Shown: one piece after another, positions 1 to 64,000 of the stretch
How the letters are laid out: every line of letters begins with the position of its first letter
Numbering within the stretch: the stretch's first letter is position 1
Assembly: GCA_000004985.1 (NCBI GenBank)
Contig: GG738918.1
Length of the DNA stretch: 64,000 nucleotides
Source: Naegleria gruberi
Taxonomy: Eukaryota
Reading direction: 5' to 3' (one strand)
The notes under the pieces: model-generated
Told to the model about the DNA's origin: nothing
The model's input: the letters and a program-made list of their open reading frames with translations, nothing else
Database searches by the model: none
Program-made: the position numbers and the translations under genes

Positions 1-943
1 ATTTAATTTTACAATTCCATTTAATTCTTTAATACCATTTCTATATAATGATGGTGTATATACTTTAATTGCATAAAATAATGCAATATCACCCATCTAT
101 TAAAATTAAATAAAATTTACAAATAAAATATATTAAAACAATAATATATTAATTAAAAACATACCAATGTTAAATAAGGAGGTGCAAATATTTCATTTGT
201 ATTAAATTGATTAAATAAATTAATAGAAGTATTCCAATAATCAAGTGATTTAACATTATATGGAATGTATGCATTTGGATTTTGCCAAATAAAGGAATTA
301 CTTGTTTTATTCATTAAATATAAATTATAACCTGGCCAATTATTAACTTGTTGACCATATAATAAATCTATTTTTGAACCAGTACCTCTTTCAATATAAG
401 TATTAATAGATGAATATGGAAATGCTAAATAATATCCAATTGAAGTAGGTTTATAATTTACATATTTGGAATATAAATATTCTTTCATAAATGTTAAATT
501 AGAAAATGGTAATAAATCATTATTATATTCATCTGCTAATGTTTTACCTATTTGTTGATATGGTATTAATTGATTATCAATAAATTGAATTACTTTATAT
601 TTTGCGTCTATTAATAAAAGGTTACAATAGTTTACAATAAAAATATTACAAAAAAATAATAAAACATACTTGATAGTAATTCTCTTGTTAAATAATTAAT
701 AGCATTTGATGAACCAATAAAAGAAGCTAACCAAACCATTGAACAACAAATTAATATTAATAGAACAATTAATATTATAATAACAAGTCTTAATGATAGA
801 AATTTAGATAGAAATGATTTTCTACCATTATTATTTGATAAAAGTGTTTCATTCTCTTCATCAATTTGATTAGTTATAGTTGCATCATTCTCATTTCCAT
901 TATTATTATTATTCGTATTGGATTCATATTTCTTTAGAGTCAT
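1..943 (-). CDS. Transmembrane receptor, N-terminal part: N-rich cytosolic head, one TM helix, Cache/CHASE-like extracellular sensor domain. The 3' end of the gene lies outside the window.
   Basis: ATG at 943 is preceded by an A-run. Three exons join in frame through GTATGT...TAG introns: 670..943, 165..607, 1..96 (introns 608..669 = 62 nt, 97..164 = 68 nt). TM helix 'LVIIILIVLLILICCSMVWLA'. The ectodomain '...IFAPPYLTL|MGDIALFYAIKVYTPSLYRNGIKELNGIVKLN' resembles the core of Cache-type sensor domains and the ectodomain of the cyclase at 47206..49741. Confidence 0.6.
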
Positions 944-1669
944 TTTTTTTAATTATGAAAAAGATATTAAATGATTGCTTAAATTTCTAAATGTTCATTG
1001 AAATGTTGTAGTGGACACAATGAATGAACATCAATGTCTGTCATCTCTCTTGATTGTTTTACAATGTTGTTGTTGTAGTTTCTAACTATTACTATCAACA
1101 TCAATCAATTTATTCATTATTAATATCTCAAACTCTAAATGATAATGATATTTGAAATTTGTGTTCTAGAACTCTCCTTCTAAATATAGCAATAATAAGC
1201 TCTGCTTTATCTCTAATAATTCCCATTGCTATACAATAGCCAAACTAGCTCCATATCTGTATCCTTTGAAGAAATAATATCATTAATACTACTGTTAGAT
1301 TAATGGAAGAGAAATTGTAAATTTTCATTTATTATTTCTTACTGAAAACAGAGTGAATAGTTGCAGTGGTACTAGTAAGTTTGTGATGGTATTGTTGTGT
1401 TTGAAACTAAATCCATTCTCTGATTCCTTATTTCTCACAGAGAAGAGAGGAGAAATAATTGAAACACCTACACACATATCTTTTCTACACAATCATCAGG
1501 CCCTAGGAACCTATAAGGAGAAAGAAACAGTGTTAAAACTCATTATAATAGTTCTGGATATTAATAAATCTTGCTAAAGAATAATGCCGATTATTCTCTA
1601 AACTAATAAAATCATTTTGATTCAATATTCTGATAGTCAAGGAAATTACATCTAATAAATTTGGTTAAT

Positions 1670-2443
1670 TTACAAATAATTCTTTTCATTGATAATTTCT
1701 TCTATTAAGGCTAGTGTATTCTCTGTATTTAATTTTAATATTTGTAAATCTGATAAATTTAATTTTCTAATTTCATCTCTAGTGAGTGAAATTCTACTCA
1801 CCAACGTTGAATGTTGTAATTTTTCCAATTCTGATATTTTAGCCTTTAAAAGAACATTTTCTCTTTCCTTTTGTGATTCAAAATATGAAACTTCATCCAA
1901 ATCATGAATTAACAATTCAAGTGAATGTTTAATTTCTAATACTTTAGATCCTTTTAAATTACTTGTTATGTTATTAAGGTTAGTAGTATTATTAGTAGTA
2001 GGAGTATTGGCTGTTCTCTCTGGTATATGTAATGAATTTGTTGCTGCATTTTCCATATTGGCAAAACTTTTAGTTTTACGATCCCAAAATTTAATATTTA
2101 CATTTGATGATGTGGCTGAATTATTATTCGGAGAGGTTGATGATGAACCTAGGTGAGCACTATTACTTAATTGAGGTAATTTTGAATCAACATCTTGATT
2201 CAATATATTAGTTTTTGAGGTTTTTTCTCTTCTTTTTAAAGATGAAGATTTAATAGTATTATTATTTTCATCGTCATCATCAGAGTCATCACGTTGATTA
2301 AGGAAATCTTCAAATGTTCTTGGAATGTCCTCACCCACGAAACGTGTTGATTTACCCATACTTGATTTGCATTGTCTAATACTACTGTTGCTGGTACTCA
2401 CAGCTGATTTGGTTGGTGAGGAAGAAGAGGAGGGTATTAACAT
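1670..2443 (-). CDS. Hypothetical protein, S/N/T-rich with a C-terminal coiled-coil or heptad region
   Basis: 257-codon ORF. ATG at 2443 is preceded by an A-run. Low-complexity N-terminal two thirds, then 'LEIKHSLELLIHDLDEVSYFESQKERENVLLKAKISELEKLQ'. No family recognised. Confidence 0.55.
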   Translation of the reverse strand: MLIPSSSSSPTKSAVSTSNSSIRQCKSSMGKSTRFVGEDIPRTFEDFLNQRDDSDDDDENNNTIKSSSLKRREKTSKTNILNQDVDSKLPQLSNSAHLGSSSTSPNNNSATSSNVNIKFWDRKTKSFANMENAATNSLHIPERTANTPTTNNTTNLNNITSNLKGSKVLEIKHSLELLIHDLDEVSYFESQKERENVLLKAKISELEKLQHSTLVSRISLTRDEIRKLNLSDLQILKLNTENTLALIEEIINEKNYL

Positions 2444-2912
2444 TTTTTTTTAAAAGGTGTATAACAATTGCTTGATAAGGGAGTGAATATATTAGGAATT
2501 TCTTGAAGAGTTTAGTCCAATAGCAAAATGATTATTTCTATACAATCATACAACTGAAGTAAGGAAGAACTGAGTTCATTAAAATAATCAAATAGTTGAT
2601 CTGAATATTTCAAAACAATATTGTGAACCATTCAGAAGAGGATGAAGGAATAATTTCCATTGAAAAGCATTCATTTCATAGAGAATTTACGTAAATAAAT
2701 ACAATGTTCATGAGTGAGTCTATTTATTTGAAATGTAATTACACCCTCACGATTGAGTCACATTTGGTTTTTTATGTTCTTCCAATAACTGAACCTGTTG
2801 TTTTTTTAGAGTGTTACCCTATCAGTGTGACATCTCCCAAGGTAATCCTCATTGTTATCTTCTTCCACTTGAAAAAACTCCAATAATATTCCGAAATTAC
2901 AATCAAAAAAAA

Positions 2913-3503
2913 ATGAAACAACAAATTAATAATGTCAATTTGTTATTGATGATCATTGGTTGTTTATTGATTATGATAATGATTGCTGAACATGTCTCTT
3001 CTCAAAGAGTTATTCTCTCCATGACTTCCATCTCTCAAACACCATATCTTTACACTGGTTATTTCACACCTGATGTCAGAAATCAACATTGGAATTGGGT
3101 TGGATCTAATCTTCAAGGAATTACCAATCCATTTTATGGTGAATTATCAATTCCAATTCAAGGATTTGATCCAATCATTTATAGAGGTCATCTTTCTGCT
3201 AATACTAATTTTGTTTCTAATACTTTTCCTTTTGCATTGATGAGTGTTGCAATTACACCAAATTCTTTTAATGGAACATTCTCTATTGAAGGATCAATTC
3301 AATGTGGTGATAATGTTACTGGAGGAGGTGCACTTAGTGGTTTAAGATTTAAAGGAATTACTATAGATGGAAAAAGTGAAAATCATTCTGGAAATTGTTT
3401 TAATTATCAATGTCATTGTGCACAATGTCGTGATTCTGTTACTGTTGCCATGTCTGTTTGTTATCAATCTATTACTCCAAAACCATCATTTTTAGGAAAA
3501 TAA
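2913..3503 (+). CDS. Small secreted Cys-containing protein (signal peptide), unknown family
   Basis: The track ORF starts at a GTG (2811). The first ATG, at 2913, follows 'caatcaaaaaaaaATG' and gives 'MKQQINNVNLLLMIIGCLLIMIMIAEHVSSQ', a typical signal peptide. The C-terminus is Cys-rich ('CFNYQCHCAQCRDSVTVAMSVC'). Confidence 0.6.
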   Translation: MKQQINNVNLLLMIIGCLLIMIMIAEHVSSQRVILSMTSISQTPYLYTGYFTPDVRNQHWNWVGSNLQGITNPFYGELSIPIQGFDPIIYRGHLSANTNFVSNTFPFALMSVAITPNSFNGTFSIEGSIQCGDNVTGGGALSGLRFKGITIDGKSENHSGNCFNYQCHCAQCRDSVTVAMSVCYQSITPKPSFLGK

Positions 3504-3513
3504 ATTGTTTATT

Positions 3514-6500
3514 TTATCTATCAAAGCTTTTAATTTCCATATTTACTTTTTTATCCAAATTGGTAATTGCTTCTGATATAATTGTTTTTACTAAAAATGG
3601 TTCAAAATATCTACGCATTGTGTTACTATTATTTTTGAATATTACTGAAAAATTATTAATGATATTCTTGGCTTGATCCATTAGATTATTTGTTTTCAAA
3701 TATTGTGCTAAATGTGTACCAATTAAACTTTCCTTTTTAGGTGGTTGTAATGCCGTAATAGATGAAAAAATCAAAGCTCTATCAATCATTTCATCATCGA
3801 GTGAAAACCCACATCGTGAAGAATATCCATTCTGATCTATATAAATATTACTCTTATTTTCTTTAACTTCTAATATACATCTAATAAAATTATCATATAA
3901 AATACTATTTAGTAAATTATTCTTAAATTGTTGAGATTTTAAAAGAGTAAATTCTTGAATGGATGATATTGAAATTTCATTCAATGATTTTGGAATAGTT
4001 ATAAAACCACTTTCTATTCCAATTGGATAATATTTAATTTTACATGAATCATCTTCCATATTTGGAAAATTGTTATCAGTTGTATCATTAAATAATTTTG
4101 AAATTTCCATAAAATTATTAAATAATAATGAATTATGAACAGTTCTTTGATTTTTGTAGGTGAAAAAACGCATTATTATTTCCTCTCCATTACAAAGTTT
4201 AATTTCCAAATTTATAAAATTCACATTTCTACTAATTTGGTGAATTCCTTGTTTAATTTCTTTCATTGTAAATGGCATGAATATTTGATTTTCAATATTC
4301 AAATAATTTTGTTTCATATCATAAAAATAATCCAAAAATAAACATTGATTTCTAATAATTTCAATTTCATTCATATTCATCATTTTCACAAATTTCATTA
4401 ACACTAATTTACAAATAAGGTAATGAGATTCTGATTTGAGTAACCAAAATAATTGATTTCCAAATACTTTAGATTTTATACATCTAGTGATAAGATATTC
4501 TGATAACAATCCATTTTCATTCTCATATTTAATACATTGAATGAGAAACGGTAAAATATAAGAAAATATTTCGTCCTTAGTTTCGTCTAAATATTTGAGT
4601 AGTGTTAATTTTGAAAATATGCCAATTTTAGAAGAGAATAACGTGAATAGTTCCATCACATTATTTGGTTTCTTCCATTTTTCCATGATTTGATTAGCTC
4701 TAAATAGTACCATTGGAGTTTCGAATGAAATTCCAAGCAGAAATGGAACAAAATGTGAAGAATCATTTACATTCCACTTGTTATTTTCTAAAATAGTCTC
4801 CAATTTCAAATCATTTTCATCTTCAATTAAATTTGGTTTTCTATCTAAATAATACTTTACAATACAATCATGAGTAGGAAATTCAATTTCAAGAGAAAGT
4901 TCTGAATTTTTTGTATTTTGTAAAAGTTTAACATTTCCTTGAATTAATTCCAAATTTGAATCAAACACTGAACATTCAAAATAGTTGGGTTTCATAATCT
5001 CAATTCTTTTAAGAATTCCAGTCTCTAAATCTTCTCTATAACAAACAAGTGAAAATTTGATAGAATAGTCACATGAAAATTGTGAAATTTGAGTTTCGAA
5101 TATAATTTCTTCATTCCATTCGAGTGGTATTTCTATATTTTGGAGAGGAATGATTTTAGTGTCGTGAATTTCATTTTTCTTTTCATTTGAAATTATTGAA
5201 CATTCAATTGAAAAGGAAGTGAAATTTCCATATTCGAATAACAAATCCCTAAATGAAAGTCCATGAACTTGTTTTATCACAACACTCATTCTCTTATTAA
5301 AATCAAATGATGATGATGATACAATATTATTATCTATCAATTTTTCATTATTCATTTCAAATTTCTTTTCAAAAATTGAATCAAGAAATGAAATATTACT
5401 TTCAGTCAATTCTCTTTCATTTTCTAAAAGACAATTACAATTCACATAACTAATTTGATTATTATTGACAAGTCCACATAAAATATTTCTATCATTTCTT
5501 GATAATGTCTTGTTATATTTCATGTTTAAATATTTCAATTTAGGAAATGAACTTATAATTGGAATTACATTTCCATTTAGGTAATTATTAGATAGATCTA
5601 ATTTTGTCAAGTTATTACAATTGAATTTTGTAAATAATTGAATAAAATCTTTAGAATAAACTGAACAATCTGGAATTTCCAAATTAGTTAAACTTTCACA
5701 ATCACAAATATTCTCAATTAATTTGAATGAATTGGAAGTTTGAGATCTTAATTTTAAACTTTTCAATTTGAATGGTTTAAATTCTGTGTTGGGGTTTCTA
5801 AATTTCCAAATAGTATCACCTGAAATGGAAAGTTTTACCAAATTAGTCAATTCACATTTTAACAATTCTGAAAAGTTTTCTGTATTTCCATTTATAATAT
5901 TCAATTCTTCCAAATTATTAGAAATTCTTGAAATTTCTTTGAAATTTACAGTACTGTCTATTAGAGAAAGTGATTTCACTGTCAATGGAATTACATTACT
6001 ATTTATAGTAACTCCAACTAATTTCAGTTTTCTCAAATTAGTATAATCCAAATGATATAATTCTATTGTTGAATTGTTTTTACAGCAAATTACTAATGAA
6101 TAAATTTGATGTTTGATAGATTGACCAATTACTTCAACTGCTGAATTAAATTTTACATCAATTGCCAAATTGACCAAATTAGGTAATGTCATTCTACTAT
6201 TCATCTATTCACTATATATTTTATCATCAATACTAAACAGTGATGAAATATCCAAAGATTTCAACTTGTAAAAATATGTAATAATAATATTTAATCCATA
6301 ATAATCCAATCCACTATTTTCTTTCAATGTTAAACTTTTTAAATTTTCATAAAATTTAAAATTTTTCATAATTTCCAAATCAGCATTTGAAAATGAACCT
6401 GTTAAACTTGAAATCCTATAAAACAATCTATTATTTTGAATAGCAGTTATAAAATTATTGATTGGATCACAATGATGATCTTTACGTGATGAAAATCTTG

Positions 6501-6681
6501 AAAATAATTTGTGTTTCTTTTTAATTTCAATTTCAAGTTTGGAAAAAGTTGATGCGAATTTCCACTTCTTACAAGTGTGAGAAATTATTTGGAGAATGAA
6601 TTTGGAGTGGAGAAAGGAAAAGATTTCAACCAACATTTCTGTTGGCAGGTTATTAATAATGAGAGAAGATGTTAGTGACAT
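3514..6681 (-). CDS. F-box / leucine-rich-repeat protein fused to a Vps34-like (class III PI3K) C2-helical-kinase module with degenerate catalytic motifs. The two abutting ORFs are separated by one in-frame TAG.
   Basis: ORF 6205..6681 has an F-box ('LPTEMLVEIFSFLHSKFILQIISHTCKKWKF') plus LRRs. ORF 3514..6204 has further LRRs ('LTKLDLSNNYLNGNVIPIISSFPKLKYLNMKYN'), a C2-like stretch ('IPLEWNEEIIFETQISQFSCDYSIKFSLV'), a PI3K helical-domain signature ('ILPFLIQCIKYENENGLLSEYLITRCIKSKVFGNQLFWLLKSE') and a kinase-like core lacking DRH/DFG ('CILEVKENKSNIYIDQNGYSSRCGFS'). Both ORFs are in the same frame, interrupted only by TAG at 6205..6207. Confidence 0.7.
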
Positions 6682-7098
6682 TTTCTTTAATATTAAAACG
6701 TGATTTCATATCAATTTCAATTCCAATCATTTACCTAATAAAAATGATCAAATGGGTTTATATTACTCAAGTTAAGGTAATGAATGGCTACGAAGCCATT
6801 TATTTTCTGCGGACATAGATAATGATTACTGAGTTGTTGTCATCATTGGTACCAAATACATTGATGAAGATTTGAATGAATTGAACCTCCGGAGATTGGT
6901 TAAAGCCCTAAAGGTTATTGAATGATAATTTGATTAAAGTTAAATTATGCAATCAAGACTTTTAGTACTTGAGAAATTGATACACTCCAAAAAACTCTTG
7001 GTAGTCACCTTCTTTATTATATATTAGCTATTGGAATTGATTCGCAGTAGAGCTTCTTTTTGAAGTAGATTTATATTTCAGAAATTATGGTTGTTGAT

Positions 7099-7216
7099 GG
7101 CTACGGCCATATCACGATGAATGCACCTCATCCCGTCCGATTTGAGAAGTTAAGTATCGTCGAGCCACATCAGTACTGAGGTTGGAGACAACTTGGGAAC
7201 CTGTGGTGCTGTAGTC
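7099..7216 (+). rRNA. 5S_rRNA: 5S ribosomal RNA gene (118 nt)
   Basis: 'GGCTACGGCCATATCACGATGAATGCACCTCATCCCGTCCGATTTGAGAAGTTAAGTATCGTCGAGCCACATCAGTACTGAGGTTGGAGACAACTTGGGAACCTGTGGTGCTGTAGTC' matches the eukaryotic 5S consensus blocks (CTACGGCCATA, GAAGnTAAG, AGTACT, TGGGAA, GTGCTGTAG). The 5' GGCTACGGC pairs with the 3' GCTGTAGTC (helix I, two G-U pairs). It is followed by a T5 Pol III terminator. Confidence 0.95.
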
Positions 7217-7221
7217 TTTTT
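7217..7221 (+). terminator. Pol III terminator T-run of the 5S gene
   Basis: TTTTT lies directly after the 3' helix-I strand of the 5S rRNA. Confidence 0.8.
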
Positions 7222-7244
7222 GATTTCATCCCTTGTTAATCAAA
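7221..7244. repeat. Left core arm of an inverted repeat flanking the di-ubiquitin gene
   Basis: 'tgatttcatcccttgttaatcaaa' is the reverse complement of 8111..8135 except for one C indel. Weaker similarity extends outward (7030..7098 versus 8158..8234). Confidence 0.85.
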
Positions 7245-7481
7245 CCATTAAAACAACTTTTTTCAAAATCAATGAAGTTGCATTCATGGAGTAACATAGT
7301 TGCTCAATTATTACAAAATATGAACCAAATTTGTGTCCAGAAACAAAAATCAGGCCATGCAAGAATTTCTTTGCCGTCAAGAACTACTCTCTAAAAATAC
7401 ATACATCTTAAAACAGGTTAAAAAGAAAAGAATGTTTTGAATATAAGAAAAACAACAAGAAAAAACAAAACAACAATTATA

Positions 7482-7940
7482 ATGCAATTATTTGTCAAGA
7501 CACTCACTGGAAGAACTATCACTTTGGAAGTTGAATCTAATGATTCAATTGAAAATGTGAAAAGAAAGGTACAAGATAAGGAAGGAATTTCACCAGATCA
7601 ACAAAGACTCATCTTTGCTGGTAAACAATTGGAAGATGGCAGAACTATTAATGATTACAACATTCAAAAAGATTCAACACTTCATTTGGTATTGAGATTA
7701 AGAGGAGGAATGCAACTCTTCGTAAAAACCTTAACTGGAAAGACCATTACTATCGAAATGGAATCAAACGACACTGTTGAGAATATGAAACAAAAGATAT
7801 TTGATAAGGAAGGTATTCCTTCAGATCAACAACGTTTGATTTATGCCGGTAAACAATTAGAAGATGGCAGAACTATTAATGATTACAATCTTCAAAAGGA
7901 TTCAACTGTGCATTTAGTATTGAGATTGAGAGGAGGTTAA
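7482..7940 (+). CDS. Di-ubiquitin: two head-to-tail ubiquitin-like repeats, both markedly divergent from canonical ubiquitin
   Basis: The track ORF starts at a TTG (7437); the real ATG is at 7482. There are two 76-aa units, each ending in LRLRGG, with the stop directly after the second GG. Repeat 1 differs from canonical ubiquitin at 11 of 76 positions (including K11R) and repeat 2 at 16 of 76. Confidence 0.9.
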
Positions 7941-8110
7941 ACAACATAGTATCGTAGATTCTCTCAATTATTGTAAATAAATTATACTTTGAATAGTGAA
8001 ATATTGATGTCGTATGGATAAATTGATCACGAGGTTTGCTTGTTAATGAAACTTATTTTAATTACAACTGCAGAAGGAATTTTGAAGCTAGAAATTGATT
8101 GATTTTGGTT

Positions 8111-8135
8111 TTTGATTAACAAGGGGATGAAATCA
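8111..8135. repeat. Right core arm of the inverted repeat flanking the di-ubiquitin gene
   Basis: 'tttgattaacaaggggatgaaatca' is the reverse complement of 7221..7244 plus one extra G. Confidence 0.85.
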
Positions 8136-8469
8136 AACGTACGCAAGATGAATTCGTATCATAATTGAAATCTGCATAAATCTACATCAAGAATGAAGGA
8201 CAAATCTCAGCCAAAACATCCGATCCATTCCAATTTATTAAGCAAAAACTCCATCAACAATTGTTGAGCTCAATCAACAAGTGTCAGTAGACAATAACCA
8301 TAAAGTGGATATTTACAAATGTACTTGATTTGGCGGTCTTATTTCATTGACGGACCATTTTAAAAACAGCGTCGAACCTTTATGCATAACGTTTCAACTC
8401 AGAATATTGGCTTCATCAATAAGAAGCGCAACAATAGCGTATAATAGTCGACAATAATTATCAAACAAA

Positions 8470-10869
8470 ATGAGTCAACAAGAAACATCATCTGATATGA
8501 TTGATAATAATAATCAAACGACTGGTGGTGGAGATGAAGCAATGATTGAATCTCCAGTACTCACCTCTGAAATTAATGTTCAACAACCAACACAACAAGA
8601 AGAATCACAACAACAACAACAACAAACAAGCCTTGTTGCCGAAGATGAAGCACAAAACAATACCTCATCTTCATCTTCATCGAATACAACAAATGAAGAG
8701 AATGTTCCTTCCTCTAATAACCATACAAATACTGATAACAATGTTCAAAATGTTCAATCAACAAGTGTAAATACAAAGAAGGAACAAGAAATTGATACTA
8801 CAAAACCAAAAGGAGAATATATCATCGGAGGAGCTGATGATGATGAAGAAGAAGTTTATGTTCCTAAATATCAGAGTGATTCTCCACCTTTACAACTTGA
8901 ATGGAAAGATCTTAGTTACAAAGTTAAACAACCAATTGATGCTCCTGCTCATTTGAGTGTTCCTCAAAAGATTGGATTTAAACTGAAGAATATGTTCAAA
9001 AAGAAGGAAAAGGTTATTTTGCACGAAATGTCTGGATTTGTAAGTCCTGGAAGTACTCTTGCTATTATGGTATGTTTTTAATAGTTGAACTTTGTAATTG
9101 AAATATTGTGACAATATGAATCATAATTTTCATATGATGAATATGATCATTGTGATATAATAGGGTCCTAGTGGTGCTGGTAAAACATCTCTCTGTAAGT
9201 ATTATCATGATTTCAATCCATTCTAAACATCATATGTATTTAAGTGAATATTCTTGCTCAACGTGTTAAGGAAACATCTGGTGATATCACTGTAAATGGT
9301 GTCAAGATTAGTAGTAGTTTCCGTTCTTTGTCTGCATTCGTTCAACAAGATGACGTTCTTATGGGTAATTTGAGTGTTAGAGAAACATTACGTTATGCAG
9401 CTCTTTTACGTTTACCAAAGACAATTTCATGGAAGGAAAAGATGGAACGTGTTGAATCAATTATGGATGAATTGGGTCTCTTAAAGAGTGCTAATACTAA
9501 AGTTGGTACACCTGGTTTAACTAAGGGTATTTCAGGAGGTGAAAGAAAACGTTTGAGTATTGCCATTGAATTATTGACACAACCAAGTATTTTATTCTTG
9601 GATGAACCTACAAGTGGTTTGGATGCTGCTACAGCTTACAGTGTCATGAAAACAATTATCAAAATTTCAAAGGGTGGTAGAGCTGTCATTTTAACTATCC
9701 ATCAACCTCGTTCCAATATTTATGAACTTTTTGATAAGTTACTTCTTTTAGCTCGTGGTAAGATTGCTTATTTCGGTCCAGCTAAAGATGCCACTACATA
9801 TTTCGGAAATGTTGGTTATCCATGTCCAAAACAATATAACCCAGCTGATCACTTTATTGATCTAATTACTGAATCTACTAGTGACACTGGTGAAGGTAAA
9901 AAATTGAAACAAGAAGATAATGAACGTATTGAAAAGATTCTTACAAATTATAATCACACTGAAGTTGCTCCATCAGTTGATCACTTGAAGACTGATATTA
10001 AGAAAGCCAAGTATAATGCCAATTGGTTTACTCAATTCTTCGTTGTGATGGCAAGAGCATTTGTTAATATTTTACGTGACAAGATTTTAACATTTTCAAG
10101 ATTATTCCAGAATTTAGCGATGGCTATTCTAGTCGGTTTGATCTTTTTACAAATTGGTTATGATCAGCAATCTGTTCAAGATAGAAATGGTGTTCTCTTC
10201 TTTTGTTTAGTTAACCAATCTATGAATTCCATTTTTGGTTCATTAACAGTTTTCCTTTTAGAAGAAAAGAAAGTATTTTTAAGAGAACGAGGTTCTAAAA
10301 TGTACAAAGTGAGTGCCTATTATCTTGGTAGAAGTATCAGTGAATTGCCAAATATTATCTTCTTCCCAATCCTATTTGGTACAATTGTTTATTGGATGTG
10401 TAATTTGAATCCAGGTGCAGATCGATTCTTTGTTTTCCTTTTAATTTTAGTTTCAATGGCTTTAGCTGCTCAAGCTCTTGGTATGGTGTTAGCTGTATGT
10501 GCACCTTCAATGGAATTTGCAACTGCTATTGCACCTGTATTGTTAACAGTTTTGATGTTGTTTGGTGGTTTGTACATGAATGTTGATAATATTCCACCAT
10601 ACTTTATTTGGATTTATTGGTTATCTATTTTCCACTTTGGTTATGAAGCATTGGTATTGAATGAATTTGGTGGTGCTACTTTTGAATGTCCACCATCTCC
10701 ATCTGCATGTACCTATAGAACTGGTGAAGATGTTATTAGTAGAAATGCTATGAATAAGCCATACTCAAACATTTGGTTCAATCTTGGTTTATTGTGGGCC
10801 TTCTTTTTAGTTTATCGTTTTATGGCCTACCTCATTCTCGTATTTGTTGTCAAACCAAAGAAAGGATAA
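8470..10869 (+). CDS. ABC transporter, G subfamily (White/ABCG-type half transporter, NBD-TMD order) with a Q/N/S-rich N-terminal extension
   Basis: Three exons 8470..9069, 9164..9194 and 9245..10869 (introns GTATGT..TAG 94 nt and GTAAGT..AAG 50 nt). Splicing restores the Walker A motif 'GPSGAGKTSLLNILAQR'. ABC signature 'ISGGERKRLSIA', Walker B 'ILFLDEPTSGLD', H-loop 'TIHQPR'. The C-terminal half is multi-TM and ABC2-type. Confidence 0.9.
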
Positions 10870-11036
10870 ATCTTTCAACTCTATGTGTAAATAAAAAACC
10901 TTTTATCAAATTTTTCAATCTTATACTTTCCTTTTTAATTCTACCAATCTTAATATTAGATTCTAGTGGACTCTCACAACTCTTGCAACTGTTGAACTGG
11001 TGAACTTTTTGAATAATAATTATACAATAGAAAAAA

Positions 11037-12248
11037 ATGAGAAAACGATCGAGTAGTGGGGGCGGAAGTTCTTCTCCTCAAAGTTTTACTTTCTGTGGTG
11101 GTGGTGATATTGAGAGCAGTTGTAAAACACCATCAATTTTAAAACCACTTGAAATTAAAACAAAGATAAAATCATCATTATCATATAATTATTCACCATC
11201 ACCTACTAGTGATGAATTAAGTAAAGATATGATAAATATTAAACAATTTTCACCCGATGATATTATAATAATAGATAAAATTGCATCAGGTGGATTTGCA
11301 GAAGTTTTTAAAATTCAAATTCATTCAACTATTTATGCAGGAAAGAGAATGTTAAAAAGTAGATCACAAATACAAAGAAATGTTGATAAATTTGCTAATG
11401 AATTAGTCAAGATGAATAGGATTTTTCAATTAGGATGTTCAAGAGTATTAAAACTTGTTGGTTATTGTTTTGATAAGGAAAATCAAAATTATTGGATTGT
11501 AACTGAATTTATCAATGTTGGAGATTTATATTCAATTATTCATTGTAAAGAACAAACTTTAAAGAGTCATCATTATGGATTAGAACGTATTAGAAATGAA
11601 TATTCAAAATTAATTGAATTAATTCATAATGATATGAATGTTAAAATTAAATTAGCTCTAGATATTGCTAAATGTATTGATGAACTACATTCATTAACAC
11701 GTTATGCTCATCTAGATGTGAAATCATTGAATATTCTTGTAGATGAAAATTTACAAATAAGAGTTGGAGATTGGTGTGATGCTAAACTAGTAGATGAATC
11801 AAGAGAACATTATCTCACTCCATTTCAACCACATGGTACAATATATTGGATGGCTCCTGAAATTGTTAAACAAAATGTATTTTGTCAAAAATCAGATATT
11901 TATGCTTTATCAATAGTTTTTACTGAATTATTAATTTTAGGTAAACCTTATCCTGGATTAAATGTTTTAGATGTTAAGGAAAAATTAGAGAGACCTATCA
12001 TTTCTAATCCAGCCAATAATAATAATACTGATAATACTAATTCTGATAATCAAATCAATAATACTGATAATATACCATATCGTATGAATATTATTGAAAT
12101 ATTGGAACAAAAGGGTTGTGATATAACTAATCAATGTAGAAATTTCATATCACTCATTGAAGATATGTGGAAAGAGGATGTTTCAGAAAGACTCTCTTCT
12201 AAACAAGTTGTAGAAAGATTATCTAATTTATTAGAAAGTGATGAATGA
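11037..12248 (+). CDS. Protein kinase (TKL-like Ser/Thr/Tyr kinase fold) with non-canonical motifs
   Basis: 403-codon ORF with 'gaaaaaaATG'. Kinase subdomains: 'ASGGFAEVF' (degenerate Gly loop), 'YAGK' (VAIK Lys), 'HLDVKSLNILV' (HRD replaced by HLD), 'VGDWCDA' (DFG replaced by DWC), 'YWMAPE'. Confidence 0.8.
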   Translation: MRKRSSSGGGSSSPQSFTFCGGGDIESSCKTPSILKPLEIKTKIKSSLSYNYSPSPTSDELSKDMINIKQFSPDDIIIIDKIASGGFAEVFKIQIHSTIYAGKRMLKSRSQIQRNVDKFANELVKMNRIFQLGCSRVLKLVGYCFDKENQNYWIVTEFINVGDLYSIIHCKEQTLKSHHYGLERIRNEYSKLIELIHNDMNVKIKLALDIAKCIDELHSLTRYAHLDVKSLNILVDENLQIRVGDWCDAKLVDESREHYLTPFQPHGTIYWMAPEIVKQNVFCQKSDIYALSIVFTELLILGKPYPGLNVLDVKEKLERPIISNPANNNNTDNTNSDNQINNTDNIPYRMNIIEILEQKGCDITNQCRNFISLIEDMWKEDVSERLSSKQVVERLSNLLESDE

Positions 12249-12256
12249 ATCAAATT

Positions 12257-13075
12257 TTACAAATCCTTAACAATTGAATAGTGATATTTAAATTTCATTT
12301 GATCTTTTCTAATTGAATTAACAGCACTGTTATATGAATCAATTTCAAATGGTTCTTCAACTCCAAATTTCACTAATTCTTCAAATATTTTATCAACTAT
12401 TGCCCATTCTATCAAACATTTAATACTATATTTCTCAATATGATCTTTTTGATTTCTATTAAAACAAACCAAGTTATAGGAAAATAGTGCATGTACAATA
12501 CGAATCTGTTGTTCCTCTGATATTATATTGGATTGTTTGTATTTGAAAAGGAGATCTGAACTTAATTTGAGTGTAGTTGGATCTCCTGTAATCATACTCT
12601 ATTGTTAGTCAGTTAAATATCCCAAATATGTAAATATACTACTTACAGAAATTAACAAGTCAAAATCTTTACATGTGAAAAAGTCATTTCTAATTTCACA
12701 TTTATCACAATAACCATTCAAGAGTGAAAGACATTTTGAGAAGAGTGTTGCCTTGTTTGTCTTCCAAATAATTTCCTTAATACGACCATGTAAAAAACCA
12801 ATTGTATCATTAATACTATTGTAAACTCCATCAATATAATACTCTATAAAGTGATCAAATAAAATATTAATTATTGTTTGAAGATAATGGAAATGAACGT
12901 ATGTTTCAGAATCAGTGGTATCACAAGCTTCATCAAGAGATTGTCCAATCGAGAGTAATGTATTTTCATTAAGGAATGGTTGGATATTGTTATGTTGAGA
13001 ATCATCAAAACAATTAAAAAAATGGGTAAGAAGGATTCGAAAGTGAAAGTAGGTTGATGTAGTAGAAAATGTCAA
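12257..13075 (-). CDS. Hypothetical protein with the 5' end unresolved (two exons recognised)
   Basis: Exons 12647..13075 and 12257..12598 join in frame through a 48-nt GTAAGT...AATAG intron (12599..12646). The upstream exon is 143 codons with no in-frame ATG (the track start is a TTG), so at least one more 5' exon must exist. No family recognised. Confidence 0.5.
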
Positions 13076-13447
13076 ACTAATCTTTAATTATTCGAATTGT
13101 GTACTAGGTAGTTGCCGTAGGAGATGGTGCTGTCGGCAAAACATGTTTATTGATGGTTTATGTAGGTGTTATTGTTTTGCTTTCTTCAATGATTTTATTC
13201 GATTCTTGTGGAAACTTGTCCGAATACGCCATTTCTATGATGTTGTATTTTAATGTTCGGAATATCACACTTCATCTGTATCATCATAATTTTCCTATTT
13301 TACCAATAATATTTCATCAAAATTTTGTTTCGAATAACATAGGTAAATAATGAATTTCCAGAAGAATACATTCCAACAGTTTTTGAAAATTACGATACAA
13401 ATGTCAAACACAAGGGAAATAACATAACATTATCTGTTTGGGATACT
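13022..13447 (+). pseudogene. Rho/Rac-family small GTPase, 5' half only (start codon through the beta3 strand); likely a truncated gene or pseudogene
   Basis: 'ttaaaaaaATGg|gtaag' is at 13022. Exon 2 (13112..13161) encodes '[17 protein letters not shown]'. Exon 3 (13343..13447) encodes 'VNNEFPEEYIPTVFENYDTNVKHKGNNITLSVWDT|gtacgt'. This matches Rac '[33 protein letters not shown]...LWDT'. The expected next exon (AGQEDY..., G4, G5, CAAX) is absent before the oppositely oriented genes that start at 13526. Confidence 0.55.
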
Positions 13448-13525
13448 GTACGTAATATTGTAACAACAACATTATACGAAACATCACATTGATCTATATA
13501 TTCTAAACATTATGAATCGCACATC

Positions 13526-13756
13526 TTAACTACCTATTGTTCGATGGAATGATTGTGAAGAGATTGAGAAAAGACCAGCAAGCTTTGTAAAATTTTCTTC
13601 CTTGTTCTCCTCGACACTATAATTTCCCAACTGGCCAAATAACTTTGCTGAATTGGTGACAAACGCATTCACAATATCTCCATTACTTTCGTGCATTAGA
13701 AAGAAGGAGTCAGCCATGTTGTTGAGCAAGAGTGGATCTGTAATATTTTGAGACAT
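13526..13756 (-). CDS. Small ORF (76 codons) with a good start context, possibly the first exon of a spliced gene; function unknown
   Basis: ATG at 13756 is preceded by 'aaaaaaaaa'. The ORF ends at a plausible donor ('ata g|gtagtt', 13533). I could not find a phase-compatible join to the ORF at 12647..13075. Confidence 0.35.
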   Translation of the reverse strand: MSQNITDPLLLNNMADSFFLMHESNGDIVNAFVTNSAKLFGQLGNYSVEENKEENFTKLAGLFSISSQSFHRTIGS

Positions 13757-13814
13757 TTTTTTTTAATTTGGAAACTTCCAAAATAAGATGATTTAAAATC
13801 TTTGATTTATTGAG

Positions 13815-16246
13815 TTAGTTGTTGCGTTGCTTCTTTTCTAAAACAACCCAATCCCATTCATAATCCAAAGAATATTTTTCTCTAATAAATAAATTTAAGA
13901 AAAGGTTTCTAATATAGGTATAGTCTGGTTCTTGGCAAAATTTCAGAGCTCTAGTATAATTTAAATAAGTGGCAAATTCAACAGGGAAACCTCTACAAAG
14001 ATTTACAATCTTGATATTCTTTTTCTTTTGATAAATATTGTTATAGTGGTCTTCCTTTGTGTTACCTGTCAAACCTTGCCAAGGAAGAGTTCCTTTCAAG
14101 AAATACAATAAAACATAACCAAGAGACTCAAGATCATCTCTTCTCGATTGTTCGTATCCTTTGTGATTATTTAAACTTGCATAACGAGCAGTACCTGTCA
14201 AATGTTTGTCTTTTCTTAAAGTAATATGACCCTTGTCTGTCATGTACATTTTTGATAACCCAAAATCAATGAGATATACTATATTTTCACTACCTGGGGA
14301 AGGCAAAGAAGCATTGGTTTGATAAGGAGCATTAAGAAGGTTTAACAACCCTGTAGGGCTATTACCAGGAACCTTTCTTCCCATCAAAAAGTTATCTGGT
14401 TTAATGTCACGGTGCACGAAATTTCTTTTGTGTGTATATTCAATTCTCTGGATCATTTGATCAGCTAACATAAGAACTGTCTTTAAGCTGAATTTACGAC
14501 TACATTTTTTGAATAAGCTTTCCAAGCTTTGACCAAGTAGTTCAAGAACCATAATATTGTATACTCCCTCAGTTCCGAACCAAAACACACGAGGTATACC
14601 ATGACAAATACTCATTATCTGATTATTGGATGAATTGGTTGTGCTATTACTACTAGTAGTACTATTTGGTTGTGCATTCATAAGGTATGAAATTACTTTT
14701 GCTTCATAAATTAATTGTTGTTTTCCACTATTAGCTTGGCCATTTTGTGGAGTTGGTAGTGTTTCTAATTTGACTGCATAATATTCTTCTCGTTGTTCTA
14801 TATTTTGGCACAAGAATACTTCACCAAATGCACCATTACCAAGCTTGCTCATCAATCTATACTTACTACCAACAATCAAACCTACTGGATAATTACTGTT
14901 AGATGAAGAAGGTTGTTGTGTCGTTTGAGTTACTGGTTGTTGTGGTGGATTGTTAGTAGGTTGAACTTGTGTTACTGGTTGTTGTGGAGGAGGCATTTGG
15001 GTTTGATTATTTGGCATTGAAGAAGGATAAGCAGTATTCTGATAAGCATGTGCTTGATTTCCATTATATGCAGGTGAATAACTTCTAGTGTTAATGTTAT
15101 TTTGATATGATCTTTGTACTATTTGTTCATCTGCAACAACTATTGGACAATTAATTGTAGATCCTGGTTGTTGTGGAGGCAATAAAGAATTGCTATTTAC
15201 TCGAGATAGAGAAGTTCCTTTTCCACTGCTAGAAACATAATTTGGAATATTTGAGTAATAGTAATTATTTTGATTAACATTATTTGGATAATTATACATC
15301 AAATTTTGTTGGTGTTGAGAACTTCCTGTTGATGTTGGAATTTGATTACTTAAACTACTCGATGGTCTTTGATATTGATTTGATGAATTTACGGCTAATT
15401 GATTATTTGTTCCTGTATATAAAAGATCATAATAACTATTGGTATTATAACCTCTTTGAGTTTGTTTTGATGTTGGAGTGATGGCTTGTTGACTATCTGT
15501 TTGTCTAAATGTTGTTAATAAAGAATCAACATATGCTGAACCTGAGCCTTCTGGTGGTTGGTGTTGAGGTTGTTGAGTAATGTATGGAGTTGAATCTACA
15601 TGTTGTTGTTGTGGATTGGTTGGACTACGGCTCGTATTTGCATGATAATTTGTTGTATTATAATATGAAGGTGAAGTATAAGAAGGATTTCCTGGAGTAC
15701 CTGTAGTTGTAGTTCCAACCATTCTACGTTGATTATTAATTGAAGAAGAAGTTGGTGTAGTTGGCGTGTTGTAATTTACAGAGGGAAGATAGTTACTACC
15801 TTGTTGAAACATGATTGATGATAAACTATTATTATTGTGCATTACTGGCGAATAAGAAGACATTGAAGGCATGTTAAGAGAATTTGATGGGTTAATTGTA
15901 GAGTATGGAAGAGTATAATGTTGTTGTTTGTTTGATGTCGTCTGGTTATTATAATACTAAATAATATTCATATTATGAACAATTAATTTCTTTTTCAATA
16001 ACTAATAATACATACATTTGTGTTTGGATTTGAATAGGGATAATAGAGCAAATTAGAACGGTCTGTTGGTTGAGGTGTTATTTCTCTCAAATTATTACCA
16101 GCCTCTTCTATTTTGTTTAATACCTTTCCATCATTATGCATGAGGCCTGTAGGTGTTGAATCAATTCCTACTACTCTGGAAGGTGCTGTTTTGTTGGTGA
16201 GAGGTGTTTTATCATCCTTCGCAGGCGTTGAATAAAGATAACTCAT
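13815..16246 (-). CDS. Casein kinase 1 family protein kinase with a roughly 400-aa Q/N/P/S/T-rich N-terminal extension
   Basis: Two exons 16016..16246 and 13815..15956 join in frame through a 59-nt GTATGT...TTTAG intron (15957..16015). CK1 hallmarks: 'LGNGAFGEVF', 'YAVKLE', 'HRDIKPDNFLMG', 'LIDFGLSK', 'LTGTARYASLNNHKGYEQSRRDDLESLGYVLLYFLKGTLPWQGL'. Confidence 0.9.
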
Positions 16247-17054
16247 GATGATTAGTTGAGGTTGTTGTTATTTTGGTGGGGGTGAAGAAGGCTGAGTTGT
16301 CTTTAAATTTTGTATTTGTTTTCCAACAGTAGGAGAGAATAAGGAAGTAGTCTGGTCAGTGGTAATATTTCAAAGGTGCGTCTTGTTCTAATAATATTCC
16401 TTTTTGCCCTCTCTAATAATTATTATTAACTAGTGGTAGTAGTTGGAGAGGATTGAAGGTGGAGGATTGAAGAGAGGAAGCACAAACGATTCTTAAATGT
16501 GTGTGCTACTTCTTTGTTTTTTGTTGATGAAAAGCCAATCTTGGATGGTGATGAAGGTTGACGACTGCGCAGGCTGACTCTACACGGAAGACGCAAAAGA
16601 TTCGATGAGAGAATTTTGTGTTGTTCTAGTGGTGTGATGAGGTTATTATTATTATTCCTTTTCTCTGCAACGTGTTATGTGGTGAAAGGAGAGAGATGTT
16701 TTTTCTTTTGAGCAACCACACAATACAAAGAAGGAAGAACAAATTGCTTTTGATCTTTGAATGAAAAAATTAAATTGATATAATTTGGGTTGACTTTTTT
16801 TGTTGATCAGGATGAAATGGTGAACAATAACTCCTTTCGAGTTACGCAATGCAGTGACAAGTTGTTGGGCAGCCAATATTACGTGTTGATTCTTTGTCCA
16901 GGTTGAACTTGCACTTTCTGTGAAGGAGATGAATGAAGTCCCTGTTTTCTGAGAAAGAATCATTATTTAACTTGTTAAACTCCTAAAATGAGAATTCTTA
17001 GAATTGACTAGCTTCTAATCACCTTCGTTTTTGTACAGGTTTGAGGTAAAAGAT

Positions 17055-19949
17055 TTATTGCTTCTTTGCTCTTTGTTCGAATACTTTGCTGAGTTCATTT
17101 GTGCTTGAGACAGCTTTGACTGGTTTAAAGAGACCTGACTTCTTTTTCTTTTGTTGTTGAATAATTTGTTCTGATGAGGATAAAGCTTGTTTAAGCTTTT
17201 CAATTTCATCAACTAAAACTTGTTTCTTTTGCTTTTGTTTTTCCTTTTCTTCTTGGGTTGCACTCTTTTGAGCTCTCAAAGTATCCAATTCATTTTGAAG
17301 CTCAATAATTCTGTTATTTTGGAGTTCAATTTTCTTATTGGCTGATTGAAGTTTGGATCTTTCACTTTGAATTTGTTGTCTTGAGTGATTTGCTTCTGTT
17401 TGAAGTTTCTCCTTCTCATCTTGAATCTTTTCCAATCTGTTTCTCAATTCGAACAAATCATTTGCCCAGTTTCTTCCCAACTTTTGCTGCTGTTGGTTGG
17501 TTGGAGTGCTTGGTTTGGCGGAGCCTTTCTCCATCTCCATTTGCAATTCCGCTAATTCTTGCTTAAGATTTTCTTTTTGGAGTGTTAATTGCTTCAAGTC
17601 CTTCTCCTTTGATTTGATTTGCTCCTCGTATTCTTCTTTGATTTTTTCATAGGATTCGGTCTTGTCCTCCATTAATTCCTCTAATGCTTTCACATCTTTC
17701 TTTAATTGTTTGATTTCATCTTTGATTTTATCGGTATCTTCCTCAACATCTTGAAGTTCTCCTTCAAGCTCTTCAGTTTTATCCTTCTCAGCATCGAGAT
17801 CATCTTCGGCTCTATCAAGTTTCTTATTAAGATCTTTCTCAATAGTTGCAGAATTTTTCTTTTCTTCTTTAAGCTCTGCCTTTAATTTTTCTATTAACTT
17901 ATCCTTCTTACTTTCAACTGATGCAGCCGAGTCTTTCACCTTTTTCACTTTTGTAGTGTATTCGTCAATTATGAAATCTTCCAAATCTTCATCAATTTCT
18001 GTACTTCCCTTTTTGGTCAACTCTGCCTTCTTAACTTGAGTTTTCAACATGACAATTTCTTCCTCTAGACTAAGATTTTCTTTTTCCAACTTCTTTAATT
18101 TATCTTTCAATTCATCAACTGAGTCTTCAGCAGCATCTAATTGCCCAAGATACTCATTAAGTTCAGTTTCTATATCTACACATTCGTCTTCAAGATTGAA
18201 TACTTCTTTTTCAAGCTTCTTTACCTTCTGAGAAAGTTTCTTGTTTTCTTTTTCTAATCTTGAAATTTCTCTCTTATTAAATTCCTCTACACTTCCTAAT
18301 TCAGCTTCAACGCTTGCGGTTTTTCTTTTCTCATCTTCGTGTTTGCATTCTAAATCAAAAATTCTTTCATTGAGTTGAGTGTTCAACTTTCTGTACATCT
18401 TATTACTCTCTGTCAAACTTTCAATGGATGAAATGGTTTTGGCTCTAGCCTCACTGTCAGAGATATTTTGAGCCATTTCAATCAGCTGGATTGCATTATG
18501 TTTGGCATCTTCCTTTGCATTTTCTAATTCCTTCATCAAATCTAATCTCTTCTTTTCTTCATCAAGGATTTGATCTTTGAGTGCTTTGACTTCCAAAGAG
18601 AGTTCATCAACTTTAAACTTGCATTCATTTCTAATATCTTCTTTTTGTTTTTCTGACGATTCAATTTTTTCATTTACAATGTCAAGCTCATCTTCAAGTT
18701 TTTCATTTGTTTCTTTCAGCTTTTTGATAGAACTCTTAAGGGTAGTATTTTCATTTGTAAGTTCCTTGATGGTTTGTTTGTAAGAAGATGTTTCTTCCTT
18801 ATATTTACATTCCAATTCATCCAACTTGTGAGCCAATTCGGCTTTTGAAAGAGAGTTATCGCCATCTTTGCTTGATTTGAGTATTGCTATTTGTTCCTCA
18901 AGTTTTTTAATGATTTGCATTAATTCTGTTGGGCTTTTGTAAGTGTTTTGTTTTGCTACACACTTGATGTTCTTCATTTTCAATCCGAACTTCAGACTTG
19001 AAACAGATTCTTCTCCACACAAAGGAGTTGGTGAAAGATTACAAATAAGGGTAGCCTTAGAGTTTCCCCCAAGAGTTTCTTTCAAAATTTTTGTTAGCTT
19101 CGAATCTTCAAATGGTATATCAGACTTCTTATCGAGGATGGAATCAACACAAACTCCTAGATTTGATAAAGACAATACAAGATTCTTTTGTTCGTCCTCC
19201 ACTGTTCTCTTTTCACTTCCTGCCATATCAACGAATAACAATTGACCTACAGTCGAAGAACTATCCTTGCTAAGACTTTCAACTCTAATGATGAAGATAG
19301 AATGTGATTGAGCAGGATCTTGATTTGTTCTTGTTGACAGTGAGAGCCTATTATTGTTTCCTATTTTGATTATATCAAGCATTTCATCTTCGGTTGTGAC
19401 ATATTCTTCTGTTAATCTATCAACGTAAACTCCTCTCTTTGGGGAATCAATTATAGTTAAATCTCTCTTTTCCTTATCAAATAAATCATTGATTTTTTCA
19501 TTATAAATTTCGAGGAAGGAACAACCAATCTTATATTCAATATTCTCATCTCCACTTCTAATAATTTCAAACATTTCCTTTGCAGTTCTTGGAATTAATC
19601 CAAATAATTCTTCCTTGTCAAGTGATCCAGTCATTGTATATGTTTTTCCTGCTCCTGTCTGTCCGTATGCCATCATTGTTACATTAAAGCCTTTAATAAC
19701 ATCTTTTACAAGTGGTTTACACACGTCTTCATATAATTCCTCCTGTTTTGTATCGTTCTTAAACACTTTATCAACAATGAAGGAATTATTTCCAATGGCT
19801 TGATTATCAGTTGATACCTTAAAAGTATGGTCTCCTTCAAAATCGTATGTTAATTTGTATGAAGTTTTCTCTTGTTTTTCCTTAGTTGTTATTGGTCTAA
19901 AACGAGCAACAACTCTAACGTTTTGCACTTGCCTCAAATTCGCAGACAT
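17055..19949 (-). CDS. Kinesin-like protein with an N-terminal motor domain and a roughly 600-aa coiled-coil stalk
   Basis: The track start at 19988 is a TTG; the first ATG, at 19949, gives 'MSANLRQVQNVRVVARFRP'. P-loop 'GQTGAGKTYTM', switch II 'VDMAGSEK', 'IPFEDSKLTKILKETLGGNSKATLICNLSP'. Switch I is atypical ('DPAQSHSIF' instead of SSRSH). The remainder is E/K-rich heptad repeats. Confidence 0.9.
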   Translation of the reverse strand: MSANLRQVQNVRVVARFRPITTKEKQEKTSYKLTYDFEGDHTFKVSTDNQAIGNNSFIVDKVFKNDTKQEELYEDVCKPLVKDVIKGFNVTMMAYGQTGAGKTYTMTGSLDKEELFGLIPRTAKEMFEIIRSGDENIEYKIGCSFLEIYNEKINDLFDKEKRDLTIIDSPKRGVYVDRLTEEYVTTEDEMLDIIKIGNNNRLSLSTRTNQDPAQSHSIFIIRVESLSKDSSSTVGQLLFVDMAGSEKRTVEDEQKNLVLSLSNLGVCVDSILDKKSDIPFEDSKLTKILKETLGGNSKATLICNLSPTPLCGEESVSSLKFGLKMKNIKCVAKQNTYKSPTELMQIIKKLEEQIAILKSSKDGDNSLSKAELAHKLDELECKYKEETSSYKQTIKELTNENTTLKSSIKKLKETNEKLEDELDIVNEKIESSEKQKEDIRNECKFKVDELSLEVKALKDQILDEEKKRLDLMKELENAKEDAKHNAIQLIEMAQNISDSEARAKTISSIESLTESNKMYRKLNTQLNERIFDLECKHEDEKRKTASVEAELGSVEEFNKREISRLEKENKKLSQKVKKLEKEVFNLEDECVDIETELNEYLGQLDAAEDSVDELKDKLKKLEKENLSLEEEIVMLKTQVKKAELTKKGSTEIDEDLEDFIIDEYTTKVKKVKDSAASVESKKDKLIEKLKAELKEEKKNSATIEKDLNKKLDRAEDDLDAEKDKTEELEGELQDVEEDTDKIKDEIKQLKKDVKALEELMEDKTESYEKIKEEYEEQIKSKEKDLKQLTLQKENLKQELAELQMEMEKGSAKPSTPTNQQQQKLGRNWANDLFELRNRLEKIQDEKEKLQTEANHSRQQIQSERSKLQSANKKIELQNNRIIELQNELDTLRAQKSATQEEKEKQKQKKQVLVDEIEKLKQALSSSEQIIQQQKKKKSGLFKPVKAVSSTNELSKVFEQRAKKQ

Positions 19950-20299
19950 CCTTCCGATTAGCCTTTGATACAGTACTAAAATCCTCAATGCAACAAAATC
20001 CTCAGTAAATTTTTCGAATGATTTTTTTTAAAGGTGCTGCCCTCAATTGCCGCTGCTTTTGGATACCAACTTCCGATTCTGAAAAGTTGTATTCAAAGGT
20101 CCAAACTCTAGCATTAGTTTCTCAATCAGAATCATCAAGAATTGAAAAAGTTTGGATAATTCAATACGTTGAGAGGAGTGCTCTGAACATTAGTCACCTT
20201 AGTACGGAACTTGGAAATCAGTCTGTGATATTAAAGAAAACATGAAGAATGAACTTGGAAACAACTTGAAAAAATTAGCTACATCTACATCAATTATCT

Positions 20300-21730
20300 A
20301 TGAACCAACCTCTCCCATCATCTTTACTGGAGAATTTAAATAATCCTGATAACAAGGATGGTTTAAAAACTGTTCCCGATCATGAGAAGAGAGATTATTC
20401 ATCGGTTAAAATTCAAGACATGTTCTATAATAATTGTGTTCCTCTATTTAGGAGTCCTTATTTACATGAATTATATAGTGGACAGGCAGATGATGAATTT
20501 ATTGATTTGGATCAACAACAGGAAGCTGAGATTTCTCAACAACATCAACAAAATTATTTTCATCAATTAAATTCATTCAGAGATTATGAAATTGAATATG
20601 ATGTGATTGAACAGGCAAAGATTGCTGTTTGCATTCCTAACAGAGAGTGGAATGGTGGATTATTAATTCATTGTCATGGACATAGAGCTAAGGGAATTCC
20701 TCTTCAGGCAGATTTGAATCATGATAACATGCCAAACACTTTCAGAGAATTGATTAGCCAAGGCTGGATTGTTTCAATGACTTCATATAGAAGAGAAGGA
20801 ATAATATTGAAAGATGCAATTTTGGATGTTAATAATTTGAGAAATTATGTGGAGGAAAAACATGGACAAATTAAATGTTGTATTCTGGAAGGAAGATCAA
20901 TGGGAGGAGCAATCGTGACATTTATTAGTGAACTCCATCCACATTTATATGATGGAGCTGTTTGTATTGGTGCTGCACTGAGAGTAGACCAGAAAGAAGA
21001 ACCTCTTCCTCATCTTGTTTTACAAAACACTCCTAAATTTCCAATTATTGTAAGTGAAGTTGCAACTTTAAGGTTCTAATGTTTATAGTATTTGACAAAT
21101 ATTAGTGAATTAGGAGAACCTTCGAACTATATTGAAAGGGCAAAGAATAATTCCCTTAAAGAACAAGATATCATAACCCCTAGCTTATGGACAGTCTTTA
21201 GAGAGGGACATAATTTAGTTACAGAGCTCGAGAGAATGTCCGCATTCCAAGCCCTAATTTCTTGGATACGATTCAAAAGTAATATAACAATGAAAGTCAA
21301 TGAGGCTTGTACACTTCCAGTAGCTATTCCAAACTCTGAAGTAGAATTTACTGACTCGGACCCATCTTCAAAAGAAGGAGCTTGGGGTAAAGTCAACCAA
21401 TTATACATCTATGGATCATTTTGTATCAATTTCACAGAAAAAGACTTTGAGAAATTAGGAATTACACAAGGAAAATACTTTACTTTCAACATTTTGACAA
21501 AACAACAGGGTGTCAAGACAGTTAGTGCATCATTTGGATCTTTCCCATTTATTAAGCAAGCAACTGAAGTTGAATGGATTGCATTTGTTAATCCAGTTGA
21601 TAATTACATTGTATTGCATATTAATTCTTACAAATTTACAAACGAATCTAAAAAGATGGGAATTTCCCTTAATGATGCTATTTTTGTTGAAAAGGTCAAA
21701 CCGCTGCCTAAAAGGAAAAATAAGAATTAA
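20300..21730 (+). CDS. Alpha/beta-hydrolase-fold protein (putative serine hydrolase)
   Basis: Exons 20300..21049 and 21089..21730 join in frame through a 39-nt GTAAGT...TATAG intron that contains the stop ending the first ORF. Nucleophile elbow 'LEGRSMGGAIV' (GxSxG). Confidence 0.65.
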
Positions 21731-21885
21731 TTTTTGTACTGTAAATTTATCCAAATTATTACATGTTCTAAAAATCACTATGAGCTTTTGATTTTCTAAT
21801 GGCGGAAATGATCGGGAATGATAGATGCTTAATTGACCACCAAAACCAATCAATATTGTGATTTTTTCTCAATCACAATAAAAAA

Positions 21886-23403
21886 ATGCCAAAAGAGAAG
21901 GGGAGAGGTAATGGTGTGGAGAGTAAAGTTGCATGTTTGGCCTGTCGTCGTGCTCATAAAAAATGTGATAGAAAATTACCTTCATGTGCTAGATGTTCTT
22001 CAAAGGGATGGTCATGTAATTATGATCAAATAGATCGGAGGTTTAAACCAGTTGAGGTAATGAATGAATTGAATAATGATGTTGGAAATTCAAATGTTGA
22101 GTTTAATCATCAGGATGGAATGAATATTGTTGACAATCAGGTGGTGGAGGTGAATGAAAATTGGATTCAACATTCAATGACGGAGGAAACTATTAGAATA
22201 TATAAGGAGGTTATCTATGTGGGAGTTCCTTGCTTCTCAAATGAAGATTATGCCAACATGTTGAGGATGTCTGTGAAGGAAATGAATGAAACTAGGAAGG
22301 ATATTCTTGCATTGCTATTGTCAATTCAGTGCTTGTGTGAGAATATGTGGGGATTTCTCCCAGCTGCTCAGAGAACTGCTGAAAAATCAAGGGATGTACT
22401 AAGGATTGTTTATGAGGATTTTGGAAATCCGTTTGTTGCTTCTTCATTCCTTAATTTGTCATCGTTTTATTCTGTCATTGGAAATGTAGAGATGGCAAAA
22501 GGATACTTGGCAATAATAGAACATTTTTGCTCAAAACTAGAACAGGATTCTACCAGACACGTATTAATAGAAAAGTATAATTGTAAGGTTGATCCAATTT
22601 CTTTCAAAGCTTTTTCAGCATTAGTTGAGATCAACTGTTCTGATTCATACCCTATACCAGATATTGTTTCCCTGAAAAAGTTATATGGTGCCATTTCAGA
22701 TGTTAGCCAGTTAGTTTACAATTTAGATTCTTCACTTGAAAAGAGGATTGAGGGTATGACGTTATTTGTTGCTATGGCAATTAATGAAACATCAGAAAGA
22801 CCTAAATCAGAACTTTCAACCCATATTCTCGATATATGTCTCAAAATATTTGTTAATGGATTGAATATTGTTAGGGCAATTATTAATGGATCCAAATATT
22901 CAGAACCTAGTTTATTGGACGAGAATACCAAAATAATGGAATATTATGCCTATGAAATTACAAAGTTATGTCAAGATCCAGCGTCAGTGGTAGTGCCACC
23001 ATATGTCACTTCTTTTATAGTCACAGCCACAAAGTTAAATTTTGAAATTTTCAAATCTATTGTTAAGGGTGATAGAAAAAATAATCAAAATACGATTATT
23101 ATGAGAGAAGATGGAAGTATTGAACCTTCTATGGAAACAGTTGACTATCATAGTGTTATGATGATTGAATTGAATACTTTGAAACAATTGAGTAAGAGAT
23201 ATCCGTATGTTCACAAAATATTTGAAGAGGTGAATGATTTTATCATGAATAATGGAAAAGAATCAATGATTAGAAATACTAACAACAACAACAACGACAT
23301 TCAACATTTTATTAATCTGCTATATGAAGAACCTTCAGATATTTACAGTGAAATGAAAAAATTTATAGATAATTTGAAAAAGACAACAACCACTAATCTA
23401 TAA
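21886..23403 (+). CDS. Zn(II)2Cys6 (fungal-type binuclear zinc cluster) transcription factor
   Basis: 'ataaaaaaATG'. N-terminal 'CLACRRAHKKCDRKLPSCARCSSKGWSCNY' fits CX2CX6CX6CX2CX6C exactly. 505 codons, no intron needed. Confidence 0.8.
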   Translation: MPKEKGRGNGVESKVACLACRRAHKKCDRKLPSCARCSSKGWSCNYDQIDRRFKPVEVMNELNNDVGNSNVEFNHQDGMNIVDNQVVEVNENWIQHSMTEETIRIYKEVIYVGVPCFSNEDYANMLRMSVKEMNETRKDILALLLSIQCLCENMWGFLPAAQRTAEKSRDVLRIVYEDFGNPFVASSFLNLSSFYSVIGNVEMAKGYLAIIEHFCSKLEQDSTRHVLIEKYNCKVDPISFKAFSALVEINCSDSYPIPDIVSLKKLYGAISDVSQLVYNLDSSLEKRIEGMTLFVAMAINETSERPKSELSTHILDICLKIFVNGLNIVRAIINGSKYSEPSLLDENTKIMEYYAYEITKLCQDPASVVVPPYVTSFIVTATKLNFEIFKSIVKGDRKNNQNTIIMREDGSIEPSMETVDYHSVMMIELNTLKQLSKRYPYVHKIFEEVNDFIMNNGKESMIRNTNNNNNDIQHFINLLYEEPSDIYSEMKKFIDNLKKTTTTNL

Positions 23404-23516
23404 TAATCAAAAATTCCCATATTTTAACAACTCATTATGCCACGAAAAAGGAATTGAGTTTCATGTAAACATTCTTATGGGATAGAAAGATTACGACCCA
23501 AAAATTGCTGGCCACG

Positions 23517-25010
23517 TTATTGCAACAGATTTTGTCTCAATTCTTGGATAGAATCAATATAATACTGAGGATTAGTGACATTCACAATTAATACACCTGA
23601 ATTGTAAAATTCATCACCATCTCCTAACTTTACCATCAGTTCAGCTCTGTACTTATTCAATCCATTACCCTCCCAAATTACTGATCTTGTCCAAATATTT
23701 GAAATGTCCCCCAATGAAATACTGAACACATCAAGAAAAAGTCCTCCTCTTTCCATGATAATTATCCGCCTGTTGGTAAGAATGTAGTGAGCTACTGCTG
23801 GTAATTTAAAACTAAATGCTACAAGCATAAAAATCAACATTCCAATGGGACATAGTGTTATCAACGAAATTGTTTGAAAGACAATCCCTCCAACTAGACC
23901 AATAACTAAACCAGGAACAAATGTTATAAAAGGTATCACAAATAAAAAGATTAACCATTTTGAATATGAGGTCCCAGTAATTGTTGCTACAAAGTTATAA
24001 CTCAACAATTCATATGAAACAATCTCCTCATCGGACTGTAATACAGTTGCAAGTAATTCTCTTTCCTTTTCTCCAACCTTTCCATTAATTTCCACTTGTC
24101 CGTTCACATGTTTAAAGAGAGATTCCTGCTCTGGAGTGTATTCATGTTTTCCACCATTGGCTACATACAATTCCTGTAAAACTACTCTTTTTCTGAAAGA
24201 GTTTACAATTTCTTGATTTTGCCTTAATAGTTCAGCCTCTTCTTTAGAAAGTGCGAATCTCTTCTTCATTACAAACACAGCAATGACAAATCCAATTGCT
24301 AAGCATGGTAAAATGATAATAGAAGTAATAATTGATGCCATATTCGAGGTAAATACTGCATTATCATAATACATTGGAGAAACAAGCTTGAATTGATATT
24401 CCTGATTATCAATCATGAAAACTCTATCTCTACCAAGTGTCAAATTATTGAGAAATGGACTCTTCTCTGTTAAATAATACAATGTTCCACTAGTCCCATT
24501 ATTTGGAAATGATAATCTGAAACATTTCAATGTCATTTCCTCACTCTCTGAATAACAAAAATCATTACATGACACATTTCCATAATAGAAATTCCATGTT
24601 TCATGAGAGTATTTCGAAATTTGATGCCAATAAACACGATGAATTGTAACATTTAGCAATGGAACTGAATATCCATCTTCATATCGAACAATATTTGGCC
24701 GAATCATTACTGAACAGTTATTCATCATGCAATTTCTCATTCCCTTCACTTCATCCACTCCATAAGAATTCATCACATCCCATCGGAGTGTAACAACAAA
24801 TACCAAAGATGCAACACTCAAAATTATCAAAGTTAAAAACAAGTGAAATGATCGATCATATTTTTCTAATCTCTTAATATAGGGAGAGGGTGGAACTTGG
24901 CTTCTTGTAATTAAATTGAGAATTGGGAGTAATCCATTTGGATGTAATAATCGATGGACGATTGGAGAAGAATCTCCGTAGTAGAGATTTTCATACTGAT
25001 GTGTTTCCAT
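23517..25010 (-). CDS. Multi-pass membrane protein with a Cys/N-glycosite-rich ectodomain and a C-terminal TM-hairpin plus PH-like (YdbS/YdbT-type) module
   Basis: 497-codon ORF with an A-run before the ATG at 25010. TM segments 'FHLFLTLIILSVASLVFVVTL', 'IITSIIILPCLAIGFVIAVFVM', 'WLIFLFVIPFITFVPGLVIGLVGGIVF' and 'ITLCPIGMLIFMLVAF'. These are followed by 'HYILTNRRIIIMERGGLFLDVFSISLGDISNIWT'. Confidence 0.6.
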   Translation of the reverse strand: METHQYENLYYGDSSPIVHRLLHPNGLLPILNLITRSQVPPSPYIKRLEKYDRSFHLFLTLIILSVASLVFVVTLRWDVMNSYGVDEVKGMRNCMMNNCSVMIRPNIVRYEDGYSVPLLNVTIHRVYWHQISKYSHETWNFYYGNVSCNDFCYSESEEMTLKCFRLSFPNNGTSGTLYYLTEKSPFLNNLTLGRDRVFMIDNQEYQFKLVSPMYYDNAVFTSNMASIITSIIILPCLAIGFVIAVFVMKKRFALSKEEAELLRQNQEIVNSFRKRVVLQELYVANGGKHEYTPEQESLFKHVNGQVEINGKVGEKERELLATVLQSDEEIVSYELLSYNFVATITGTSYSKWLIFLFVIPFITFVPGLVIGLVGGIVFQTISLITLCPIGMLIFMLVAFSFKLPAVAHYILTNRRIIIMERGGLFLDVFSISLGDISNIWTRSVIWEGNGLNKYRAELMVKLGDGDEFYNSGVLIVNVTNPQYYIDSIQELRQNLLQ

Positions 25011-25397
25011 ATTTTTTTTTGAATTGATTTTGATAGTAATGTGGACAGCTGTGATGATTTATTGTAATAATTGGTTTCTAATTCACTTCCATTTTTTTTA
25101 ATTTAAAAAATAATTAAATAAAAAGAAATCCTAAAAAGGATCAATATCTGAAAATAAATAATCTAATCAATCCCAAGAATATCATTTAACAAGCTACTCT
25201 TTGAATTAAACTATTGAGTTCGTTACTATTTAATAATTTCCTTAATTGATTGATTAATACGCCAATATTAAGATTAAAATTGATTGGATGGTAATTGTAT
25301 TGTTTTTACGATCGTAAAAAACTCTAATTACTGTTCATCACATTTATTTAAATTTGAACACCCACTAAACACTACCAGGAATTGAAACTCTTAAAAA

Positions 25398-26798
25398 ATG
25401 TTTAAACCACTGAAATATGTTCATCCACTAGCAGGACTTTCGTTCAAACTCTTTCGTTCTTCTCCTTTGAAGAATAAAACCCATAATACTACTACTACTA
25501 CTAATTTGAAGAACAACCTTAATAATACTATTAAACAATTATCACAAGATCTTTATGATCTATTTGATCCTTCTAATATGAAATGTGTTAGAGATTTTGA
25601 AACTTGTGATGAGTTAGAATTTCTATTAAGTAATAAAAGTACAATCTATTTTAATAGTGAAGAATTGGATAATTATAAAACAAGTATAAAATCAGAACAA
25701 GAAAATATTCACAAACAAGAAATATTCAATTCAATTAATTTTACTAATAGGAATCCAAAATGTTTACATGAAGTTGATTATTGGTTTATTGATAATTTGT
25801 TATATTTTAATTATCGTGAATGGTCACATGAATATACTCTTTCTATTTTACCATTTAGTAGATTATTACCAGAAGTTATTGAAATTCTAAAAATAGATGG
25901 TAATATAAATGGAAATATTTTAGATTTTATTGTAAATAAATTACAATTACAAGAAGAAAAAATAATTTTAATTAGTCAAATTAAAGGATTATTACCAAAA
26001 TTATCAACTTTTGATATTGAAGTATTAATTGAATGGATTATTAGAAATTTATTTTTTAAAACAGATATTTCTAAAATTCCACAATTTTTAAAAGAAATTA
26101 AAATTAATAATCAAATAATTAAACAAGAAGATGAAATTAAAGATTATAATTTAATAATTAATGAAGAATTAAAAACATATATATTATCATGTGCAAGTGC
26201 TAGATTAATTGATCATAAATATAAAGAAGCTTATCATGAATGTCTATATTTAGAAAAAAACAATTATGATAAAAATATTATTAAAAGTATTCCTAAATTT
26301 TTAAAAGACAATTTAAAATATCATATTCCAAAAGCGGAAAATAATGATAAAATTATTACTATAAATGAAAGACCTTATAATTTTAGTCAAACTCATAAAA
26401 TGATTAATTTTACAATTAATTTTACAGATGATGAAATAACATTTTTAGATTTTGAACCCATTTATTACATGATGGCAAAAATAATTGATTATTACAATAA
26501 GAATATTAGATCTATTGAATGGCCAACTAATTTGGATAATTTAAATGATGATGAATCTAAAATTGATGCTATTTTTGATGATTTATTTTATTATAAAATT
26601 ACAGTTTCACAATTATTTAGATGGATTGAAAGTATTGAATTACAATTTAGTGAAGGAAAACAAATTTGGTTTCATTTTACAATTGTAATTAATAGTCAAT
26701 TGTTTCCTTTTATTGATATGAGTTATGGAACAATGCAAATGGTATTTTCTAGAGGACATGAAAATATGACTTGTTGTTTTACTGATGTTCAATTTTAA
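25398..26798 (+). CDS. Hypothetical protein (N/I/K-rich, no recognisable domain)
   Basis: 466-codon ORF with 'cttaaaaaATG'. Its length is far beyond chance in AT-rich DNA. Confidence 0.55.
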   Translation: MFKPLKYVHPLAGLSFKLFRSSPLKNKTHNTTTTTNLKNNLNNTIKQLSQDLYDLFDPSNMKCVRDFETCDELEFLLSNKSTIYFNSEELDNYKTSIKSEQENIHKQEIFNSINFTNRNPKCLHEVDYWFIDNLLYFNYREWSHEYTLSILPFSRLLPEVIEILKIDGNINGNILDFIVNKLQLQEEKIILISQIKGLLPKLSTFDIEVLIEWIIRNLFFKTDISKIPQFLKEIKINNQIIKQEDEIKDYNLIINEELKTYILSCASARLIDHKYKEAYHECLYLEKNNYDKNIIKSIPKFLKDNLKYHIPKAENNDKIITINERPYNFSQTHKMINFTINFTDDEITFLDFEPIYYMMAKIIDYYNKNIRSIEWPTNLDNLNDDESKIDAIFDDLFYYKITVSQLFRWIESIELQFSEGKQIWFHFTIVINSQLFPFIDMSYGTMQMVFSRGHENMTCCFTDVQF

Positions 26799-26876
26799 AT
26801 ATTTTCTAAACTCTTTAATAAAAGAAGAATTTATTGTAAAGTATTTAAATATTTGATGATCAAAATTTAAAAAAAA

Positions 26877-28238
26877 ATGGGTGAAGTGATTCATGTACAA
26901 GTTGGAGGGTGTGGCAATCATATTGGTTATCAATTTTATGAAAGAATTGCCAAACATGAACATTCAATTCTTCCCAATGGTGAAAAAAGCCTAACTCGTA
27001 ATCATGAAAATATTTACACTGATATTGATGAAGAAAATTACTATACAAATGTATTCTTTGAAGAGAGTAAGAGTGGTCGATGGTCTCCGAGGGCTGTTTT
27101 AGCAGATTTGGAGCCTTATTCCATAGATCAAATACAACAATTAGAATATGGAAGAATATTTAAGAGCGAATATAATGCAATTTATCAGTATGGTGCTGGA
27201 GGAAATTGGGCAAAAGGGCACTATACGATTGGAGCTGAATGTGTGGATAATGTTATGGAGGTAGTGAGGAAACAAGCTGAAAATTGTGGGAACTTACAAG
27301 GATTTCAATTGATGCATTCGTTGGGAGGAGGATCAGGATCAGGTTGGGGTACTCTGGTGATATCTAAACTGAGAGAGGAGTATCCTGATAAGATTGTTTC
27401 TAGTTGTTCTGTTTTTCCTTCTTTGAAAGCATCATCTACAAATCCTGTTGAGGCCTATAATTGTGTTTTGGCTTTTCACCAATTGATTGAGAATACAGAT
27501 TTCGTATCATGTTTTGATAATGAAGCTCTGATTGAAATACAATCAAAATTGAATCTAACCAATGAAGGTTTTAGTGCAATTAATAGAATAATTGCAAAGG
27601 TTATGTCTGATGTAACCTGTTCATTTCGGTTTCCTTCCCATTTAGGGTATAATTTAAGAAAGCTTGCCACCAATTTGATACCTTTTCCTAGACTCCACTT
27701 TGCAACAATTTCACACACTCCAATTAGTGCTGATAGTAATAATTCCTCAAAGAATATATCAGAACTATTCCAAAATTTGACATCTCCAAATAATGTCATG
27801 TGTGGCTGTGATCCTAGAAGTGGTCGGTATATGGCTGCCATTGCTTTATTCAGAGGCTCTATGACATTGAAAGAAGTGAATGATGTTGCTTCATCTGTTT
27901 CCAATAAGAATTCTTCTAATTGGGTTGATTGGATGCCACCCAATTTAAAATCAAATGTTTGTAAGAAGAAATCAGGTGATTTTGAGTCGGCTACTCTCAT
28001 TGCAAACTCCACATCTATTCGATTCTTGCTCACCAATATTGAAAATCGATTCGATAACTTATTCAAAAGGAAAGCGTATCTTCACAACTTGTGTTATGAA
28101 GGAATGGATGAAATGGAATTTTCAGAGGCACAACATAATCTTAATGATATCATAACTGAATACAAGTGTTACGGAGACGAAATTCTTGACGATTTCGATG
28201 ATAGTAACCTTGATCTTTCTTCTAAGGACTTGATATAA
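26877..28238 (+). CDS. Tubulin-superfamily protein, a highly divergent beta-tubulin-like paralogue
   Basis: 'aaaaaaaaATG'. 'MGEVIHVQVGGCGNHIG', 'GAGGNWAKGHYTIGAE', 'LQGFQLMHSLGGGSGSGWGTLVISKLREEYPDKI', 'FRFPSHLGYNLRKLATNLIPFPRLHF', 'RKAYLHNLCYEGMDEMEFSEAQHNLNDIITEY'. It is collinear with beta-tubulin over its whole length but roughly 40-45% identical by eye. Confidence 0.85.
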   Translation: MGEVIHVQVGGCGNHIGYQFYERIAKHEHSILPNGEKSLTRNHENIYTDIDEENYYTNVFFEESKSGRWSPRAVLADLEPYSIDQIQQLEYGRIFKSEYNAIYQYGAGGNWAKGHYTIGAECVDNVMEVVRKQAENCGNLQGFQLMHSLGGGSGSGWGTLVISKLREEYPDKIVSSCSVFPSLKASSTNPVEAYNCVLAFHQLIENTDFVSCFDNEALIEIQSKLNLTNEGFSAINRIIAKVMSDVTCSFRFPSHLGYNLRKLATNLIPFPRLHFATISHTPISADSNNSSKNISELFQNLTSPNNVMCGCDPRSGRYMAAIALFRGSMTLKEVNDVASSVSNKNSSNWVDWMPPNLKSNVCKKKSGDFESATLIANSTSIRFLLTNIENRFDNLFKRKAYLHNLCYEGMDEMEFSEAQHNLNDIITEYKCYGDEILDDFDDSNLDLSSKDLI

Positions 28239-28471
28239 GAGATGGAATATTTTAAAATTTAGTATTTGGATTATTTACATTATTCAAAAAAATTACCATG
28301 AATTCCGATTATAAGGAGGAAAGTTTGAGGGACAATTAGTCTTCCTTAAACGAGCCATTAATATGTTGAAACAGCAGAAACCTTTCTAGCTCTAATAATT
28401 ATCCGTTACAATATTTGGACCCATTCCTTAGTGATTAAACATTTTACAGGAATAATAAATATTAATTTGGT

Positions 28472-29173
28472 TTATTCGAGTTTTTGATAGGTTGGAGTTT
28501 GTTGATAATAATTGACTGGATTTTCAGTTGTGGTAATTGGTCTATTTGCTGAAGCTGCTGCACAACAAACACATCCACAAACACCAAGACAAATAAGTAC
28601 TGGAATGAGGAATGAGGCAACCAAAATCAAAAGTCCAATAATTACTGAGGCAACAATAACTCCAATAATCCAATTAGGAAGTATTGATGTAACAGAAGCT
28701 GTCAAAACATAATCATTAGTATTTGTACTCTCTCCATAAACAGTAATATAAATAGGCAAAGTAGAATTATCAATTGTTTGAGAAGAATATTGAGATGCAA
28801 TTTTGTAATCGTAATGATAAGGTGTTGGCATTGATCCTTCTTTAGCATAAACAGTTACAGAGGATGATGAGGAAGGAAGTTTGAATGAAAGAATCAATGT
28901 ACTGTAAGGTGGCATTGTAATTGAATATAGATCAAATGATCCATATGAAACAGAGCCAGAAACTACCTGTCCTTCAGGAGAAAGTATTACTGTACCCGAT
29001 TGTTGAATACTTCTACTAGAATCGGAATGAATCAATCGATCAACTTGACTCAATAATTTAGTGACGATATTATTATTAGCCAACGTTCCTTGTATTGCAA
29101 TAAATAATACAGCAACCAATACAACCAAAACTTTCAAGCTTGAAAGAAAACCTTCGTTAATTCTTCTTTTCAT
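28472..29173 (-). CDS. Type I membrane protein: signal peptide, beta-rich ectodomain, TM helix with a Cys-cluster at its cytosolic end
   Basis: 233-codon ORF with an A-run before the ATG at 29173. Signal/anchor 'LKVLVVLVAVLFIAIQG'. C-terminal TM 'WIIGVIVASVIIGLLILVASFLIPVLICLGVCGCVCCAAA'. Confidence 0.6.
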   Translation of the reverse strand: MKRRINEGFLSSLKVLVVLVAVLFIAIQGTLANNNIVTKLLSQVDRLIHSDSSRSIQQSGTVILSPEGQVVSGSVSYGSFDLYSITMPPYSTLILSFKLPSSSSSVTVYAKEGSMPTPYHYDYKIASQYSSQTIDNSTLPIYITVYGESTNTNDYVLTASVTSILPNWIIGVIVASVIIGLLILVASFLIPVLICLGVCGCVCCAAASANRPITTTENPVNYYQQTPTYQKLE

Positions 29174-29582
29174 TTTTTTGTAAATTGAAATGATCTAAAA
29201 CTAATTTGGAACTTAAGCTCGAAGAAATCAACAAAAAATCTGAAACCAACATTGGGTCTTTACCCATCCAGGCATGAGTGTTTCATCATTCCAATTGAAT
29301 AGGGACATTAGGTATTTTTTCTAATTATTTTTGGCATTGCAATTTAGGTTTGACTTGTTCATGGGGACCACAAACAATTTTGTAACAAATTGGTCAAAAA
29401 AGGCGTAAAAAAAATCATGTTGTGTTTGCTCTTGAATACAATTAAGGATGGTTGATTGATCGGAAGGCTTTGGAGTGTCGAAGCCTTGAATTTAAAATAA
29501 TTCATGAAATGCGTAACATACATCATCTCTACCTCCTCTGCTATTGATCATCAGCCTTCAATCAAAATATATTATCGCTTCG

Positions 29583-29597
29583 TTTTGGCGCGATTTT
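29583..29597. promoter_or_regulatory. E2F-like motif (TTTTGGCGCGATTTT) in the divergent promoter between 29173 and 29832
   Basis: Contains TTTGGCGC, which matches the TTTSSCGC consensus, in a GC-poor spacer. This is a motif match only. Confidence 0.2.
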
Positions 29598-29831
29598 GCT
29601 TGTTTTTTAAAATTTAATACGAAAAACAATTTGATGAAGAAAAACAAAATTGTTTTACACTGCAAAGCTTACTGTAAATCAATTTAATGTTTTTATCTGC
29701 AAACATGTTTATTTAATTCGTTATTGAATCTGTACTATCTGGTTGACTTGAAGAATATTTGAACAAACAAGAAGAACAGCAACGCGGGAGTTTAAAATTA
29801 GAAGAAAAAAAATATCATCACGTCCAACACC

Positions 29832-31031
29832 ATGATGAACAAGAGAAACGCTGGCGGAATTGAAAAGCAAGTGGTGTGGAGGAAGAGATTCAAGATCGAG
29901 AAGGAGCAGATTAATAATATTTGCAATTATCTGACCGATGGAAAATTCACTGATATTTCAAATTCTTCAAAACGTAGAACGCAGAAAAAGAAGAAGAGAA
30001 TTGATGAAGAGGAAATAGTTGAAACTAAAAATCCATCATCACCAGGTGGATTAGATGTCTATGAAAACACAAAATACTATGAATCGATAAGTAACTTTGC
30101 TTCACAATGGATAATTTCGCAAGAGGAATTAAATCACTTGGCTGAACAAGTCCAAGCTGAAGACAAGGAGCAACGACTAAAAGATCGCCTTTCTGAGGAG
30201 TATGAAATACAACAACGTCTAAAAGAAAAGGAAGTTAATCATCTTTCCTCTTTACTTCAGTCCTCTAGGAAAACATTATCATCTTTGGCGGAATTGTTAG
30301 AGCAAACAAAACCTACAATGATCAAACCAGAAGTTGATCCATTGCCTCTTCAACCAACAACAGCAACAGCTGTTTCTACACCACCTCCTCGTCAAACAAG
30401 TTCAACTGCTACCAATGCTAATGCTAATAATATTACAACAACAGCGATGGAACAAAGGGAGTTACCTAATAATTCAACAACAACAAATAGTAATATTCCT
30501 TCACCATTCGCTGCTAAACCTCCTCCAATGGCTAATAATCAATCAGCTATGAATACTAATCCTCCTATTATTGGCACTAGTAACATGACAACAAATCATC
30601 AACCACCACTTATTTCACCAGATTCTGCTTCAAATTCTACAACGAATAGTGTTCAACCAACTCAACCACCACCTTCACATCAACAAGGAAGTACAACCCC
30701 ATCCTCCTCTCTAAGTAATCAATCTAGTCTTCAAATCAAAGAAATACCCGACCATTCTCCACCACCTCCATACTATCCACCTTCATCTAGTTTACCATCT
30801 CACAGTCCTCACGTTAATGCATCAAATAGTATGATGATGAATAATTCACAACAAAGGCATTCATATCACAATCATTCTAGGTACCAACAACCTCCTCCAC
30901 CTCCACATCATCCACCTAATATGTGTGCACCTCCAATAGTACCTCCTTATATGCCACCACATCACTATCACAATCCATATCCTCAATATCCATACATTAA
31001 TCATAATGATAGACAAAGAAGAAAGAGGTGA
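29832..31031 (+). CDS. Hypothetical low-complexity protein with an N-terminal coiled coil and a P/Q/S/T/N-rich C-terminal half
   Basis: 399-codon ORF. 'EDKEQRLKDRLSEEYEIQQRLKEKEVNHLSSLLQ' is followed by a proline-rich tail ('PPPPYYPPSS', 'QQPPPPPHHPP'). Confidence 0.55.
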   Translation: MMNKRNAGGIEKQVVWRKRFKIEKEQINNICNYLTDGKFTDISNSSKRRTQKKKKRIDEEEIVETKNPSSPGGLDVYENTKYYESISNFASQWIISQEELNHLAEQVQAEDKEQRLKDRLSEEYEIQQRLKEKEVNHLSSLLQSSRKTLSSLAELLEQTKPTMIKPEVDPLPLQPTTATAVSTPPPRQTSSTATNANANNITTTAMEQRELPNNSTTTNSNIPSPFAAKPPPMANNQSAMNTNPPIIGTSNMTTNHQPPLISPDSASNSTTNSVQPTQPPPSHQQGSTTPSSSLSNQSSLQIKEIPDHSPPPPYYPPSSSLPSHSPHVNASNSMMMNNSQQRHSYHNHSRYQQPPPPPHHPPNMCAPPIVPPYMPPHHYHNPYPQYPYINHNDRQRRKR

Positions 31032-31049
31032 GATTTGTAAATAAACCAT

Positions 31050-33503
31050 TTATTTAAAGAGTTTTAATACCGTTTTGAATGTTCTTGTTTGATTCTCATT
31101 AAATATTTTGAGGTTTTGTTTCTTTTTCAGCATGTCATTAATAACGTTTGAATCTTTGTAAACTTTGTGAGGTTTTACAACTTCAGTTTGAACTTTGATA
31201 TTTTTCAGTAGATGGTTAGGACGGTTAGGATTGAGGAAACTATAATTTGGAAGAATGTCCTTGGCAGGTAGTGAATTTAATTGATTTTGAGGGAATTTGG
31301 TAAGAGTCATTTTGGTGGTTTCTTGATGTTGGAGGAAGAAGGAATAATCATCCTTATTTGGAACTGCTTCCAATTTTTCTGAAATAGCAGAACGAATCCT
31401 TTTCAATGTATCTTCTTTTAACCAGTTTGAAAGAACATGAATAAAATCTTCACGATGATCAAATAAGTGTTGAACTGGAGAATTTTCAAATACTTGTCTA
31501 ACCTCAGGTATTGGAACAATATACTTGTGTCTATGTGAAATAGATGATGAAATCTAATATTGACAATCTACTTACTTTGCAGAAACACATGAAGATACAC
31601 AAAATTCTAGTGGATTCAAAATGAAATTATCAGAAGCTGGCACATTAATTGTCAAGAATGAATCTGGTTTACCTTCCACTTCCTTCTCACAATATAAAAC
31701 TAATTCATCAATTGATGGAATTGATTTAGGTTTGTAATATTGTGAATATCCCAAATTCTTTCCCTGAATATAACTCATAAACCAGGCACACATCACCAAA
31801 TAATCCTTCACAATTGGTTGATAGGATACTTCTGCAATCTTTTGTTGGAGTTTCCTTATTGAATTTGCATACTTTTCAATTTGTTCCTGATAGAAAAATG
31901 ATAAAAACTCATTAAATTGTTCTCTAGTCTCAAAAAGTCCAGTTTTAACTTTGGCTTCTCTGTGAAGTTCTCCATAATCAAAATTTAAGAAAATATTCTT
32001 GAATGCATTATTGAAAGCATCCTTCTTTGATTTACCTCTTGCTGTTGTAATGTAGGATTCTCCAATTTTGACCACGACTTGGAAATGTGGTTTTGGTTCT
32101 GCATCAATAATTTCATATTCCTCACATAGAAATTCTCTCTTTCCAAGATTTAATAAGGTAATAAGAAATACCATTGCTTCCTTTGTTGGAATATTATCAA
32201 TGTTAATCTTTGGAAATCCATTTTCCATTTCAGCTTTCTTCTTTGAATTGGATGTTTCAGTATCTTCATTTTCACCTTGCTTGAAATCCTTAATATAATC
32301 AGAATATAATGAAGATAGGAACTTGACATTGATTTTCATTTCACTTGGCTGTTTCAAATCATAATGTATTAAATACTCTCTATTTTCTGAATACTTTTGG
32401 TGAGCAATATATCTATCCATAAATAATTTAATATCAAATCTTCTCGGTTTAGAAATATAATCATTTCCACATAGAATAAATAAAAAGGTCATATCTGTAA
32501 TAATTCTCGATAAATCTTCATCTGATTTAGTTCTACATCGACGAGCAATTTGTTCCTTTAGTTTGGTAACATCATATAATTGATAAAAACCAGGCATATC
32601 TTTCACAAGAGTAATATGTCTATTGCGTGGTAAATTGAGAGCATATAAAACAAAATCTGAATCTCCAGAAACAATCAAATCTCTCTTCTCCTCCTTTTTG
32701 TGATTGTTTTTCTCTGATGAATAAATATGTTCAAGGATTTTAAACTCTCCCTCACCTTCTCTCCCAGCAGGTGAATGATAGAATGCAAGATTATTATTAA
32801 AAGTAGGATTTGTTAGCACCAATGCACCCAATTGCCAAATAACTAGTGAAACTTCTTGCATTAAATTTGTTCCTGGAACAAACCAAACAGAACTAATTGC
32901 CTTCTTTTCATTTCTTTCATTAATTACATTTTTCTGAATGAGTTTCAGGTAAATCTTTTGCACTTCAGTGAGAACAATCTCTTCATCCATATCTGATAAA
33001 TTAATAAATGAAACAAACGTATTTCCAGTATTTGTCATTGCACTATTCAAATATCTTCTAACTTTTTGTGTAATTAATTTACTTCTAGGTGCAGGACCAT
33101 CCACAGAAAAGAATAAACTTTCTCTAGCATCAAAATGATTCAAATATCTCATTACTCCCTCCAAAACAACAGAATGAAAAACCATTCTAGTATCTTGTGG
33201 AATTTCTTCATCTTCTCCTTCTATCTTTGTACCATTATCCTTTTCTGTTGTTGAATCTTGTTCCAAAATTGATTCCTTTCCTTGATTCATTACATTTTGA
33301 TGGTATTTCATCCTATTCATTATCTTTCTAGAACCATGTGTTGATTTATACAGCAGAGTATTAAAATCAAAATAAATATTATCATAAACATCCTCTGGTT
33401 TAATTGAATTATTCCTCCTCGTATTATTTAATTCATCTTTTGTGATGATGAAAGATTCTCCGAAGAGAATTGATAAAGTTTTGTAGAATGAATTAATTCC
33501 CAT
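31050..33503 (-). CDS. XRN-family 5'-3' exoribonuclease homologue with a C-terminal double-stranded-RNA-binding motif
   Basis: Exons 31576..33503 and 31050..31530 join in frame through a 45-nt intron (31531..31575, 'gtaagtagattg...tttcacatag'). XRN N-terminal motifs: 'MGINSFYKTL', 'NIYFDFNTLLYKSTH', 'LFFSVDGPAPRSKLITQKVRR', 'REGEGEFKILEHI', 'LIVSGDSDFVLYAL', 'FILCGNDYISK'. dsRBM: 'PKPHFQVVVKIGESYITTARGKSKKDAFNNAFKNIFL'. Confidence 0.75.
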
Positions 33504-33715
33504 TGTTGTTTGTTTTTCAAAAATTTATTCTCAAAAGATTCAAATTGTTTCTACAGTAGAATCGGAAATTGATTGGATTTTAAAAACAATCAATTTCTTC
33601 AATGTGTTTGAATTAAAACAATTTTTTTTAAAATTTAAAATTTTACAAATTAATTTAATAAATACAGAGTGTGGTGTGATTGTTGTACAGCAAAGAAATA
33701 TAATGGTGTGTTAAA

Positions 33716-35071
33716 TTAATCGTTGAATTGAACAATAATATTAACACCACGATCGGCAATAACTTCAGTATCAGTAGCATAAAGTTCAGTTCCTGTATGG
33801 AATAATTCCTTGACCTTCTTCTTCAAGTTTGGTTCAGTCATTTGTCTGAGAGTTGCAGGTTTAGTCAAATACAAAGTTTGGTCACTAGTCAAATTACGTA
33901 ATGAAGCATTGTTGAATTGAATTGACTTGTCGGTTCTCAAAATATCTCTAAATTCATCCAAAGTAATATCTGATGAACAAGTAATTGTCTTTGAAACACC
34001 AGCAGGACCACATTGCAAACAATCTGGCTTTCTTTCATTCTTATAAGTGAATGTATAAATACCTTCACTTCCGTTAAACATCATGTAATCATCCAAGAAT
34101 GGAGTACAGAAAGTAGCCAATTTGAATGCTTCATTTGTACATGATGAAGCAATAATAGCATTGGTGGAGGCAATAGCAGGAATGATACCCTTGATGACAC
34201 CTTGTGTTAAACGGAATGTAACACCAGCAATACCAAAGTTCTTGGCACGTTCCAAAGACTTTTCATAGATCCATTGAACGTGTCTTGGATTATCACCATC
34301 AACTTGTTCATCATCAGGAATACCTTCCTTTCCTTTACAATTACGCCATTCTTCAATATAACAATATTGAATACAATGTTCAGGAAGACGTGGAGTTGTC
34401 TTTAAAGTACACATTGGATAATTTGTTTCATCAGTAGGGAATAAATCCAAAGTACATTCATAACAAGATGTAACACCTGGCAAGATAACTCTAGATTGTC
34501 CTTTAAAGCCTTCAGTACCACCATCAACCAAGGAAATCATGGAACTCATATCAACTTCAGTCTTTTCATCATCAACATATTGAATCAAAGAGAGGAGAGT
34601 ACTATTGATCCAACGACGAGCTGGAATAGAATCCAAACCAGCAATAATAATTCCAAATGATCTATAGAAATCAACAGACTTTTCTTGGATTGCACAAATG
34701 TGTGCTGTAACTTTAACACCTGGCACTCTTTCATTGACAAATCGAGCAGCAACTTCAGCCTTCATCTTACCAACATCACCATCACGGAACAAAAATTGTC
34801 TATTCAAATTACTTGTACTGATGGTATCCATATCAATGATATCAATATTACGGAAGCCACTCATTGCCAAATTCTTCACCAAATCGCAACCAAGACCACC
34901 AGCTCCAATAATTAAAACTTTGCAAGAATCTTGTAAAAATTGTTTAGTTTCATCACCAGCTTGGAAATCTGCTGGAGCAAATGGACCTGATCTCTTCAAA
35001 ATATAATCAAGATCTTTCCATCTTTCTGCTTCAATTTCAGGAGGGAATGATGTATCTACAACGCTGGCCAT
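33716..35071 (-). CDS. UBA3: NEDD8-activating enzyme E1 catalytic subunit (UBA3/UBE1C)
   Basis: 'CKVLIIGAGGLGCDLVKNLAMSGFRNIDIIDMDTISTSNLNRQFLFR' (ThiF/E1 adenylation fold). Catalytic-Cys region 'YPMCTLKTTPRLPEHCIQY' matches the UBA3 sequence 'PMCTIASMPRLPEHCIEY'. The start at 35071 ('aaaaaaaaATGgcc') is preferred over the upstream in-frame ATG at 35173. Confidence 0.9.
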   Translation of the reverse strand: MASVVDTSFPPEIEAERWKDLDYILKRSGPFAPADFQAGDETKQFLQDSCKVLIIGAGGLGCDLVKNLAMSGFRNIDIIDMDTISTSNLNRQFLFRDGDVGKMKAEVAARFVNERVPGVKVTAHICAIQEKSVDFYRSFGIIIAGLDSIPARRWINSTLLSLIQYVDDEKTEVDMSSMISLVDGGTEGFKGQSRVILPGVTSCYECTLDLFPTDETNYPMCTLKTTPRLPEHCIQYCYIEEWRNCKGKEGIPDDEQVDGDNPRHVQWIYEKSLERAKNFGIAGVTFRLTQGVIKGIIPAIASTNAIIASSCTNEAFKLATFCTPFLDDYMMFNGSEGIYTFTYKNERKPDCLQCGPAGVSKTITCSSDITLDEFRDILRTDKSIQFNNASLRNLTSDQTLYLTKPATLRQMTEPNLKKKVKELFHTGTELYATDTEVIADRGVNIIVQFND

Positions 35072-36444
35072 TTTTTTTCTATGTATTGAATTGATCAAAC
35101 TTGCAGAGAACTTGAGTTTATTTTTAAATCCAAAGTTGCTGCTTTGAAAGGCTTGGGATGAACTCAACAACATTGAGAAATATTGTTGAACACAAGTGAA
35201 ACAATTTACAATGAATGATAGAGAGAGTTGGGGTTTTGAATTTGAATTTGTAATGGTGTGAATTTTTAAAAGAGATGATCAACTTTTGAAGTTATTGCCA
35301 ACAACATATTGTAGTTTTCCAGAAACCATGACATAAATTTTTTCACCTCAACACCGATCATTTTTCCATCTCATCCATGTTGATCGATTAAAATCCATCT
35401 ATTCAATCTGTTTTTTGATCAATCTATCAAACAATCGATCATGATTAATCAACAATTTCAATCATATTGAATAAAGACTTGATGTTATTTGAAAAGGCTC
35501 AATTTTCAACTAATTATCAAAAGATGTTGTTTGATTTCTTGTGATGTTTCAAAATAAAGAACTTTAAAACACAAAAAGTTGTTTTTCCAAGTTGCTTAAA
35601 ATCATGTTAGAAGCCAATCTCCTCCGATGTGGCATTTGAATATAAATTTCTTATAATCCTTTCTGAGCTCAATGACAGAGGGTTGCTCCCTTTTTCCAAG
35701 AATATGTCAAGTGCTCACTCTTGATTTTAATTTGGGATATGGATATTGCAATATTACATAAGAGTGTTGGTTCTTGGTTAATGATTGCTTACACAAGTTT
35801 GGACGTTGTTGCTCCTGAACATGTGGTTTTGTTCAAAGAACACCTTATCAAATTTGCTTTCATTCTCTCCCTTTGTCATTAATTAAGGCAGTGAATACTG
35901 GAAACCTTTTTTCAAGTGTTGTATTTATCATGTCAAGTTCTTGAGAAACTCGATTGATGTAGTAGAAGATCCACTAGTAATTCAGTAAGATACAAATCTA
36001 TCTAAGTTGTAACCCAGCATTTCTTCGAAAATGTCGAATTCATTGTAAAGAAATTAAAACATTCAAACTTAATGAATCGTTCACGATACCACCCCCACTT
36101 GATATGGAATTAAGTAATACCAATAAGGTGATTTTCAAGACACTCTATACTGACATCCAACCAAGGGTTGATTTAAAATGAAAAAAGGAGCAATTTGGAG
36201 AAGCCATTTCCAAGCTTAGTGATATAATTTAATTAAGGGAGAATGAAATCTGTGACTCTAAAAATAATTGAAAAACCAAAAAACAACTCTCAAAAAGGCA
36301 AGAAAAAAATCAAACCTGAACTGGAAGAACAAAAGAAATCATCAAAATCAAAGTCTCAAGCTCAGTTCAATGAGGATTTCGAGATATCTGATGAAAACAT
36401 TGATAGATCGATCGATTGATCGATCAATTAATTGATAAAATTCT

Positions 36445-38961
36445 ATGTTTCATCCATTCAATCGATCATTTTCCATCTCGATCAATCATCGATGGGTAAA
36501 AAAAATCCATCTAAAAATTTATGTCATGGTTTCTCCAAGATCAAAAAAAATGCCAAGATCATCCACTCCAACCAAAAGGAAAACCATTCAACAGCCATTA
36601 ATATTTCAACCCACTTTGAAGAAAACTAAATCATCCGAAACAACGTTGAATTCTCCTATTACTATTAGTGATGATGGTGAGAATGAGGATTTATTGTTAT
36701 CAGCTGATGGAGATCAAGCACATGATGATGATATTGAAATATCAACAGAGACTGTTTCGGATTCATCAAGCAAATATTCAATTATTAGAACACCTATTAA
36801 TGATTCATCGACAGTGGATGAATTGGGATTGGAAAGTGTTGAAGCTCATGAACTTCAACAATATTTCAATGCTGAGAAATATTTAGCTAAAGAAAAAGGT
36901 AAATGTAAAAAGATTTATTGCATAGATAGAGGATCTTCATTTACAAAGGGTAACAAGTTTGATATTTTAGAAAAGAGAGTCAAACCAACTATATTAAAAT
37001 TTGGACATAAGGAAAAGACACAATTTTTACCTTCTCAAACATTTTACAATTTACAAAAAGGTCAAGTGAAGATGGGTAAATTTGAGGTTAGTAATGAATG
37101 GGAAGAATTGGAAAATTTGAAAAAGATATTCATGGTGAGTGAGTTATTGGAAATTGGATTAAAATCTGAGAAGAAGAAACTTAGAGTATCTCACATTATT
37201 TATTTAATGATTAGAGATTTAATATCTCAATTATTAACAACTAAAAAACAAGATTCTAATTATTTGGAAGGTATTGGTGCATGGATATTTACATGTCCAT
37301 CAGGAACAAGTGTATTTACTAAATTAATATTTAGAAATTGTATATTTAAAGCATATAATAGTTTAAACATTAATGAAAATAATCCATTACAAATAGATGA
37401 CATATATGTTATTGAGGAATGTACATTATTGAAATATTTTGCCAACAATCAAGAAAAAACATCTACAATGTTTGTTGATTTGGGTCATTTAACACTTGAT
37501 GTCGTTGTGATGGATTTAATTGATGGTGAATATATTGTAACATTTAAAAATGGTGAATCTAGTGGAATGTCACTCATACATCAATTATTAAAAGATAATG
37601 GATTAGATTCAATTAAGGAAATGGAAAATTTATTTGATAATTATCATGATTCTAATGAATTACCACCATCTTTATTACCTCTTAAAAATCAAATTGATGA
37701 AACATTGAAAACTATTACAAAACCTCTATGTATGATGATATTACAAAAGCAAGTAGATTCTATTCACTTTTCAGGTGCTATTACACGAGTTGCTTATTTT
37801 CAAAGAAAATTACAAGAAAATATTAGTTATGTACGTTTACAAAATATTAAGAATGAGCTACTTCCATATTTAAAAGAAGAATTCAAGAATAGAGATATAC
37901 CTATTATTGAATTTTTATGTGAAACTACAGGTGAAAGTGCTTTACTATCAGGTGCAGAAGAAATGATTAATTGTTCTTTAATGAAAATTTCACAAAATGA
38001 ACTCGATTGTAATGTTCCAATTATATTTAAGGAGAAATCTATTAGTGAACAAGTACTTAGTGAACCCTCAATATCATCAATACCAGAAATGAATGAACAA
38101 ACACTACCAACTACTATTGATTGTTTATTATCATCTATTAGTTATAATGACAGTAATAATATTGAGCAGTATGTACCTGCCATGCTATTTGACCATTGCA
38201 ATAGTGGAAGGGTCGAAAAAAAAATGTTATTGGGAAATGTTTTACTAGACATGAATATTAAACAAGATACTGAAATATTTTTAATCAAGTTTAGTCCACT
38301 CATTGATACTAAATTAATATCAACTATTGATTATGAAAATTTTGAAAAAGTGGGAATTATTGAATTCATTAGATTTACCAATTTAATCATTTGTTTTGAT
38401 TGTAATCACATTAAAACTACTACCAATTTACACTTTTATATGAAGTTGGATTTGGAAGATGATTTCTTATTAGTTAGAATTTATTATACTAAAGGTAAAT
38501 CCTTTTTTAAAACTATTACACGAATTGAAAGAAAAGGAAGAAATGAAAGAATTTCCATTAATGATTCTGCTCAACTAATTTTTAAAACAAAAGAAGATGA
38601 AGTAAGAACATGGTATGGTGTATATTATGATACTTTGAGTATTGTATCCAGTTTTTCAAGTATTTCCATTAAATATGCAGAATTAGAAAACGAAATTGGA
38701 GTTGAAAAAGCAAAGGGATTACATGTTGGTAGCAAGCAGCTATCTATTCCAAGTATTGGATCAAAAGATAAGGAATTTGTAAGAAAACACCTTTCTAAAT
38801 GTTCTGTTTGTCAATGCGAAATTAAGAAGGTGCATGCTTGTATTTCTTATAACAAACTACCAATATTTAGAAAAGTATTTGATGATAATTCCATTAATCT
38901 TGGAAATTGTTGTAGTCCTTGTTATAGAATCTATAATGATTTAAAAAAGGAAGAAAAATAG
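36445..38961 (+). CDS. Hsp70/actin-fold (ASKHA) ATPase-like protein with degenerate nucleotide-binding motifs and a C-terminal Cys cluster
   Basis: 838-codon ORF with alternative ATGs at 36526 and 36550; the last has the A-run context. Collinear Hsp70-like blocks: 'IYCIDRGSSFTKG' (phosphate 1), 'GAWIFTCPSGTSVFTKLIFRNCIFKA', 'IYVIEECTLLKYF', 'MFVDLGHLTLDVVVMDLIDGEYIV' (phosphate 2), 'IHFSGAITRVAYFQRKLQE'. C-terminus: 'CSVCQCEIKKVHAC...NCCSPCYRIY'. Confidence 0.6.
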   Translation: MFHPFNRSFSISINHRWVKKIHLKIYVMVSPRSKKMPRSSTPTKRKTIQQPLIFQPTLKKTKSSETTLNSPITISDDGENEDLLLSADGDQAHDDDIEISTETVSDSSSKYSIIRTPINDSSTVDELGLESVEAHELQQYFNAEKYLAKEKGKCKKIYCIDRGSSFTKGNKFDILEKRVKPTILKFGHKEKTQFLPSQTFYNLQKGQVKMGKFEVSNEWEELENLKKIFMVSELLEIGLKSEKKKLRVSHIIYLMIRDLISQLLTTKKQDSNYLEGIGAWIFTCPSGTSVFTKLIFRNCIFKAYNSLNINENNPLQIDDIYVIEECTLLKYFANNQEKTSTMFVDLGHLTLDVVVMDLIDGEYIVTFKNGESSGMSLIHQLLKDNGLDSIKEMENLFDNYHDSNELPPSLLPLKNQIDETLKTITKPLCMMILQKQVDSIHFSGAITRVAYFQRKLQENISYVRLQNIKNELLPYLKEEFKNRDIPIIEFLCETTGESALLSGAEEMINCSLMKISQNELDCNVPIIFKEKSISEQVLSEPSISSIPEMNEQTLPTTIDCLLSSISYNDSNNIEQYVPAMLFDHCNSGRVEKKMLLGNVLLDMNIKQDTEIFLIKFSPLIDTKLISTIDYENFEKVGIIEFIRFTNLIICFDCNHIKTTTNLHFYMKLDLEDDFLLVRIYYTKGKSFFKTITRIERKGRNERISINDSAQLIFKTKEDEVRTWYGVYYDTLSIVSSFSSISIKYAELENEIGVEKAKGLHVGSKQLSIPSIGSKDKEFVRKHLSKCSVCQCEIKKVHACISYNKLPIFRKVFDDNSINLGNCCSPCYRIYNDLKKEEK

Positions 38962-39074
38962 TAAATGAATTTATTTCTTTTTCACTTTCTAATAACTTCA
39001 TAGTGTGGATGATTTCAGAATTAAAAATCAATATCAGACTTGGCATTAAGAATGGTTTTGACAAAAAACAATTC

Positions 39075-41525
39075 TCAATTTCCAGACAGGTTGTTAATGT
39101 GATTCTTATAGATAGAGATTAGTTCTAAAACTTGTCTAACTTCTTGGAAGTTGATAGTGTTGTGAGTAGTTGATGGATTTTCACGATTACTAAATGAGAG
39201 ATTTCTCCAATAATTTGCAACATTAACATCTGCACAATTTTGTTCCTTTCTAAACTTTTTCAAATTATAGAAGAGTCCAACAAGATTCCCTCTAAGGTAT
39301 TTCTTTGCAGTCTCATTGAATTGTTTGATATCTTGTTCAATAGATAAAAGTTGCTCATTGTAAAAAATGTTGATGGATTGGCAGAGTTCTATGTATATAT
39401 TTTTGAATTGTGAAAATGGTTTGGTGAAGAGGGGATTGAGATTGTTCACTAAATGATCTTCATTCACTTGATTAGAGAATTTACTTTGCATGATGGATGA
39501 AACTATTCTTGTATCATTATATTTTGATGAGGTCAACTCGTATGGAGGATTTTCTAGAACATACTTGTCCAGTTTTGAGACTAAATAATTGACATTACAC
39601 AATCTGAGAGAGGGAATATTTGAGTGAAGAGATGACTTCAATATAAAACATTTGTATGGTTGTTTGAAATTGACAAACTCTAGTCCTTCATATTCGAGGG
39701 GTGAGAACTTTTCAAAATCATTCACAAAATCCTGAAGGTCCAAAAATCCTATATCTGAATATGATTTAACAAAGTCGTTCCAATTATATTTTGTAGAAAA
39801 ATCAATCCAATTTTCATATTCCATCATAGATTCTAGATTTCTACTCCCACAATAAATAATTCTATTACTATTTTTCTGATAAATGAAGAAAAAGTTCAAC
39901 ATTTGATCTTCATGGGATGGATACTTCATTCCAATTCTTTCAAACAGATTTTCAAATTCCTGTTCAGTTTGACTCATATCAAAATTCTTGAGAATCCATT
40001 TGGAAATCCAATTGTCCTTTTCATCATCAAAGACAAACCTCCACTCACCAGAATAAAAGAAAAGCGAACACCTTATCCCAACTGGCCTTTCTAGAATTTG
40101 AATTGAGCTCATGTCAATATCTGAAAAATAGTCACTACCAACTTTTTCTAGTATGAAATTATAATCCATAGCATAGAATCTAGGAACACATACAGGAGTG
40201 TAAACTATCTTTCCATTATCATCAATATTATAAGATAGTACTGTTCCATTACATTCCAAGTAGGACCTACATTCTAAGAAAAGTTTACACAATTCTAAGG
40301 AAATATATTCCATATCACAATCTATCTTGAATAGTTGAGAACTATTAGGATTAAGATGCTCCTCTTTGGATCTAATAATTGGTGTCACATTCACTGAAAG
40401 TAATCTCATCAAGCTGTATGGACCGTATTTGTAGTGGTGTGAAAAGTCTAGTTCATAATTATGCTCTACAACCATTATTAATTCACTAAACAGTGGATTA
40501 TCCTTTTCAAAGCCTGAAGAATATGTATTCAGGAAGTTTTGAATACCCAATGAACTATTGCTTTCTGAGTTTTTACATTTGAAAAGGGCATCTTTGATAA
40601 TATTCTTCAGATCATCTTTTAATTGTTCCTTCCATGTCTTATAGAGTGCATCACTAATTTGTTTATACTCATTCCAAGAACTAAATGAATCAGTATGAAA
40701 TACAATGCTGTCATAGAGTTTGTTAGTTTCGGTATAATCATATATAATACCTGAATTAACAAATTGATAAGCATATTTCGAGTATCTAATACCATGAGCT
40801 AGGTTTTTCTTCACCTTCTTTAGAGTACTTTTCCTTTCACTTTCATCCTTGCAAAGTTTGTTCTCCAAAACATTCCAAAATCTAAATGCCTTATTAAAGC
40901 AATGATGAAGCTCGTGAAGGAATGAATTTTTAGTTCTAGAAATTCTCAAAAACCACAAACTCCAATGATGCCTCCATAATTTCATCTTTTCATCCTCAAA
41001 CAGAACAAATGATGAATTTGGTTGCAGAACAGATAGCATGAATATTGGCAATTGTAAATAAACATGGTCCACAAAGAATGAAGTTTCCATAATGTGCACT
41101 TCCATATCGTATTCCTTCTCTTCTAATTTACCCTCCTCATCATCACAATTACACTTAATAGAGCTTTTCAATAAATATTGTAAATTATTAGAATATCTCG
41201 TTTCATAATCAATACAATGAGAGTAAAAATCATCAACAATCATTATTAAATCAAAATCAGAATCGTTTACATTGGTTTTTGAAACTCTTGATCCGAACAC
41301 GTAAATTCCTCTAATCGAATCATCACGATATAAAACCTTGTCCTTCAACAAGCCTTCTTCAGAAATTGTAATAAAATTGCGAATATGATAAATTAATTCA
41401 TCACTTGAGAAGGGAAATTTAAATTGATTTTCATGGAAATGATGTGATTGCCAATATTGACTCGGTCCAGTACTCTCTTTATCATAACGGAAATTATTAA
41501 TGGTGCATTTTGGAAATTGTTGCAT
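39075..41525 (-). CDS. Pol-beta-superfamily nucleotidyltransferase-domain protein with a large C-terminal region containing ligase-like motifs
   Basis: 816-codon ORF with an A-run before the ATG at 41525. NTase signature 'VFGSRVSKTNVNDSDFDLIMIV' (GS-x9-SDxD). The C-terminal half has 'ILERPVGIRCSLFFYSGEWRF', 'RIIYCGSRN' and 'YEGLEFVNFKQPYKCFILKS', which resemble covalent nucleotidyltransferase motifs I, IIIa and IV/V. Confidence 0.6.
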   Translation of the reverse strand: MQQFPKCTINNFRYDKESTGPSQYWQSHHFHENQFKFPFSSDELIYHIRNFITISEEGLLKDKVLYRDDSIRGIYVFGSRVSKTNVNDSDFDLIMIVDDFYSHCIDYETRYSNNLQYLLKSSIKCNCDDEEGKLEEKEYDMEVHIMETSFFVDHVYLQLPIFMLSVLQPNSSFVLFEDEKMKLWRHHWSLWFLRISRTKNSFLHELHHCFNKAFRFWNVLENKLCKDESERKSTLKKVKKNLAHGIRYSKYAYQFVNSGIIYDYTETNKLYDSIVFHTDSFSSWNEYKQISDALYKTWKEQLKDDLKNIIKDALFKCKNSESNSSLGIQNFLNTYSSGFEKDNPLFSELIMVVEHNYELDFSHHYKYGPYSLMRLLSVNVTPIIRSKEEHLNPNSSQLFKIDCDMEYISLELCKLFLECRSYLECNGTVLSYNIDDNGKIVYTPVCVPRFYAMDYNFILEKVGSDYFSDIDMSSIQILERPVGIRCSLFFYSGEWRFVFDDEKDNWISKWILKNFDMSQTEQEFENLFERIGMKYPSHEDQMLNFFFIYQKNSNRIIYCGSRNLESMMEYENWIDFSTKYNWNDFVKSYSDIGFLDLQDFVNDFEKFSPLEYEGLEFVNFKQPYKCFILKSSLHSNIPSLRLCNVNYLVSKLDKYVLENPPYELTSSKYNDTRIVSSIMQSKFSNQVNEDHLVNNLNPLFTKPFSQFKNIYIELCQSINIFYNEQLLSIEQDIKQFNETAKKYLRGNLVGLFYNLKKFRKEQNCADVNVANYWRNLSFSNRENPSTTHNTINFQEVRQVLELISIYKNHINNLSGN

Positions 41526-41688
41526 TTTTTTTTAATAATTAATTTCAATATTTTATTTAAGGAAAGATTACAACAAGTATTATACGATATTATTTAGAGA
41601 TGATAATTATTCTGTAAGGAATATTTAGGGGAGTGTTTTCAATAGTGAATTTTTCTTTTTAGAGGCGGAAATTAAAGACTTGAAAAAT

Positions 41689-41698
41689 GGCGGGAAAA
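41689..41698. promoter_or_regulatory. E2F-like motif (GGCGGGAAAA, reverse complement TTTTCCCGCC) in the divergent promoter between 41525 and 41830
   Basis: Matches the TTTSSCGC E2F consensus. A related 'ggcggaaa' lies 25 nt upstream (41664..41671). This is a motif match only. Confidence 0.2.
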
Positions 41699-41829
41699 CT
41701 ATTAAGGATTAGTTTTTGTGCAAATTATCCAAAAATAAGAAATGATTGACAAATTACTTCGATATTTATCATGTGATCTATATCTTAGCTAGCTGTATCT
41801 CTCACAGGATATCATCTCTCGACCCGTCA

Positions 41830-43440
41830 ATGTCCATTAGTATCATTAGAAAAAAAAACGAATCTTATATCATGAACGAAACCTTTCTCTACAACAATAC
41901 AGCCTTCTCTTCATGTCCCAGTTGGTTTCCTTATCACCTCGTCGACCCATCCACTCTATCTAATAACAATACACTCGATATGGAATGTCCTGATACAATT
42001 CTCGTTCCAATAACAAGTGGAATTTTATATGGATCTTATTTAATATTATTTTTAATTTGTTTAATTTTTCTAATTTGGAAGAGGAAGGCATCTACTATCA
42101 AGGCCAGATCGCCCGTCATTTTATCTTTTGGATTAGTTGCAAATTTTACCTTAGTTTCCCTAGCATTAATTCGGTGCATTGTTGGAAAAACTGATTTTCC
42201 ATGTTTTTTATTTTCGATATTTTACTTTATTTTAGGACCGTGTTTTGTGGTGCCGTCAATTATTAGAGGAATTGAACTGATTATTCAATATAAGGTCAAT
42301 TTATTGAGAGCTAAGAGTATTTCTAGATGTAATCTTTCGAATAATTATTCGACACAGGTGCAGGATGTTAAGAGTGATGTTGTGAGTGAGAAGACTGAAA
42401 CTCAATCAGAATGTGGAACTTCATATAAGGAAACTAGATCAGTACGAGTATTGACAACTTTGAATAGAATACTGCAGAGTGCTATATTTCATTTGTGTTT
42501 TACTTTATTCTTGTTGATATTTCATTTGGGCATTTGGTTATGTTCTGGGTTGATTGAAGATGGTTTCTATTCGAAACACAGATTTTTCATGACTAATGCC
42601 AGTATTTTGAGTGTTGGAGGATGTTATTCATCTACTGGAAGTTCGATTGCCATGGCTGTGTTTGTTGGATTATATTTTATCATTGACTTGATAATTAATA
42701 TTATATGTTTGACAATTGACAATGACACATTCAACATCAAGATTGGAAATCTAGGCATGACAGTAGTAAGAATACTATGTGGTATATTTTACCTTGTATT
42801 TTCACAAGTTCCAGTTTTAAGATCTACTGGCAGAATCATTCCTTCTATTTATGTATTTATCCTAAACTGTATTGTTGAACTAATTGTCACAATTCTCATT
42901 CCATCCATTAAAGATTGTATAGATAAGATGAAATACCAATCAAAATACAACCAATCAGAAATTGAATGTGTTTTAAATGACCAAAAACTTTTCAATATTT
43001 TAATTGATTTTTCAAGAAGAAGTTACAGCCCTGAAAGTGTTTTATTTTACAAAGATATTCAACATTACAAACAATTGGTGGCAAAGCTTGAAATGATGGA
43101 AAATGGAGCTTTTCAACATGTTGAGTCAATTAAGAATTTACGTGTGAAAATTACACGTTTCGTTCAGAATATTGTTCATGTTTATTTATGTGAAGGAAGT
43201 GTTAATGAATTGAATATTCCTAATTTGAAAATGAAGAAATTGGAATTGACCAACAAGATTGCTGCATGTATAGAATTTGAATCTAATAGATTTACCAGGG
43301 ATTTATTCGATTCAATCTTGGTAGAATCAATGCTCACTCTGATGGAAGTGTATCATCGATTGAAACAACAAAACCCCACCATACGACAATTCTCCCTACA
43401 TTGGAAAAATGATCAAGACAAGCTCAACAATTCACTGTAA
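41830..43440 (+). CDS. Seven-transmembrane RGS protein (7TM-RGS, AtRGS1-like architecture), paralogue 1
   Basis: The track start is a TTG; the first ATG is at 41830. Cys-containing N-terminal ectodomain 'CPSWFPYHLVDPSTLSNNNTLDMECPDTILVP'. Seven hydrophobic helices. C-terminal RGS-like domain 'LFNILIDFSRRSYSPESVLFYKDIQHYKQL ... YLCEGSVNELNIPN'. Confidence 0.7.
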   Translation: MSISIIRKKNESYIMNETFLYNNTAFSSCPSWFPYHLVDPSTLSNNNTLDMECPDTILVPITSGILYGSYLILFLICLIFLIWKRKASTIKARSPVILSFGLVANFTLVSLALIRCIVGKTDFPCFLFSIFYFILGPCFVVPSIIRGIELIIQYKVNLLRAKSISRCNLSNNYSTQVQDVKSDVVSEKTETQSECGTSYKETRSVRVLTTLNRILQSAIFHLCFTLFLLIFHLGIWLCSGLIEDGFYSKHRFFMTNASILSVGGCYSSTGSSIAMAVFVGLYFIIDLIINIICLTIDNDTFNIKIGNLGMTVVRILCGIFYLVFSQVPVLRSTGRIIPSIYVFILNCIVELIVTILIPSIKDCIDKMKYQSKYNQSEIECVLNDQKLFNILIDFSRRSYSPESVLFYKDIQHYKQLVAKLEMMENGAFQHVESIKNLRVKITRFVQNIVHVYLCEGSVNELNIPNLKMKKLELTNKIAACIEFESNRFTRDLFDSILVESMLTLMEVYHRLKQQNPTIRQFSLHWKNDQDKLNNSL

Positions 43441-43591
43441 TTAAGCGTAACAGGATTCGAAGAGATTGGAAACAAAAAACCTTGTTAAAAAAAGTAAAAA
43501 AAACCCTTAAATACTAACCATTCTCTAAGGAGCAAATTGAAGTTGTAAAGGAAGAAGTTATATTTGACAACATTTTCCAATTTCTTGATCC

Positions 43592-43686
43592 GAATCTAAT
43601 TGAACCGTGCAAGAAATCTAGCCATGACCGACAGCGAATTTTATAAAAAGATACTGGTTGAGATTCAAGACGGTTCAATTAGATTC
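43592..43686. repeat. Perfect 17-bp inverted repeat (hairpin with a 61-nt loop) between two convergent genes
   Basis: 'gaatctaattgaaccgt' (43592..43608) and 'acggttcaattagattc' (43670..43686). It sits between the stop codons at 43440 (+) and 43827 (-). Confidence 0.8.
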
Positions 43687-43826
43687 AAGTCGTGCGATAG
43701 AAAAAGAAATTTTGGAATAGTTAAAGTTGAGGAAGAAGATGATTGTTCTCCACAACACAAAAAGACTAAATTGTGAGGGATATCAAGTTGAATGAAGATA
43801 TCTCATCCAAATAATAATTTAATAAT

Positions 43827-46800
43827 TTATTCTAAAAGTCTTCTTCTTCTATCGATATCATCATCCTCATCATCACTTGTAAAATTGCTAACATCATCCT
43901 CATCTTCCTCTTCATCCTCATCAGCTATTGCTGGTATTGACACTTCCTCAATATCTGCCAATAATTTAGCTTTAGTGAAAACTGTACCAATACCACGTCC
44001 AAAATATTCACAAACCAGAGAATAACCATCCAACTTCTTGGTATTAAGTTGCTTAAAGAAGGATTCGTGTTGTTCACTCGACTCTTCGAATTTTCTCTTT
44101 CTTTGGAGAATATCTCTGTGCTTATCAGAACAAACTCTACATTCACCTTCATTACCAACAAGGAGACATCTTTGATGGTATGAGTGATTACACATGAAAT
44201 GTACAGCAGGCAAGTCCAATTGAGCATTACAGAAAGTACAAGTGGTAGCTTGGAAAGTTTTGGCACTGGTTTGTAAATCGTAAATTTCCTTTCTCATTTG
44301 AGCAGTTTCAGTTTGGAATTCCTTGATCTTTTCTACATCTTCTCTTATCATTTCTTGTTCTTTTTGAATTTTAGAAATCAGATAGTCCTTTACAGAATAG
44401 AGTTTGGTCTTTTCATTCTTACCAAGAATTTGAACAACCAGTAATGGAGGTAAAATTTCATCCTTTTCAATCTTTTCTAATACAATAGCTAATTCTTCTT
44501 CAACATTATCATCCAATGTGGCAAAATATGTGAGAACTTGAACCCACAAATTTGGATCCTTGTCACCATATTGATTAACAGAGGCGATTACATTCTTGTA
44601 ATCACGTTGCTCCATATAATATTGGATAATATAATAGTGAAGACCCAAAGTATCATAAATCTTGAGTACACCTTCTTTAAAGTTTTGTGATTGGACAAGA
44701 ACAAGAACGTGCTCCTTATCATAGTTAGATTGTGGATGGTCGAGTGTATAAAGCAATCTATCTTTAAAGCTCAAATTGGCAATATCTGTGCTTGGTGGCT
44801 GAATTTCATATCTATCAGAAATGCCTTGAGTTTGCTCAAGTTCTGGTCTTTTCTTAGAATCAGTATCCAAATATTTAAGATAAAGTTCAATGAGCGTATT
44901 GTACACAACCTTGGAATGTGATGTATCTGGTCGAAGAGTTCTCCAAATAACATTTTCCAAAAATATCATTAACCAGTATTGATCCTTACTTGGGAAGCAA
45001 TGAATATATGACTCTGGTTTTGGTTTAGCATGTTCAATGTGTTGATTATTATACATATCTTCATATCCGGTAGTTTTAACAATTTGAGATTCAAGATTAG
45101 CAGATGATTGTTTCAAACCTAGAAGTACATTCAGAATACCCCCTTCTTTCTTCTTTTCTGCTTGGTTGCTTGAATCATTGGAGTTTGGTATAATTCTAAG
45201 CTTGTAATTATCAATGATTCTCTTTTGAGTTAACTTGATATCACTATCCAAAACTCTATTTGTTTCAGCAGGGTGAATTGGGAAATATTCTGTACACAAT
45301 CTTATGAGAGCGTTAGTAGTCTCTTTTGGTAAATGTGAAATGAGTGTTTTACCATAGGTTTTCAGATAACTTTCAGCTTCAGGTAAGGCAAGAGATTCAA
45401 TATATTTGAGCGCTCTTCTAAAGTTCTCTTTAGAATCAACCTTCTCGCCATTATCCTTGTCCAAATTATCTGTATCAAAGTCCTCCAAGTGAATCTTAAT
45501 GTACCAATCGTGTTGTTTGTGTTTCATGGCCAAAATGAGGGCATGTTCCTTGTAGCCGGCTTTTCTACAAACTCTAATAGCTGTCTCTACATCGTACATA
45601 AGCTTATCTTGCATACTGATAAACTTGTCGAGTTTTTCCTTTCTTTCATCCTTCAATTTGGTGTAACAGTTTAACAAGAGGGTTGTGTGATCAGAGGTGG
45701 CAAGACGTTTTTCGTGAAGGGTTTCAAGATATTCTGTAAGGTTACGAATTCTGTTTGCATCCAAGAATTTTCTGATAACATAGGATGGTTCCAATCTACC
45801 AATAGTTCTACAAAATTGTTTCATAGCTCCATCATAATCTTTCTTTGAATACAAGTGATCACCATATTGTTTTGAAATTTCAAACAAGTAATTACTGTCA
45901 AGTTGTTCACTATCAACTAAACTGATGGCAATCGAATAAAAGTTCTTTTGTAAAAGCAATTCCAACTTGGATTGGGTATCTTTTTCTTCCAAAAGGAACA
46001 TTTGTTGTTCAGATTTGTTTTCATCAATATTCGACAATAAAAAGACATTACCCCATTCTTGAAGAATATGTGTAATGTGTAATTTGTCACTCGAATATCT
46101 AAAGGCAATATACTTGTTTTTCAAATCATAAATAGTAATAACTTGTTGAGATTTGCTACTGGTTGTGTTAATATCTGAACTAATAACAATTAAATAATTT
46201 CTGAACCAATGTGACAAGATCTTTTTACCTTCAAAAGCAAAACAAGATCCTTTTCCTTCAGGTTTAAAGAACCAAACAGCAGATTTAGAAGAAACCACAA
46301 AATCTCCATCATTACTCAAAGTACTACATCCAACTTCACATCCAATAGTGTCATCTAAAATTACTTTTGATTGTTCAAGTGCTCTTTGTGATGTACTGCT
46401 ATTAGTATTAATAGAATATTTAAAAACTTGAGTAAGTGAACAACAGAATAAAGTATAATCATTAGGTGAATTACCATATCTCTTAAATCCTAATCCTGTT
46501 ATTCTCTCATTTGGAGCACCATCCAATAAAAACACTTTGTGTGATGACTTTCCTCCTTGTTTTGTAAAATCACCTTCAAATATAATAATTTTACCATTTC
46601 CTAAACCAAGTGCAATACAATTAAAATCTTGATTTGCTTCAAAACAACACACCGGATAAGGTTCCATATCTTTGATCTGACTAAATATCTTGATATCTCT
46701 TACTAATTGATATTGACCAAAACTTGTGTGACCTTCCTTTGTGTGTTCTTTATACTTGTCAAGAGAATAAATTTTCAATACATCCTGATAGGCTTCTCCA

Positions 46801-47051
46801 CCATCATCACCAACAACAACTAAACAATTAGATTTAGCAATATGTTTGATGTGATTAACTCTTGCTTCAAAGGCTTTACATTGACGTGTATTTAAATTTT
46901 TATCCATAACATGAAAAGTACCACGATTATCTCCGAATATAATATTACTTCTTCCGCTAGTACAACAAGTTACATTGGTCTGAGAGAAAAATTTTGATGA
47001 TTTCTCATCACTCACTGTATGCTTGTCAAAGAAGTTGAATTTCTTCCACAT
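43827..47051 (-). CDS. VPS11: VPS11, the HOPS/CORVET core subunit (beta-propeller, alpha-solenoid, C-terminal RING-H2)
   Basis: The start at 47051 ('caaaaaaaaATGtgg') gives 'MWKKFNFFDKH', compared with human 'WRRFVFFDKE'. C-terminus 'CTFCNAQLDLPAVHFMCNHSYHQRCL...ECRVCSDKH...VCEYFGRGIGTVF' matches VPS11 '[26 protein letters not shown]...DCPTC...IADYFGRGVFNK'. Acidic tail. Confidence 0.85.
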   Translation of the reverse strand: MWKKFNFFDKHTVSDEKSSKFFSQTNVTCCTSGRSNIIFGDNRGTFHVMDKNLNTRQCKAFEARVNHIKHIAKSNCLVVVGDDGGEAYQDVLKIYSLDKYKEHTKEGHTSFGQYQLVRDIKIFSQIKDMEPYPVCCFEANQDFNCIALGLGNGKIIIFEGDFTKQGGKSSHKVFLLDGAPNERITGLGFKRYGNSPNDYTLFCCSLTQVFKYSINTNSSTSQRALEQSKVILDDTIGCEVGCSTLSNDGDFVVSSKSAVWFFKPEGKGSCFAFEGKKILSHWFRNYLIVISSDINTTSSKSQQVITIYDLKNKYIAFRYSSDKLHITHILQEWGNVFLLSNIDENKSEQQMFLLEEKDTQSKLELLLQKNFYSIAISLVDSEQLDSNYLFEISKQYGDHLYSKKDYDGAMKQFCRTIGRLEPSYVIRKFLDANRIRNLTEYLETLHEKRLATSDHTTLLLNCYTKLKDERKEKLDKFISMQDKLMYDVETAIRVCRKAGYKEHALILAMKHKQHDWYIKIHLEDFDTDNLDKDNGEKVDSKENFRRALKYIESLALPEAESYLKTYGKTLISHLPKETTNALIRLCTEYFPIHPAETNRVLDSDIKLTQKRIIDNYKLRIIPNSNDSSNQAEKKKEGGILNVLLGLKQSSANLESQIVKTTGYEDMYNNQHIEHAKPKPESYIHCFPSKDQYWLMIFLENVIWRTLRPDTSHSKVVYNTLIELYLKYLDTDSKKRPELEQTQGISDRYEIQPPSTDIANLSFKDRLLYTLDHPQSNYDKEHVLVLVQSQNFKEGVLKIYDTLGLHYYIIQYYMEQRDYKNVIASVNQYGDKDPNLWVQVLTYFATLDDNVEEELAIVLEKIEKDEILPPLLVVQILGKNEKTKLYSVKDYLISKIQKEQEMIREDVEKIKEFQTETAQMRKEIYDLQTSAKTFQATTCTFCNAQLDLPAVHFMCNHSYHQRCLLVGNEGECRVCSDKHRDILQRKRKFEESSEQHESFFKQLNTKKLDGYSLVCEYFGRGIGTVFTKAKLLADIEEVSIPAIADEDEEEDEDDVSNFTSDDEDDDIDRRRRLLE

Positions 47052-47205
47052 TTTTTTTTGATGAAAAGATTTTTTAGTTTTTAAAAATTGATGATCCCGA
47101 ATAGAATATGCAATTCTGTCGTTCATGAAACTGTGATGATTAGTAATGGATTAACAAAATGTTTAAAGTCAAGCTATTGAGAATGCAAAGATGACAGTGA
47201 AGGGT

Positions 47206-49741
47206 TTATTTTGCATCTATTTTTCGTTTGGATTTTCGAAGTAAATTGCTAACAATTTTACATGGAGTGATGAGCGATAATCTTTCACAAATGTCATACA
47301 TGGCTCTGTAATTGTTTTGAAACATGTAATCTTGAGCCAGTTCCAAATCTTTAGAAACTTTGATTTGTAAATCAGTTGCATCAGTTCTTGCACTTTCTAA
47401 ACTGTATATTCTTGTTGGTGTTTCTTTTCCCTTTAGTAAAATGTAATCAGCAAAATAGCAAACAAATTCATTCTTCACATGTTGATAGGTATTCTCACTG
47501 ATTAGAATATTGGAACCATAATATCTATTCAAAGATTGAAGCTTGGATCCAATATTAACATCATCTCCAATAGCTGTGAAATTCAATCGATTCTCACTTC
47601 CCATACTGCCATACATCATATTTCCACTGCTGACACTAACGTAAATTGAGAGATCAATATCAATTTGTCTTTCATTCCTCCACATTATATTTAATTCATC
47701 GATAATCTCCAAAGCTTCCATTGCAGCTTTGCAAGCTCTCACTTCATGCTCCTCAACTGGCATTGACGAATCATTCCAAACAGCTTGTAATCTATCTCCA
47801 TTTATCATATCAATTAATCCTCTATGATCTTCCATTGCCTTTGTTAAACTTCCAAAATAATCAGTCATCACAGATACAAATATTGATGTTTCAGTTAACT
47901 CTGCCAATTGAGTAAAATCCTTAATACTAGAAACAAGAATTGTCATATTTTGAAGTGTCAATCCAACATCTAAATAATGTTCGTCACTAATCACTTTTTT
48001 CATTATTGTAGGTGAAACAAATTTAGAAAATGCTGAAACTCCTCTCTTTAGAGAATTAATTCCATTCTCCATCTCTCCAATATCATAGAATATTTGACCA
48101 GCAGTTGTGATTTTGGTATTATCACTTTCGCTCGCAAGACTCTTATCACTCAATATCTTGGAGAGTTTCTTGTGAACATGATTTAAGGGTTGTGTGAAAA
48201 GTTGAACAATTACAAAAAGACACAACGTTCCAGCAACGAGAATAACAATGAATACCACTACAGATGTCATACCACTTGAGAGAATTTCTGCAAATATATC
48301 TGCATCTACTGATCCAATAACCAATGCCAAACTCAATCCATATGGATCAACTACTGGAGTTATCACAACATTCTTTCCACGATATTTCAAACTGATTGGT
48401 ACGTTAGAGGTAATGTTTTTCAGTAACTCCTTATCTTGTATATAATTAGCAATTTCAAAAATTTCACCATCTCCAGTATGGACAGTGAACTTGGTTGTGT
48501 TATATCTACTTGAGGCAATAACATTTCCATTCGTTTCCATGATGAAACTATAGCTAATGAAATTGTAAGATCTTGAAGTAGAATTCAGGAAGGAATTCAA
48601 TCCTTTCAGTGCAAACACCTCAGCAACAGCTCCAAATAAATGATCCTTATGTTTAAAATTCGTTATGCTTATATCAATAGAATCAATGCTCTTTCCTGTC
48701 TTACAAGCTTGTGTGATATTCTCTTTTACATAGATAGGATAAGCAATACTAATGGATGGCTCACCAATAGTTGAAATGTAAAGCTCAGTCCATCTCTGCC
48801 CAGTTGCTAATCCTTCCTTGAAAGGATAGTACCACGGTCTTAAATGTAAATCAAAGGCTACTCTCATTTAATATACTCAATTAGTATTGGGAATACTTAC
48901 TAAAAGGCTCAACAAACAAAAAGAGGTTGTCTTTGAGTGGATTCTCAAATGGATTTTCTGAAATATGGTAATAGTACATCGCAGTTCCTGTTCCATTTAT
49001 CAGTAGAACATATGGTGTAGAAATATCCAGTGTTCCAGCATAATTCCTCAAATAATTTCCGTATTGAATTGTTGTGAGTGGTGATTTGTGAATATAGACT
49101 GATCTGAGATATTTGAGAAAAATTGCCCACTCGGTAATATTTTTCAATGGAAATCCATTCTCTACTTCCATTTTTACCTGTTGGATTATCAGATTTGAAG
49201 TGTTGATGATTTTTCCAATTTCAAATGTTACATAACTTTGAGTTTGTTGAGCTTGAAATCTCGAAACTCGCAAAAGAACACTATTTCCAGACGTGTACAT
49301 TAGTATGAAAGAAGGAATCAATCCAATGAGTCCCTGAATAATGAAGAGAACCAACAGGACATGACTAATTCTCAATCCTCTCGAACAATTATACATTCTT
49401 GGTTTTTTGTTTTCTTGTGTTTCTGGCATGTGACGTAAATGTTCTTCCCCATGACGTGACTCCTCGAATGTGAAAACAGTATTTCTCCTTCCATAGATTG
49501 GATCTGGTTTGGTGGTTGGATGAATAATGGATGAGGTGGTACTGTTACCATGGGAAGGTCTTCTATGCAGAGGGGGTGGTGTGTTTCTTTCGACATGTAT
49601 TGTTCTCTCAAATGGATCTTCATCAACAATTTCGATGGGTGTAGATGTTTTCGACTCCTCAATTGTGATTTCCTCTTGAATTGATGATGAGGGAGGTACC
49701 TTCCTAGAAACCAAAAGATCCTCACTATTGTTTGGAATCAT
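47206..49741 (-). CDS. Receptor-type class III nucleotidyl cyclase homologue: 2 TM, a Cache/CHASE-like ectodomain, and a cytosolic cyclase-homology domain with substituted catalytic residues
   Basis: Exons 48901..49741 and 47206..48860 join in frame through a 40-nt GTAAGT...GAGAG intron (48861..48900; an alternative acceptor lies 3 nt downstream). TM1 'VLLVLFIIQGLIGLIPSFILMY', TM2 'VVVFIVILVAGTLCLFVIVQLF'. Cyclase domain: 'MTILVSSIKDFTQLAE', 'GLIDMINGDRLQAVWN', 'NFTAIGDDVNIGSKLQSL', 'LLKGKETPTRIYSL'. Confidence 0.75.
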
Positions 49742-49931
49742 TTTTTGTTAGTCGGTTAGTGGGATTAATAAACTTAATTGGATGCAAGCACCGGCTAGTT
49801 CAGTTTTGGTAAATTGCTAAAAAAGACTTAAATCCCTATCCAACTCTTAGAATGGCAAGTAGATGTTGTTTCAATATAAAAATTGATTGTTTTTAATGGT
49901 TGTTACTTGCTGATTGGAAAATCTTAATAAT

Positions 49932-51191
49932 TTAATAGAGTCCATGTGTAGTTAATAGATTTCTTAAACGAGAACACATTTTGAAAGCATTGGTGAGATG
50001 ATCCAAACCAGATGAGAAACTGGCAACAGTAATTTTTGAAATATACTCCTCACTAAAATATCCAATTTCATTATCTTCAGTGATAAAATGTCTATGTCGA
50101 GAGTCGCTACTTAAATTTGAGTTCTTTAGTTGTGTTACAGAGGATGTAGCAATAGAAGTATAACTCAAACCATAAACTCCTACATGAAGTTGAGCATTTG
50201 TAATTGAAAATTCAATTAATGTTTCCTTAGGTAAACGAGGATGGAATGATTGTTGAAGAAGTTCAATATTAGCTTTTTCGGATATTGAGCTTGATAGTCT
50301 ATATTCATCAGTCAAAAATCTCAATCCACCATATGTTGTCAATTGTTCTCTTCCTTGTTGCACCAATATCATTACACGTTCCAAAATTGTTAAAATAGTA
50401 GTGACATCTCGTTCAATTTTAGATGTTGTTTTCGATAAATATGTACTGTTCATAAGATCAACTTCATCATCTCCTTCCAACACAATATTTGAATTTTCAG
50501 AATATTTCTCAATGTCAATGTTTTTCATCTTATTTAAAGCATAATCAGCCATGTGGTGAGCCCTTTGAATTTGGCTTAAAGTATACGGATCATTTGGTCT
50601 GATTTCGGCTTCACATGATTGTTTCATTTTGTGAAGCTTAAAATTAATTTTACCTCCCAAGATACGATATCCGTCCACTAGTAAATATCCTTTTAAAATA
50701 GCGTGATTTTGGTCATTAATATGTAATTGTATACGTTCGGCATTGTTTTTTGCTCTAAAACTATTAGTAGCATTAAATTTAGTTGGGGTAGCGGGTATTC
50801 CTGGTGTTGAAGGTGTTTGAGGTTCGTCTTTTGGATTATCTTGTTGTTGATCCGATGATGAGGCTATTGTACTTGTTGGTTGTTGATTATTATTATTGGA
50901 ATTATTATTACTATTATTTTCCATAGATTGAAGGTGTTTAACTTCACCTCCTAAAAGACCAACAGCTTGTTGAATTTCATTGATAATTTTACTCCATTGT
51001 TGTGGAACAATATCGTAGAGAAGGTGTCGAAGCTCCTTCATCATTGTTTCTTGTTCTAAAGAAGCGATCTCCTCCTCTTTCATGTTCTTTACATCTTTCA
51101 ACATACTATTCGATGTTGTTGAAGATGTGTTGATATTACTCGTGTTGATACTAATATTGTTGCTTCCCGTCGATGGCGATGATGACCACAT
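49932..51191 (-). CDS. ROGDI/Rav2-like protein (putative RAVE/rabconnectin complex subunit)
   Basis: 419-codon ORF. 'EEIASLEQETMMKELRHLLYDIV' compares with human ROGDI 'ERAVLEEEFRWLLHDEV'. 'ILKGYLLVDGYRILGGKINFKLHKM...YTLSQIQRAHHMADYAL' compares with '[21 protein letters not shown]...WKLQQIQDARNHVSQAI'. Alignment is from memory. Confidence 0.5.
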   Translation of the reverse strand: MWSSSPSTGSNNISINTSNINTSSTTSNSMLKDVKNMKEEEIASLEQETMMKELRHLLYDIVPQQWSKIINEIQQAVGLLGGEVKHLQSMENNSNNNSNNNNQQPTSTIASSSDQQQDNPKDEPQTPSTPGIPATPTKFNATNSFRAKNNAERIQLHINDQNHAILKGYLLVDGYRILGGKINFKLHKMKQSCEAEIRPNDPYTLSQIQRAHHMADYALNKMKNIDIEKYSENSNIVLEGDDEVDLMNSTYLSKTTSKIERDVTTILTILERVMILVQQGREQLTTYGGLRFLTDEYRLSSSISEKANIELLQQSFHPRLPKETLIEFSITNAQLHVGVYGLSYTSIATSSVTQLKNSNLSSDSRHRHFITEDNEIGYFSEEYISKITVASFSSGLDHLTNAFKMCSRLRNLLTTHGLY

Positions 51192-51297
51192 CTTGGGTAT
51201 TTTTATTTTAATTTAAAATTAAAATTTCCAAGTCCGAATTTGGTTCTGATGATAGACAACCAACACAACAGCAAGATTTTAAAATTCTATTAGATAT

Positions 51298-53980
51298 TTA
51301 TTGTTTGAAATACGAACCAACGTAACCTCTTCCCGATCTTGAGGCTGGCACTCCTCTCTCTGTTGATTTAGCTCTGTGGCCAGGTGCAGTAGCTTTAGAG
51401 GAAAGAATTGATTTGGATTCATTGTTGGCAACTTGACTATTTGCAACCATTGACTTTAACTGACTTCTTTCTTCAATTAATCGTTTAAGGCTTTCTTTAC
51501 ATTGGTTATATTCTTTTTGAAGGTTATTTACATATTCAACAGCTTGTTGCAAAAGGGTTTCTTTTTCTTCTAATCTAGTTGACATCTTTCTGTTAAATTC
51601 TACTGAAATGTTGAGTTGAATTCTAGTATCTAGGAGTTTAGTCTTAGCATCCATAGCAAGAGCAATATCATGCAATTGTTTCAATACTTCTTGACTTGAT
51701 TCCATATCTTCGCTCTTCAGTAGTTCCAAAACTCTGTCTAATCCCATATGAATTTCAGAAAGTTCATTTCTTGTGGATCCTAGCTCTCTTTGCATTTCTT
51801 TTACAACCTCGTTGTGCAATGCAATTCTAGAAGAGGCTTGTTTAATCTCTTTTTCAATACCTGTTTGTGGGTTTGGTTCGATGAGGTCCTTTCTTTCCTC
51901 TAACAATAATTCAATTTCTTTCTTCATCTCTTCAATTACTGCAATGTGTTCAGATCTTTCCTTATTGATGGCATCTTGGAGCTCTTTCTTATGAGCCATG
52001 TTTGAATCGTTCAAGTTTTGTTGTGTAGCTTCTAATTTCTTTTCAAGTGCATCAATTAATTCTTGCTTCTTTGCAACTAGTTGTCTCAAGTTGGAATCGA
52101 GTTCAAGCTCCTCAATTCTTTCCTTGAATAAAGAATTTTCTTCTTTCAACACCTCAACTTCCATTTCCAAGTTTGAAATCTTTTCTTTGAGTAACCTCTC
52201 AGATCCAGCCTTGCTTAACTTGGCAGATTCCTCTTCTTCGTACTTTTTCTTAAGCTTTGCAACAAGCTCGTCAGCTTGGTCTTGCAATTGGAGATTCATA
52301 TTCTTTAATTCGTCATTTTCATTTTGAAGTAATTTTACCTCTTCTTCGTCAACCCCTGATGATGGATCTTGCAATAATTTCGCATACTTTTCTGAAACCA
52401 ATTTGTGTGCTTCTTTTTCAGTATCAAAATCCCTTGCCAAGTCTTCCGTCTTTTCCAAGAGTTGGTTGTAATCGGTGGTGAGAGTATTGAGCTCGTATTG
52501 GTACATTTCACATTGGTTTTGAATATCAGTCTTTTCCTTTTCTAACTTTTCAATCATTTCGTTAACTGGAGAGGAGTCGGCTTGAGAGGATTTAAATTCC
52601 TCTATTTGCAGATTCAAGTCGAGAATTTTACTCTCTAACTCTTGAATTTGCTCCTCCTTCTCGTTGAGTTGTTCCTTATTTACCTTAAATTCTTCCTCTA
52701 AAAATTGAGTATTCTCAGATAATTTCTTTAATCTTGACACTTCATCTTGTAATATTCTTAACTTATCATCAGTATCGATAGAAACTCTTGGTGTTCTGAC
52801 AGACTTCTTCAGTTCGTCATTTTCTGCCAATAGTGATTCTATTTGTTGCTGTTGTGAGTTAAGCAATGTGAGATACTCTTCTTCGTTAGAGTTTTCCTTG
52901 AGGTGCTCTTGAATGATTGAAACAGTCTTGTTCACATTATCTGCATTAGTCAACAGTTGACTGAGATTTGTACTATTTTCAACAATTGGTTCTCTTTCTT
53001 TTTCGGCTTCCTTTGCATAGAAAGCTGATAATTCTGCTGTTAGGTTGTGATTTTCTTCCTCAATTTGTCTCTTTTCGACTTCTCTAGCATTCAACAAGTC
53101 TTGCTTTTCAAGTAATTGTCTCTTGATTTCTGCAAATGCTTGATTAGTTTCTTCCATTTCTAGAATGGTCTTGGAGTATAAATCTCTCAATTCCTTGTTT
53201 TCTCTCAAGAGTGCAGCTTCATCCCTTCCTTCATTCTTAGGTTTTGATTTTTCATTATCATATTGAGAAAGAAGATCATCATACTTGGATCTGAGTGATG
53301 TTAATTCGTCCATTAATTCTTGTCGTTTCAAAGTTGCAATCTCTGCCTCCTTTCTGTATTTCTCCTTCTTTTCTTGCAGTACCTTGAATTCATCTTCCAT
53401 ATCTTTTACATTGAGTTGGAGTTTTTCAATTTCTGCTTGTCTTTGTTCTCTTTCCTTTTCTTGAACTGATATAATATTCCTGATTAATGTAAATTAGAAG
53501 AGTGATGATATTTACATACCTTTGATTGACGAGTTCCTTCTCAGAAATGTCCAAAACCTTTGAAATTTCAACAACTTGACCTCTCAGGGTTTCATTCTCT
53601 TCTCCTACAAGGTTCATATGCTCCTCTATGGTTTTATTCCTATCAGAGAGAATTTTAATTTCCTTATTATATTCTAACTTAATTTGATTAATATCAGAGA
53701 GTTGAGATTCATTATTAGAGAGTCTTGATATTGATTCCTTTTGTTTTTGTATTTCCTCCTTCAACTTTTTAATATCATTTTCTCTTCTAGAATTGATGGT
53801 TCTTAAGGCTTCGGCCTTTAATGATGATCAGCATTAAATTGTATTTGCCTTAATACCTACCTCCTTCTCTGCAAAAAGTACCTCTTCTACTAAGACCGAT
53901 AGATCCTTCTTCCTGCTGATTAACTCTCCTTCCAACTCTTGGATTCGGTAGTTTGCCTCTTCTAAGGATTTAACTGGCAT
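51298..53980 (-). CDS. Long coiled-coil protein (about 865 aa), family unknown
   Basis: Three exons 53861..53980, 53520..53815 and 51298..53479 join in frame through 45-nt (GTAGGT..TTAAAG) and 40-nt (GTATGT..AATCAG) introns. Almost entirely E/K/L/Q heptad sequence. Confidence 0.75.
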
Positions 53981-54095
53981 ATTATTGTTGGCGCTTTTTT
54001 TAAAATGATAAAAATTTTATGCGTAACGGTCTGTAACAACAACATGTTCGGTTCAATGAATAAGTTAGTGATAGTTGATGGTGCATTGGCTTGTC

Positions 54096-55157
54096 CTATT
54101 GATTAGTAGTATCAAAGGAGCCAGGACTAGCTAGGCAAACCAAATGCATCGAGGAGTAATCAGAAAAGAGTAATCTTCCTCCCTTATTGTCTATATGAAT
54201 ACCAATTGGATTAATTATTGAGCCATGAGTAATTTTCTTGACGAGTTCTCCTGTTGGGGTGAACACTTGAATGGCATTGGCAAAATCAGATGCATATATA
54301 TAATCATTAGAGTAGTCGATTGACAAGCCATAAATATCCTTAAATGTTCCAAACGAATTCACTACTGTGTAAGAGTCACCATCTTGTCTCAACACAAATA
54401 TCTTTCTTTTATCACAATCTCCAATAATTAAATCTCCCAAGCTATTGAATGATATTGACCAAGGACCAAGTAAATCCGAGGCAAGGCTTATGCTTCTCAA
54501 AACTGAACCAGTATTCGAATCCAAAAATTGAATTTGTTTCTCAGTCTTCTCACAAACCAATATCAGATTCTGATTGTATGGTCTATATTTTATGGTTAAT
54601 CCCTGTGGATCAGTTACTTTTCTTGTCCATTCCTTTATATCTGGAACTGCAAATTTATCTTTCGAATCACACAACAATGTAGACAATTTACATTTTACAA
54701 CTCCAAATTTTGTGTTGGTAAAATACAAGTACAATTCTCTAGAATCAATAATCTCAATGGCCATATATCTTGGTCGAACAGAATCAGAATGCCAATCAAT
54801 TACTTTCTTTTGTTTTAAGGTATTATAATCAAATACAACAATTCTATTCTTCAATTGATCACAAACCAAAATACACTGATAATCAGTTGAAATTTTAACA
54901 TCCAATGGATAGGACATGTTGTCTCCATTCAATTTTCCAACATTTGCATCAAAACGTTGATAATCAAATCCAACATATTTTGCATATTTTCTCATCTTTG
55001 ATTGAAGAAATCTAAATAATGGTCGTGTGTGCTCTAAATCCTGCTCCGAATCGTCAATTTTTGAAACGTGATCAAGAAGATACATCCGATCAGAAGTAAC
55101 AAAATCGACAAGTTGCACCACAACACATCCAAGGTTAGTTATCAAGTTTGTCGACAT
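54096..55157 (-). CDS. NHL-repeat (six-bladed beta-propeller) protein
   Basis: 353-codon ORF with an A-run before the ATG at 55157. Repeated blades such as 'GPWSISFNSLGDLIIGDCDKRKIFVL', 'IYGLSIDYSNDYIYASDFANAIQVFTPTGELV' and 'PIGIHIDNKGGRLLFSDYSSMHLV'. Confidence 0.65.
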   Translation of the reverse strand: MSTNLITNLGCVVVQLVDFVTSDRMYLLDHVSKIDDSEQDLEHTRPLFRFLQSKMRKYAKYVGFDYQRFDANVGKLNGDNMSYPLDVKISTDYQCILVCDQLKNRIVVFDYNTLKQKKVIDWHSDSVRPRYMAIEIIDSRELYLYFTNTKFGVVKCKLSTLLCDSKDKFAVPDIKEWTRKVTDPQGLTIKYRPYNQNLILVCEKTEKQIQFLDSNTGSVLRSISLASDLLGPWSISFNSLGDLIIGDCDKRKIFVLRQDGDSYTVVNSFGTFKDIYGLSIDYSNDYIYASDFANAIQVFTPTGELVKKITHGSIINPIGIHIDNKGGRLLFSDYSSMHLVCLASPGSFDTTNQ

Positions 55158-55363
55158 TTTTTTTTCTATTTTTAAATTTCATTATTTCTTAATAAAAACT
55201 GGGAGAGAACAAGGAAATTGAGAGAAAAAGGTTGAATTGAAGAAAAGTTATTCGAAAAATATAAGGAAATTATAGGACAAATAGATGGAATGGTTCGCAA
55301 TTATTTTAACTAAATATCTCTCAATCAAGGCTTATCATTTTTGGTCAACTAATATTGAAAACA

Positions 55364-56959
55364 ATGTCTCTACGACTATTCGAAAGCAAAATGATCTACC
55401 ACTCTGTAGATCAATCATCAAATTCTTCATCAAATTCAACAACGATCAATAGCTACAGTGCATGTCCCGATTGGTTTCCTTATCATTTAGCACTGAATTT
55501 AAATTCAAGTAATTCTTTGAATATGGAATGTCCTGATACTATAGTTGTTCCTATATTTGCTGGAGTTGTTTTATTCTGTTTTATTATATTCACTGTAACT
55601 GGTTTAATTTGTTTATTTTGGAAGAGAAATTCTGCCTACATTAGAGCTAGGTCATTCTCTTCATTGCTAATGACCATTTTGTCAAACACGTTGATTTATG
55701 GCATGGTTTCAATGAGATGCTTGATTGGAAAGGATGATTTTCCTTGTTTTTTAATGTCATTGTCGACCTTCCTTATTGGACCTTTATTTTCCATTCCTTC
55801 AATTGTCAGAGGAATTCGATTAATTATATTATACAGGACTACATTGGAAAGAACAAAGACTTTCAATAACACGGACACCTCTTCCATGAATAAGGTTGAG
55901 AATTTTAATTGTGGAGAAACAACAGTTACTAATTGGTCAGACGAAGTGGAAAAGAGAGATTCCAAGCAACTGAAATATCTTAATCTTGCCAATCGATTAT
56001 TACAAAGCCATTTGTTTACAATAGTATTTACAACCTTGATGCTTTTTTTGCATATTCTTATTTGGATGACTATTGGACTGATTGAGGATCAATACTATTC
56101 CTCTAATAGATTCATCACCACAAATAGTAGTATGTTTAATTATAAGGGGTGTTACTCAAGTGGACCTTCTGGAATTATAATCACTTCCTTTGTTGCGTTT
56201 TATCTGGCAATTGATTTGATTGTAATTATTGTCTTATTCTTTACAACAGAAAAAGATACATTTAGAATCAAATCAGAGTTGATCATCCTGTCAGTTTCGA
56301 GATTGTTTCTTGTTGTGATTTATTTCATAGCTACCCAAGTTCAGTTTTTCAAATATCTGGCAAGAATTATTCCAAACAATCACATTTTTCTTTCGTATGC
56401 TTTCGTTGAGATTATTATTTCAATTCTGTGGCCTGTTTTCAGAGAATCAATGCAGAAACGAGGTGAGCATAAAGTGTTGGAAAGTGAAATTGAATCCGTG
56501 CTCAACAACAAGGAAACTTTGAAGGTTTTGTTGGATTTTGCAAGGAGAAGTTTTTGTCCTGAAGGAATTCTATTTTACAAAGATGTGCAACATTACAAAA
56601 AATTGGTAATCAAGTATCAAGATCATGAATTCAATACAGCATTTCATAACACAGAAACAATCAAGAAACATCGATCAAATGTGCAAAAGTTAGTTTCGAA
56701 TATTGTGAAAAGCTACTTGGCTGAAGGAAGTGTCAATGAATTGAATTTGCCAAATGTCAAAATATTGAGGAATGACATTAATGCTAAACTAGCAGAATTG
56801 GAACATAACCATTCACCTTATCCCGTCGATTTATTTGATTCTGCTCAAGTGGAAACATTACTTACAATTCTTGGATTATACGAAAGATTGAAATATTCCA
56901 ACAAGTCAATTCTAGACTATTCTACACATTGGAGATCAAAAACAACTCCTCACATCTGA
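55364..56959 (+). CDS. Seven-transmembrane RGS protein (7TM-RGS), paralogue 2
   Basis: The track start is a TTG; the first ATG is at 55364. It is collinear with the 41830..43440 protein: 'CPDWFPYHLALNLNSSNSLNMECPDTIVVP', seven hydrophobic helices, and an RGS-like 'LKVLLDFARRSFCPEGILFYKDVQHYKKL ... YLAEGSVNELNLPN'. Confidence 0.7.
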   Translation: MSLRLFESKMIYHSVDQSSNSSSNSTTINSYSACPDWFPYHLALNLNSSNSLNMECPDTIVVPIFAGVVLFCFIIFTVTGLICLFWKRNSAYIRARSFSSLLMTILSNTLIYGMVSMRCLIGKDDFPCFLMSLSTFLIGPLFSIPSIVRGIRLIILYRTTLERTKTFNNTDTSSMNKVENFNCGETTVTNWSDEVEKRDSKQLKYLNLANRLLQSHLFTIVFTTLMLFLHILIWMTIGLIEDQYYSSNRFITTNSSMFNYKGCYSSGPSGIIITSFVAFYLAIDLIVIIVLFFTTEKDTFRIKSELIILSVSRLFLVVIYFIATQVQFFKYLARIIPNNHIFLSYAFVEIIISILWPVFRESMQKRGEHKVLESEIESVLNNKETLKVLLDFARRSFCPEGILFYKDVQHYKKLVIKYQDHEFNTAFHNTETIKKHRSNVQKLVSNIVKSYLAEGSVNELNLPNVKILRNDINAKLAELEHNHSPYPVDLFDSAQVETLLTILGLYERLKYSNKSILDYSTHWRSKTTPHI

Positions 56960-57117
56960 TCATGATTCAAATAATTGCATCATTCTCATATGCTTCCTTT
57001 TAACTTTCAACTTTGAATTTTAACAAGTTGTTCAAAGTTCATCCTTAAACTATTTTCAAATTTCTATTTCAGAATTGAAATAGTTTACTTCAATTTCCCT
57101 CCCACCTATCTAAAAAA

Positions 57118-57417
57118 ATGGTCAACTGCCCCAAGACGATCAATGCCTATTGTGTCAAGTGTAAAACACATAAAGAACACAAAGTTTCACAATACAAGGC
57201 AGGTAAAACAAGACGTACAGCTAAAGGTCAAAGATTTTATGTCATTAAACAGAAAGGATATGGTGGACAGACAATGCCAATCTTTCACAAGAAGGCAAAA
57301 ACCACCAAAAAGATTGTTTTGAAATTGTATTGTAAAGATTGTAAAAGATGTAATCAGAGATGTTTGAAAAGATGTAAACATTTTGAGATTGGTGGAAGAA
57401 AGAAGAGTGAAATGTAA
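57118..57417 (+). CDS. RPL36A: Ribosomal protein eL42 (L44e/L36a family), unusually divergent and C-terminally short
   Basis: 'ctaaaaaaATGgtc'. 'MVNCPKT...[20 protein letters not shown]...[32 protein letters not shown]...[10 protein letters not shown]' compares with the canonical '[27 protein letters not shown]...[26 protein letters not shown]...KRCKHFELGG'. Confidence 0.85.
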
Positions 57418-57708
57418 AATGTGGAATTGGAGAAATATAATGGAGATTTTAGAGTGCTTTGGATATGAAATTGTGTTATTCGAAATAGTGGAAATTGCAT
57501 TCGAATGCAATTTAATATTTGGAGAAAATGATTCATCAGAATTAGGATCATTGAAATTAGTAAACACTAATTGAATCAATTTCAAAAACTTATAATTCCT
57601 CTTCTAAGCCTAATCCAAATTTGTTAATTCTACATTTTTAACACTTTAATACTTTAGAATATTTCCAACCGAATCATTCTAAACTCAGAAATTAAACTCA
57701 AAAAGAAA

Positions 57709-59338
57709 ATGAAGATCCCCATCGAATCAATTTGGAAACAATCTTTCAAACAGTCTCAAACTCAATTTCCCAAACTCAGTGGATTAGGTCCAGAGGTGGT
57801 AAATTTCATTCATTTTAAATTATTCGAAATAATGTTTTTTGTTATTTAAGGATGTTTGTGTTGTGGGAGGAGGTGTATTTGGCTTACAAACAGCATTGAA
57901 ATTAGTGGAGAAGGGTAAGAAGGTTGCAATTGTTGAAAGTGGACAAGTTGGTTCTGGAGTTTCGAATAACACAACAGCTAAGGTTTCTGCACTTCATTCC
58001 ATTATTTATTCGAAAATTGAAAAGAAATTTAATAGAAGTGTTTCCTCCCAATATGCCCAAATGAACATGGCAGGCGTGAGAGAAATGGGAAATACTATCA
58101 AGAAGTATGGTATCGAATGTGATTGGACTAAATCAGATTCGTATACTGTTGCCCTTTCAGATAGCGAATTGAGAATTGTTCAAGATGAAATTGACGCTGC
58201 CAATCATGCTGGTCTATACGGAGTAGATTACATCTATCCAGATCATTTAAAAGAAATACCATTTCCAAATAAGGGAGCCATTCGTCTAAAAGATCAATAT
58301 GTCTTCAACTCATTTGCCTATTGCCAAGGTTTAGCCAAAGCATTAGAAAAGAGTGGTGTCTTTATTTATGAGAATTCTCGTGTGCATGGTGTAGAATATG
58401 CCTCTCCGCACATTATTTCAACCAATGAAGGAAATGTAATGGCAGATAAAGTTGTCATTGCAACACATTTACCAATTTTAGATAGATCTGGACACTTCTC
58501 AGTGATTGAAGCACAATCTTCCTATTGTGTTGCATTCAAAATGAAAGAAGGAGTCAAAGCACCTATTGGAAACTATATAACTATTGGAAAGTGCGACGAA
58601 TTTGGAATCAAGTCAATCAGAAGTGCAGAAAATGGTAAAATCCTCATTATTGCTGGTAATAGCAACAAGTGTGGTGAATTCCATCCAACAGGAAACAGCC
58701 AAGATATTTACGATAATTTAATCGAATTTGGTTTTAATAATTTCAAAGTTGAAAAGGCAATTTGTGGTTGGTCAGCTCTTGATTACTTTACTGCAGATAC
58801 GATTCCATACTTTGGATTATTGCATCATGGTATTAATACTGTTTATACGGCAACTGGTTGTAGAAAGTGGGGTTTCTCCAATTTGAGTGCTGCCTCATTA
58901 ATCGTTTCAGATATGATATGCGAAACTCTTGATCCAGACACAACTGGCCTGTGGTCTCAAACATTCGATGCCAGAAGATGGGATCTCACCAAATCAACCC
59001 TCTCAATGGTCAAATTCCAATCCAATGTTGCCAAACATTTCGTCGCCACCAGAATTCGTGATGTTATTAAGGCAAGAACAATAGATGAATTGGGAATTGA
59101 AGATGGTGGAATTTGTAAACAAGGATTAGAAACAATAGCTGCATATAGAGATGGTAAGGGTGAATATCATCTCTTCCATCCAACATGTACTCATTTGGGA
59201 TGTCATTTGGATTATAATAATGCTGAAAAGACATTTGACTGTAGTTGTCATGGAAGTAGATTTAAGGCAACTGATGGAGAAGTAATTCATGGACCAGCTG
59301 TGAAGCCATTAACTCCATTACCTTTGAATAAATTGTAA
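57709..59338 (+). CDS. FAD-dependent oxidoreductase (DAO-type) fused to a C-terminal Rieske [2Fe-2S] domain
   Basis: Exon 1 (57709..57798) joins exon 2 (57851..59338) in frame through a 52-nt GTAAAT...TTTAAG intron. FAD-binding '[30 protein letters not shown]'. Rieske motif 'CTHLGCHLD...CSCHGSRF'. Confidence 0.8.
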
Positions 59339-59764
59339 TTCATAGTATTAAATATAATATTTAATAGAGTTTACAATTTATTGCAATGACAATTTAGATG
59401 TTAAAAATTTGAATAGTTTTAGATATTGAACCTATCTCGGGATGATTATCAATTTAATTCTTCTTCAATAACTTTCTTCTCAATTACATTAGAAACTTAA
59501 CTTAACTAAACGAATTGACCAATATCCACATTCTTATCAAATAAATCAACAATTAATGCACTCATACGACTGTTAATGGTCGTAATTTGAAAATAACAAA
59601 ATCGGTGATGTGAATATGTCATCATCCAACATCACAAACGTCAAGAGCAATAAAAAAAAAGCTGTCACTCATCAATTTTAATTAAAAATTACACTGAAAA
59701 GATATTGTATTTAAAACACATAACACAGTGAGCATCTACACAATAGAAAACGAACCTTTTCAAA

Positions 59765-62700
59765 ATGGATCCAAAGAAGAAGGGTGAATTATTAGCCCCA
59801 ACTTTTGACAAACTTCAAAAGTTTTCTGAAATGATTACAGCTGCCCTATTCACAGCTCCAATTCATTGTCAGATATATAAACAAAAACTTAGACAAGCTG
59901 CTGAGGTGGAGAGAACAGTCGAGTCTGAGAATCAGGTACAATTGGTTTCTGCCTCCTCACCAACACCAACCACTAATCTTTTATCGACACCATCAGGTTT
60001 ATCAGGTGGAAGTGTGAGTTCTCCAGTGTTGGCTGGTACCTCTCCATTGATTGTTGGTGTTTCCACGTTGAATATTACTAGTGGTGATGATGGTGCTTCT
60101 TCTAATAATAATTCGGCAACATCACCTTCATCTTCATCTTCTACAACAACAACAAATAATTTGCAACCTTCTACAACAACAACATCAGCATCAGCATCAA
60201 CAACAACAGAAGTTGTAGCAAATAGTGATGAAAAGTTAGTTGAGAATAGTTTGAATGGTGGTACCACCACAGTAGAGGCCTCTGCAACAACAACTCCTTC
60301 TATTACTACTACAACAACAACAACAACAACAGCAGCAAATATTGTTGAAGAAGAAGAAGATAAATTTGAGGCTAGAAAAATTGAGGTCGAAGTTGATTGG
60401 GAGAGTTTTAACGAATTGTTTAATACATTGTTTAATGAGGGAGCTCCTGAGGTGATTGATACAATTTTGAATTCATTCCTTTCAAAGTCTTGTGCTGCCT
60501 CTCTGATTGGTACTTTAATATCACAATACTGTAAACCACCACAAAATCGTAAGTTATTTTCTAATAATTGGTTCATGTGATGTATATAATAATAATTATA
60601 TGTTTAATTAATTAACAATATTGTATATGAATACAAAACGACAAAACGACCACTATTGATCTCGTATATATTATTAAATTGTATTCATCCACATACTAAT
60701 TGTATCTCTCGTTAATCATGATAATACAACAATAATATCAAAATGACAATATTAAATTAATACTAATAATATTGTGAATAATAATAATAATAACAACAAA
60801 TAACAACAAATTATAATAGATAATGAAAAATCAAAACACGTATATATTAGAGATTTTCTTCAACAAAACTTGAAAAAGTACGTGATTAAATACAGTGATG
60901 ATCCACGTGATGTTGGATATTATAAAGATGGTGTTATTGTTGATGTGGTTGAAATTGAAGTTACTCAAGATGAAACTATTCAATGGATATTTAGAGATAT
61001 AACTAAAAACCTTGACAGATGTACAGATATTCAACAATTTATCATTGAAAAGTATTATATTCCAGAGTTTGAGAGAAGAATTTTGAATGAATTTTTGCAT
61101 CCACTCAAATTACAAGTGAATTGGGATCACATGAAATATGCTGCCTTTGATTATCCACGTGCAGTTGAGAGAATTTACAAGGAACAATCACAATGTGTTC
61201 TAGAACAAGTTTATTTAGCAATGAGTGATATTTGTGCATATGAGGAGGATGATCTAGTTGATGCTCTTTCACTTGGTTTAACAACAATTGCTATTACTCT
61301 TCAACCAAGTCCACACTCTGGCACAGGAGAAAGACCAAAGAAGGATTTTGACATTCATGAAGCAACTAGAACACTTACATTACGTTTGGTTTTAGAAGGA
61401 CATGATATGAATGGCATGTTCTTTAGAGATGAATTAAAGCCAATTATCAAATTGGCTGGTTTGTACAGTACAGATATTACACCACTTTTCAAATTTGAAA
61501 TTTTAGCTTCTGCAGCTCAATTGTATAAAGTACGCGAATATGCTGATTTGAGTGGTATGAAGAGATTACTTTCTAGACCAGATTTGAATTGGTGGACTCC
61601 AACTGAAGTTGAAAAATCAATCATTGATAAGGCACGTGTCTTTATCAATGAAAATATTCGTAGACGTGACTCAAAGAAGAGTGGTTCACAACATTCCAAC
61701 GATGAAAATATCATGAATAATTATGAAGATGATGGTATGGGAGAGGATGAAGGTTATGATGACGATGAAAATATGAATAATCCATATCATGAAGAAATTA
61801 TTAAGGGATGGCATGTTATCAAAGTTAACAAACATCAAATCAATCAAGATCGTTATTTAATTTTGACTGACAAGGCATATTGGACATTAAAATATGATGC
61901 CAAGACAGGTTTTGATCCAAAACACTTCAAGAGACACGATATTTGCAATTTCTATTTCACAGAACAAGGTGATATTGAAAATACAAAGAATGGTGCCATT
62001 CAAGCTCTTAAAGTTTACTTGCATGAAAAGAGAAAGAAGGGCATGATTTCTGCTGAAGAATCTGCTGCCATTGTAGGCAATGGAAGAAAGGGTTCTATCA
62101 GTGTTCGTGCCTCTATGAAGTTTACAACCTCTGCTGCAGGTCAACAATTTGCCTTCTTGCAAACATTGAGTTATCAATTATTGCAGGACAGTGGCATTCC
62201 TAGAACTCGTGTGAAAAAGAAGAAGGCCGAAAGAGCACGACCAGAAAGAAATAAGGATGTAACTGAATATGCTAGTTTATTCTTACCTCACAGTGAGGAA
62301 AAGGAGTTTGATGTTGAGGATATTAAGAGTATTCTGACGGAAATTTCTTGGTGTTTGTTTGCTGTTGCCAATGCAAACTCTAAGAGAATTCACCCTAACT
62401 ATAAGGTCATCGAGCCATTCTTCTCAATCAAAGATTTTACAGTTCCAAAATCAAAGTGGTTCTCTCCATTTGTTAACATGTTTAAGAGTCCTAAGAAAAC
62501 ATCAACAACAACTACCACCAAGGAGAAGAAGATTGCCCGTAAGGATCACGGAAAATCTGGACATACTGATCCAACAAAAGAAGATGAAGAAGAAGGACAA
62601 ACTTCAACAACTTCTGGAGAATTCGTCACAAAGAAACAACCACTTCCAGTTGACAAACAACAACATACCAAACCAATTCTTAAAATCAGACAAGAAGAAC

Positions 62701-62924
62701 AAAGAATTAGTTTCAATCCAAACTTTAGAGCACCAGCAACTACAGGTTACACACCGACTGGTGTCATTATCACTAAGGAGGATGAGGAAAAAGGTCAAAG
62801 CCGAAGAATTACCTTCAAGGCAACAGCTAGAGTATTCTACACTGGTAATGAAGAAGATCAAAATACTGGTTTCTATGCTGTAGAGGAAGATTTAATTGAC
62901 GAAGAAGTAGATGAGGTTCAATAA
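59765..62924 (+). CDS. Hypothetical protein with an S/T-rich N-terminal exon and a large C-terminal exon, family unknown
   Basis: ORF 59765..60580 contains a consensus donor 'c|gtaagt' at 60549. ORF 60870..62924 has no ATG for about 88 codons and stays open upstream to 60804. Joining 60548 to 60853 (acceptor 'tattagag') is phase-compatible and implies a 304-nt, extremely AT-rich intron. The join is inferred, not proven. Confidence 0.45.
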
Positions 62925-63330
62925 TCATTTTGTAATTATTAAATTTTAGGACAAATTCAAATCCAAATATATTGAATATAGCACTCATTGTACGTGCCAT
63001 TATTGTTGTCTACTGTAATAGATGACACACCTTGTGAGTGCACGTTGTAAAGTATGATCCCAACAGACAACCCTCCTCTACAAAAATTAAAAAGAATTCC
63101 AATCAAGTTATGATTCAAATAAAATACAAATTATTTAAAATTGTTGTGAAAATTTGTAAAAATTCAATTTATTACACGTTCAATGAAAATTGAAAACAAA
63201 CCATTGAAGCCAAACAAAACTTTTCATTGTAAAATTTTCAGTTCTCTTTGTCGCTTATTTAAATTAATTTAAGCGCTAGCTATTTTAATTCATTTCATCC
63301 AATTTTAGAATCATTTCCAAGACAAAAAAA

Positions 63331-64000
63331 ATGGTTGCACAAAACTTGATTCTCATTGTTGGTGATTATGGTGAGTGTTCATTCCTTGCTGATGATGATG
63401 ATTTATTAAATTTTAATATTATTTATTATTGAATAAATTTAATGGATGAATTGACAATTAATTCATTATCGGATTAATCAATTAATTTAATTAATGATGA
63501 TGATGATCGGATCAAATAGTTGAGGACTATGAAGCTATGGTTCCTTATCAAGCCTTGACCATGGTTGGTCACTCTGTTAGTGTCATTTCTCCAGGAAAGA
63601 AGAAGGGTGATAAGGTTGTCACTGCAATTCATGATTTCTTACCTGGTGAACAAACTTACACTGAATTGAAGGGACATAATTTTGCTATTACTGCTGATTT
63701 TGATGATGTTCTCTCAAATTTGGATAATTTTGGAGGGTTGATTCTTCCTGGAGGTAGATGTTCTGAATATTTGAGATTGCATGATAATGTTTTGACAATT
63801 GTCAAGCATTTCCTTGAAAAGAAAAAGCCAATTGCTGCCATTTGTCATGGACCTTTGATTTTGACACCATTCCCAGAACATTTGAAGGGAAAGAGAATTA
63901 GTGCCTATTTTGCTTGTAAACATGATATTCAAAATACTGGTGCTGAATATGTTCAATGTGGAGCTGAAGATGCCGTAGTTAGTGATAATATTGTCACTGG
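63331..64000 (+). CDS. DJ-1/PfpI-family (class I glutamine-amidotransferase-like) protein; the 3' end is outside the window
   Basis: 'gacaaaaaaaATGgtt'. Exon 1 (63331..63370) joins exon 2 (63520..64000 and beyond) through a 149-nt GTGAGT...AATAG intron. 'LILIVGDYVEDYEAMVPYQAL', 'LILPGGRCSEYLR', and the nucleophile elbow 'IAAICHGPLIL'. Confidence 0.8.

What the first reader, a model, noticed from the sequence alone, without database searches (positions are those of the whole stretch)
3514..6681. F-box/LRR adaptor fused to a catalytically dead Vps34-like PI3K module, with one in-frame TAG at the junction
Seen in sequence: ORF 6205..6681 and ORF 3514..6204 (minus strand) are in the same frame and abut. 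The only interruption in about 1,055 codons is TAG (6207..6205), followed directly by ATG. The N-terminal part has an F-box plus LRRs, and the LRRs continue across the junction, so the two ORFs look like one architecture. By eye, the C-terminal ~560 aa is collinear with class III PI3K. It has a C2-like segment ('LEWNEEIIFETQISQF'), a helical-domain signature ('ILPFLIQCIKYENE...LITRCIKSKVFGNQLFWLLKSE' versus 'LLQLVQALKYE...FLIxRAxxNxxLGNxFxWYLxxE') and a kinase-like core. In that core the expected motifs are replaced: the GDDLRQD region reads 'YKNQRTVHNS', GDRHxxN reads 'KENKSN', and DFG reads 'CGF'. Inference: this is an SCF-type substrate receptor carrying a pseudo-PI3K fold, perhaps a decoy or scaffold for Vps15/Beclin-type partners or a lipid reader. 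I know of no described F-box-PI3K fusion. The TAG has several possible explanations. It could sit in an in-frame intron: candidate donors are GTGAAT at 6212 or GTATTG at 6233, with the acceptor TTCAG ending at 6141, giving 72 or 93 nt. It could be read through, or it could mark a recent gene split or pseudogenisation.
Basis: partly seen in the sequence, partly recalled or inferred. Interest (0 to 1): 0.7.

Follow-up and report, generated by a model that had tools for sequence, protein, structure and literature searches.

The report
F-box/LRR protein with dead PI3K module
A Naegleria gruberi gene joins a ubiquitin-ligase adaptor (F-box plus leucine-rich repeats) to a lipid-kinase (PI3K) body that has lost its catalytic residues; this copy, one of four in the genome, is cut by a single stop codon that is a point change and not an intron.

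Summary
On the minus strand, ORF 6681..6208 (158 aa) and ORF 6204..3514 (896 aa) share a frame and are separated only by TAG 6207..6205. It is the only such junction in the window.

Three points need correcting:
- **Organism.** The window is Naegleria gruberi. The only strong relatives among 1.84 billion proteins are three N. gruberi paralogues, all equally "dead".
- **PI3K class.** By sequence the module is closest to class I/II-type PI3Ks, not Vps34.
- **The TAG.** An intron is very unlikely. Paralogue P0001 reads straight through with Leu, the proposed intron is conserved coding sequence, and its donor sites do not fit local introns.

The TAG is most simply a one-base nonsense change, either a recent pseudogene or allele or a base error. 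Readthrough or reinitiation is not excluded. I found no paper describing a pseudo-PI3K of this kind or an F-box fusion to one, so I class this as a new variant of known kinds, of moderate interest.

The parts
6208..6681 (-). ORF1, 158 codons: F-box plus the first two LRR units. It ends at the in-frame TAG.
   Evidence: Its residues 70-158 are 47% identical to the N-terminus of paralogue P0001.
6547..6657 (-). F-box (ORF1 aa 9-45: LPTEMLVEIFSFL...HTCKKWK)
   Evidence: Pfam F-box-like E 2.8e-7 (30.6 bits, cut-off 24.3) and F-box E 1.7e-5 (25 bits, cut-off 20.5).
6205..6207 (-). In-frame TAG (codon 159 of the fused reading), followed directly by ATG 6204..6202. It aligns to Leu in paralogue P0001 ('YYKLMNSKM').
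   Evidence: TTG is a common Leu codon in this gene (35 uses), one base away from TAG.
3514..6204 (-). ORF2, 896 codons plus TAA: remaining LRRs, C2, helical domain and kinase-like domain.
5470..6342 (-). Leucine-rich repeat array, about 12 units with a period of about 25 aa (fused aa 114 to about 400). It straddles the TAG.
   Evidence: LxxLx[LIVMF] cores occur only at fused aa 114-382. PDB LRR ectodomains match at E 2e-6 to 1e-3. Pfam LRR hits are weak.
4852..5301 (-). PI3K-type C2 domain (ORF2 aa about 302-451; 'LEWNEEIIFETQISQF')
   Evidence: hhalign of this part alone against full PI3Ks: E 1.4e-4 at the C2 position. Pfam PI3K_C2 is weak here (E 0.065) but above threshold in paralogue P0002 (29.4 bits against 26.4).
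4423..4743 (-). PI3K accessory (helical, PIK) domain core, ORF2 aa 488-594
   Evidence: Pfam PF00613 E 1.2e-12. PDB class I PI3K delta E 1.9e-4. hhalign.
3517..4287 (-). Kinase-like domain without catalytic residues (ORF2 aa about 640-896)
4147..4149 (-). Gln686, at the position of the ATP-binding Lys of PI3K (IFK-GDDLRQD region)
   Evidence: hhalign mapping. The position is Gln in P0001 and Ser in P0002 and P0003.
3847..3864 (-). 'KENKSN' (aa 781-786) in place of the catalytic loop GDRHxxN; there is no Asp at the DRH position
3805..3813 (-). 'CGF' (aa 798-800) in place of IDF of the DFG motif: Asp is replaced by Gly
   Evidence: The residue is also non-Asp in P0001 (G), P0002 (H) and P0003 (L).

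Best explanation
The locus is one gene-sized unit of Naegleria gruberi. It is the fourth, apparently unannotated, paralogue of a small family whose ancestral protein reads F-box, then about 12 LRRs, then PI3K-type C2, PI3K helical domain and a PI3K/PI4K-fold kinase domain.

That kinase domain had already lost the catalytic Lys and both catalytic Asp residues before the paralogues diverged. The family is therefore a non-catalytic derivative of a class I/II-type PI3K in which an SCF adaptor module takes the place of the N-terminal adaptor- and Ras-binding part.

**Inferred mechanism.**
- The F-box docks on Skp1-Cul1.
- The LRR solenoid and the dead PI3K body (C2 for membranes, helical and kinase lobes as a binding surface) select what is ubiquitinated or where.

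**The TAG.** It is a single-base nonsense change of a sense codon (Leu in the paralogue) inside the third LRR, not an intron. As assembled, the copy encodes a 158-aa F-box stub. Only if ORF2 is initiated separately at the pre-existing Met that follows does it also encode an F-box-less 896-aa protein.

Nothing else in 1,055 codons is damaged, and ORF2 keeps 90% of the family-invariant residues. The change is therefore very recent, allelic, or a base error.

**Shown:** the domain content, the loss of catalytic residues, the continuity in a paralogue, and the conservation across the junction.
**Inferred:** SCF function, the role of the dead kinase, and the fate of the TAG in vivo.
For: - **Organism.** The neighbouring UBA3 ORF is 100% identical to an N. 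gruberi protein, 88% to N. lovaniensis and 81% to Willaertia.
- **Family.** A full HMMER scan of 1.84 billion representatives found three strong relatives (E 0 to 7e-81), all from N. gruberi. The next hits are true PI3Ks, matched through the helical domain.
- **Continuity.** P0001 aligns across the TAG in one HSP, with Leu opposite the stop. The junction region is as conserved as its flanks. LRR cores lie on both sides of the TAG.
- **Domains.**
- **PI3K homology.** hhalign probability 99.5, E 3e-22, 474 collinear columns.
- **Catalytic residues.** They are absent in all four paralogues.
- **No decay.** The window copy keeps 89 of 99 positions that are invariant in the other three paralogues, the highest share of the four.
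- **TAG is a normal stop here.** Long ORFs in the window end in TAA 20 times, TGA 5 times and TAG twice.
- **No intron signal.** Local introns use GTATGT and GTAAGT donors, and none lies near the TAG.
Against: - The kinase-domain homology is weak by sequence alone (hhalign E 0.02; no Pfam hit). The structural support rests on a model of mean pLDDT 54 and pTM 0.45.
- The F-box is seen only in this copy. The three deposited paralogue models start downstream of it, so an F-box in the whole family is unproven.
- No transcript, read or allele data could be examined, so a real nonsense mutation cannot be told from a base error or from a decoded stop.
- The perfect preservation of both ORFs would also fit continued expression.
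- Neither ORF is in the 15-billion-protein collection. This could mean the annotators treated the locus as a pseudogene, or simply that the entry is missing.
Confidence: 0.6

Rival explanations
1. The TAG is a base-call or assembly error, or one allele of a heterozygous site. In the organism the gene is an intact 1,055-codon ORF.
For: - It is a single-base difference from common sense codons such as TTG Leu, the paralogue's residue.
- There is no other lesion in 1,055 codons.
- ORF2 keeps 90% of family-invariant residues.
Against: - This cannot be tested without reads.
- From general knowledge, the N. gruberi reference is a deep Sanger assembly in which substitution errors are rare.
- No deposited protein model covers the locus, which would be odd for a clean 1,055-codon ORF.
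Confidence: 0.2
2. The locus is a gene fission. ORF1 (a small F-box protein) and ORF2 (LRR plus dead PI3K, starting at the ATG after the TAG) are now expressed as two separate products, either from an internal start site or by termination-reinitiation at TAGATG.
For: - ATG follows the stop directly.
- Both ORFs are intact and ORF2 shows no relaxed constraint.
Against: - That Met is ancestral, since it is present in P0001 ('KLMNSKM'). It did not evolve as a start codon.
- There is no intergenic space for a promoter.
- The cut falls inside the LRR solenoid, between units at aa 140 and 169, which would leave two incomplete folds.
- From general knowledge, reinitiation after a 158-codon ORF is inefficient in eukaryotes.
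Confidence: 0.1
3. The TAG undergoes programmed readthrough, giving a short F-box product and a full-length F-box/LRR/pseudo-PI3K product from one mRNA.
For: - The downstream ORF is fully intact.
- Two adenines lie immediately 5' of the stop (GAA TAG).
- The 111 nt from 3 nt before the stop onward fold slightly better than shuffles (z -1.7; 8 of 200 shuffles fold as well).
Against: - The base after the stop is A, and the next codons (ATG AAT) do not match the known leaky CAR-YYA context; this rests on general knowledge.
- The structure signal is marginal.
- TAG ends other long ORFs in the window.
- It is the only such junction in 64 kb.
- The paralogue has an ordinary Leu codon at this position.
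Confidence: 0.07
4. The TAG lies in a short in-frame spliceosomal intron of 72 or 93 nt.
For: GT...AG pairs of in-frame length exist: GTGAAT at 6212 or GTATTG at 6233, with TTCAG ending at 6141.
Against: - The 'intron' encodes MNSRMTLPNLVNLAIDVKFNS, which matches paralogue P0001 (MNSKMSLPNLVNLLVDSSVNE) as well as the flanking exons do.
- Removing it would delete an LRR unit that P0001 retains.
- The donors differ from the GTATGT and GTAAGT donors of introns in this window.
Confidence: 0.03
5. The C-terminal 260 aa are not a degenerate kinase domain but an unrelated domain that follows a genuine C2-helical module.
For: - No Pfam PI3_PI4_kinase hit in any paralogue.
- hhalign of this part alone gives only E 0.02.
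- The model confidence is moderate to low.
Against: - The weak alignment sits exactly at the collinear hinge, catalytic-loop and DFG positions, while the controls align 9-14 columns elsewhere.
- In the full-length hhalign the match runs on from the helical domain to the DFG position.
Confidence: 0.1

Closest known systems
Class I/II phosphoinositide 3-kinase catalytic subunits (p110 alpha/beta/gamma/delta, PI3KC2-alpha)
   Same: - C2, helical (PIK) domain and bilobal kinase fold occur in the same order.
- These are the best sequence matches in the PDB and in the 1.84-billion-protein scan.
- They also give the best Foldseek matches.
   Different: - There is no adaptor-binding or Ras-binding domain; an F-box and LRRs stand in that place.
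- The ATP-binding Lys, the DRH Asp and the DFG Asp are all missing.
- The Pfam kinase profile does not match.
- It is not expected to phosphorylate lipids.
Vps34 / class III PI3K
   Same: - It has a C2-helical-kinase core with no Ras-binding domain.
   Different: - By sequence, no Vps34 chain is among the 60 best PDB matches.
- No RBD-less (Vps34-type) full-length PI3K is among the significant hits of the full scan; the three hits without an RBD are fragments that lack the N-terminal region.
- The catalytic residues are absent.
- Binding to Vps15 or Beclin is untested.
FBXL-type F-box proteins (F-box plus LRR substrate receptors of SCF ligases, such as Skp2 and FBXL3)
   Same: An N-terminal F-box above the Pfam thresholds is followed directly by an LRR array with a period of about 25 aa.
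   Different: The LRRs are followed by a 600-aa PI3K-derived module, which no described FBXL protein carries as far as my searches show. Skp1 binding is untested.
TRRAP/Tra1, the pseudokinase of the PI3K-related kinase family, and the pseudo-PIPKs of protists
   Different: They belong to different subfamilies: PIKK with FAT/HEAT repeats, and PIPK. Neither has a C2 or PIK domain, or an F-box.
N. gruberi paralogues EFC39004.1 (NAEGRDRAFT_52708), EFC40945.1 and EFC37602.1 (NAEGRDRAFT_74644)
   Same: They share the same LRR, C2, helical and dead-kinase body at 49%, 35% and 37% identity and come from the same genome.
   Different: - The deposited models are uninterrupted and start downstream of the F-box position.
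- They are unstudied; one carries the automatic name 'phosphatidylinositol 3-kinase'.

Membership tests
F-box proteins (SCF substrate receptors), FBXL subclass | F-box motif of about 40-50 aa recognised by the family profiles | tested here: met
   PF12937 scores 30.6 bits (cut-off 24.3) and PF00646 scores 25 bits (cut-off 20.5), at ORF1 aa 9-45.
F-box proteins (SCF substrate receptors), FBXL subclass | Leucine-rich repeats C-terminal to the F-box | tested here: met
   Ten strict LxxLx[LIVMF] cores (about 12 LRR units) lie at fused aa 114-382 and nowhere else. PDB LRR proteins match at E 2e-6. Pfam LRR profiles match only below threshold.
F-box proteins (SCF substrate receptors), FBXL subclass | Binding to Skp1 and assembly into an SCF ligase | not testable with these tools
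   This needs pull-down or two-hybrid assays with Naegleria Skp1.
Phosphoinositide 3-kinase catalytic subunits | PI3K accessory (helical/PIK) domain | tested here: met
   PF00613 scores 48-50 bits against a cut-off of 31. hhalign probability is 99.5.
Phosphoinositide 3-kinase catalytic subunits | PI3K-type C2 domain N-terminal to the helical domain | tested here: met
   hhalign of this part alone gives E 1.4e-4 at the C2 position. PF00792 is above its cut-off in paralogue P0002 (29.4 against 26.4) and weak in the window copy (E 0.065).
Phosphoinositide 3-kinase catalytic subunits | PI3/PI4-kinase catalytic domain recognised by the family profile (PF00454) | tested here: not met
   There is no hit at E up to 10 in the window copy or P0001, and none at E up to 1 in P0002 and P0003. 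Only the fold is supported.
Phosphoinositide 3-kinase catalytic subunits | Catalytic Lys and two Asp residues (the VAIK-like Lys, DRH and DFG), named as the hallmark of phosphoinositide kinases in PMC3823935 | tested here: not met
   The Lys position holds Gln or Ser, the DRH Asp is absent ('KENKSN'), and the DFG Asp is replaced by Gly, His or Leu in all four paralogues.
Class III PI3K (Vps34) specifically | Closest sequence relatives are Vps34 orthologues | tested here: not met
   The 59 best PI3K matches in the PDB are class I and class II chains, with no Vps34. The significant true-PI3K hits of the full scan carry Ras-binding domains. Structure is not discriminating.
Class III PI3K (Vps34) specifically | Complex with Vps15 and Beclin/Atg6 | not testable with these tools
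   No interaction data are available.
Spliceosomal intron across the TAG | Splice sites like those of the organism, and sequence free of coding constraint | tested here: not met
   The candidate donors GTGAAT and GTATTG differ from the local GTATGT and GTAAGT. The segment is 12/20 and 10/20 identical to the paralogue at protein level, like its flanks.
Programmed stop-codon readthrough | Leaky stop context or a stimulatory downstream structure | tested here: inconclusive
   The context is TAG-A followed by ATG AAT, which is not a known leaky motif. The downstream fold has z -1.7, and 8 of 200 shuffles fold as well. No expression data are available.

The most novel reading that the evidence does not exclude
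The four N. gruberi genes form a functional family of SCF ubiquitin-ligase receptors built on a dead class I/II-type PI3K body. As far as my searches show, this would be the first pseudo-PI3K described. It would couple recognition of PI3K partners or phosphoinositide membranes to ubiquitination. In this copy the TAG would be decoded or bypassed (readthrough or reinitiation), so that one locus yields both an F-box stub and a full-length or F-box-less form as a regulated switch.
Probability: 0.08. Interest if true: 0.75.

Novelty: new variant of a known kind. Interest (0 to 1): 0.5.

Why it matters
- **Rare kind of pseudoenzyme.** Pseudokinases are common among protein kinases, but dead members of the phosphoinositide-kinase families are barely documented. 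PMC3823935 reported the first pseudo-PIPKs and noted that none had been described before. In the PIKK branch, TRRAP is the lone example (PMC8926402).
- **A selected non-catalytic role.** Here a PI3K body has been kept without its catalytic residues through several duplications, with paralogues down to 33% identity. That implies selection for a non-catalytic function.
- **A link to ubiquitination.** In at least one copy the PI3K body is joined to an F-box/LRR adaptor. This suggests a direct link between PI3K-type recognition surfaces and SCF ubiquitination in an early-branching eukaryote with rich signalling.
- **Annotation.** The deposited N. gruberi models (one named 'phosphatidylinositol 3-kinase') probably mislead and may lack their 5' F-box exons, and this locus appears to have no model.
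- **The TAG.** By itself it is most likely mundane.

Tried and rejected
- **First structure prediction.** A two-sequence alignment gave pLDDT 36 and was unusable. The four-sequence run reached pLDDT 54.
- **Word-indexed homologue search.** Run with the four-paralogue alignment, it returned only P0001 and missed P0002 and P0003 although they were in the query. That search was wasted, and true PI3Ks could not be added to the structure alignment.
- **Metagenome scan with the family alignment.** 258 pattern matches, none a relative.
- **Paralogue DNA.** Look-ups of N. gruberi contigs for P0001, P0002 and P0013 found nothing on record. The paralogues' DNA, and so their upstream F-box exons and dN/dS, could not be examined.
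- **AFDB search.** The AFDB Foldseek library was not available.
- **Promoter and terminator scan.** The bacterial-type scan around the junction was not informative for a eukaryote.
- **Genome-wide TAG reassignment.** Rejected. This is the only single-stop junction in the window, and TAG ends other long ORFs.
- **P0001 as an orthologue.** I first treated it as one from another species. I corrected this after the UBA3 neighbour proved 100% identical to N. gruberi, which makes P0001 a paralogue.
- **Literature.** Searches for the fusion, for the paralogue accessions and for Naegleria PI3K surveys found no description.
Full report
**1. The observation**

On the minus strand, ORF 6681..6208 (158 aa) and ORF 6204..3514 (896 aa) are in the same frame. 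Only TAG 6207..6205 separates them, and the next codon is ATG.

A six-frame scan of the 64-kb window found no other pair of open stretches of at least 100 codons separated by a single stop. At the local composition (24% GC) a stop is expected every 10-11 codons. The two off-frames of the same stretch carry 102 and 150 stops, against one in frame. An upstream open stretch of 166 codons has P about 7e-8 by chance.

**2. The organism**

A neighbouring ORF (33719..35173, minus strand) encodes the NEDD8-activating enzyme catalytic subunit. It is 100% identical to a Naegleria gruberi predicted protein, 88% to N. lovaniensis and 81% to Willaertia magna. The window is therefore N. gruberi, or a strain indistinguishable from it at this protein.

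This changes how the homologues should be read. The only protein found with ORF2 in the 5.8-billion-sequence search was P0001, from N. gruberi, 963 aa and 44% identical. A full HMMER scan of 1.84 billion representatives added two more strong relatives, P0002 (E 6e-85) and P0003 (E 7e-81). All three are N. gruberi proteins on other scaffolds: EFC39004.1, EFC40945.1 (auto-named 'phosphatidylinositol 3-kinase') and EFC37602.1. They are paralogues, not orthologues.

Neither window ORF is in the 15-billion-protein collection by exact look-up, and no model near 100% identity appeared. The locus seems to have no deposited gene model.

**3. Domain content**

| Part | Position | Evidence |
|---|---|---|
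| F-box | ORF1 aa 9-45 | Above both Pfam cut-offs |
| LRR array | fused aa 114-382 | LxxLx[LIVMF] cores at 114, 140, 169, 216, 257, 281, 306, 331, 358 and 382 and nowhere else in 1,055 residues; LRR ectodomains in the PDB match at E 2e-6 |
| PI3K-type C2 | ORF2 aa about 302-451 | hhalign of this part alone E 1.4e-4 at the right position; Pfam above cut-off in P0002 |
| PI3K helical domain | ORF2 aa 488-594 | Pfam E 1.2e-12 |

The LRR array has a period of about 25 aa, and the TAG at codon 159 falls between the second and third units.

**4. The C-terminal 260 residues**

No Pfam kinase profile matches this part in any paralogue.

A profile of the four paralogues aligned to a profile of five true PI3Ks gives probability 99.5 and E 3e-22. 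The alignment covers 474 collinear columns, running from the C2 domain through the helical domain and on to the DFG position.

Taken alone against the kinase domain alone, this part gives only E 0.02. The 85 aligned columns are nevertheless the hinge, catalytic loop and DFG in the right order. Two controls gave E 0.19 and 0.49 over 9-14 columns.

A structure model was built from the four paralogues only, with no true PI3K in the alignment. It reached mean pLDDT 54, and 60-78 over much of the kinase-like part.
- **Foldseek against the PDB:** all 22 hits with E<=1e-3 are PI3Ks. The best are PI3KC2-alpha at 6e-11, p110 gamma and delta at about 1e-9, and Vps34 at 3e-8.

I take the kinase fold as supported at about 0.85-0.9, with the caveat of a moderate-confidence model.

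**5. Loss of catalytic residues**

In the alignment, the ATP-binding Lys position holds Gln (window copy and P0001) or Ser (P0002 and P0003). The GDRHxxN loop reads KENKSN, with no Asp at the DRH position. The DFG Asp is Gly, Gly, His and Leu in the four paralogues.

All four paralogues lack the residues, and the paralogues are only 33-50% identical to one another. The loss therefore predates the duplications, and the dead module has been maintained. PMC3823935 names these three residues as the hallmark of phosphoinositide kinases. It states that no pseudo-phosphoinositide kinase had been described before its own pseudo-PIPKs.

**6. Which PI3K class**

By sequence the best PDB matches are class I delta (E 1.9e-4), beta, gamma and alpha, and class II C2-alpha. 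No Vps34 chain is among the 60 best.

In the full scan, nine true PI3Ks reached E<=1e-3. All six that cover the region N-terminal to the C2 domain carry a Ras-binding domain, and one also has a p85-binding domain.

**7. The TAG**

- **Continuity in the paralogue.** P0001 aligns to the window in one tblastn HSP (6483..3550) that crosses the TAG. The stop lies opposite Leu in 'YYKLMNSKM', and the following Met is also present in the paralogue.
- **Conservation of the proposed intron.** The 20-residue bins around the junction are 12/20 and 10/20 identical to P0001, no less than their neighbours. The proposed 72- or 93-nt intron is therefore conserved coding sequence.
- **Splice sites.** The proposed donors (GTGAAT, GTATTG) differ from the GTATGT and GTAAGT donors of introns visible in this window, in the ABC transporter and at 21050. 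I reject the intron.
- **No reassignment.** TAG is not reassigned: it ends two of 27 long ORFs, and TAA dominates.
- **A one-base change.** TTG is used 35 times for Leu in this gene and is one base away from TAG.
- **No decay.** ORF2 keeps 89 of 99 positions that are invariant in the other three paralogues, the highest share of the four. There is no sign of decay.

The simplest reading is a one-base nonsense change that is very recent, allelic, or a base error.

Readthrough is not favoured by context (TAG-A), and the downstream structure signal is marginal at z -1.7. Separate expression of ORF2 from the pre-existing Met is possible. It would, however, cut the LRR solenoid and leave no promoter space. 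None of these can be settled without reads or transcripts.

**8. Mechanism**

This section is inference. An F-box followed by LRRs is the FBXL design of SCF substrate receptors. The dead PI3K body would add a membrane-binding C2 and a large helical and kinase surface, serving to recognise partners or phosphoinositide-rich membranes rather than to phosphorylate.

Whether the other paralogues also carry an F-box is unknown. Their deposited models start just downstream of that position, and their genomic DNA could not be retrieved.

**9. Novelty and score**

Literature searches found no description of an F-box/PI3K fusion, of a pseudo-PI3K of this kind, or of the paralogue accessions. Both building blocks are well known, and the family is so far confined to one species. 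I class it as a new variant of known kinds, with interest 0.5.

Noticed in passing
window 7482..7940 (+): A two-repeat ubiquitin gene lies head-to-head with the F-box gene, with the two start codons about 800 bp apart. Both repeats match Pfam ubiquitin strongly (E 6e-60). By my recollection of canonical ubiquitin they differ from it at about 11 or more of 76 positions, including K11R in the first repeat, which is unusual for so invariant a protein.
   Followed up: partly
window 9071..9243 (+), inside the ABC transporter gene 8470..10869: Two short introns (GTATGT...ATAG and GTAAGT...TTAAG) flank a micro-exon of about 32 nt (9164..9195) that encodes the Walker A motif GPSGAGKTS (Pfam). I used them as the local splice-site reference.
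   Followed up: partly
window 5953..6024 (-), ORF2 aa 61-84: The window copy has 24 extra residues (KLVGVTINSNVIPLTVKSLSLIDS) relative to paralogue P0001, exactly one LRR unit. This is either repeat-number variation or a coding unit spliced out of the P0001 gene model.
   Followed up: no
window 3514..6681: Neither ORF is present in the 15-billion-protein collection by exact look-up, while a neighbouring gene's product is present at 100% identity. The locus seems to lack a deposited gene model. The gene is also more AT-rich (24% GC) than most of the rest of the window, where 2-kb bins run mostly 28-35% GC.
   Followed up: partly
window 33719..35173 (-): The NEDD8-activating enzyme catalytic subunit (UBA3; ThiF plus E2_bind domains) lies here, 100% identical to the N. 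gruberi protein. This is what identified the organism. The deposited model is 451 aa against 485 aa for the ORF, so its start differs.
   Followed up: partly
window 20300..21730 (+): ORFs 20300..21079 and 21092..21730 are in the same frame. A GTAAGT lies at about 21050, just before the first stop, so this is probably one gene with a short intron rather than two genes.
   Followed up: no
paralogue P0002 (EFC40945.1): It is deposited under the name 'phosphatidylinositol 3-kinase', yet it lacks a detectable kinase profile and all three catalytic residues. The name is probably misleading.
   Followed up: yes

What the first reader, a model, noticed from the sequence alone, without database searches (positions are those of the whole stretch)
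7030..8234. Inverted-repeat-bounded unit (~1.2 kb) carrying a di-ubiquitin gene, with the 5S rRNA gene embedded in one arm
Seen in sequence: 'tgatttcatcccttgttaatcaaa' (7221..7244, starting at the last T of the 5S terminator) recurs as a reverse complement at 8111..8135 with a single 1-nt indel. A 24/25-nt match is far beyond chance in 64 kb. By eye the similarity continues outward in degenerate form. The reverse complement of 7061..7088 aligns with 8161..8188 (shared 'cataatt', 'tctg', 'taaatctac'). The reverse complement of 7030..7044 ('cgaatcaattccaat') aligns with 8221..8234 ('cgatccattccaat'). In the left arm the two blocks are separated by the 118-nt 5S gene. In the right arm they are separated by only ~25 nt ('aacgtacgcaagatgaattcgtat'), whose ends weakly resemble the two 5S termini. 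So either the 5S gene inserted into one arm or it was deleted from the other. The repeat encloses the promoter, CDS and 3' region of the divergent di-ubiquitin gene. Inference: this may be a foldback or palindromic duplication, or the remnant of a mobile or recombinogenic 5S-associated cassette. I could not identify a target-site duplication.
Basis: seen in the sequence. Interest (0 to 1): 0.6.

Follow-up and report, generated by a model that had tools for sequence, protein, structure and literature searches.

The report
Decayed inverted copy of 5S flanks
The inverted repeat is real, but it is most likely the eroded remains of a second, oppositely oriented copy of the 5S rRNA gene unit that has lost its 5S gene, in an amoeba genus whose 5S genes are scattered through the genome and often sit in loose pairs; there is no sign of a mobile element.

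Summary
The window comes from a Naegleria-like amoeba; its ABCG neighbour is 91% identical in protein to the N. fowleri protein. The core inverted repeat is confirmed and is slightly longer than reported: 7219..7244 matches the reverse complement of 8111..8137 at 26 of 27 positions. It has only these two copies in 64 kb, where none is expected by chance.

Similarity also extends to a block just upstream of the 5S gene. Positions 7053..7089, which hold the TATA-like box at -29, match 8160..8198 inverted (local p = 0.008 or lower). The outermost block (7030..7044 vs 8221..8234) and the claimed likeness of the 22-nt right-arm spacer to the 5S ends are not above chance.

Positions 6750..6799, in direct orientation, carry the TATA block at the same 29-nt spacing plus the first 14 nt of the 5S gene.

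I found no convincing target-site duplication and no transposase. The motif has no further copy in the window or in about 112 kb fetched from N. fowleri, N. lovaniensis and Willaertia. In N. gruberi, 279 putative 5S genes lie dispersed, with a four-fold excess of neighbours 1-3 kb apart.

Best reading: local duplications of a 5S unit that later decayed, with a selected di-ubiquitin gene lying between two of them. This is ordinary birth-and-death evolution of a 5S family, so interest is low.

The parts
6750..6799 (+). Relic A: a partial direct copy of the 5S unit. It holds the TATA-like TTTATATT (6757..6764) and, 29 nt from its start, GGCTACGAAGCCAT, which matches the first 14 nt of the 5S gene with a 2-nt insertion. 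A T-rich run at 6800..6806 follows. There is no 5S body.
   Evidence: the repeat finder D3. blastn E 0.008 in the whole window. Local alignment score 21 against 10.7 +/- 1.8 for shuffles (p < 0.001), p = 0.003 against random window segments. No 5S covariance-model hit even at E <= 10.
7053..7089 (+). Upstream (promoter) block of the intact 5S unit B. It includes the TATA-like TTTATATT at 7070..7077, which starts at -29 relative to the 5S start.
   Evidence: Sequence. Alignment to the reverse complement of 8160..8198. A TATA box upstream of N. gruberi 5S genes is reported in PMC3369914.
7099..7217 (+). 5S rRNA gene, the only one in the 64-kb window. Its T5 terminator run is at 7217..7221.
   Evidence: Rfam RF00001, 102.1 bits, full length 1-120.
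7219..7244 (+). Core repeat, left copy: TTTGATTTCATCCCTTGTTAATCAAA. It starts within the Pol III T-run.
   Evidence: The possible 7-bp hairpin is weak (-3.9 kcal/mol, z = -1.1).
7245..7281 (+). Degenerate downstream continuation of the left arm.
   Evidence: Alignment. Significant only when taken together with the core.
7482..7940 (+). Di-ubiquitin CDS: 2 x 76 aa, ending in GG followed by the stop codon. It lies between the two convergent 5S-unit copies.
   Evidence: Pfam PF00240 x2, E 4e-60. About 82% identity to canonical polyubiquitins. dN/dS between its two repeats is 0.096 with dS 1.35.
8065..8110 (-). Degenerate downstream continuation of the right arm (relic C).
   Evidence: Alignment.
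8111..8137 (-). Core repeat, right copy, inverted and with one extra C.
8138..8159 (-). A 22-nt spacer occupying the position where unit B has 129 nt (9 nt, the 5S gene, 1 nt). It has no detectable 5S remnant.
   Evidence: for lengths. (5S vs this region, p about 0.7). (no covariance-model hit).
8160..8198 (-). Upstream (promoter) block copy of relic C. Its TATA-like box is disrupted by a 4-nt insertion (TTTAT-GCAG-ATTTC).
   Evidence: (I3).

Best explanation
The locus holds three copies of one short 5S unit, made of a promoter block with a TATA-like box, the 5S gene, the T-run, and a downstream block of about 60 nt. Only the middle copy, B (7053..7281, + strand), is intact. Copy A (6750..6799, direct) keeps the promoter block and the first 14 nt of the gene. 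Copy C (8065..8198, inverted) keeps the promoter block and the downstream block, but has 22 unrelated nucleotides where the gene should be.

It most likely arose by local DNA-level duplication of the 5S unit, once in inverted orientation. Small indels and a roughly 107-nt net deletion that removed the gene from C followed. The di-ubiquitin gene between B and C is an ordinary, selected gene that happens to lie between them.

The repeat itself probably has no function. It is debris from birth-and-death turnover of a dispersed 5S gene family.

Shown: the three collinear similarities, the single functional 5S gene, and the selected ubiquitin gene. Inferred: the direction of events (deletion rather than insertion), the duplication mechanism, and the absence of function.
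For: 1. Collinear similarity of both 5S flanks. The promoter block has 33 matches, 2 mismatches and 3 indels (p = 0.008 by shuffles, < 0.0005 by random segments). The core is 26/27. Core plus downstream gives blastn E about 1e-5.
2. Over the gapped alignments the arms have 89 matches and 15 mismatches with many indels. A 26-nt perfect run therefore does not require special constraint on the core.
3. Relic A carries the same TATA block at the same 29-nt spacing, joined to the 5S 5' end. This shows that promoter block and gene were copied together at this locus and that copies lose their gene body.
4. The TATA block sits at -29 of the intact gene, where a Pol III TATA is reported for N. gruberi 5S genes. 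It therefore belongs to the 5S unit rather than to an independent repeat.
5. In N. gruberi, 279 putative 5S genes lie on 117 scaffolds. Only 1 neighbour gap is below 1 kb, but 22 gaps are <= 3 kb where 5.6 are expected, and 32 are <= 5 kb where 9.3 are expected (Table S1 of PMC3369914). Loose local pairs like B and C, about 1 kb apart, are thus a feature of the genus.
6. The locus shows no hallmarks of a mobile element.
Against: - No other 5S locus of this species could be examined. It is therefore untested whether the flank blocks are specific to this locus or shared by the whole 5S family.
- The promoter-block match is not significant without the positional prior (E 0.1-0.4 window-wide), and the regions tested were chosen after seeing the data.
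- Relic C holds no detectable 5S sequence, so loss of the gene is inferred, not seen.
- Strand information is missing from the N. gruberi table, so the frequency of convergent pairs is unknown.
- No orthologous locus was recovered. N. fowleri shares only the ABCG gene, with no synteny on either side.
Confidence: 0.6

Rival explanations
1. The 26-nt core is an independent cis-acting element, for example a protein-binding site or a weak hairpin acting at transcript ends. On this view it is present twice because it is needed twice, and the remaining arm similarity is chance in AT-rich DNA.
For: The core is far better conserved than its surroundings when gaps are counted. It has internal dyad symmetry, TTTGATT-N12-AATCAAA. 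The left copy abuts the 5S terminator and the right copy lies 171 nt after the di-ubiquitin stop codon. The promoter-block match fails a window-wide test.
Against: - The hairpin is weak and not better than shuffles on the sense strands (z = -1.1 and -0.5).
- No third copy exists in 64 kb containing about 27 large ORFs, nor in the two relative loci searched for it, N. fowleri L004 and Willaertia L005.
- The promoter block is significant once anchored next to the core.
- Relic A independently shows duplication of the 5S unit at this locus.
Confidence: 0.15
2. A pre-existing inverted repeat flanked the ubiquitin gene, and a 5S gene later inserted into the left arm between the two blocks.
For: The right arm holds only 22 nt, with no 5S trace, between the two blocks. 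5S genes are dispersed in Naegleria, so new insertions must occur somehow.
Against: - The block upstream of the gene carries the TATA-like box at exactly -29, and the core starts inside the T-run. An insertion would have had to land by chance in a ready-made promoter and terminator context.
- Relic A shows the same promoter block already joined to the 5S 5' end.
- No target duplication or poly-A flanks the 5S gene.
Confidence: 0.1
3. The 1.2-kb unit is a foldback, MITE-like or other terminal-inverted-repeat transposon that captured a ubiquitin gene and a 5S gene.
For: Inverted arms bracket a compact gene. A 7-nt direct repeat, TTTATTA, occurs at 7013..7019 and 8234..8240.
Against: - That 7-mer is AT-only. 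By my estimate about 0.4 such matches are expected among the 2200 boundary pairs tried. It lies 11 nt away from the nearest arm similarity.
- The outer arm ends are not significantly alike, and conservation is highest on the inner side.
- There is no transposase.
- No second copy exists in the window, and the core motif is absent from the two relative loci searched for it, L004 and L005.
Confidence: 0.05
4. The active 5S unit and its gene-less relic are retained as Pol III factor-binding sites, in the manner of TFIIIC-bound barrier elements, to insulate the ubiquitin gene from its neighbours.
For: The two units bracket exactly one Pol II gene, with its promoter and 3' region. The ubiquitin gene is under purifying selection. 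This rests on analogy with tDNA and 5S barrier activity known in yeast and vertebrates, which is my own knowledge and was not tested here.
Against: The relic lacks the 5S internal control region, where TFIIIA and TFIIIC would bind, and its TATA-like box is disrupted by a 4-nt insertion. The arms carry many indels, as expected for neutral decay. No conservation data are available.
Confidence: 0.05

Closest known systems
Dispersed 5S rRNA gene families with truncated or pseudogene copies (birth-and-death evolution). The closest case is the 279 putative 5S genes of Naegleria gruberi (PMC3369914).
   Same: A single 5S gene with an upstream TATA-like box and a T-run terminator, not part of a tandem array and not linked to the rDNA. 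Partial copies lie nearby. The roughly 1-kb spacing to the neighbouring relic is at the short end of the 1.1-3 kb neighbour gaps that are over-represented in N. gruberi.
   Different: Here two of the three copies have lost the gene body but kept the flanks, and one is inverted. Whether N. gruberi pairs are inverted, or share flanks, is not recorded in the published table.
5S rRNA genes located between ubiquitin genes in Tetrahymena pyriformis (Guerreiro et al. 1993, Biochim Biophys Acta). This is recalled from memory and was not retrieved by searches or 50.
   Same: Physical linkage of a 5S gene with a poly-ubiquitin-type gene in a protist.
   Different: In Tetrahymena, clusters of 5S genes sit in the spacers between ubiquitin genes. 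Here there is one 5S gene and two relics around a single divergent di-ubiquitin gene. No recurrence of the linkage could be checked.
Terminal-inverted-repeat or foldback transposons (MITE-like elements).
   Same: Inverted arms flank a short internal segment.
   Different: There are no conserved termini, no convincing target-site duplication, no transposase, no other copies, and the arm contains a functional Pol III gene with its own promoter.

Membership tests
5S rRNA gene (Rfam RF00001) | Full-length match to the covariance model above the gathering score | tested here: met
   102.1 bits against a gathering score of 38, model positions 1-120, at 7099..7217 on the + strand.
5S rRNA gene (Rfam RF00001) | Pol III terminator T-run directly after the gene, and an upstream TATA-like box as reported for Naegleria | tested here: met
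   TTTTT at 7217..7221 and TTTATATT at 7070..7077, starting at -29. PMC3369914 reports a TATA box and T-runs for N. gruberi 5S genes.
Decayed paralogue (pseudogene or relic) of a 5S unit | Collinear similarity to both flanks of the functional unit, above chance | tested here: met
   Relic C: promoter block p = 0.008 (shuffles) and < 0.0005 (random segments); core plus downstream p < 0.001.
Decayed paralogue (pseudogene or relic) of a 5S unit | Residual 5S gene sequence inside the copy | tested here: inconclusive
   Relic A keeps the first 14 nt. Relic C has none detectable (p about 0.7; no covariance-model hit at E <= 10).
Terminal-inverted-repeat or foldback transposon | Inverted repeats at the very termini of the element | tested here: not met
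   The outermost block 7030..7044 vs 8221..8234 is not above chance (p 0.14-0.34). The strongest identity is on the inner side of the arms.
Terminal-inverted-repeat or foldback transposon | Target-site duplication flanking the termini | tested here: not met
   The best candidate is the AT-only 7-mer TTTATTA. By my estimate about 0.4 such matches are expected among the boundaries tried, and it is not adjacent to the arm similarity.
Terminal-inverted-repeat or foldback transposon | Multiple copies in the genome | tested here: inconclusive
   No further copy in the 64-kb window. The core motif is absent from N. fowleri L004 and Willaertia L005.
Terminal-inverted-repeat or foldback transposon | Transposase, or derivation from an autonomous element | tested here: not met
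   The only internal ORF of note is the di-ubiquitin gene.
Polyubiquitin-type gene | Head-to-tail ubiquitin repeats without spacers, each ending in GG | tested here: met
   Two 76-aa repeats matching Pfam PF00240, E 4e-60, each ending RLRGG. The repeats are 79-86% identical to canonical ubiquitin by my own count against the consensus, consistent with about 82% for the database hits.

The most novel reading that the evidence does not exclude
The 26-nt core, alone or with the promoter block, might be a conserved and functional part of every 5S unit in this Naegleria lineage, for example a Pol III termination or re-initiation site or a factor-binding site. Gene-less 'solo' units such as relic C might then be retained as Pol III factor-bound boundary elements around Pol II genes. 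That would make this locus a natural example of a 5S-derived insulator pair bracketing a ubiquitin gene.
Probability: 0.06. Interest if true: 0.5.

Novelty: new member of a known kind. Interest (0 to 1): 0.15.

Why it matters
If the reading is right, the locus is a small snapshot of how a dispersed 5S gene family turns over in Naegleria. Units are copied locally together with their promoter and trailer, in either orientation, and then lose the gene body. This hints that dispersal works at the DNA level rather than through RNA, because the promoter travels with the gene. It does not reveal a new element or mechanism, and nothing here bears on ubiquitin biology. Its practical value is as a caution: short inverted repeats next to Pol III genes in these genomes are likely to be paralogue debris.

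Tried and rejected
1. Exact-protein look-ups gave nothing on record. I tried the di-ubiquitin (both the ATG and TTG starts), two other window ORFs and two N. gruberi proteins.
2. A homologue search with the di-ubiquitin was swamped by canonical polyubiquitins, and no orthologue could be identified.
3. The metagenome scan for the core motif gave three chance hits inside GC-rich bacterial coding sequence, with no 5S gene nearby.
4. 5S-pattern scans of prokaryote genome contigs and viral contigs gave either nothing or unrelated eukaryote-type 5S arrays inside bacterial MAGs, 72-77% identical to this 5S gene.
5. I fetched N. fowleri (L004, L007), N. lovaniensis (L008, L009) and Willaertia magna (L005) loci through ABCG homologues. 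They contain no 5S gene and share no synteny beyond ABCG itself, and L004 and L005 lack the core motif. No comparative test of the locus was therefore possible.
6. The one same-species metagenome contig (L006) covers only 8940..11262.
7. Hairpin hypothesis for the core: the folds are weak and not distinguishable from shuffles.
8. The bacterial-type promoter and terminator scan was uninformative.
9. A weak blastn hit at 33612..33634 is AT-rich low-complexity sequence, not a relic.

Full report
**What the window is.** The sequence is eukaryotic, about 31% G+C, with long and mostly uninterrupted ORFs. The left neighbour of the finding, an 896-aa ORF at 3514..6204 on the - strand, has as its only database relative a Naegleria gruberi protein at 44% identity. 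The right neighbour is an ABCG transporter (8470..9081 plus 9244..10869). It is 91% identical in protein and 81% in DNA to N. fowleri FDP41_008417, and 78% to a Willaertia magna protein. It is 100% identical in protein (97.8% in DNA) to a 2.3-kb contig of an ENA metagenome, ERR1078381. The window is therefore from a Naegleria species near, but not identical to, N. fowleri.

**Checking the observation.** Rfam finds one 5S rRNA gene in the 64 kb, at 7099..7217 on the + strand (102 bits, full length). Its T5 run is at 7217..7221. There are no tRNA genes.

The di-ubiquitin CDS is 7482..7940 on the + strand, with two Pfam ubiquitin domains. The core repeat is real and a little longer than reported:
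- 7219..7244, TTTGATTTCATCCCTTGTTAATCAAA, matches the reverse complement of 8111..8137 with one extra C.
- There are exactly two copies in the window, and none in 100 shuffles.

I tested the extensions locally, with the search space limited to the sequence next to the core:
- The block upstream of the 5S gene, 7053..7089, aligns with the reverse complement of 8160..8198 with 33 matches, 2 mismatches and 3 indels. The score is 19 against 11.9 +/- 2.2 for dinucleotide shuffles (p = 0.008), and none of about 2000 random window segments reach it.
- In an unanchored window-wide blastn, the same block is only E 0.1-0.4, so its weight rests on its collinear position.
- Core plus downstream (7219..7269 vs 8137..8079) gives E about 1e-5. 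The downstream part alone is not significant (p 0.2-0.4).
- The outermost block, 7030..7044 vs 8221..8234, is not above chance (p 0.14-0.34). It may simply reflect short ATTGG-containing strings that recur in these intergenic regions.
- The spacer in the right arm is 22 nt (8138..8159). It shows no likeness to the 5S gene on either strand (p about 0.7), and the covariance model finds nothing there even at E <= 10.

A third partial copy lies 313 nt to the left, in direct orientation. Positions 6750..6799 align with 7063..7110. This copy has the same TTTATATT box (6757..6764), followed 29 nt from the box start by GGCTACGAAGCCAT, which is the first 14 nt of the 5S gene with a 2-nt insertion. A T-rich run follows. 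The local score is 21 against 10.7 +/- 1.8 (p < 0.001 by shuffles, 0.003 by random window segments). In the intact unit the box (7070..7077) also starts 29 nt before the gene.

**Anatomy.** There are three copies of one unit, which consists of a promoter block, the 5S gene, the T-run and a downstream block.
- A (6750..6799, + strand) has the promoter block and the 5' stump of the gene.
- B (7053..7281, + strand) is intact.
- C (8065..8198, - strand) has the promoter block and the downstream block, with 22 nt where B has 129 nt.

B and C are convergent, and the di-ubiquitin gene with its own flanks (about 7282..8064) lies between them. Over the gapped alignments, B and C share 89 matches and 15 mismatches with about 10 indels. 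Divergence is dominated by indels, and a perfect 26-nt run is not surprising at that identity. No special constraint on the core needs to be invoked.

**Insertion or deletion.**
- The upstream block contains the TATA-like box at the position where PMC3369914 reports a TATA box for N. gruberi 5S genes.
- The core begins inside the Pol III T-run.
- Relic A shows the promoter block already joined to the 5S 5' end.

The flanks therefore belong to the 5S unit, and copies at this locus lose the gene body. This favours deletion from C over insertion into B. It remains an inference, because no trace of the gene is left in C.

**Mobile element?** The evidence is against it.
- Arm conservation is highest on the inner side, and the outer ends are not significantly alike.
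- The best flanking direct repeat is the AT-only 7-mer TTTATTA (7013..7019 and 8234..8240). By my estimate about 0.4 such matches are expected among the 2200 boundary pairs tried, and it is not adjacent to the arm similarity.
- The only internal gene is ubiquitin.
- No other copy of any arm segment exists in the window, and the core motif is absent from the two relative loci searched for it, L004 and L005.

**The core as a structured element?** Its ends are self-complementary (TTTGATT/AATCAAA). The predicted hairpins are weak, however: -3.9 to -7.9 kcal/mol, with z-scores of -0.5 to -2.5 depending on strand. The motif class TTGATT-N(6-20)-AATCAA is only mildly enriched (6 found against 1.6 expected), and two of the six are the repeat itself.

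**Context from the genus.** I transcribed Table S1 of PMC3369914 and computed neighbour distances.
- It lists 279 putative N. gruberi 5S genes on 117 scaffolds.
- Only one neighbour gap is below 1 kb, so there are no classical tandem arrays.
- 22 gaps are <= 3 kb where 5.6 are expected under uniform placement, and 32 are <= 5 kb where 9.3 are expected.

In this genus the 5S genes are thus dispersed and show an excess of loose local pairs separated by roughly one gene. That is the arrangement seen here between B and the relic C, about 1 kb apart. The table gives no strands, so the share of inverted pairs is unknown.

**The ubiquitin gene.** Its two repeats are 82% identical in protein (62 of 76) and 78% in DNA. 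Between them dN/dS is 0.096 and dS is 1.35. The gene is therefore old and under purifying selection, and it is not a recent passenger. By my own count against the consensus sequence, the repeats differ from canonical ubiquitin at 11 and 16 of 76 positions, consistent with about 82% identity for the database hits.

**Comparative data.** None could be obtained for the locus itself.
- N. fowleri, N. lovaniensis and Willaertia loci fetched through ABCG homologues carry no 5S gene and share only the ABCG gene with the window.
- The same-species metagenome contig stops at window position 8940.
- Scans of metagenome, prokaryote and viral collections gave only chance or unrelated hits.

**Verdict.** It is best explained as an eroded, inverted paralogue of the 5S unit, one of two relics at this locus, produced by the local duplication and decay typical of a dispersed 5S family. 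I put this at 0.6. The rivals are:
- an independent cis-element (0.15);
- insertion of the 5S gene into an older repeat (0.10);
- a transposon (0.05);
- a retained boundary function (0.05).

The finding is a new instance of a known kind of thing and of low interest. A whole-genome survey of 5S flanks in this species would settle it.

Noticed in passing
window 6750..6806 (+): A third partial copy of the 5S unit, with the TATA-like box at the same 29-nt spacing plus the first 14 nt of the 5S gene, followed by a T-rich run. It lies about 70-120 nt upstream of the ATG (6681) of the divergent F-box gene. It could in principle give a very short Pol III transcript.
   Followed up: yes
window 3514..6681 (-), stop codon at 6205..6207: The F-box ORF (6205..6681) and the 896-aa LRR/PI3Ka-domain ORF (3514..6204) are in the same frame, separated only by one TAG that is followed directly by ATG. 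The N. gruberi homologue P0001 spans both parts as a single protein, and the TAG falls where the N. gruberi protein continues through this segment. Possible explanations are a nonsense mutation or pseudogene, a sequencing error, stop-codon readthrough, or a gene split.
   Followed up: partly
window 8470..10869 (+) vs L004 (N. fowleri VFQX01000061.1): The ABCG gene is 81% identical in DNA and 91% in protein to N. fowleri FDP41_008417, yet none of the genes within about 10 kb on either side is shared. Either the two genes are paralogues or synteny is broken on both sides of the gene. The left break coincides with 5S relic C.
   Followed up: partly
L006 (ENA ERZ929261, run ERR1078381, project PRJEB11402): A 2.3-kb metagenome contig is 97.8% identical to window 8940..11262. 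The same or a very close Naegleria strain is therefore present in that public sample, and its reads could be mined for the 5S/ubiquitin locus.
   Followed up: no
L010 (CAXXGC010000010.1, Melioribacteraceae MAG) 465..5291; also L014, L011, L012, L013: Contigs filed under bacterial MAGs carry 5S genes with the GAAGTTAAG motif, which I recall as typical of eukaryotic 5S genes. L010 has seven copies in a tandem array with a period of about 786 bp. This looks like eukaryotic contamination of the bins. These genes are only 72-77% identical to the window's 5S gene.
   Followed up: partly
window 7482..7940 (+): The di-ubiquitin ends exactly at GG followed by the stop codon, with no extra C-terminal residue. 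Its two repeats differ from canonical ubiquitin at 11 and 16 positions (K11R in repeat 1), yet they are under strong purifying selection (dN/dS 0.096). It may be a specialised ubiquitin variant rather than a standard polyubiquitin.
   Followed up: partly
L005 (Willaertia magna JBEGDK010000111.1) 15006..15273 and 19601..20394: Two small clusters of tRNA genes, five in all and all on the - strand, lie downstream of the Willaertia ABCG homologue. The 64-kb Naegleria window has no tRNA gene at all.
   Followed up: no

Follow-up and report, generated by a model that had tools for sequence, protein, structure and literature searches.

A probable partial duplicate of a Rho family GTPase gene, cut off inside its third intron, in Naegleria gruberi

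In the 64-kb window analysed here, the whole stretch of 64,000 nucleotides of the Naegleria gruberi NEG-M genome to whose first letter all positions refer, a fragment of a Rho GTPase gene was found on the plus strand at 13022-13447. It lies between a TKL-type kinase gene (XP_002670149.1; 11037-12248, plus strand) and a casein kinase 1 (CK1) gene (XP_002670189.1; 13815-15872, minus strand), and the minus-strand genes beyond it are those of CK1 and a kinesin. Four window ORFs, namely those of the two kinases, beta-tubulin (XP_002670151.1) and XP_002670194.1, match N. gruberi NEG-M proteins exactly, all of them on a scaffold of 222,118 bp, and the window is free of assembly gaps (0 N). Neither a length-restricted search of short proteins nor an ORF search returned an N. 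gruberi gene model at the locus of the fragment, which appears to be unannotated in NEG-M, and no literature on this specific locus was found. The consecutive UniProt accessions D2W0B6 and D2W0B7 were considered as a proof that the interval from the kinase gene to the CK1 gene lacks annotation, and were set aside because accession order tracks position unreliably elsewhere in the window.

As read from the sequence, the fragment comprises three exons, the first of which opens with a start codon, and two GT-AG introns. The 62 residues that it encodes correspond to the P-loop, switch I and beta2-beta3 in a Rho GTPase. The ATG is at 13022-13024 in A-rich surroundings (aattaaaaaaATGG). Exon 1 (13022-13048, plus strand as are all parts of the fragment; 27 nt) encodes MGKKDSKVK in phase 0 (codons ATG GGT AAG AAG GAT TCG AAA GTG AAA) and ends at a GTAGGT donor at 13049, and intron 1 (13049-13107; 59 nt, GTAGGT...CTAG) agrees in position and phase with intron 1 of the N. 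fowleri orthologue. Exon 2 (13108-13161), which encodes beta1, the G1/P-loop and the start of alpha1, is likewise followed by a GTAGGT donor after 13161. Intron 2 (13162-13342; 181 nt, GTAGGT...ATAG) occupies a position common to the orthologues on a metagenomic contig (L002), in N. fowleri, whose GTAGGT donor is identical, and in W. magna. Exon 3 (13343-13447; VNNEFPEEYIPTVFENYDTNVKHKGNNITLSVWDT) encodes the end of alpha1, switch I with the G2 threonine, beta2, beta3 and the first two residues of DTAGQ, ending in ...LSVWDT. The donor GTACGT at 13448 opens a retained 5' part of intron 3 (13448-13525, beginning with GTACGTAATATT), which runs into a breakpoint with no exon 4. If this part were left unspliced, translation would add VRNIVTTTLYETSH before a TGA stop at 13490-13492. 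The three exons show no defects and the splice sites are intact.

The original prediction, made from the letters of the window, had placed a truncated Rho gene at these coordinates with a start codon, the G1-switch I-beta3 region and a last exon ending at a good donor, all of which is borne out by the Pfam, RAC1 and N. gruberi protein matches given below and by the GTACGT at 13448. It had also proposed a 4-nt exon 1 (ATGG|gtaag, giving MVAVGDG...). This exon is replaced here by the one of 27 nt, since the resulting three-exon model reproduces the annotated N. gruberi protein exactly and agrees with the orthologues. Of the two GT-AG introns that it had drawn, the second, of 181 nt, is retained, but the first, of 86 nt, gives way to one of 59 nt (13049-13107).

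The spliced peptide aligns to positions 2-55 of the 162 positions of the Pfam Ras family PF00071 (E=1.3e-16) and to residues 3-58 of RAC1 crystal-structure sequences (E about 1e-18), so that, judged by these alignments, the identity of the fragment as a Rho sequence is far beyond chance. The G1/P-loop motif GxxxxGK[ST] is present in exon 2 as GDGAVGKT, and the G2/switch I region with its conserved threonine is present in exon 3 as EEYIPTVFENY, which is invariant across the alignment. An identical 11-mer, AATTAAAAAAA, precedes both the ATG of the fragment (13012-13022, plus strand) and the ATG of a 76-aa ORF on the other strand (13758-13768, minus strand). Runs of A are also found before the Rho starts of N. 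fowleri and W. magna, and the 11-mer is probably a generic Naegleria start context.

The remainder of the GTPase is missing. A tblastn search of both strands of the 64-kb window with the full-length N. gruberi protein (word size 2, E up to 100) found no coding sequence for residues 63-180, and tblastn searches of both strands with human RAC1 and RHOA returned only the two larger exons and nothing else Rho-like, RAC1 residues 59-192 having no counterpart in the window. Two tiny co-linear matches in the N-terminus of the kinase, SFTFC (11082-11096) and SCKTPSIL (11118-11141), had an E of 33 and were dismissed as chance; both lie upstream of the fragment's ATG. The G3/switch II motif DxxGQ is incomplete, with only W-D-T encoded and AGQEDY absent from the whole window by tblastn. 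Exon 3 thus stops inside G3, with the D and T of DTAGQ present and AGQ missing, and not exactly before it as first described. For G4 ([NT]KxD) and G5 (SA[KR/L]), the GTKGD and SSAR of the complete N. gruberi protein are without a match in the window by tblastn and alignment, and no counterpart of its CEIM, the CAAX prenylation box, was found there by tblastn. The predicted absence of G4, G5 and the CAAX box therefore held under all three queries. Altogether, the fragment has lost the Gly and Gln of G3, the G4 and G5 motifs, the last two thirds of the G domain (~118 residues) and the CAAX box.

Judged by its coding content, the fragment should be unable to encode a working GTPase, and at most would yield a P-loop/switch I peptide of 62 aa when spliced or 76 aa on read-through. 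From the established structure of the Ras superfamily, one third of a G domain without switch II, G4 and G5 is not expected to fold, or to bind or hydrolyse GTP. We call the fragment dead on arrival because a peptide without these elements cannot, by that structure, bind and hydrolyse GTP. The same point bears on the idea that the fragment has been retained and is expressed, either as this short peptide of 62-76 aa or as an antisense or regulatory transcript directed against an orphan gene on the minus strand or against the parental Rho mRNA. The ATG context, the ORF and the splice sites are all intact, as such a role would require, and the fragment lies antisense within what may be a minus-strand transcription unit. 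However, a peptide equivalent to RAC1 residues 3-58 only would be expected neither to fold nor to bind nucleotide, a promoter is doubtful since only ~12 nt of upstream sequence seem to have been copied, and the intactness is explained equally well by youth. Retention with expression is accordingly highly unlikely.

A complete version of the gene is present elsewhere in the same genome. A query that joined the N-terminus from the window to the C-terminal half of the metagenomic relative gave as its three top matches the N. gruberi protein XP_002676036.1 (180 aa), N. fowleri FDP41_013362 (179 aa) and W. magna ABK040_010699 (180 aa). XP_002676036.1 (EFC43292.1; UniProt D2VIL7), a rho family small GTPase of strain NEG-M, is the parent of the fragment: at the protein level all 62 fragment residues, spread over three separate exons, are identical to its residues 1-62 (MGKKDSKVK...LSVWDT), and the exon boundaries that it implies agree with those of the fragment. 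The parent is complete, continuing with AGQEDYDELRHL... (AGQEDYDE...), GTKGD and SSAR to a C-terminal CEIM, none of which the window copy has. It lies on a single contig of 401,612 bp, separate from the 222,118-bp scaffold that carries the window genes. The finding of an intact parent on another scaffold, with no 3' exons in the window, upholds the reading favoured at the outset, that of a truncated duplicate or pseudogene.

Two features of the parental protein are recorded in passing. At residues 74-79 it (P0121) reads LSFTFCNCF where N. fowleri, W. magna, the L002 protein and Rho proteins generally have LSYPNANCF; this is either an unusual substitution cluster in switch II/alpha2 or a wrong gene model there. 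The Naegleria/Willaertia orthogroup to which it belongs (P0121-P0123) is ~8 residues shorter than RAC1 and than a paralogue (P0124) in the Rho-insert region, between the TKxD and SA motifs, and may be without the full Rho insert helix, as far as the alignment goes.

For comparison with relatives we used the metagenomic contig L002, which comes from a close relative, and the loci of N. fowleri (L005) and W. magna (L006). The orthologues are complete genes in all of them: FDP41_013362 (P0122) of N. fowleri at L005 10001-11207, which starts with MGKKDTKVK|gtatgt, ABK040_010699 (P0123) of W. magna at L006 10001-10944, which starts with MGKKDLKVK, and the metagenomic genes on contigs L002 and L003. 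In an observation on other genes of the window, the 90%-identity cluster representatives of the beta-tubulin (26877-28238, plus strand) and of a predicted protein (39075-41525, minus strand) came from ENA metagenome contigs (P0244 and P0246). This places a close relative of N. gruberi in public metagenomes, probably the same source as that of L002/L003.

The gene structure is conserved as well. The introns after ...MVY and ...WDT occupy the same positions in the window, L002, N. fowleri and W. magna, and N. fowleri shares with the fragment the position and phase of the intron after K9. Furthermore, the first 12 nt of intron 3 are the same in the window and in N. fowleri. In the orthologues, intron 3 has a length of ~86 nt (L002) or ~100-110 nt (N. 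fowleri and W. magna) and leads directly into AGQEDYDE... and on through to the CAAX box. These lengths weigh upon the proposal that the gene is complete but split, with exon 4 onward at a distance of over 50 kb, or on a different scaffold, and joined through a giant intron or by trans-splicing. The intact GTACGT donor at 13448, with 12 nt identical to the N. fowleri donor region, and the absence of defects in exons 1-3 would suit it. Nevertheless, no 3' exon was found from 13 kb upstream to 50 kb downstream, exon 4 follows within ~85-110 nt in all orthologues, elsewhere there is a complete copy that has exons 1-3 of its own, and the minus-strand genes for CK1 and the kinesin follow immediately; we know of no description of such mRNA trans-splicing in Naegleria. 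Completion of the gene by an exon that had escaped notice, the alternative allowed for in the original prediction, is thus disfavoured, and a split gene is extremely improbable.

The divergence among species gives a measure of how young the copy might be. The 62 residues of the fragment share 90% amino-acid identity with the N. fowleri and W. magna orthologues. Between exon 3 and its L002 counterpart, 34 of 35 residues are identical and nucleotide identity is 87.6%, with 12 synonymous differences and one non-synonymous difference (dS 1.16, dN 0.012), and pS against N. fowleri is 0.78. Against the nearest other species, synonymous change has thus reached saturation, with only minimal change at non-synonymous sites. 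Against the NEG-M parent, the fragment has zero non-synonymous differences. Identity to the parent over 62 codons at the protein level, together with the intact splice sites, implies that the copy is young relative to speciation, or else that it is an artefact; read in the former way, the comparison suggests a recent copy.

A conserved truncated Rho gene was also considered. The top match of the fragment was a 67-aa N. lovaniensis model (P0001), which could be mistaken for such a gene. At that locus (L001 10001-11418; PYSW02000008.1), one Rho paralogue is represented by two models split at an intron, one of 67 aa ending in AGQEE and one of 155 aa after the next intron. The short model is therefore the first half of a split gene model of a paralogue with different intron positions, and the idea was rejected.

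Apart from the Rho exons, a 5S rRNA gene and a generic ABC ATPase match, the window showed no synteny with the loci that carry the Rho genes in N. lovaniensis (L001), N. fowleri (L005) and W. magna (L006), and the neighbours of the orthologous Rho loci are unrelated to those in the window. This lack of synteny carries no information, since synteny is not obvious even between the N. fowleri and W. magna loci. The 5S rRNA gene of the window (7099-7217, plus strand; Rfam RF00001, 102 bits, full length) is a dispersed single copy among protein-coding genes, and N. lovaniensis also has one (L001 about 5650-6170), at a distance of a few kb from its Rho paralogue. The one non-Rho similarity between the window and that locus arises because both carry a 5S gene.

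The strand opposite the fragment carries two further ORFs. A 76-aa orphan ORF (13526-13756, minus strand), whose ATG has the AATTAAAAAAA start context mentioned above, begins 58 nt downstream of the CK1 stop and has a positive codon-usage score; it is not significant on length alone and is absent from the protein collection, and is possibly the severed 5' end of an orphan gene. On the other side of the fragment lies a headless orphan ORF (12257-13087, minus strand). Its open frame at 12605-13087 runs for 161 codons with no in-frame ATG, a length for which 0.05-0.14 occurrences per window are expected by chance. Its exon A ends at 12647 and its exon B covers 12257-12598, separated by a plausible intron of 48 nt (12599-12646; GTAAGT...ATAG, in the context TCT|GTAAGT ... 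ATAG|AGT), and its end lies 8 nt past the convergent kinase gene. When codon usage was scored by log-likelihood, with 21 long window ORFs as the training set, the minus strand was positive from 13756 to 13532, positive again from ~13010 to 12257, and negative exactly across 13525-13010, that is, across the Rho fragment. The two ORFs share one frame, being 681 nt apart, a multiple of 3 for which the chance expectation is 1 in 3. Homologues of the minus-strand ORFs were found neither in Pfam nor among 5.8e9 proteins nor in the PDB; the query used for the 5.8e9 proteins spliced the orphan ORF as LLIS|GDP instead of the LLIS|SMITGDP of the model, which is immaterial for homology. A real minus-strand host gene is thus only probable: it would be an orphan, it is unannotated, and it may not be a gene.

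An arrangement in which the fragment sits inside an intron of a minus-strand gene made up of the 76-aa ORF and the headless ORF was tried and rejected. The donors near 13530 are of phase 1 and the acceptors near 13080 are of phase 0 or 2, so that they are incompatible, and the sole phase-1 acceptor (~12935) would skip sequence with a good coding signal.

Taken together, these features suggest a small insertion. The copied piece would extend over roughly 13010-13525 (~0.5 kb) and take in ~12 nt of sequence before the ATG, exons 1-3 with introns 1-2, and the first ~80 nt of intron 3. It would have broken off inside intron 3, before the minus-strand ORF that ends at 13526, and would have come to rest at a second locus, with the TKL-type kinase gene on one side and the CK1 gene on the other. 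There it would have been placed antisense between two minus-strand ORFs of the same frame, and its insertion would probably have broken a lineage-specific gene. As to how the piece was copied, retroposition is ruled out by the retained introns with their intact splice sites. On either side of the fragment, a search for terminal inverted repeats, target-site duplications or local repeats found none; only short A/T-rich chance repeats were seen there, together with an 11-nt inverted pair that is the AATTAAAAAAA start context, and transposon capture is unsupported for that reason. In addition, no recurrence of the region's sequence was found elsewhere in the window. A small DNA-level duplication by insertion, for example of templated filler DNA during double-strand-break repair, would be a suitable mechanism.

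The codon-usage profile also bears on the direction of the duplication. The Rho locus in the window could be the ancestral one, which would have lost its 3' half by deletion or rearrangement once a full copy existed elsewhere; the same data fit, and the direction of duplication is not readable from a protein-level comparison. However, the minus-strand coding signal resumes ~12 nt from the ATG and ~80 nt from exon 3, and a small insert fits this better than a residual locus with intergenic flanks of its own. The absence of flanking synteny with the Rho loci of N. fowleri, W. magna or N. lovaniensis also speaks, weakly, against a remnant at the ancestral locus, which we regard as very improbable.

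An assembly artefact, which the original prediction had listed as an assembly join, is the other way to account for such close identity to the parent. Chimeric clones or reads from the true Rho locus might have been built into the 222-kb scaffold of the 2010 Sanger assembly: a gene on a different scaffold encodes the identical protein sequence, the fragment breaks off abruptly within an intron, the overlapping minus-strand ORF and the fragment both look cut at the same place, and the locus is unannotated. Against this, the piece is internal and ~0.5 kb long with unique sequence on both sides and 0 N, so that two independent chimeric junctions would probably be needed, and the flanking genes are without duplicates elsewhere. 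Nor is the locus a haplotig, as the CK1 and kinase clusters each have one member, on one contig. We infer that the organism does carry the copy, an assembly chimera being unlikely, though not negligibly so. Our main reading, to which we assign a probability of about 0.7, is that 13022-13447 is a young, non-functional, intron-containing partial duplicate of XP_002676036.1, made at the DNA level and landed at a second locus.

A more specific version of this reading concerns the host gene. In it, a templated insertion of ~0.5 kb, a multiple of 3 nt in length, split a lineage-specific gene into a head of 76 aa (13756-13526) and a headless body (~13010-12257). We consider it quite unlikely. If it were true, a heterolobosean would offer double-strand-break filler DNA caught in the act of killing an orphan gene and of starting a new transcription unit that is antisense and can be spliced.

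In practical terms, an unannotated and intact-looking 5' fragment of a Rho gene in the NEG-M reference could mislead gene counts for the Rho family, which is expanded in Naegleria, read mapping, the design of primers and guides, and automated gene predictors. For annotation, the model of the first exon is corrected here, and a probably disrupted orphan gene is flagged between the kinase gene and the CK1 gene. If the copy is real, it is a small datum on the origin of partial gene duplicates in a compact protist genome. It raises no new biological question.

Compared with known kinds of sequence, the fragment resembles human RAC1 over beta1, the P-loop, alpha1, switch I, beta2 and beta3. Of the elements of a functional Rho GTPase (PF00071), it has G1 and G2 and is without G3, G4, G5 and the CAAX box. 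Transposons of the Pack-MULE and Helitron types are known to capture gene fragments, and here too a piece of a host gene with its introns has apparently been moved to a new locus; different from such captures, the Rho fragment is without terminal inverted repeats, target-site duplications or other flanking repeats. Non-processed partial pseudogenes, a well-known kind, are dead-on-arrival gene fragments that arise from segmental or templated duplication. An intact parent elsewhere in the genome, the retention of introns (59 and 181 nt, and the start of intron 3) and the loss of residues 63-180 are all found here. In common with these pseudogenes, the fragment keeps its introns, is cut inside an intron and has as yet no disabling mutations, its likeness to the parent being known at the protein level. 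Unlike the usual ones, it is very small (~0.5 kb), apparently lies antisense in another ORF and outside any larger segmental duplication. From its sequence, the fragment would be best filed as a non-processed partial pseudogene of XP_002676036.1, and it most probably represents an ordinary dead fragment of a gene rather than a gene of a new kind.

What the first reader, a model, noticed from the sequence alone, without database searches (positions are those of the whole stretch)
26877..28238. Highly divergent beta-tubulin-like paralogue
The protein is full-length collinear with beta-tubulin, including 'GGGSGSG' for the GGGTGSG GTP loop, 'NWAKGHYT', 'FPRLHF', 'MDEMEF' and 'SNWVDWMPPNLKSNVC'. 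By eye it is only about 40-45% identical, whereas canonical beta-tubulins are usually more than 75% identical across eukaryotes. The N-terminal loop region (aa 25-75) is rewritten, and the C-terminal tail is short and lacks the typical poly-Glu E-hook. It may be a specialised tubulin, stage- or structure-specific, or a member of an undescribed tubulin subfamily.
Basis: partly seen in the sequence, partly recalled or inferred. Interest (0 to 1): 0.5.

Follow-up and report, generated by a model that had tools for sequence, protein, structure and literature searches.

The report
Known divergent Naegleria beta-tubulin paralogue
This is a real, intact and very divergent beta-tubulin gene of the amoeba Naegleria gruberi (JGI 44840), already annotated and catalogued among that genome's extra divergent tubulins, and its function is still unknown.

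Summary
Window 26877-28238 (+) is an uninterrupted 453-aa ORF with both Pfam tubulin domains. It aligns end to end with beta-tubulin. Identity is 44-49% to canonical beta-tubulins, 45% to Naegleria's mitotic beta-tubulins, 33% to alpha and 32% to gamma.

The window is Naegleria gruberi scaffold_74:1-64000. The gene is JGI 44840 = XP_002670151.1, annotated "beta-tubulin", with the same coordinates in a published gene table. It is not one of the two mitotic beta-tubulins (JGI 55748, 55900). It appears as a lone long branch in the Velle et al. 2022 tree. It most likely belongs to the five highly divergent "bonus" beta-tubulins described by Fulton (2022) from the 2010 genome paper.

Apart from a 98% identical environmental allele, nothing in about 15 billion proteins is closer than canonical beta-tubulin.

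The gene looks functional:
- the ORF is intact in two strains, with dN/dS about 0.29;
- the AlphaFold model is a confident beta-tubulin fold;
- the mRNA is regulated: induced during heat-shock arrest, held until 40 min after release, and lost after division and during flagellate differentiation.

It has lost residues that are the same in the alpha, beta and gamma references compared (Q11, N99, N247, D249), and its M-loop is rewritten. A standard lattice role is therefore doubtful.

Verdict: already known object, function open, modest interest.

The parts
26877..28238 (+). Single-exon CDS of the divergent beta-tubulin paralogue (453 aa plus stop). It is N. gruberi JGI 44840 = XP_002670151.1 = UniProt D2W0C0.
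   Evidence: ORF. Pfam Tubulin and Tubulin_C. Exact sequence found in the protein collection under these accessions. Same coordinates on scaffold_74 in Kennard et al. 2024 Data S2.
26904..26921 (+). T1 nucleotide-binding loop, aa 10-15. It reads GGCGNH where canonical tubulins have GQCGNQ. Gln11, which is the same in the alpha, beta and gamma references aligned, is replaced by Gly. Gln15 is His here and Gln in the environmental allele.
   Evidence: Alignment and residue table. Allele comparison.
26961..27092 (+). H1-S2 loop, about aa 29-72, a lateral-contact element. It has a 9-residue net insertion and 28% identity to flagellar beta. The structure model has low confidence around aa 41-50.
27183..27224 (+). 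T3 loop, aa 103-116. It reads GAGGNWAKGHY. Asn99 (bovine numbering), the same in the alpha, beta and gamma references and recalled as a gamma-phosphate contact, is replaced by Gly109.
27324..27344 (+). T4 tubulin signature, aa 150-156. It reads GGGSGSG instead of GGGTGSG.
27630..27656 (+). T7 loop, aa 252-260. It reads FPSHLGYNL. Asn247 becomes Gly and Asp249 becomes Asn, both the same in the alpha, beta and gamma references. Only 4 of 9 residues match flagellar beta, whereas mitotic beta 55900 matches 9 of 9. The beta-diagnostic Arg-Lys (R261, K262) follows at 27657-27662.
27720..27758 (+). M-loop, aa 282-294, the main lateral contact. Only 1 of 15 aligned positions matches flagellar beta, there is a 2-residue deletion, and the conserved Tyr281 is lost. 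The model has low confidence here.
28179..28235 (+). C-terminal tail, aa 435-453: EILDDFDDSNLDLSSKDLI. It is Asp-rich, has no poly-Glu run and is predicted disordered.

Best explanation
The ORF is JGI 44840 (XP_002670151.1). It is a lineage-restricted, highly divergent beta-tubulin paralogue of Naegleria gruberi and most likely one of the genome's five known "bonus" beta-tubulins.

Shown here:
- It folds as a beta-tubulin.
- It keeps the beta-type Arg-Lys after the T7 loop and the short S9-S10 loop.
- It keeps most nucleotide-pocket residues.
- It is under moderate purifying selection.
- It is transcribed in amoebae. Its mRNA rises about 14-fold during the heat-shock cell-cycle arrest, stays up until about 40 min after release, returns to baseline by 80 min, and falls about 10-fold during differentiation to flagellates.

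Inferred:
- It still binds guanine nucleotide and pairs with an alpha-tubulin, possibly one of the seven equally divergent alphas.
- It probably does not act as an ordinary dynamic lattice subunit. The reasons are the loss of two probable gamma-phosphate contacts (Q11G, N99G), two conserved T7 residues (N247G, D249N) and nearly the whole M-loop and H1-S2 lateral interface.
- The best guess is an accessory or modulatory tubulin of the dividing or stressed amoeba. It could cap, seed, sequester or otherwise alter assembly of the mitotic tubulins. It is less likely to be a bulk building block.
For: - Identity of the gene: the exact protein is in the collection as XP_002670151.1 / EFC37407.1 / D2W0C0. 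The neighbouring UBA3 ORF is 100% identical to the N. gruberi protein. Kennard et al. 2024 Data S2 lists jgi_44840 at scaffold_74 26877-28238 (+) as "putative beta-tubulin".
- Beta class: PDB best hits. Identity is 48% to beta against 33% to alpha and 32% to gamma. K262 aligns with beta K252, and there is no alpha-type S9-S10 insertion. NJ bootstrap for the beta side is 93%. Foldseek's top 50 PDB hits, by the identities and complexes listed, appear all to be beta-tubulin chains, TM 0.88-0.97. The AF2 model has pLDDT 90 and pTM 0.90.
- Distinct from the mitotic betas: the published qPCR primers are absent from the window and identity is only 45%. The authors flag up_in_mitosis as FALSE.
- Functional constraint: against the 98% allele there are 9 synonymous and 10 non-synonymous differences, dN/dS 0.29, binomial p = 0.008. 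The only indel is in frame.
- Expression: D series 0, 0.08, 0.00, -1.32, -3.40. M series -3.80, 0.50, 0, 0.78, 0.28, -0.11, -0.44, -1.99, -3.73. This differs from hsp70 and HSP101, which decay within 10-30 min of release, and from mitotic alpha-tubulin, which peaks at 20-30 min.
- Degenerate sites: 126 of 176 beta-invariant positions are kept. Q11G, Q15H, N99G, T143S, D177S, N247G and D249N are changed. M-loop identity is 1/15, T7 is 4/9 and H11 is 4/19.
Against: - No protein-level, localisation or biochemical data exist for this gene in anything I could read. The mechanism is inference from sequence.
- Log2 fold changes say nothing about absolute abundance.
- The induction during heat shock could be a stress response unrelated to microtubules.
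- dN/dS rests on only 19 differences from one allele.
- The absence of orthologues in N. fowleri, N. lovaniensis and Willaertia protein sets also fits a young, drifting duplicate.
- Membership of Fulton's set of five "bonus" betas is inferred. I could not read Figure S4B of the 2010 genome paper.
- The interface and nucleotide-contact residue lists come from my recollection of the bovine tubulin structures. I did not measure contacts on coordinates.
Confidence: 0.7

Rival explanations
1. It is a functionless or nearly functionless young duplicate. On this view the gene is a beta-tubulin copy that escaped constraint in the N. gruberi lineage and is drifting. It is transcribed incidentally and is on its way to becoming a pseudogene.
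For: Residues that are the same in the alpha, beta and gamma references are lost (Q11, N99, N247, D249). No orthologue exists anywhere except a 98% allele. dN/dS of 0.29 is well above what I would expect, from general knowledge, for canonical tubulins. The JGI model name (fgeneshHS_pm) carries no estExt tag, unlike the mitotic and flagellar genes.
Against: The 453-codon ORF is intact in two strains and the only indel is in frame. Non-synonymous changes are significantly depleted (p = 0.008). 72% of beta-invariant positions are kept, and the fold is predicted with pLDDT 90. The mRNA shows large, ordered changes across two time courses, which needs measurable read counts. With identity down to 48%, a reading frame free of selection would be expected to have acquired stops or frameshifts.
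Confidence: 0.17
2. It is a third, genuine lattice-forming mitotic beta-tubulin isotype. On this view it co-polymerises into the amoeba's spindle bundles together with the 55748 and 55900 products.
For: It is expressed in amoebae and not in flagellates. Its mRNA is high from the arrest until about 40 min after release, which overlaps spindle assembly, and it disappears after division. It keeps H12 acidic residues, the EGMDEMEF motif and most pocket residues. The known mitotic tubulins are themselves divergent at lattice interfaces.
Against: The authors' own classification gives up_in_mitosis FALSE. The profile lacks the 20-30 min peak of the mitotic tubulins. It is only 45% identical to the mitotic betas. 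It has no N. fowleri or A. kona partner, whereas both mitotic betas do. The M-loop is 1/15 identical with a 2-residue deletion, and T7 is 4/9 against 9/9 in mitotic beta.
Confidence: 0.1
3. It is a member of another established tubulin family (delta, epsilon, zeta, eta or gamma) that has been misread as beta.
For: Long-branch sequences can be misplaced, and in large trees such sequences scatter.
Against: N. gruberi has separate epsilon (44774), delta (69007), eta (65724) and gamma (56069) genes. Identity is 48% to beta against 32-33% to gamma and alpha. All top PDB sequence hits and, as far as the listing shows, the top fold hits are beta. The beta-type K252 and S9-S10 loop are present. The beta side has 93% bootstrap support.
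Confidence: 0.01

Closest known systems
The five highly divergent "bonus" beta-tubulins of N. gruberi (Fritz-Laylin et al. 2010 genome paper Fig. S4B, as described by Fulton 2022, PMC9081340). They appear as the long-branch leaves Ngru_44840, 44710, 44804 and 53354 plus one more N. gruberi leaf (an 819-nt transcript contig or XP_002675383.1 / JGI 88212) in Velle et al. 2022.
   Same: This is the same object. The gene is JGI 44840, with identical coordinates. It shows the described properties: clearly a tubulin, identity far below 60% to flagellar tubulin, and gaps and insertions.
   Different: The members are not close to each other. This protein is only about 40% identical to XP_002673357.1, probably JGI 44710, and they group with only 52% bootstrap. 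Their expression also differs. 44710 and 44804 are induced in differentiation, whereas 44840 is repressed in differentiation and raised in the heat-shock arrest.
Naegleria mitotic beta-tubulins (N. gruberi JGI 55748 and 55900; Velle et al. 2022, PMC9036621)
   Same: They come from the same organism, are divergent beta-class tubulins, are expressed in amoebae rather than flagellates, and are altered at lattice interfaces.
   Different: Identity to them is 45%. They are 57-58% identical to human beta by the authors' figures, against 44-47% for this protein. Both have N. fowleri and A. kona orthologues and this one has none. They keep MREI, Q11, N99 and an intact T7 loop. Their mRNA peaks about 30 min after release.
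Canonical (flagellar) beta-tubulin, for example N. gruberi JGI 83350 or bovine TUBB2B
   Same: Same fold (TM 0.88-0.97), same domain order and nearly the same length. It keeps the beta-type K252, the short S9-S10 loop, DNEAL, the GGG-x-GSG motif and EGMDEMEF.
   Different: Identity is 47-48%. The N-terminus is MGEV instead of MREI. Q11G, N99G, T143S, D177S, N247G and D249N are changed. The H1-S2 loop has 9 extra residues, the M-loop is rewritten, and there is no Glu-rich tail. It is repressed rather than induced during flagellate differentiation.

Membership tests
Eukaryotic tubulin superfamily | Tubulin/FtsZ GTPase domain followed by the tubulin C-terminal domain | tested here: met
   PF00091 7.3e-52 (aa 3-221) and PF03953 4.7e-26 (aa 271-388), both above the gathering scores. 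AF2 model pLDDT 90. Foldseek hits to tubulin chains with TM 0.88-0.97.
Beta-tubulin class | Closer to beta than to alpha, gamma or other classes | tested here: met
   Identity is 44-49% to nine beta references, 33.5% to human TUBA1A and 31.7% to human TUBG1. The best 60 PDB sequence hits are all beta. NJ bootstrap for the beta side is 93%. Delta, epsilon, zeta and eta sequences were not in my tree.
Beta-tubulin class | Lys at the T7/H8 position where alpha has the catalytic Glu254, and no alpha-specific insertion in the S9-S10 loop | tested here: met
   R261-K262 aligns with beta R251-K252, where alpha has T-E. The S9-S10 loop is beta-length, one residue shorter. The definition of this feature comes from my knowledge of the tubulin structures.
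Beta-tubulin class | Strict tubulin signature GGGTGSG | tested here: not met
   The protein has GGGSGSG (T143S), a conservative change.
Beta-tubulin class | N-terminal MREI tetrapeptide (beta-tubulin autoregulation signal) | tested here: not met
   The N-terminus is MGEV. Flagellar beta and mitotic beta 55900 begin MREI; mitotic beta 55748 begins MTREI, with one extra residue before REI.
Beta-tubulin class | Placement inside the clade of canonical beta-tubulins | tested here: not met
   Canonical plus mitotic betas form a clade that excludes this protein in 476 of 500 NJ bootstraps. In the Velle et al. maximum-likelihood tree, Ngru_44840 is a lone branch of length 0.84-0.96 among other aberrant beta-like sequences.
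Beta-tubulin class | Forms a heterodimer with alpha-tubulin, binds exchangeable GTP and polymerises | not testable with these tools
   Only sequence inference is available. 126 of 176 beta-invariant residues are kept, but Q11, N99, N247, D249 and the M-loop are lost.
Naegleria mitotic beta-tubulins | Orthology to JGI 55748 or 55900, conservation in N. fowleri and A. kona, and an mRNA peak 10-60 min after release | tested here: not met
   Their primers are absent from the window. Identity is 45%. No relative above 52% identity exists other than the allele. up_in_mitosis is FALSE.
N. gruberi "bonus" divergent beta-tubulins | An N. gruberi gene that is clearly beta-like, below about 60% identity to flagellar beta, with gaps and insertions, and neither flagellar nor mitotic | tested here: met
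   Whether 44840 is itself drawn in Fig. S4B of the 2010 paper could not be read. It is a leaf in the 2022 tree.
Delta, epsilon or eta tubulin | Orthology to those families | tested here: not met
   N. gruberi epsilon is 44774, eta is 65724 and delta is 69007, all different genes. Identity to beta is too high for those families. That last point rests on general knowledge and was not computed against them.
Pseudogene | Disrupted frame, or neutral evolution with no expression | tested here: not met
   The frame is intact in two alleles, dN/dS is 0.29 with p = 0.008, and the transcript is regulated. The sample is small, at 19 substitutions.

The most novel reading that the evidence does not exclude
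JGI 44840 is a functional, species-restricted "pseudo-GTPase" beta-tubulin. It would be made when amoebae are arrested before mitosis or heat-stressed. It would pair with an alpha-tubulin but could neither sense the gamma-phosphate nor make normal lateral contacts. It would then act as a regulator of microtubule assembly, for example a cap, seed or sequestering partner. Such a factor could help explain why Naegleria amoebae have no cytoplasmic microtubules and assemble spindle bundles only in a narrow time window.
Probability: 0.15. Interest if true: 0.6.

Novelty: already known. Interest (0 to 1): 0.3.

Why it matters
Naegleria is the organism behind the multi-tubulin hypothesis. Its flagellar and mitotic tubulins are now assigned, but the roughly dozen "bonus" divergent alpha- and beta-tubulins have no known role. 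This analysis adds three things about one of them. It appears to be the only one of the three beta "bonus" genes I could check that is amoeba-expressed rather than differentiation-induced. Its profile is tied to the heat-shock arrest and release. It has lost four residues that are the same in the alpha, beta and gamma references compared, while remaining under selection. If it proved to be a non-polymerising regulatory tubulin, that would be a useful addition to tubulin biology. As it stands, it is an already catalogued gene of unknown function.

Tried and rejected
- Dictyostelid or fungal origin. I suspected this from the AT-richness, a Zn2Cys6 domain and a cyclase. It was rejected when UBA3 matched N. 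gruberi at 100%.
- One of the published mitotic beta-tubulins. The four beta and four alpha qPCR primers of Velle et al. do not occur in the window with up to 3 mismatches, and the published sequences differ.
- Accession search. XP_002670151, EFC37407 and D2W0C0 gave no paper. Searching JGI numbers across the library gave only noise.
- Peptide search in the Velle supplementary alignments. This failed because the alignment is heavily gapped and was cut when stored.
- A 71-sequence NJ tree with many 50%-cluster representatives. It was an unresolved bush with alpha nested inside it, so it was uninformative. I replaced it with a 19-sequence tree.
- Partial hits with 52-62% identity in the representative search. 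These are fragments or chimeras of canonical beta-tubulin, not orthologues.
- A scan of JGI metagenome contigs for relatives found none.
- A search for a co-expressed divergent alpha partner was not possible.
- A tblastn of the protein against the window found no second tubulin copy in the 64 kb.
Full report

Yes. Window 26877..28238 (+) is an uninterrupted ATG-initiated ORF of 453 codons. Pfam finds the tubulin GTPase domain (aa 3-221, 7e-52) and the tubulin C-terminal domain (aa 271-388, 5e-26). A phmmer search of all PDB sequences returns 170 tubulin chains. The best 60 are all beta-tubulin, aligned from residue 1 to about 437, with E about 1e-130.

I computed identities with BLASTP against sequences taken from Data S6 of Velle et al. 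2022:
- 48.4% to N. gruberi flagellar beta-tubulin
- 48.6% to Chlamydomonas beta
- 47.3% to bovine beta-2B
- 46.1% to yeast Tub2
- 43.8% to human TUBB1
- 44-45% to the four Naegleria mitotic beta-tubulins

The canonical references are 68-93% identical to each other. Identity is 33.5% to human alpha-1A and 31.7% to human gamma-1.

Two details of the finding need correcting. The tail is not short: 19 residues follow H12 and the protein is 453 aa. It is Asp-rich (6 D, 1 E) with no poly-Glu run. The "rewritten" aa 25-75 region is the H1-S2 loop with a 9-residue net insertion.

**2. Where does the window come from, and which gene is this?**

- The neighbouring ORF 33716-35173 (-) is the NEDD8-activating enzyme catalytic subunit. 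It is 100% identical to the Naegleria gruberi protein, 88% to N. lovaniensis and 81% to Willaertia.
- An exact-sequence look-up shows the 453-aa protein is deposited as EFC37407.1 / XP_002670151.1 / UniProt D2W0C0, "beta-tubulin [Naegleria gruberi]", on a 222,118-bp scaffold.
- Data S2 of Kennard et al. (bioRxiv 10.1101/2024.01.08.573270) lists [quoted passage not shown]. These are exactly the finding's coordinates, so the window is scaffold_74:1-64000 and the gene is JGI 44840.

**3. What is already known about it?**

Velle et al. [quoted passage not shown] By their figures, flagellar betas are 74-75% and the two mitotic betas (JGI 55748, 55900) 57-58% identical to human beta.

This ORF is neither mitotic gene. 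Their qPCR primers are absent from the window and their sequences differ. In the Velle maximum-likelihood tree, Ngru_44840 is a lone long branch (0.84-0.96 substitutions per site). It sits near the base of beta among other aberrant beta-like sequences, with no N. fowleri or A. kona partner.

Fulton's 2022 review (PMC9081340) describes what the 2010 genome paper found besides the flagellar, mitotic, gamma, delta and epsilon tubulins. [quoted passage not shown] JGI 44840 fits this group. I could not read the 2010 figure itself, so this last step is inference. No paper in the library cites the accession.

**4. Relatives elsewhere**

- The word-indexed search of 5.8 billion cluster representatives and the exhaustive HMMER scan of 1.84 billion 50%-identity representatives find only one close relative. 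It is P0001, 98% identical, on a 1,996-bp ENA metagenome contig.
- Everything else is at most about 52% identical over the full length, which is canonical beta-tubulin level. Partial hits with higher identity are fragments of canonical beta.
- The closest N. gruberi paralogue I recovered is XP_002673357.1, probably JGI 44710. It is only about 40% identical.
- A scan of JGI metagenome contigs found nothing.

On present data the gene is restricted to N. gruberi and its very close relatives. The caveat is that unannotated orthologues in other Naegleria genomes could not be searched.

**5. Family placement**

I built a 19-sequence NJ tree with 436 columns and 500 bootstraps. The protein falls on the beta side of alpha and gamma in 93% of replicates. 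Canonical plus mitotic betas form a clade that excludes it in 95%. Pairing with the other "bonus" beta has only 52% support and may be long-branch attraction.

Beta-diagnostic features are present. Arg-Lys (R261, K262) sits where alpha has Thr-Glu254, and the S9-S10 loop lacks the alpha insertion. N. gruberi's epsilon (44774), eta (65724), delta (69007) and gamma (56069) tubulins are different genes.

**6. Is it functional?**

- *Selection.* Against the environmental allele the CDS has 9 synonymous and 10 non-synonymous differences plus one in-frame codon deletion. This gives dS 0.033, dN 0.0094 and dN/dS 0.29. Non-synonymous changes are significantly depleted (binomial p = 0.008). Constraint is real but, from general knowledge, much weaker than for canonical tubulins.
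- *Structure.* AlphaFold2 with a 60-sequence alignment gives pLDDT 90 and pTM 0.90. All tubulin helices and strands are in order. Confidence is low only at the H1-S2 insertion, the T5 loop, the T7 region, the M-loop and the tail. By the identities and complexes listed, the top 50 Foldseek hits in the PDB appear all to be beta-tubulin chains, with TM 0.88-0.97 and rmsd 1.7-2.5 Å.

**7. Expression (Kennard et al. 2024, Data S2; header)**

| Gene | Series | log2 fold change |
|---|---|---|
| jgi_44840 | Differentiation: 0, 20, 40, 60, 80 min | 0, 0.08, 0.00, -1.32, -3.40 |
| jgi_44840 | Mitotic synchrony: pre-shock, mid-shock, then 0, 10, 20, 30, 40, 60, 80 min after release | -3.80, 0.50, 0, 0.78, 0.28, -0.11, -0.44, -1.99, -3.73 |
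| hsp70 | Mitotic synchrony | -5.7, 2.7, 0, -1.0, -2.6, -3.8, -5.0, -6.0, -6.0 |
| Mitotic alpha-tubulin AKG0016 | Mitotic synchrony | 0.2, 1.5, 0, 1.2, 1.9, 2.0, 1.7, 1.1, 0.5 |
| Skp1 | Mitotic synchrony | -3.4, 0.1, 0, 0.8, 1.4, 1.5, 1.6, 0.3, -1.6 |

The authors flag jgi_44840 as MT-associated but neither "up in mitosis" nor "up in differentiation". HSP101 behaves like hsp70.

The transcript is about 14-fold above the asynchronous baseline during the 40 °C arrest. It stays on a plateau until about 40 min after release and is back at baseline by 80 min. [quoted passage not shown] This decay is slower than the heat-shock genes, and there is no post-release rise like the mitotic tubulins.

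The other two "bonus" betas present in the held part of the table behave differently. 44710 is strongly induced in differentiation (log2FC 6.5) and 44804 transiently (3.6). JGI 44840 is thus an amoeba-phase gene linked to arrest or stress.

**8. Anatomy of the divergence**

Of 176 alignment positions invariant in 13 canonical and mitotic beta-tubulins, 126 are kept and 50 are changed.
- *Kept:* C12, G13, N14, D67, E69, N100, W101, S138, G140-142, G144, S145, G146, E181, D203, N204, E205, N226, R251, K252, the EGMDEMEF motif, and H12 residues E410, D417, E421 and Y422.
- *Changed, nucleotide side:* Q11G, Q15H (Gln in the allele), N99G, T143S, and D177S with a one-residue insertion in T5.
- *Changed, T7 loop:* G244S, Q245H, N247G, A248Y and D249N.
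- *Changed, N-terminus:* R2G, giving MGEV instead of MREI.

Q11, N99, N247 and D249 are the same in the human alpha and gamma sequences and in every beta-tubulin aligned except this protein and its allele.

By region, compared with N. gruberi flagellar beta (mitotic beta 55900 in brackets):
- M-loop 1/15 with a 2-residue deletion (8/15)
- T7 4/9 (9/9)
- H11 4/19 (11/19)
- H1-S2 loop 13/45 with 9 gaps (13/36)
- H2-S3 loop 4/11 (7/11)
- T3 11/14 and the S4-T4-H4 core 23/29, which remain high

Region boundaries and residue roles (T1 and T3 as gamma-phosphate contacts, T7 as the contact to the partner's nucleotide, M-loop and H1-S2 as lateral contacts) come from my knowledge of the bovine tubulin structures. 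I did not measure them on coordinates.

**9. Most likely mechanism**

*Shown:* a beta-class tubulin fold, moderate purifying selection, and regulated amoeba-stage transcription.

*Inferred:* it probably still binds a guanine nucleotide and can pair with an alpha-tubulin, because the base and ribose contacts, T4 and the H8 Arg-Lys are kept. The loss of both probable gamma-phosphate contacts, of the conserved T7 Asn and Asp, and of nearly the whole lateral interface makes ordinary GTP-coupled lattice dynamics unlikely. My best guess is an accessory or modulatory tubulin, acting as a cap, seed, sequestering partner or specialised minor subunit. It would act in amoebae that are arrested before, or entering, mitosis, or that are under heat stress.

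*Rivals:* a drifting duplicate with little function (0.17), a genuine third spindle isotype (0.10), and membership of another tubulin family (0.01).

**10. Novelty and verdict**

The object is already known. It is annotated, included in published trees and expression tables, and fits a described group. What remains open is the function of these "bonus" tubulins. The points added here are lineage restriction, dN/dS, the loss of four residues shared by the alpha, beta and gamma references, and the arrest-linked expression profile that differs from the other bonus betas. These are modest leads rather than discoveries. Interest is 0.3.

Noticed in passing
window 1-64000: The window is Naegleria gruberi NEG-M scaffold_74, positions 1-64000. 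The published gene table gives identical coordinates for jgi_44840. The window is gene-dense and apparently intron-poor, with about 31% GC.
   Followed up: yes
window 17055-19988 (-): A 977-aa kinesin (Pfam Kinesin motor domain, 4e-86) lies about 7 kb from the tubulin gene. I did not check whether it shares the tubulin's expression profile.
   Followed up: no
window 21886-23403 (+): A 505-aa ORF carries a "fungal" Zn(2)-Cys(6) binuclear cluster domain (4.6e-09) in a heterolobosean genome. This at first misled me towards a fungal or dictyostelid origin.
   Followed up: no
window 47206-48867 (-) and 48881-49741 (-): Two adjacent same-strand ORFs (553 and 286 aa) are separated by 13 bp. The 553-aa ORF has a weak dCache_1 match (below the Pfam cut-off) and an adenylate/guanylate cyclase domain. 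They are probably one receptor-type cyclase gene split by a short intron or frameshift.
   Followed up: no
L001 (ENA ERZ929261 contig k127_505828), 57-1415: An environmental allele of the same gene is 98% identical at the protein level. It differs by 10 amino-acid changes and one in-frame codon deletion. It has the canonical Gln15 where the genome strain has His. This shows a close N. gruberi relative is present in that metagenome.
   Followed up: partly
P0274 = XP_002673357.1 (N. gruberi, 339-kb scaffold; probably JGI 44710, scaffold_47:327001-328380): Another "bonus" beta-tubulin. Its annotated N-terminus lacks the T1 GQCGNQ loop altogether, so the gene model may be wrong (the JGI model is about 20 codons longer). 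JGI 44710 mRNA is induced about 90-fold during differentiation, the opposite of 44840.
   Followed up: partly
window 25398-26798 (+), 23517-25010 (-), 29832-31031 (+), 36445-38961 (+), 51298-53400 (-): Several long ORFs (399-838 aa) have no Pfam match. The 466-aa ORF ends only 78 bp upstream of the tubulin start codon.
   Followed up: no
window 41746-43440 (+) and 55355-56959 (+): Two ORFs of similar length (564 and 534 aa) each have a C-terminal RGS domain. They may be paralogues 12 kb apart.
   Followed up: no

What the first reader, a model, noticed from the sequence alone, without database searches (positions are those of the whole stretch)
31050..33503. Compact XRN-like 5'-3' exonuclease carrying a dsRNA-binding motif
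The N-terminal 350 aa carries the XRN signature blocks with the acidic residues apparently intact: 'IYFDFN', 'SVDGPAPR', 'EGEGEFK', 'SGDSDF', 'CGNDYI'. Downstream there is a canonical dsRBM ('PKPHFQVVVKIGESYITTARGKSKKDAFNNAFKNIFL'). Canonical XRN1 and XRN2 do not contain one as far as I know. The protein is about 800 aa, short for XRN1. It requires a 45-nt intron (31531..31575) that I inferred from a perfect GTAAGT donor overlapping the apparent stop codon plus frame continuity. Inference: this may be a nuclease targeted to structured or duplex RNA, for example in RNAi-related, viral dsRNA or rRNA processing.
Basis: partly seen in the sequence, partly recalled or inferred. Interest (0 to 1): 0.55.

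Follow-up and report, generated by a model that had tools for sequence, protein, structure and literature searches.

The report
XRN exonuclease with an internal dsRBD
This Naegleria gruberi gene encodes a small, apparently active member of the XRN family of RNA-chewing enzymes that, unlike the textbook XRN1 and XRN2, has a double-stranded-RNA-binding domain built into its middle, and it belongs to a little-noticed group of such enzymes in amoeboid protists.

Summary
On the minus strand, 33503..31576 and 31530..31050, joined by removing a 45-nt GTAAGT...TAG intron, encode an 802-aa protein. The window is Naegleria gruberi; the public gene model stops at the unspliced TAA (643 aa). The intron lies at the same codon and phase in two other Naegleria species (92 and 135 nt). 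Exon 2 encodes the rest of the XRN core.

Pfam XRN_N scores 111 bits. All seven catalytic acids and the four residues of the 5'-phosphate pocket are invariant among the orthologues. The full-length model matches Rat1, Xrn2 and Xrn1 structures (E about 1e-16).

The dsRBD call is weak for this sequence alone (Pfam dsrm 18.6 bits against a cut-off of 23). It is solid otherwise:
- Relatives reach the Pfam cut-off at the same position.
- A 21-member profile of the insert hits almost only dsRBD proteins in the PDB (Staufen1, 5.5e-11).

The insert sits between XRN conserved regions 1 and 2 and marks a group found in Heterolobosea, Amoebozoa and environmental samples. It was not detected in canonical XRN2-type proteins or giant-virus XRN-likes.

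The biological role, whether targeting of structured RNA or a scaffold, remains inference. I rate it a new variant of a known kind, of moderate interest.

The parts
31576..33503 (-). Exon 1 (codons 1-642 plus two bases of codon 643). The start codon ATG is at 33503-33501, and the protein begins MGINSFYK like other XRNs.
   Evidence: ORF list; splice reconstruction; N-terminus aligned with relatives.
31531..31575 (-). 45-nt phase-2 intron, GTAAGT...CATAG. If it is unspliced, the reading frame hits TAA (31574-31572) and gives the 643-aa public model.
   Evidence: Sequence. An intron lies at the identical codon and phase in N. lovaniensis (92 nt, not a multiple of 3) and in another Naegleria contig (135 nt), each followed by a conserved exon 2.
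31050..31530 (-). Exon 2 (last base of codon 643, codons 644-802, stop TAA at 31052-31050). It encodes the end of XRN conserved region 2 and a basic C-terminal tail.
   Evidence: Exon 2 is conserved in the 803-aa N. lovaniensis and 765-aa Willaertia magna proteins and in more distant relatives. Separate hits P0020 and P0021 cover only this part of the profile.
32439..33503 (-). XRN conserved region 1 / XRN_N nuclease domain (about aa 1-355). Catalytic acids (window coordinates):
- D46 (33368-33366)
- D135 (33101-33099)
- E251 (32753-32751)
- E253 (32747-32745)
- D281 (32663-32661)
- D283 (32657-32655)
- D348 (32462-32460)
The 5'-phosphate pocket residues are K142, Q146, R149 and R150.
   Evidence: Pfam XRN_N 111 bits. 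Alignments to S. pombe Rat1 and C. elegans XRN2. These residues are invariant in A1. Coordinates. The reference residue list for XRN1 and Rat1 is in PMC5499597.
31974..32195 (-). Inserted dsRBD-fold domain (about aa 437-510), with topology helix-strand-strand-strand-helix. It has a 'KPH' beta1-beta2 loop and the motif 'GKSKKDAFNNAF' at the start of helix 2. A disordered linker (aa 410-433) precedes it.
31299..31925 (-). XRN conserved region 2 (about aa 527-720, interrupted by the intron). It includes 'DYLVMCAWFMSYIQGKNLGYSQYYKP' and 'NSPVQHLFD'. From my knowledge of XRN sequences, these correspond to the canonical 'W(V/L)L.YYY.G..SW.WYYP.HY.P' and 'SPI.DFYP' blocks.
   Evidence: The full-length model matches Rat1, Xrn2 and Xrn1 over about 750-860 alignment columns. 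Relatives hit Pfam XRN_M in the aligned region. The N. gruberi protein itself gives no XRN_M hit.
31053..31298 (-). C-terminal tail (about aa 721-802) of unknown role. It carries short motifs shared with relatives ('KPHKVY', and a basic/hydrophobic end '...FKTVLKLFK').
   Evidence: Alignment. Confidence in the model is low here.

Best explanation
The locus encodes a third, highly diverged XRN-family enzyme of Naegleria gruberi. It is most likely an active, Mg2+-dependent, 5'-monophosphate-dependent 5'->3' exoribonuclease.

The catalytic core is complete only after the 45-nt intron is spliced out. CR1 comes from exon 1, and CR2 is split between exons 1 and 2.

A dsRBD is inserted in the linker between CR1 and CR2. 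Its most likely role is as a built-in substrate-recruitment module: it would hold a duplex or hairpin part of an RNA while the 5' end is fed into the XRN pocket. This would bias the enzyme towards structured 5'-phosphorylated RNAs such as products of RNase III, Dicer or other endonucleases, pre-rRNA spacers, or viral and antisense duplexes.

What is shown:
- the gene structure
- XRN homology, with the catalytic and 5'-phosphate residues intact
- the dsRBD fold and homology
- conservation of this architecture in a wider protist group

What is inferred:
- enzymatic activity
- RNA binding by the dsRBD
- the class of substrate
For: - XRN_N scores 111 bits.
- The seven acidic residues and K142/Q146/R149/R150 are invariant in Naegleria and Willaertia. 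They align to the Rat1 and XRN2 motifs, whose roles are listed in PMC5499597.
- The full-length AF2 model (pLDDT 76, pTM 0.73) matches Rat1, Xrn2 and Xrn1 at E about 1e-16, with dsRBDs as secondary hits.
- The insert profile hits Staufen1, TARBP2, ADAR1, DGCR8, RNase III and PKR.
- Relatives pass the Pfam dsrm cut-off at the same site: P0035 36.6, P0009 28.7, P0027 26.0 bits.
- The N. gruberi copy keeps the KK pair and a His in the beta1-beta2 loop.
- The intron and exon 2 are conserved in three Naegleria species.
Against: - There is no biochemical or transcript evidence.
- Pfam dsrm is below its cut-off for this protein. The isolated domain finds only vaccinia E3, at E=0.34, among PDB sequences.
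- The basic pair of dsRBD region 3 is complete in only 8 of 21 group members and absent in 6. The closest orthologues have only one basic residue: KT in N. lovaniensis and KH in the other Naegleria.
- Pfam XRN_M does not hit the N. gruberi protein.
- The position of the dsRBD relative to the RNA entry site could not be examined, because no model coordinates or PAE were available.
Confidence: 0.6

Rival explanations
1. The enzyme is an active XRN, but the inserted dsRBD is a 'type B' domain that does not bind RNA. It would serve as a structural brace between CR1 and CR2, or as a docking surface for a partner protein, as Staufen dsRBD5 does. Substrates would then be ordinary single-stranded 5'-P RNAs, and any specificity would come from partners.
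For: - The best-conserved columns of the insert are ones I read as fold-determining: the Ala positions of helix 2 (one is at least 90% conserved) and the G.G motif.
- The basic pair is lost in 6 of 21 members and halved in 7.
- The protein-binding Staufen dsRBD5 (5cff, 4dkk) is among the fold hits.
- In the model, the C-terminal side of the domain runs straight into confidently modelled CR2 helices.
Against: - N. gruberi itself keeps KK and the loop His.
- The family consensus at region 3 is 'GiGlskkeAqtnAa', which aligns with the RNA-binding Staufen1 dsRBD3/4 motif.
- Several members (P0035, P0028, P0043, P0009) have textbook 'G.G.(S/T)KK.A' motifs.
Confidence: 0.27
2. The gene derives from a giant virus (NCLDV). 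Many giant viruses encode short XRN-like exonucleases that have been transferred to eukaryotes, so the gene would reflect a past viral integration and not a cellular lineage.
For: - Giant-virus contigs in IMG/VR encode XRN-like proteins, mostly 450-730 aa, that are 20-30% identical to the query.
- Transfer of an NCLDV exoribonuclease gene to Selaginella has been reported (PMC4083422).
- The hosts in this group are amoebae, which are typical giant-virus hosts.
Against: - None of the 57 viral XRN-like ORFs has the dsRBD insert.
- None falls inside the neighbour-joining clade that holds the insert-bearing proteins, and viral sequences entered that grouping in only 6 of 60 bootstrap replicates.
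- The gene has a spliceosomal intron conserved across three Naegleria species.
- It sits between ordinary cellular genes such as a UBA3-like E1.
Confidence: 0.06
3. The annotated unspliced 643-aa product is the real one, or the gene is decaying, and the downstream frame is coincidental.
For: The public N. gruberi model is 643 aa. The intron length is a multiple of three, so frame continuity alone is weak evidence.
Against: - Exon 2 is conserved at the protein level in N. lovaniensis, a third Naegleria, Willaertia, and distant relatives.
- In N. lovaniensis the intron is 92 nt, so splicing is required to keep the frame.
- A 643-aa product would lack part of XRN CR2.
- The catalytic residues are invariant.
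Confidence: 0.04

Closest known systems
XRN2/Rat1 (nuclear 5'->3' exoribonuclease; e.g. S. pombe Rat1 3fqd, C. elegans XRN2 5fir)
   Same: - Same two-part catalytic core (CR1 and CR2).
- Same seven acidic residues and 5'-phosphate pocket.
- Best sequence and fold matches in the PDB.
- Similar in having no XRN1-type C-terminal domains.
   Different: - Only about 12-16% identity over the fold alignment.
- XRN_N scores 111 bits, against about 325 bits in two canonical XRN2-type proteins.
- A dsRBD is inserted in the CR1-CR2 linker.
- The motif variants are 'SKLITQKVRR' for 'AKMNQQRSRR' and 'SGDSDF' for 'GLDADL'.
- It has a different C-terminal tail.
- Binding of a Rai1-like partner is untested.
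XRN1/Pacman/Kem1 (cytoplasmic mRNA decay exonuclease; 2y35, 3pie, 9e70)
   Same: The catalytic core fold matches (E about 1e-16 to human XRN1).
   Different: The protein is about half the size. Pfam finds no XRN1 D1-D4, SH3-like or other C-terminal domains. It has the dsRBD insert. According to the supplement of PMC5862402, N. gruberi has separate canonical XRN genes elsewhere (XP_002671758, XP_002679108).
Kinetoplastid diverged XRNs: XRNB (Tb927.5.2450), and also XRNE/XRNF
   Same: - They come from Discoba, like Naegleria.
- They are extra, diverged XRN paralogues beside XRN1-like and XRN2-like genes.
- XRNB shares the variant motifs 'AKLxTQ(K/R)xRR' and 'VVGNDSDL(I/V)L' with the wider insert-bearing group. 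The N. gruberi protein itself reads 'SKLITQKVRR' and 'IVSGDSDFVL'.
- An XRNB profile scores slightly better than XRNA, XRNC or XRND profiles for several group members.
   Different: The scores are low and nearly equal across the four kinetoplastid groups, so there is no firm orthology. Only trimmed XRNB sequences were available, so whether XRNB has a dsRBD could not be tested. The authors report that XRNE and XRNF have no identifiable domain outside XRN_N.
Giant-virus (NCLDV) XRN-like exonucleases
   Same: They are compact XRN-like proteins, mostly 450-730 aa, that Pfam-style searches group with XRN_N, and they are associated with amoebae.
   Different: No dsRBD insert was found in any of the 57 tested. 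They do not group with this protein.
dsRBD-nuclease combinations: RNase III, Drosha and Dicer, with dsRBD partners Staufen and TARBP2
   Different: Here the nuclease is a 5'->3' exonuclease of the PIN/FEN-like fold, not an RNase III endonuclease. The dsRBD is inserted inside the catalytic region, not appended at the C-terminus.

Membership tests
XRN 5'->3' exoribonuclease family (Pfam XRN_N PF03159) | XRN_N profile match above the curated cut-off | tested here: met
   111.2 bits against a cut-off of 22.9, E=7e-32.
XRN 5'->3' exoribonuclease family (Pfam XRN_N PF03159) | Seven conserved Asp/Glu of the two-metal active site (XRN1 D35, D86, E176, E178, D206, D208, D292) | tested here: met
   D46, D135, E251, E253, D281, D283 and D348 sit in the aligned motifs and are invariant among the orthologues. 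The reference list is in PMC5499597.
XRN 5'->3' exoribonuclease family (Pfam XRN_N PF03159) | Basic pocket for the 5'-monophosphate (four conserved residues in the APRAKMNQQRSRR motif) | tested here: met
   K142, Q146, R149 and R150 in 'APRSKLITQKVRR' are invariant in A1 and aligned to Rat1.
XRN 5'->3' exoribonuclease family (Pfam XRN_N PF03159) | Second conserved region (CR2 / Pfam XRN_M) packing around the nuclease domain | tested here: inconclusive
   There is no Pfam XRN_M hit for this protein. However, relatives hit XRN_M in the aligned region, and the full-length model aligns with Rat1 and Xrn1 over about 750-860 columns.
XRN 5'->3' exoribonuclease family (Pfam XRN_N PF03159) | Processive 5'-P-dependent 5'->3' exoribonuclease activity | not testable with these tools
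   Needs an enzyme assay.
XRN1 subfamily | Large C-terminal extension with XRN1-specific domains (D1-D4, SH3-like) | tested here: not met
   The protein ends at 802 aa. Pfam finds only XRN_N and a weak dsrm up to E=10.
XRN2/Rat1 subfamily | Closer sequence relationship to XRN2 than to other XRN clades; Rai1/partner-binding C-terminal segment | tested here: inconclusive
   The top PDB sequence hits are XRN2/Rat1, but weak (E=2e-6). Kinetoplastid XRNA-like and XRND-like profiles score equally low, at 38 and 29 bits. Partner binding cannot be tested here.
dsRBD (Pfam dsrm PF00035) | dsrm profile match above the curated cut-off | tested here: not met
   18.6 bits against 23 for the N. gruberi protein. 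The cut-off is met at the homologous position in relatives P0035 (36.6), P0009 (28.7) and P0027 (26.0).
dsRBD (Pfam dsrm PF00035) | alpha1-beta1-beta2-beta3-alpha2 fold | tested here: met
dsRBD (Pfam dsrm PF00035) | Sequence homology to established dsRBDs | tested here: met
   The profile of 21 insert sequences hits Staufen1 (5.5e-11), TARBP2 (2.3e-10), ADAR1, DGCR8, RNase III and PKR. Apart from one weak DDX1 match (E=0.17), all 60 listed hits are proteins that contain dsRBDs.
dsRBD (Pfam dsrm PF00035) | RNA-contact motifs: the His in the beta1-beta2 loop and the KK pair at the start of helix 2 | tested here: inconclusive
   Both are present in N. gruberi (KPH; GKSKKDA). Across the group, the KK pair is complete in 8, half present in 7 and absent in 6 of 21 members.
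dsRBD (Pfam dsrm PF00035) | Binding of A-form dsRNA | not testable with these tools
   Needs a gel-shift or similar assay.
NCLDV XRN-like exonucleases | Groups with viral sequences; same architecture | tested here: not met
   None of the 57 viral ORFs has the insert. None lies in the neighbour-joining clade of the insert-bearing proteins.
Kinetoplastid XRNB | Orthology (best reciprocal similarity, same architecture) | tested here: inconclusive
   The wider insert-bearing group shares the motif variants with XRNB. The XRNB profile scores 43.9 bits against 37.7 for the XRNA profile. No full-length XRNB was available to check for a dsRBD.

The most novel reading that the evidence does not exclude
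The insert-bearing proteins form a third, old lineage of XRN exonucleases, distinct from XRN1 and XRN2 and defined by a dsRBD between CR1 and CR2. The lineage would be present at least in Discoba and Amoebozoa and might include kinetoplastid XRNB. Its function would be to degrade duplex-containing 5'-phosphorylated RNAs that canonical XRNs handle poorly, such as by-products of Dicer or RNase III, viral or antisense dsRNA, and structured pre-rRNA spacers.
Probability: 0.3. Interest if true: 0.7.

Novelty: new variant of a known kind. Interest (0 to 1): 0.55.

Why it matters
XRN enzymes are the main 5'->3' RNA-degrading enzymes of eukaryotes. They are known to thread single-stranded 5' ends and to stall at stable structures. 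I found no description of an XRN with its own dsRNA-binding domain in the searchable literature.

If the dsRBD is functional, this group would show a different way of coupling duplex recognition to exonucleolytic decay. It would also be an obvious candidate for clearing RNAi or RNase III by-products or viral dsRNA in amoebae, including relatives of the pathogens Naegleria fowleri and Balamuthia.

There is also a practical result. The public N. gruberi gene model is truncated by 159 residues inside the catalytic core and should be corrected.

Tried and rejected
1. Word-indexed homologue searches found only Naegleria and Willaertia plus three weak XRNs. The third search, seeded with a 12-member alignment, added nothing. 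The wider group came only from the exhaustive HMM search.
2. Giant-virus origin. I scanned IMG/VR and obtained 57 XRN-like loci. None has the insert, so I rejected this as the main explanation.
3. A narrow HMM built from the four heterolobosean inserts found only one extra member. A seed that included the Pfam-positive relatives was needed.
4. Neighbour-joining tree of 195 XRN-like proteins. The insert-bearing proteins fall in one clade of 40 leaves. The bootstrap is weak (6 of 60 replicates for that grouping), so I do not claim monophyly. The shared insertion site is the better argument.
5. Placement against labelled kinetoplastid XRNA, B, C and D profiles taken from a paper's supplement was inconclusive: all scores are low, with a slight edge for XRNB.
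6. The isolated N. gruberi insert searched against PDB sequences gave only vaccinia E3 at E=0.34.
7. The AFDB fold library was not available, so other species' models could not be screened for this architecture.
8. Literature searches for an XRN-dsRBD fusion found none. This is absence from the held library only.
Full report
**What is in the sequence**

The feature lies on the minus strand. An ORF runs from ATG at 33503 to TAA at 31572 and is 643 aa long. The last sense codons read ...GCA AA|GTAAGT, so the stop codon overlaps a consensus splice donor. Forty-five bases further on...CATAG| ends at 31531. The same reading frame then continues to TAA at 31052-31050. Joining 33503..31576 to 31530..31050 gives a 2409-nt CDS encoding 802 aa. 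The window has 31.5% G+C. It comes from Naegleria gruberi: the 643-aa ORF is 100% identical to a deposited 'predicted protein' of that species. The public gene model is therefore the unspliced one.

**The intron is real, by comparative evidence**

The N. lovaniensis orthologue (803 aa) and the Willaertia magna orthologue (765 aa) align over the whole 802 aa, including the part encoded by exon 2. In the N. lovaniensis locus the coding sequence is interrupted at exactly the same codon and phase by a 92-nt GTAAGT...TAG intron. That length is not a multiple of three, so splicing is required to keep the frame. In a contig from a third Naegleria, a prokaryote-style gene call stops at the same '...CVSYK*'. 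A 135-nt GTAAGT...TAG intron there restores a 798-aa protein. No transcript data were available.

Exon 2 is not an optional tail. It contains 'NSPVQHLFD' and neighbouring segments that align with the end of XRN conserved region 2 in relatives. From my knowledge of XRN sequences, this block corresponds to the canonical 'SPI.DFYP'.

**It is an XRN-family nuclease with an intact active site**

- Pfam XRN_N scores 111.2 bits (E=7e-32) against a cut-off of 22.9.
- The best matches among PDB sequences are Rat1/XRN2 and XRN1 chains. The printed alignments pair 'SVDGPAPRSKLITQKVRR' with 'AIDGVAPRAKMNQQRSRR', 'GEGEFKI' with 'GEGEHKI', 'SGDSDF' with 'GLDADL', 'CGNDYI' with 'VGNDFL', and 'IYFDFN' with 'LYLDMN'.
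- These motifs contain the seven acidic residues and the basic 5'-phosphate pocket that define XRN catalysis (listed in PMC5499597). The corresponding residues are D46, D135, E251, E253, D281, D283 and D348, plus K142, Q146, R149 and R150. All are invariant among the four heterolobosean sequences.
- A full-length AlphaFold2 model built on a 12-sequence alignment (pLDDT 76, pTM 0.73) matches S. pombe Rat1, human XRN1, yeast Rat1, C. thermophilum Xrn2 and C. elegans XRN2 at E of about 1e-16 to 1e-15. The alignments span about 750-860 columns.
- Pfam XRN_M does not hit this protein, but it does hit relatives in the aligned region.
- No XRN1-specific C-terminal domain is detected.

**The internal domain is a dsRBD**

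For the N. gruberi sequence alone the Pfam dsrm hit is sub-threshold: 18.6 bits against 23, E=0.0028, covering aa 465-500. The isolated segment finds only vaccinia E3, at E=0.34, in the PDB sequence set. Three independent lines settle the question.

2. **Relatives.** Proteins found by the exhaustive HMM search carry dsrm matches above Pfam's cut-off at the homologous position, between XRN_N and the XRN_M match: P0035 36.6 bits, P0009 28.7, P0027 26.0.
3. **Profile.** A profile of the insert from 21 members (A4) hits Staufen1 (5.5e-11), TARBP2 (2.3e-10), ADAR1, DGCR8, RNase III, PKR and others. Apart from one weak DDX1 match (E=0.17), all 60 listed hits are proteins that contain dsRBDs, and no XRN chain appears.

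The domain occupies about aa 437-510. It follows a disordered linker (aa 410-433, pLDDT below 50) and leads directly into confidently modelled CR2 helices. It is therefore an insertion in the CR1-CR2 linker.

**A wider group shares this architecture**

The profile search of 1.84 billion representatives found 3380 XRN-like proteins. Scores fall steeply after Naegleria and Willaertia (over 1100 bits). The next hits are:
- Acrasis kona 'RAT1' (214 bits)
- a EukProt protein, P0009
- Balamuthia mandrillaris
- Endostelium zonatum
- Arcella intermedia
- Planoprotostelium fungivorum
- several environmental sequences

(Names are.) These proteins are 520-770 aa long. They align with the query end to end, including the insert site and the C-terminal region.

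A local HMM of the insert detects it in 23 distinct proteins among the query and 156 retrieved proteins. It detects it in none of the 57 giant-virus XRN-like ORFs, and in none of the canonical XRN2-type representatives P0030, P0047 and P0080. In a neighbour-joining tree the insert-bearing proteins lie in one clade of 40 leaves that contains no viral sequences. Bootstrap support for that grouping is weak, at 6 of 60 replicates. I therefore rely on the shared insertion site and not on the tree.

**Relation to known XRNs**

According to the supplement of PMC5862402, N. gruberi has canonical XRN genes elsewhere, so this is an extra paralogue. Kinetoplastids, which like Naegleria belong to Discoba, have extra diverged XRNs. 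XRNB and XRNC are cytoplasmic with no clear role. XRNE is nucleolar and acts in 5.8S and 18S rRNA processing. The role of XRNF is unknown.

Using the trimmed alignment from that supplement, group members score low and about equally against XRNA, XRNB, XRNC and XRND profiles, with a slight edge for XRNB. The wider insert-bearing group and XRNB share the variants 'AKLxTQ.xRR' and 'VVGNDSDL'. The N. gruberi protein itself reads 'SKLITQKVRR' and 'IVSGDSDFVL'. This is a lead, not a result, because full-length XRNB could not be examined for a dsRBD.

Giant-virus XRN-like genes are known and have moved into eukaryotes (PMC4083422). That origin is not supported here.

**How it most likely works**

The conserved acidic residues and phosphate pocket imply a 5'-P-dependent 5'->3' exoribonuclease. 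This is inference from homology.

The dsRBD most plausibly tethers a duplex part of the substrate. N. gruberi keeps the KK pair ('GKSKKDA') and a His in the beta1-beta2 loop ('KPH'). Several members have textbook 'G.G.(S/T)KK.A' motifs. However, the basic pair is complete in only 8 of 21 members, half present in 7 (including the two closest Naegleria orthologues) and absent in 6. The most conserved columns are ones I read as fold-determining. A scaffold or protein-docking role is therefore a serious rival. The tools give no evidence on which pathway it serves (RNAi by-products, viral dsRNA or pre-rRNA).

**Novelty**

No paper in the held library describes an XRN with a dsRBD. Databases label these proteins 'predicted protein', 'Xrn1 N-terminal domain-containing protein' or 'RAT1'. 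I rate it a new variant of a known kind, of moderate interest. The concrete by-product is a corrected gene model.

Noticed in passing
window 7099-7217 (+): A complete 5S rRNA gene (Rfam RF00001, 102 bits, E=3e-21) lies among protein-coding ORFs. It is the only Rfam gathering-level hit in the window. ARAGORN found no tRNA genes.
   Followed up: no
window 31029-31052: The convergent plus-strand ORF 29832..31031 (399 aa, Pro/Gln/Asn/Ser-rich, no Pfam hit) ends only 18 nt from the XRN gene's stop codon (31052-31050). The two 3' UTRs must therefore overlap or be extremely short. Overlapping convergent transcripts could form natural antisense duplexes.
   Followed up: no
window 33716-35173 (-): The upstream neighbour is an intron-less 485-aa ORF with Pfam ThiF (182 bits) and E2_bind (63 bits). 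This is the architecture of the NEDD8-activating enzyme catalytic subunit (UBA3-like).
   Followed up: partly
window 31050-33503 (-); public protein P0001: The deposited N. gruberi protein for this gene is the unspliced 643-aa product. It lacks 159 residues, including part of XRN conserved region 2. The N. lovaniensis annotation (803 aa) is spliced correctly.
   Followed up: yes
window 31053-31298 (-), aa 721-802; also P0004, P0008, P0014: The C-terminal tail carries short motifs shared by distant members ('KPH.VY', and a basic/hydrophobic end such as 'FKTVLKLFK', 'LKQFCRLLK', 'LKTLSKLFK'). The model is low-confidence here, and no function or targeting role could be assigned.
   Followed up: no
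window about 33190-33325 (-), aa 60-105: Naegleria species have an acidic, low-confidence insertion between the first two catalytic motifs. It spans aa 60-105, of which aa 77-98 have pLDDT below 50. It is largely absent from Willaertia and more distant relatives.
   Followed up: no
P0022 (Chloroparvula japonica, 964 aa): This diverged XRN-like protein falls near the insert-bearing group in the neighbour-joining tree. It carries an RRM (Pfam RRM_1, 28.9 bits) in its C-terminal part and no detectable dsRBD. This suggests that diverged XRNs have acquired RNA-binding modules more than once.
   Followed up: no
L001 384-2787 and L002 1-2824: In the two other Naegleria loci, the genes upstream of the XRN orthologue are an SGL-domain gene and a gene of about 600 aa with no Pfam hit. 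In the N. gruberi window the upstream gene is the UBA3-like ORF. Local gene order may therefore differ between the species.
   Followed up: no
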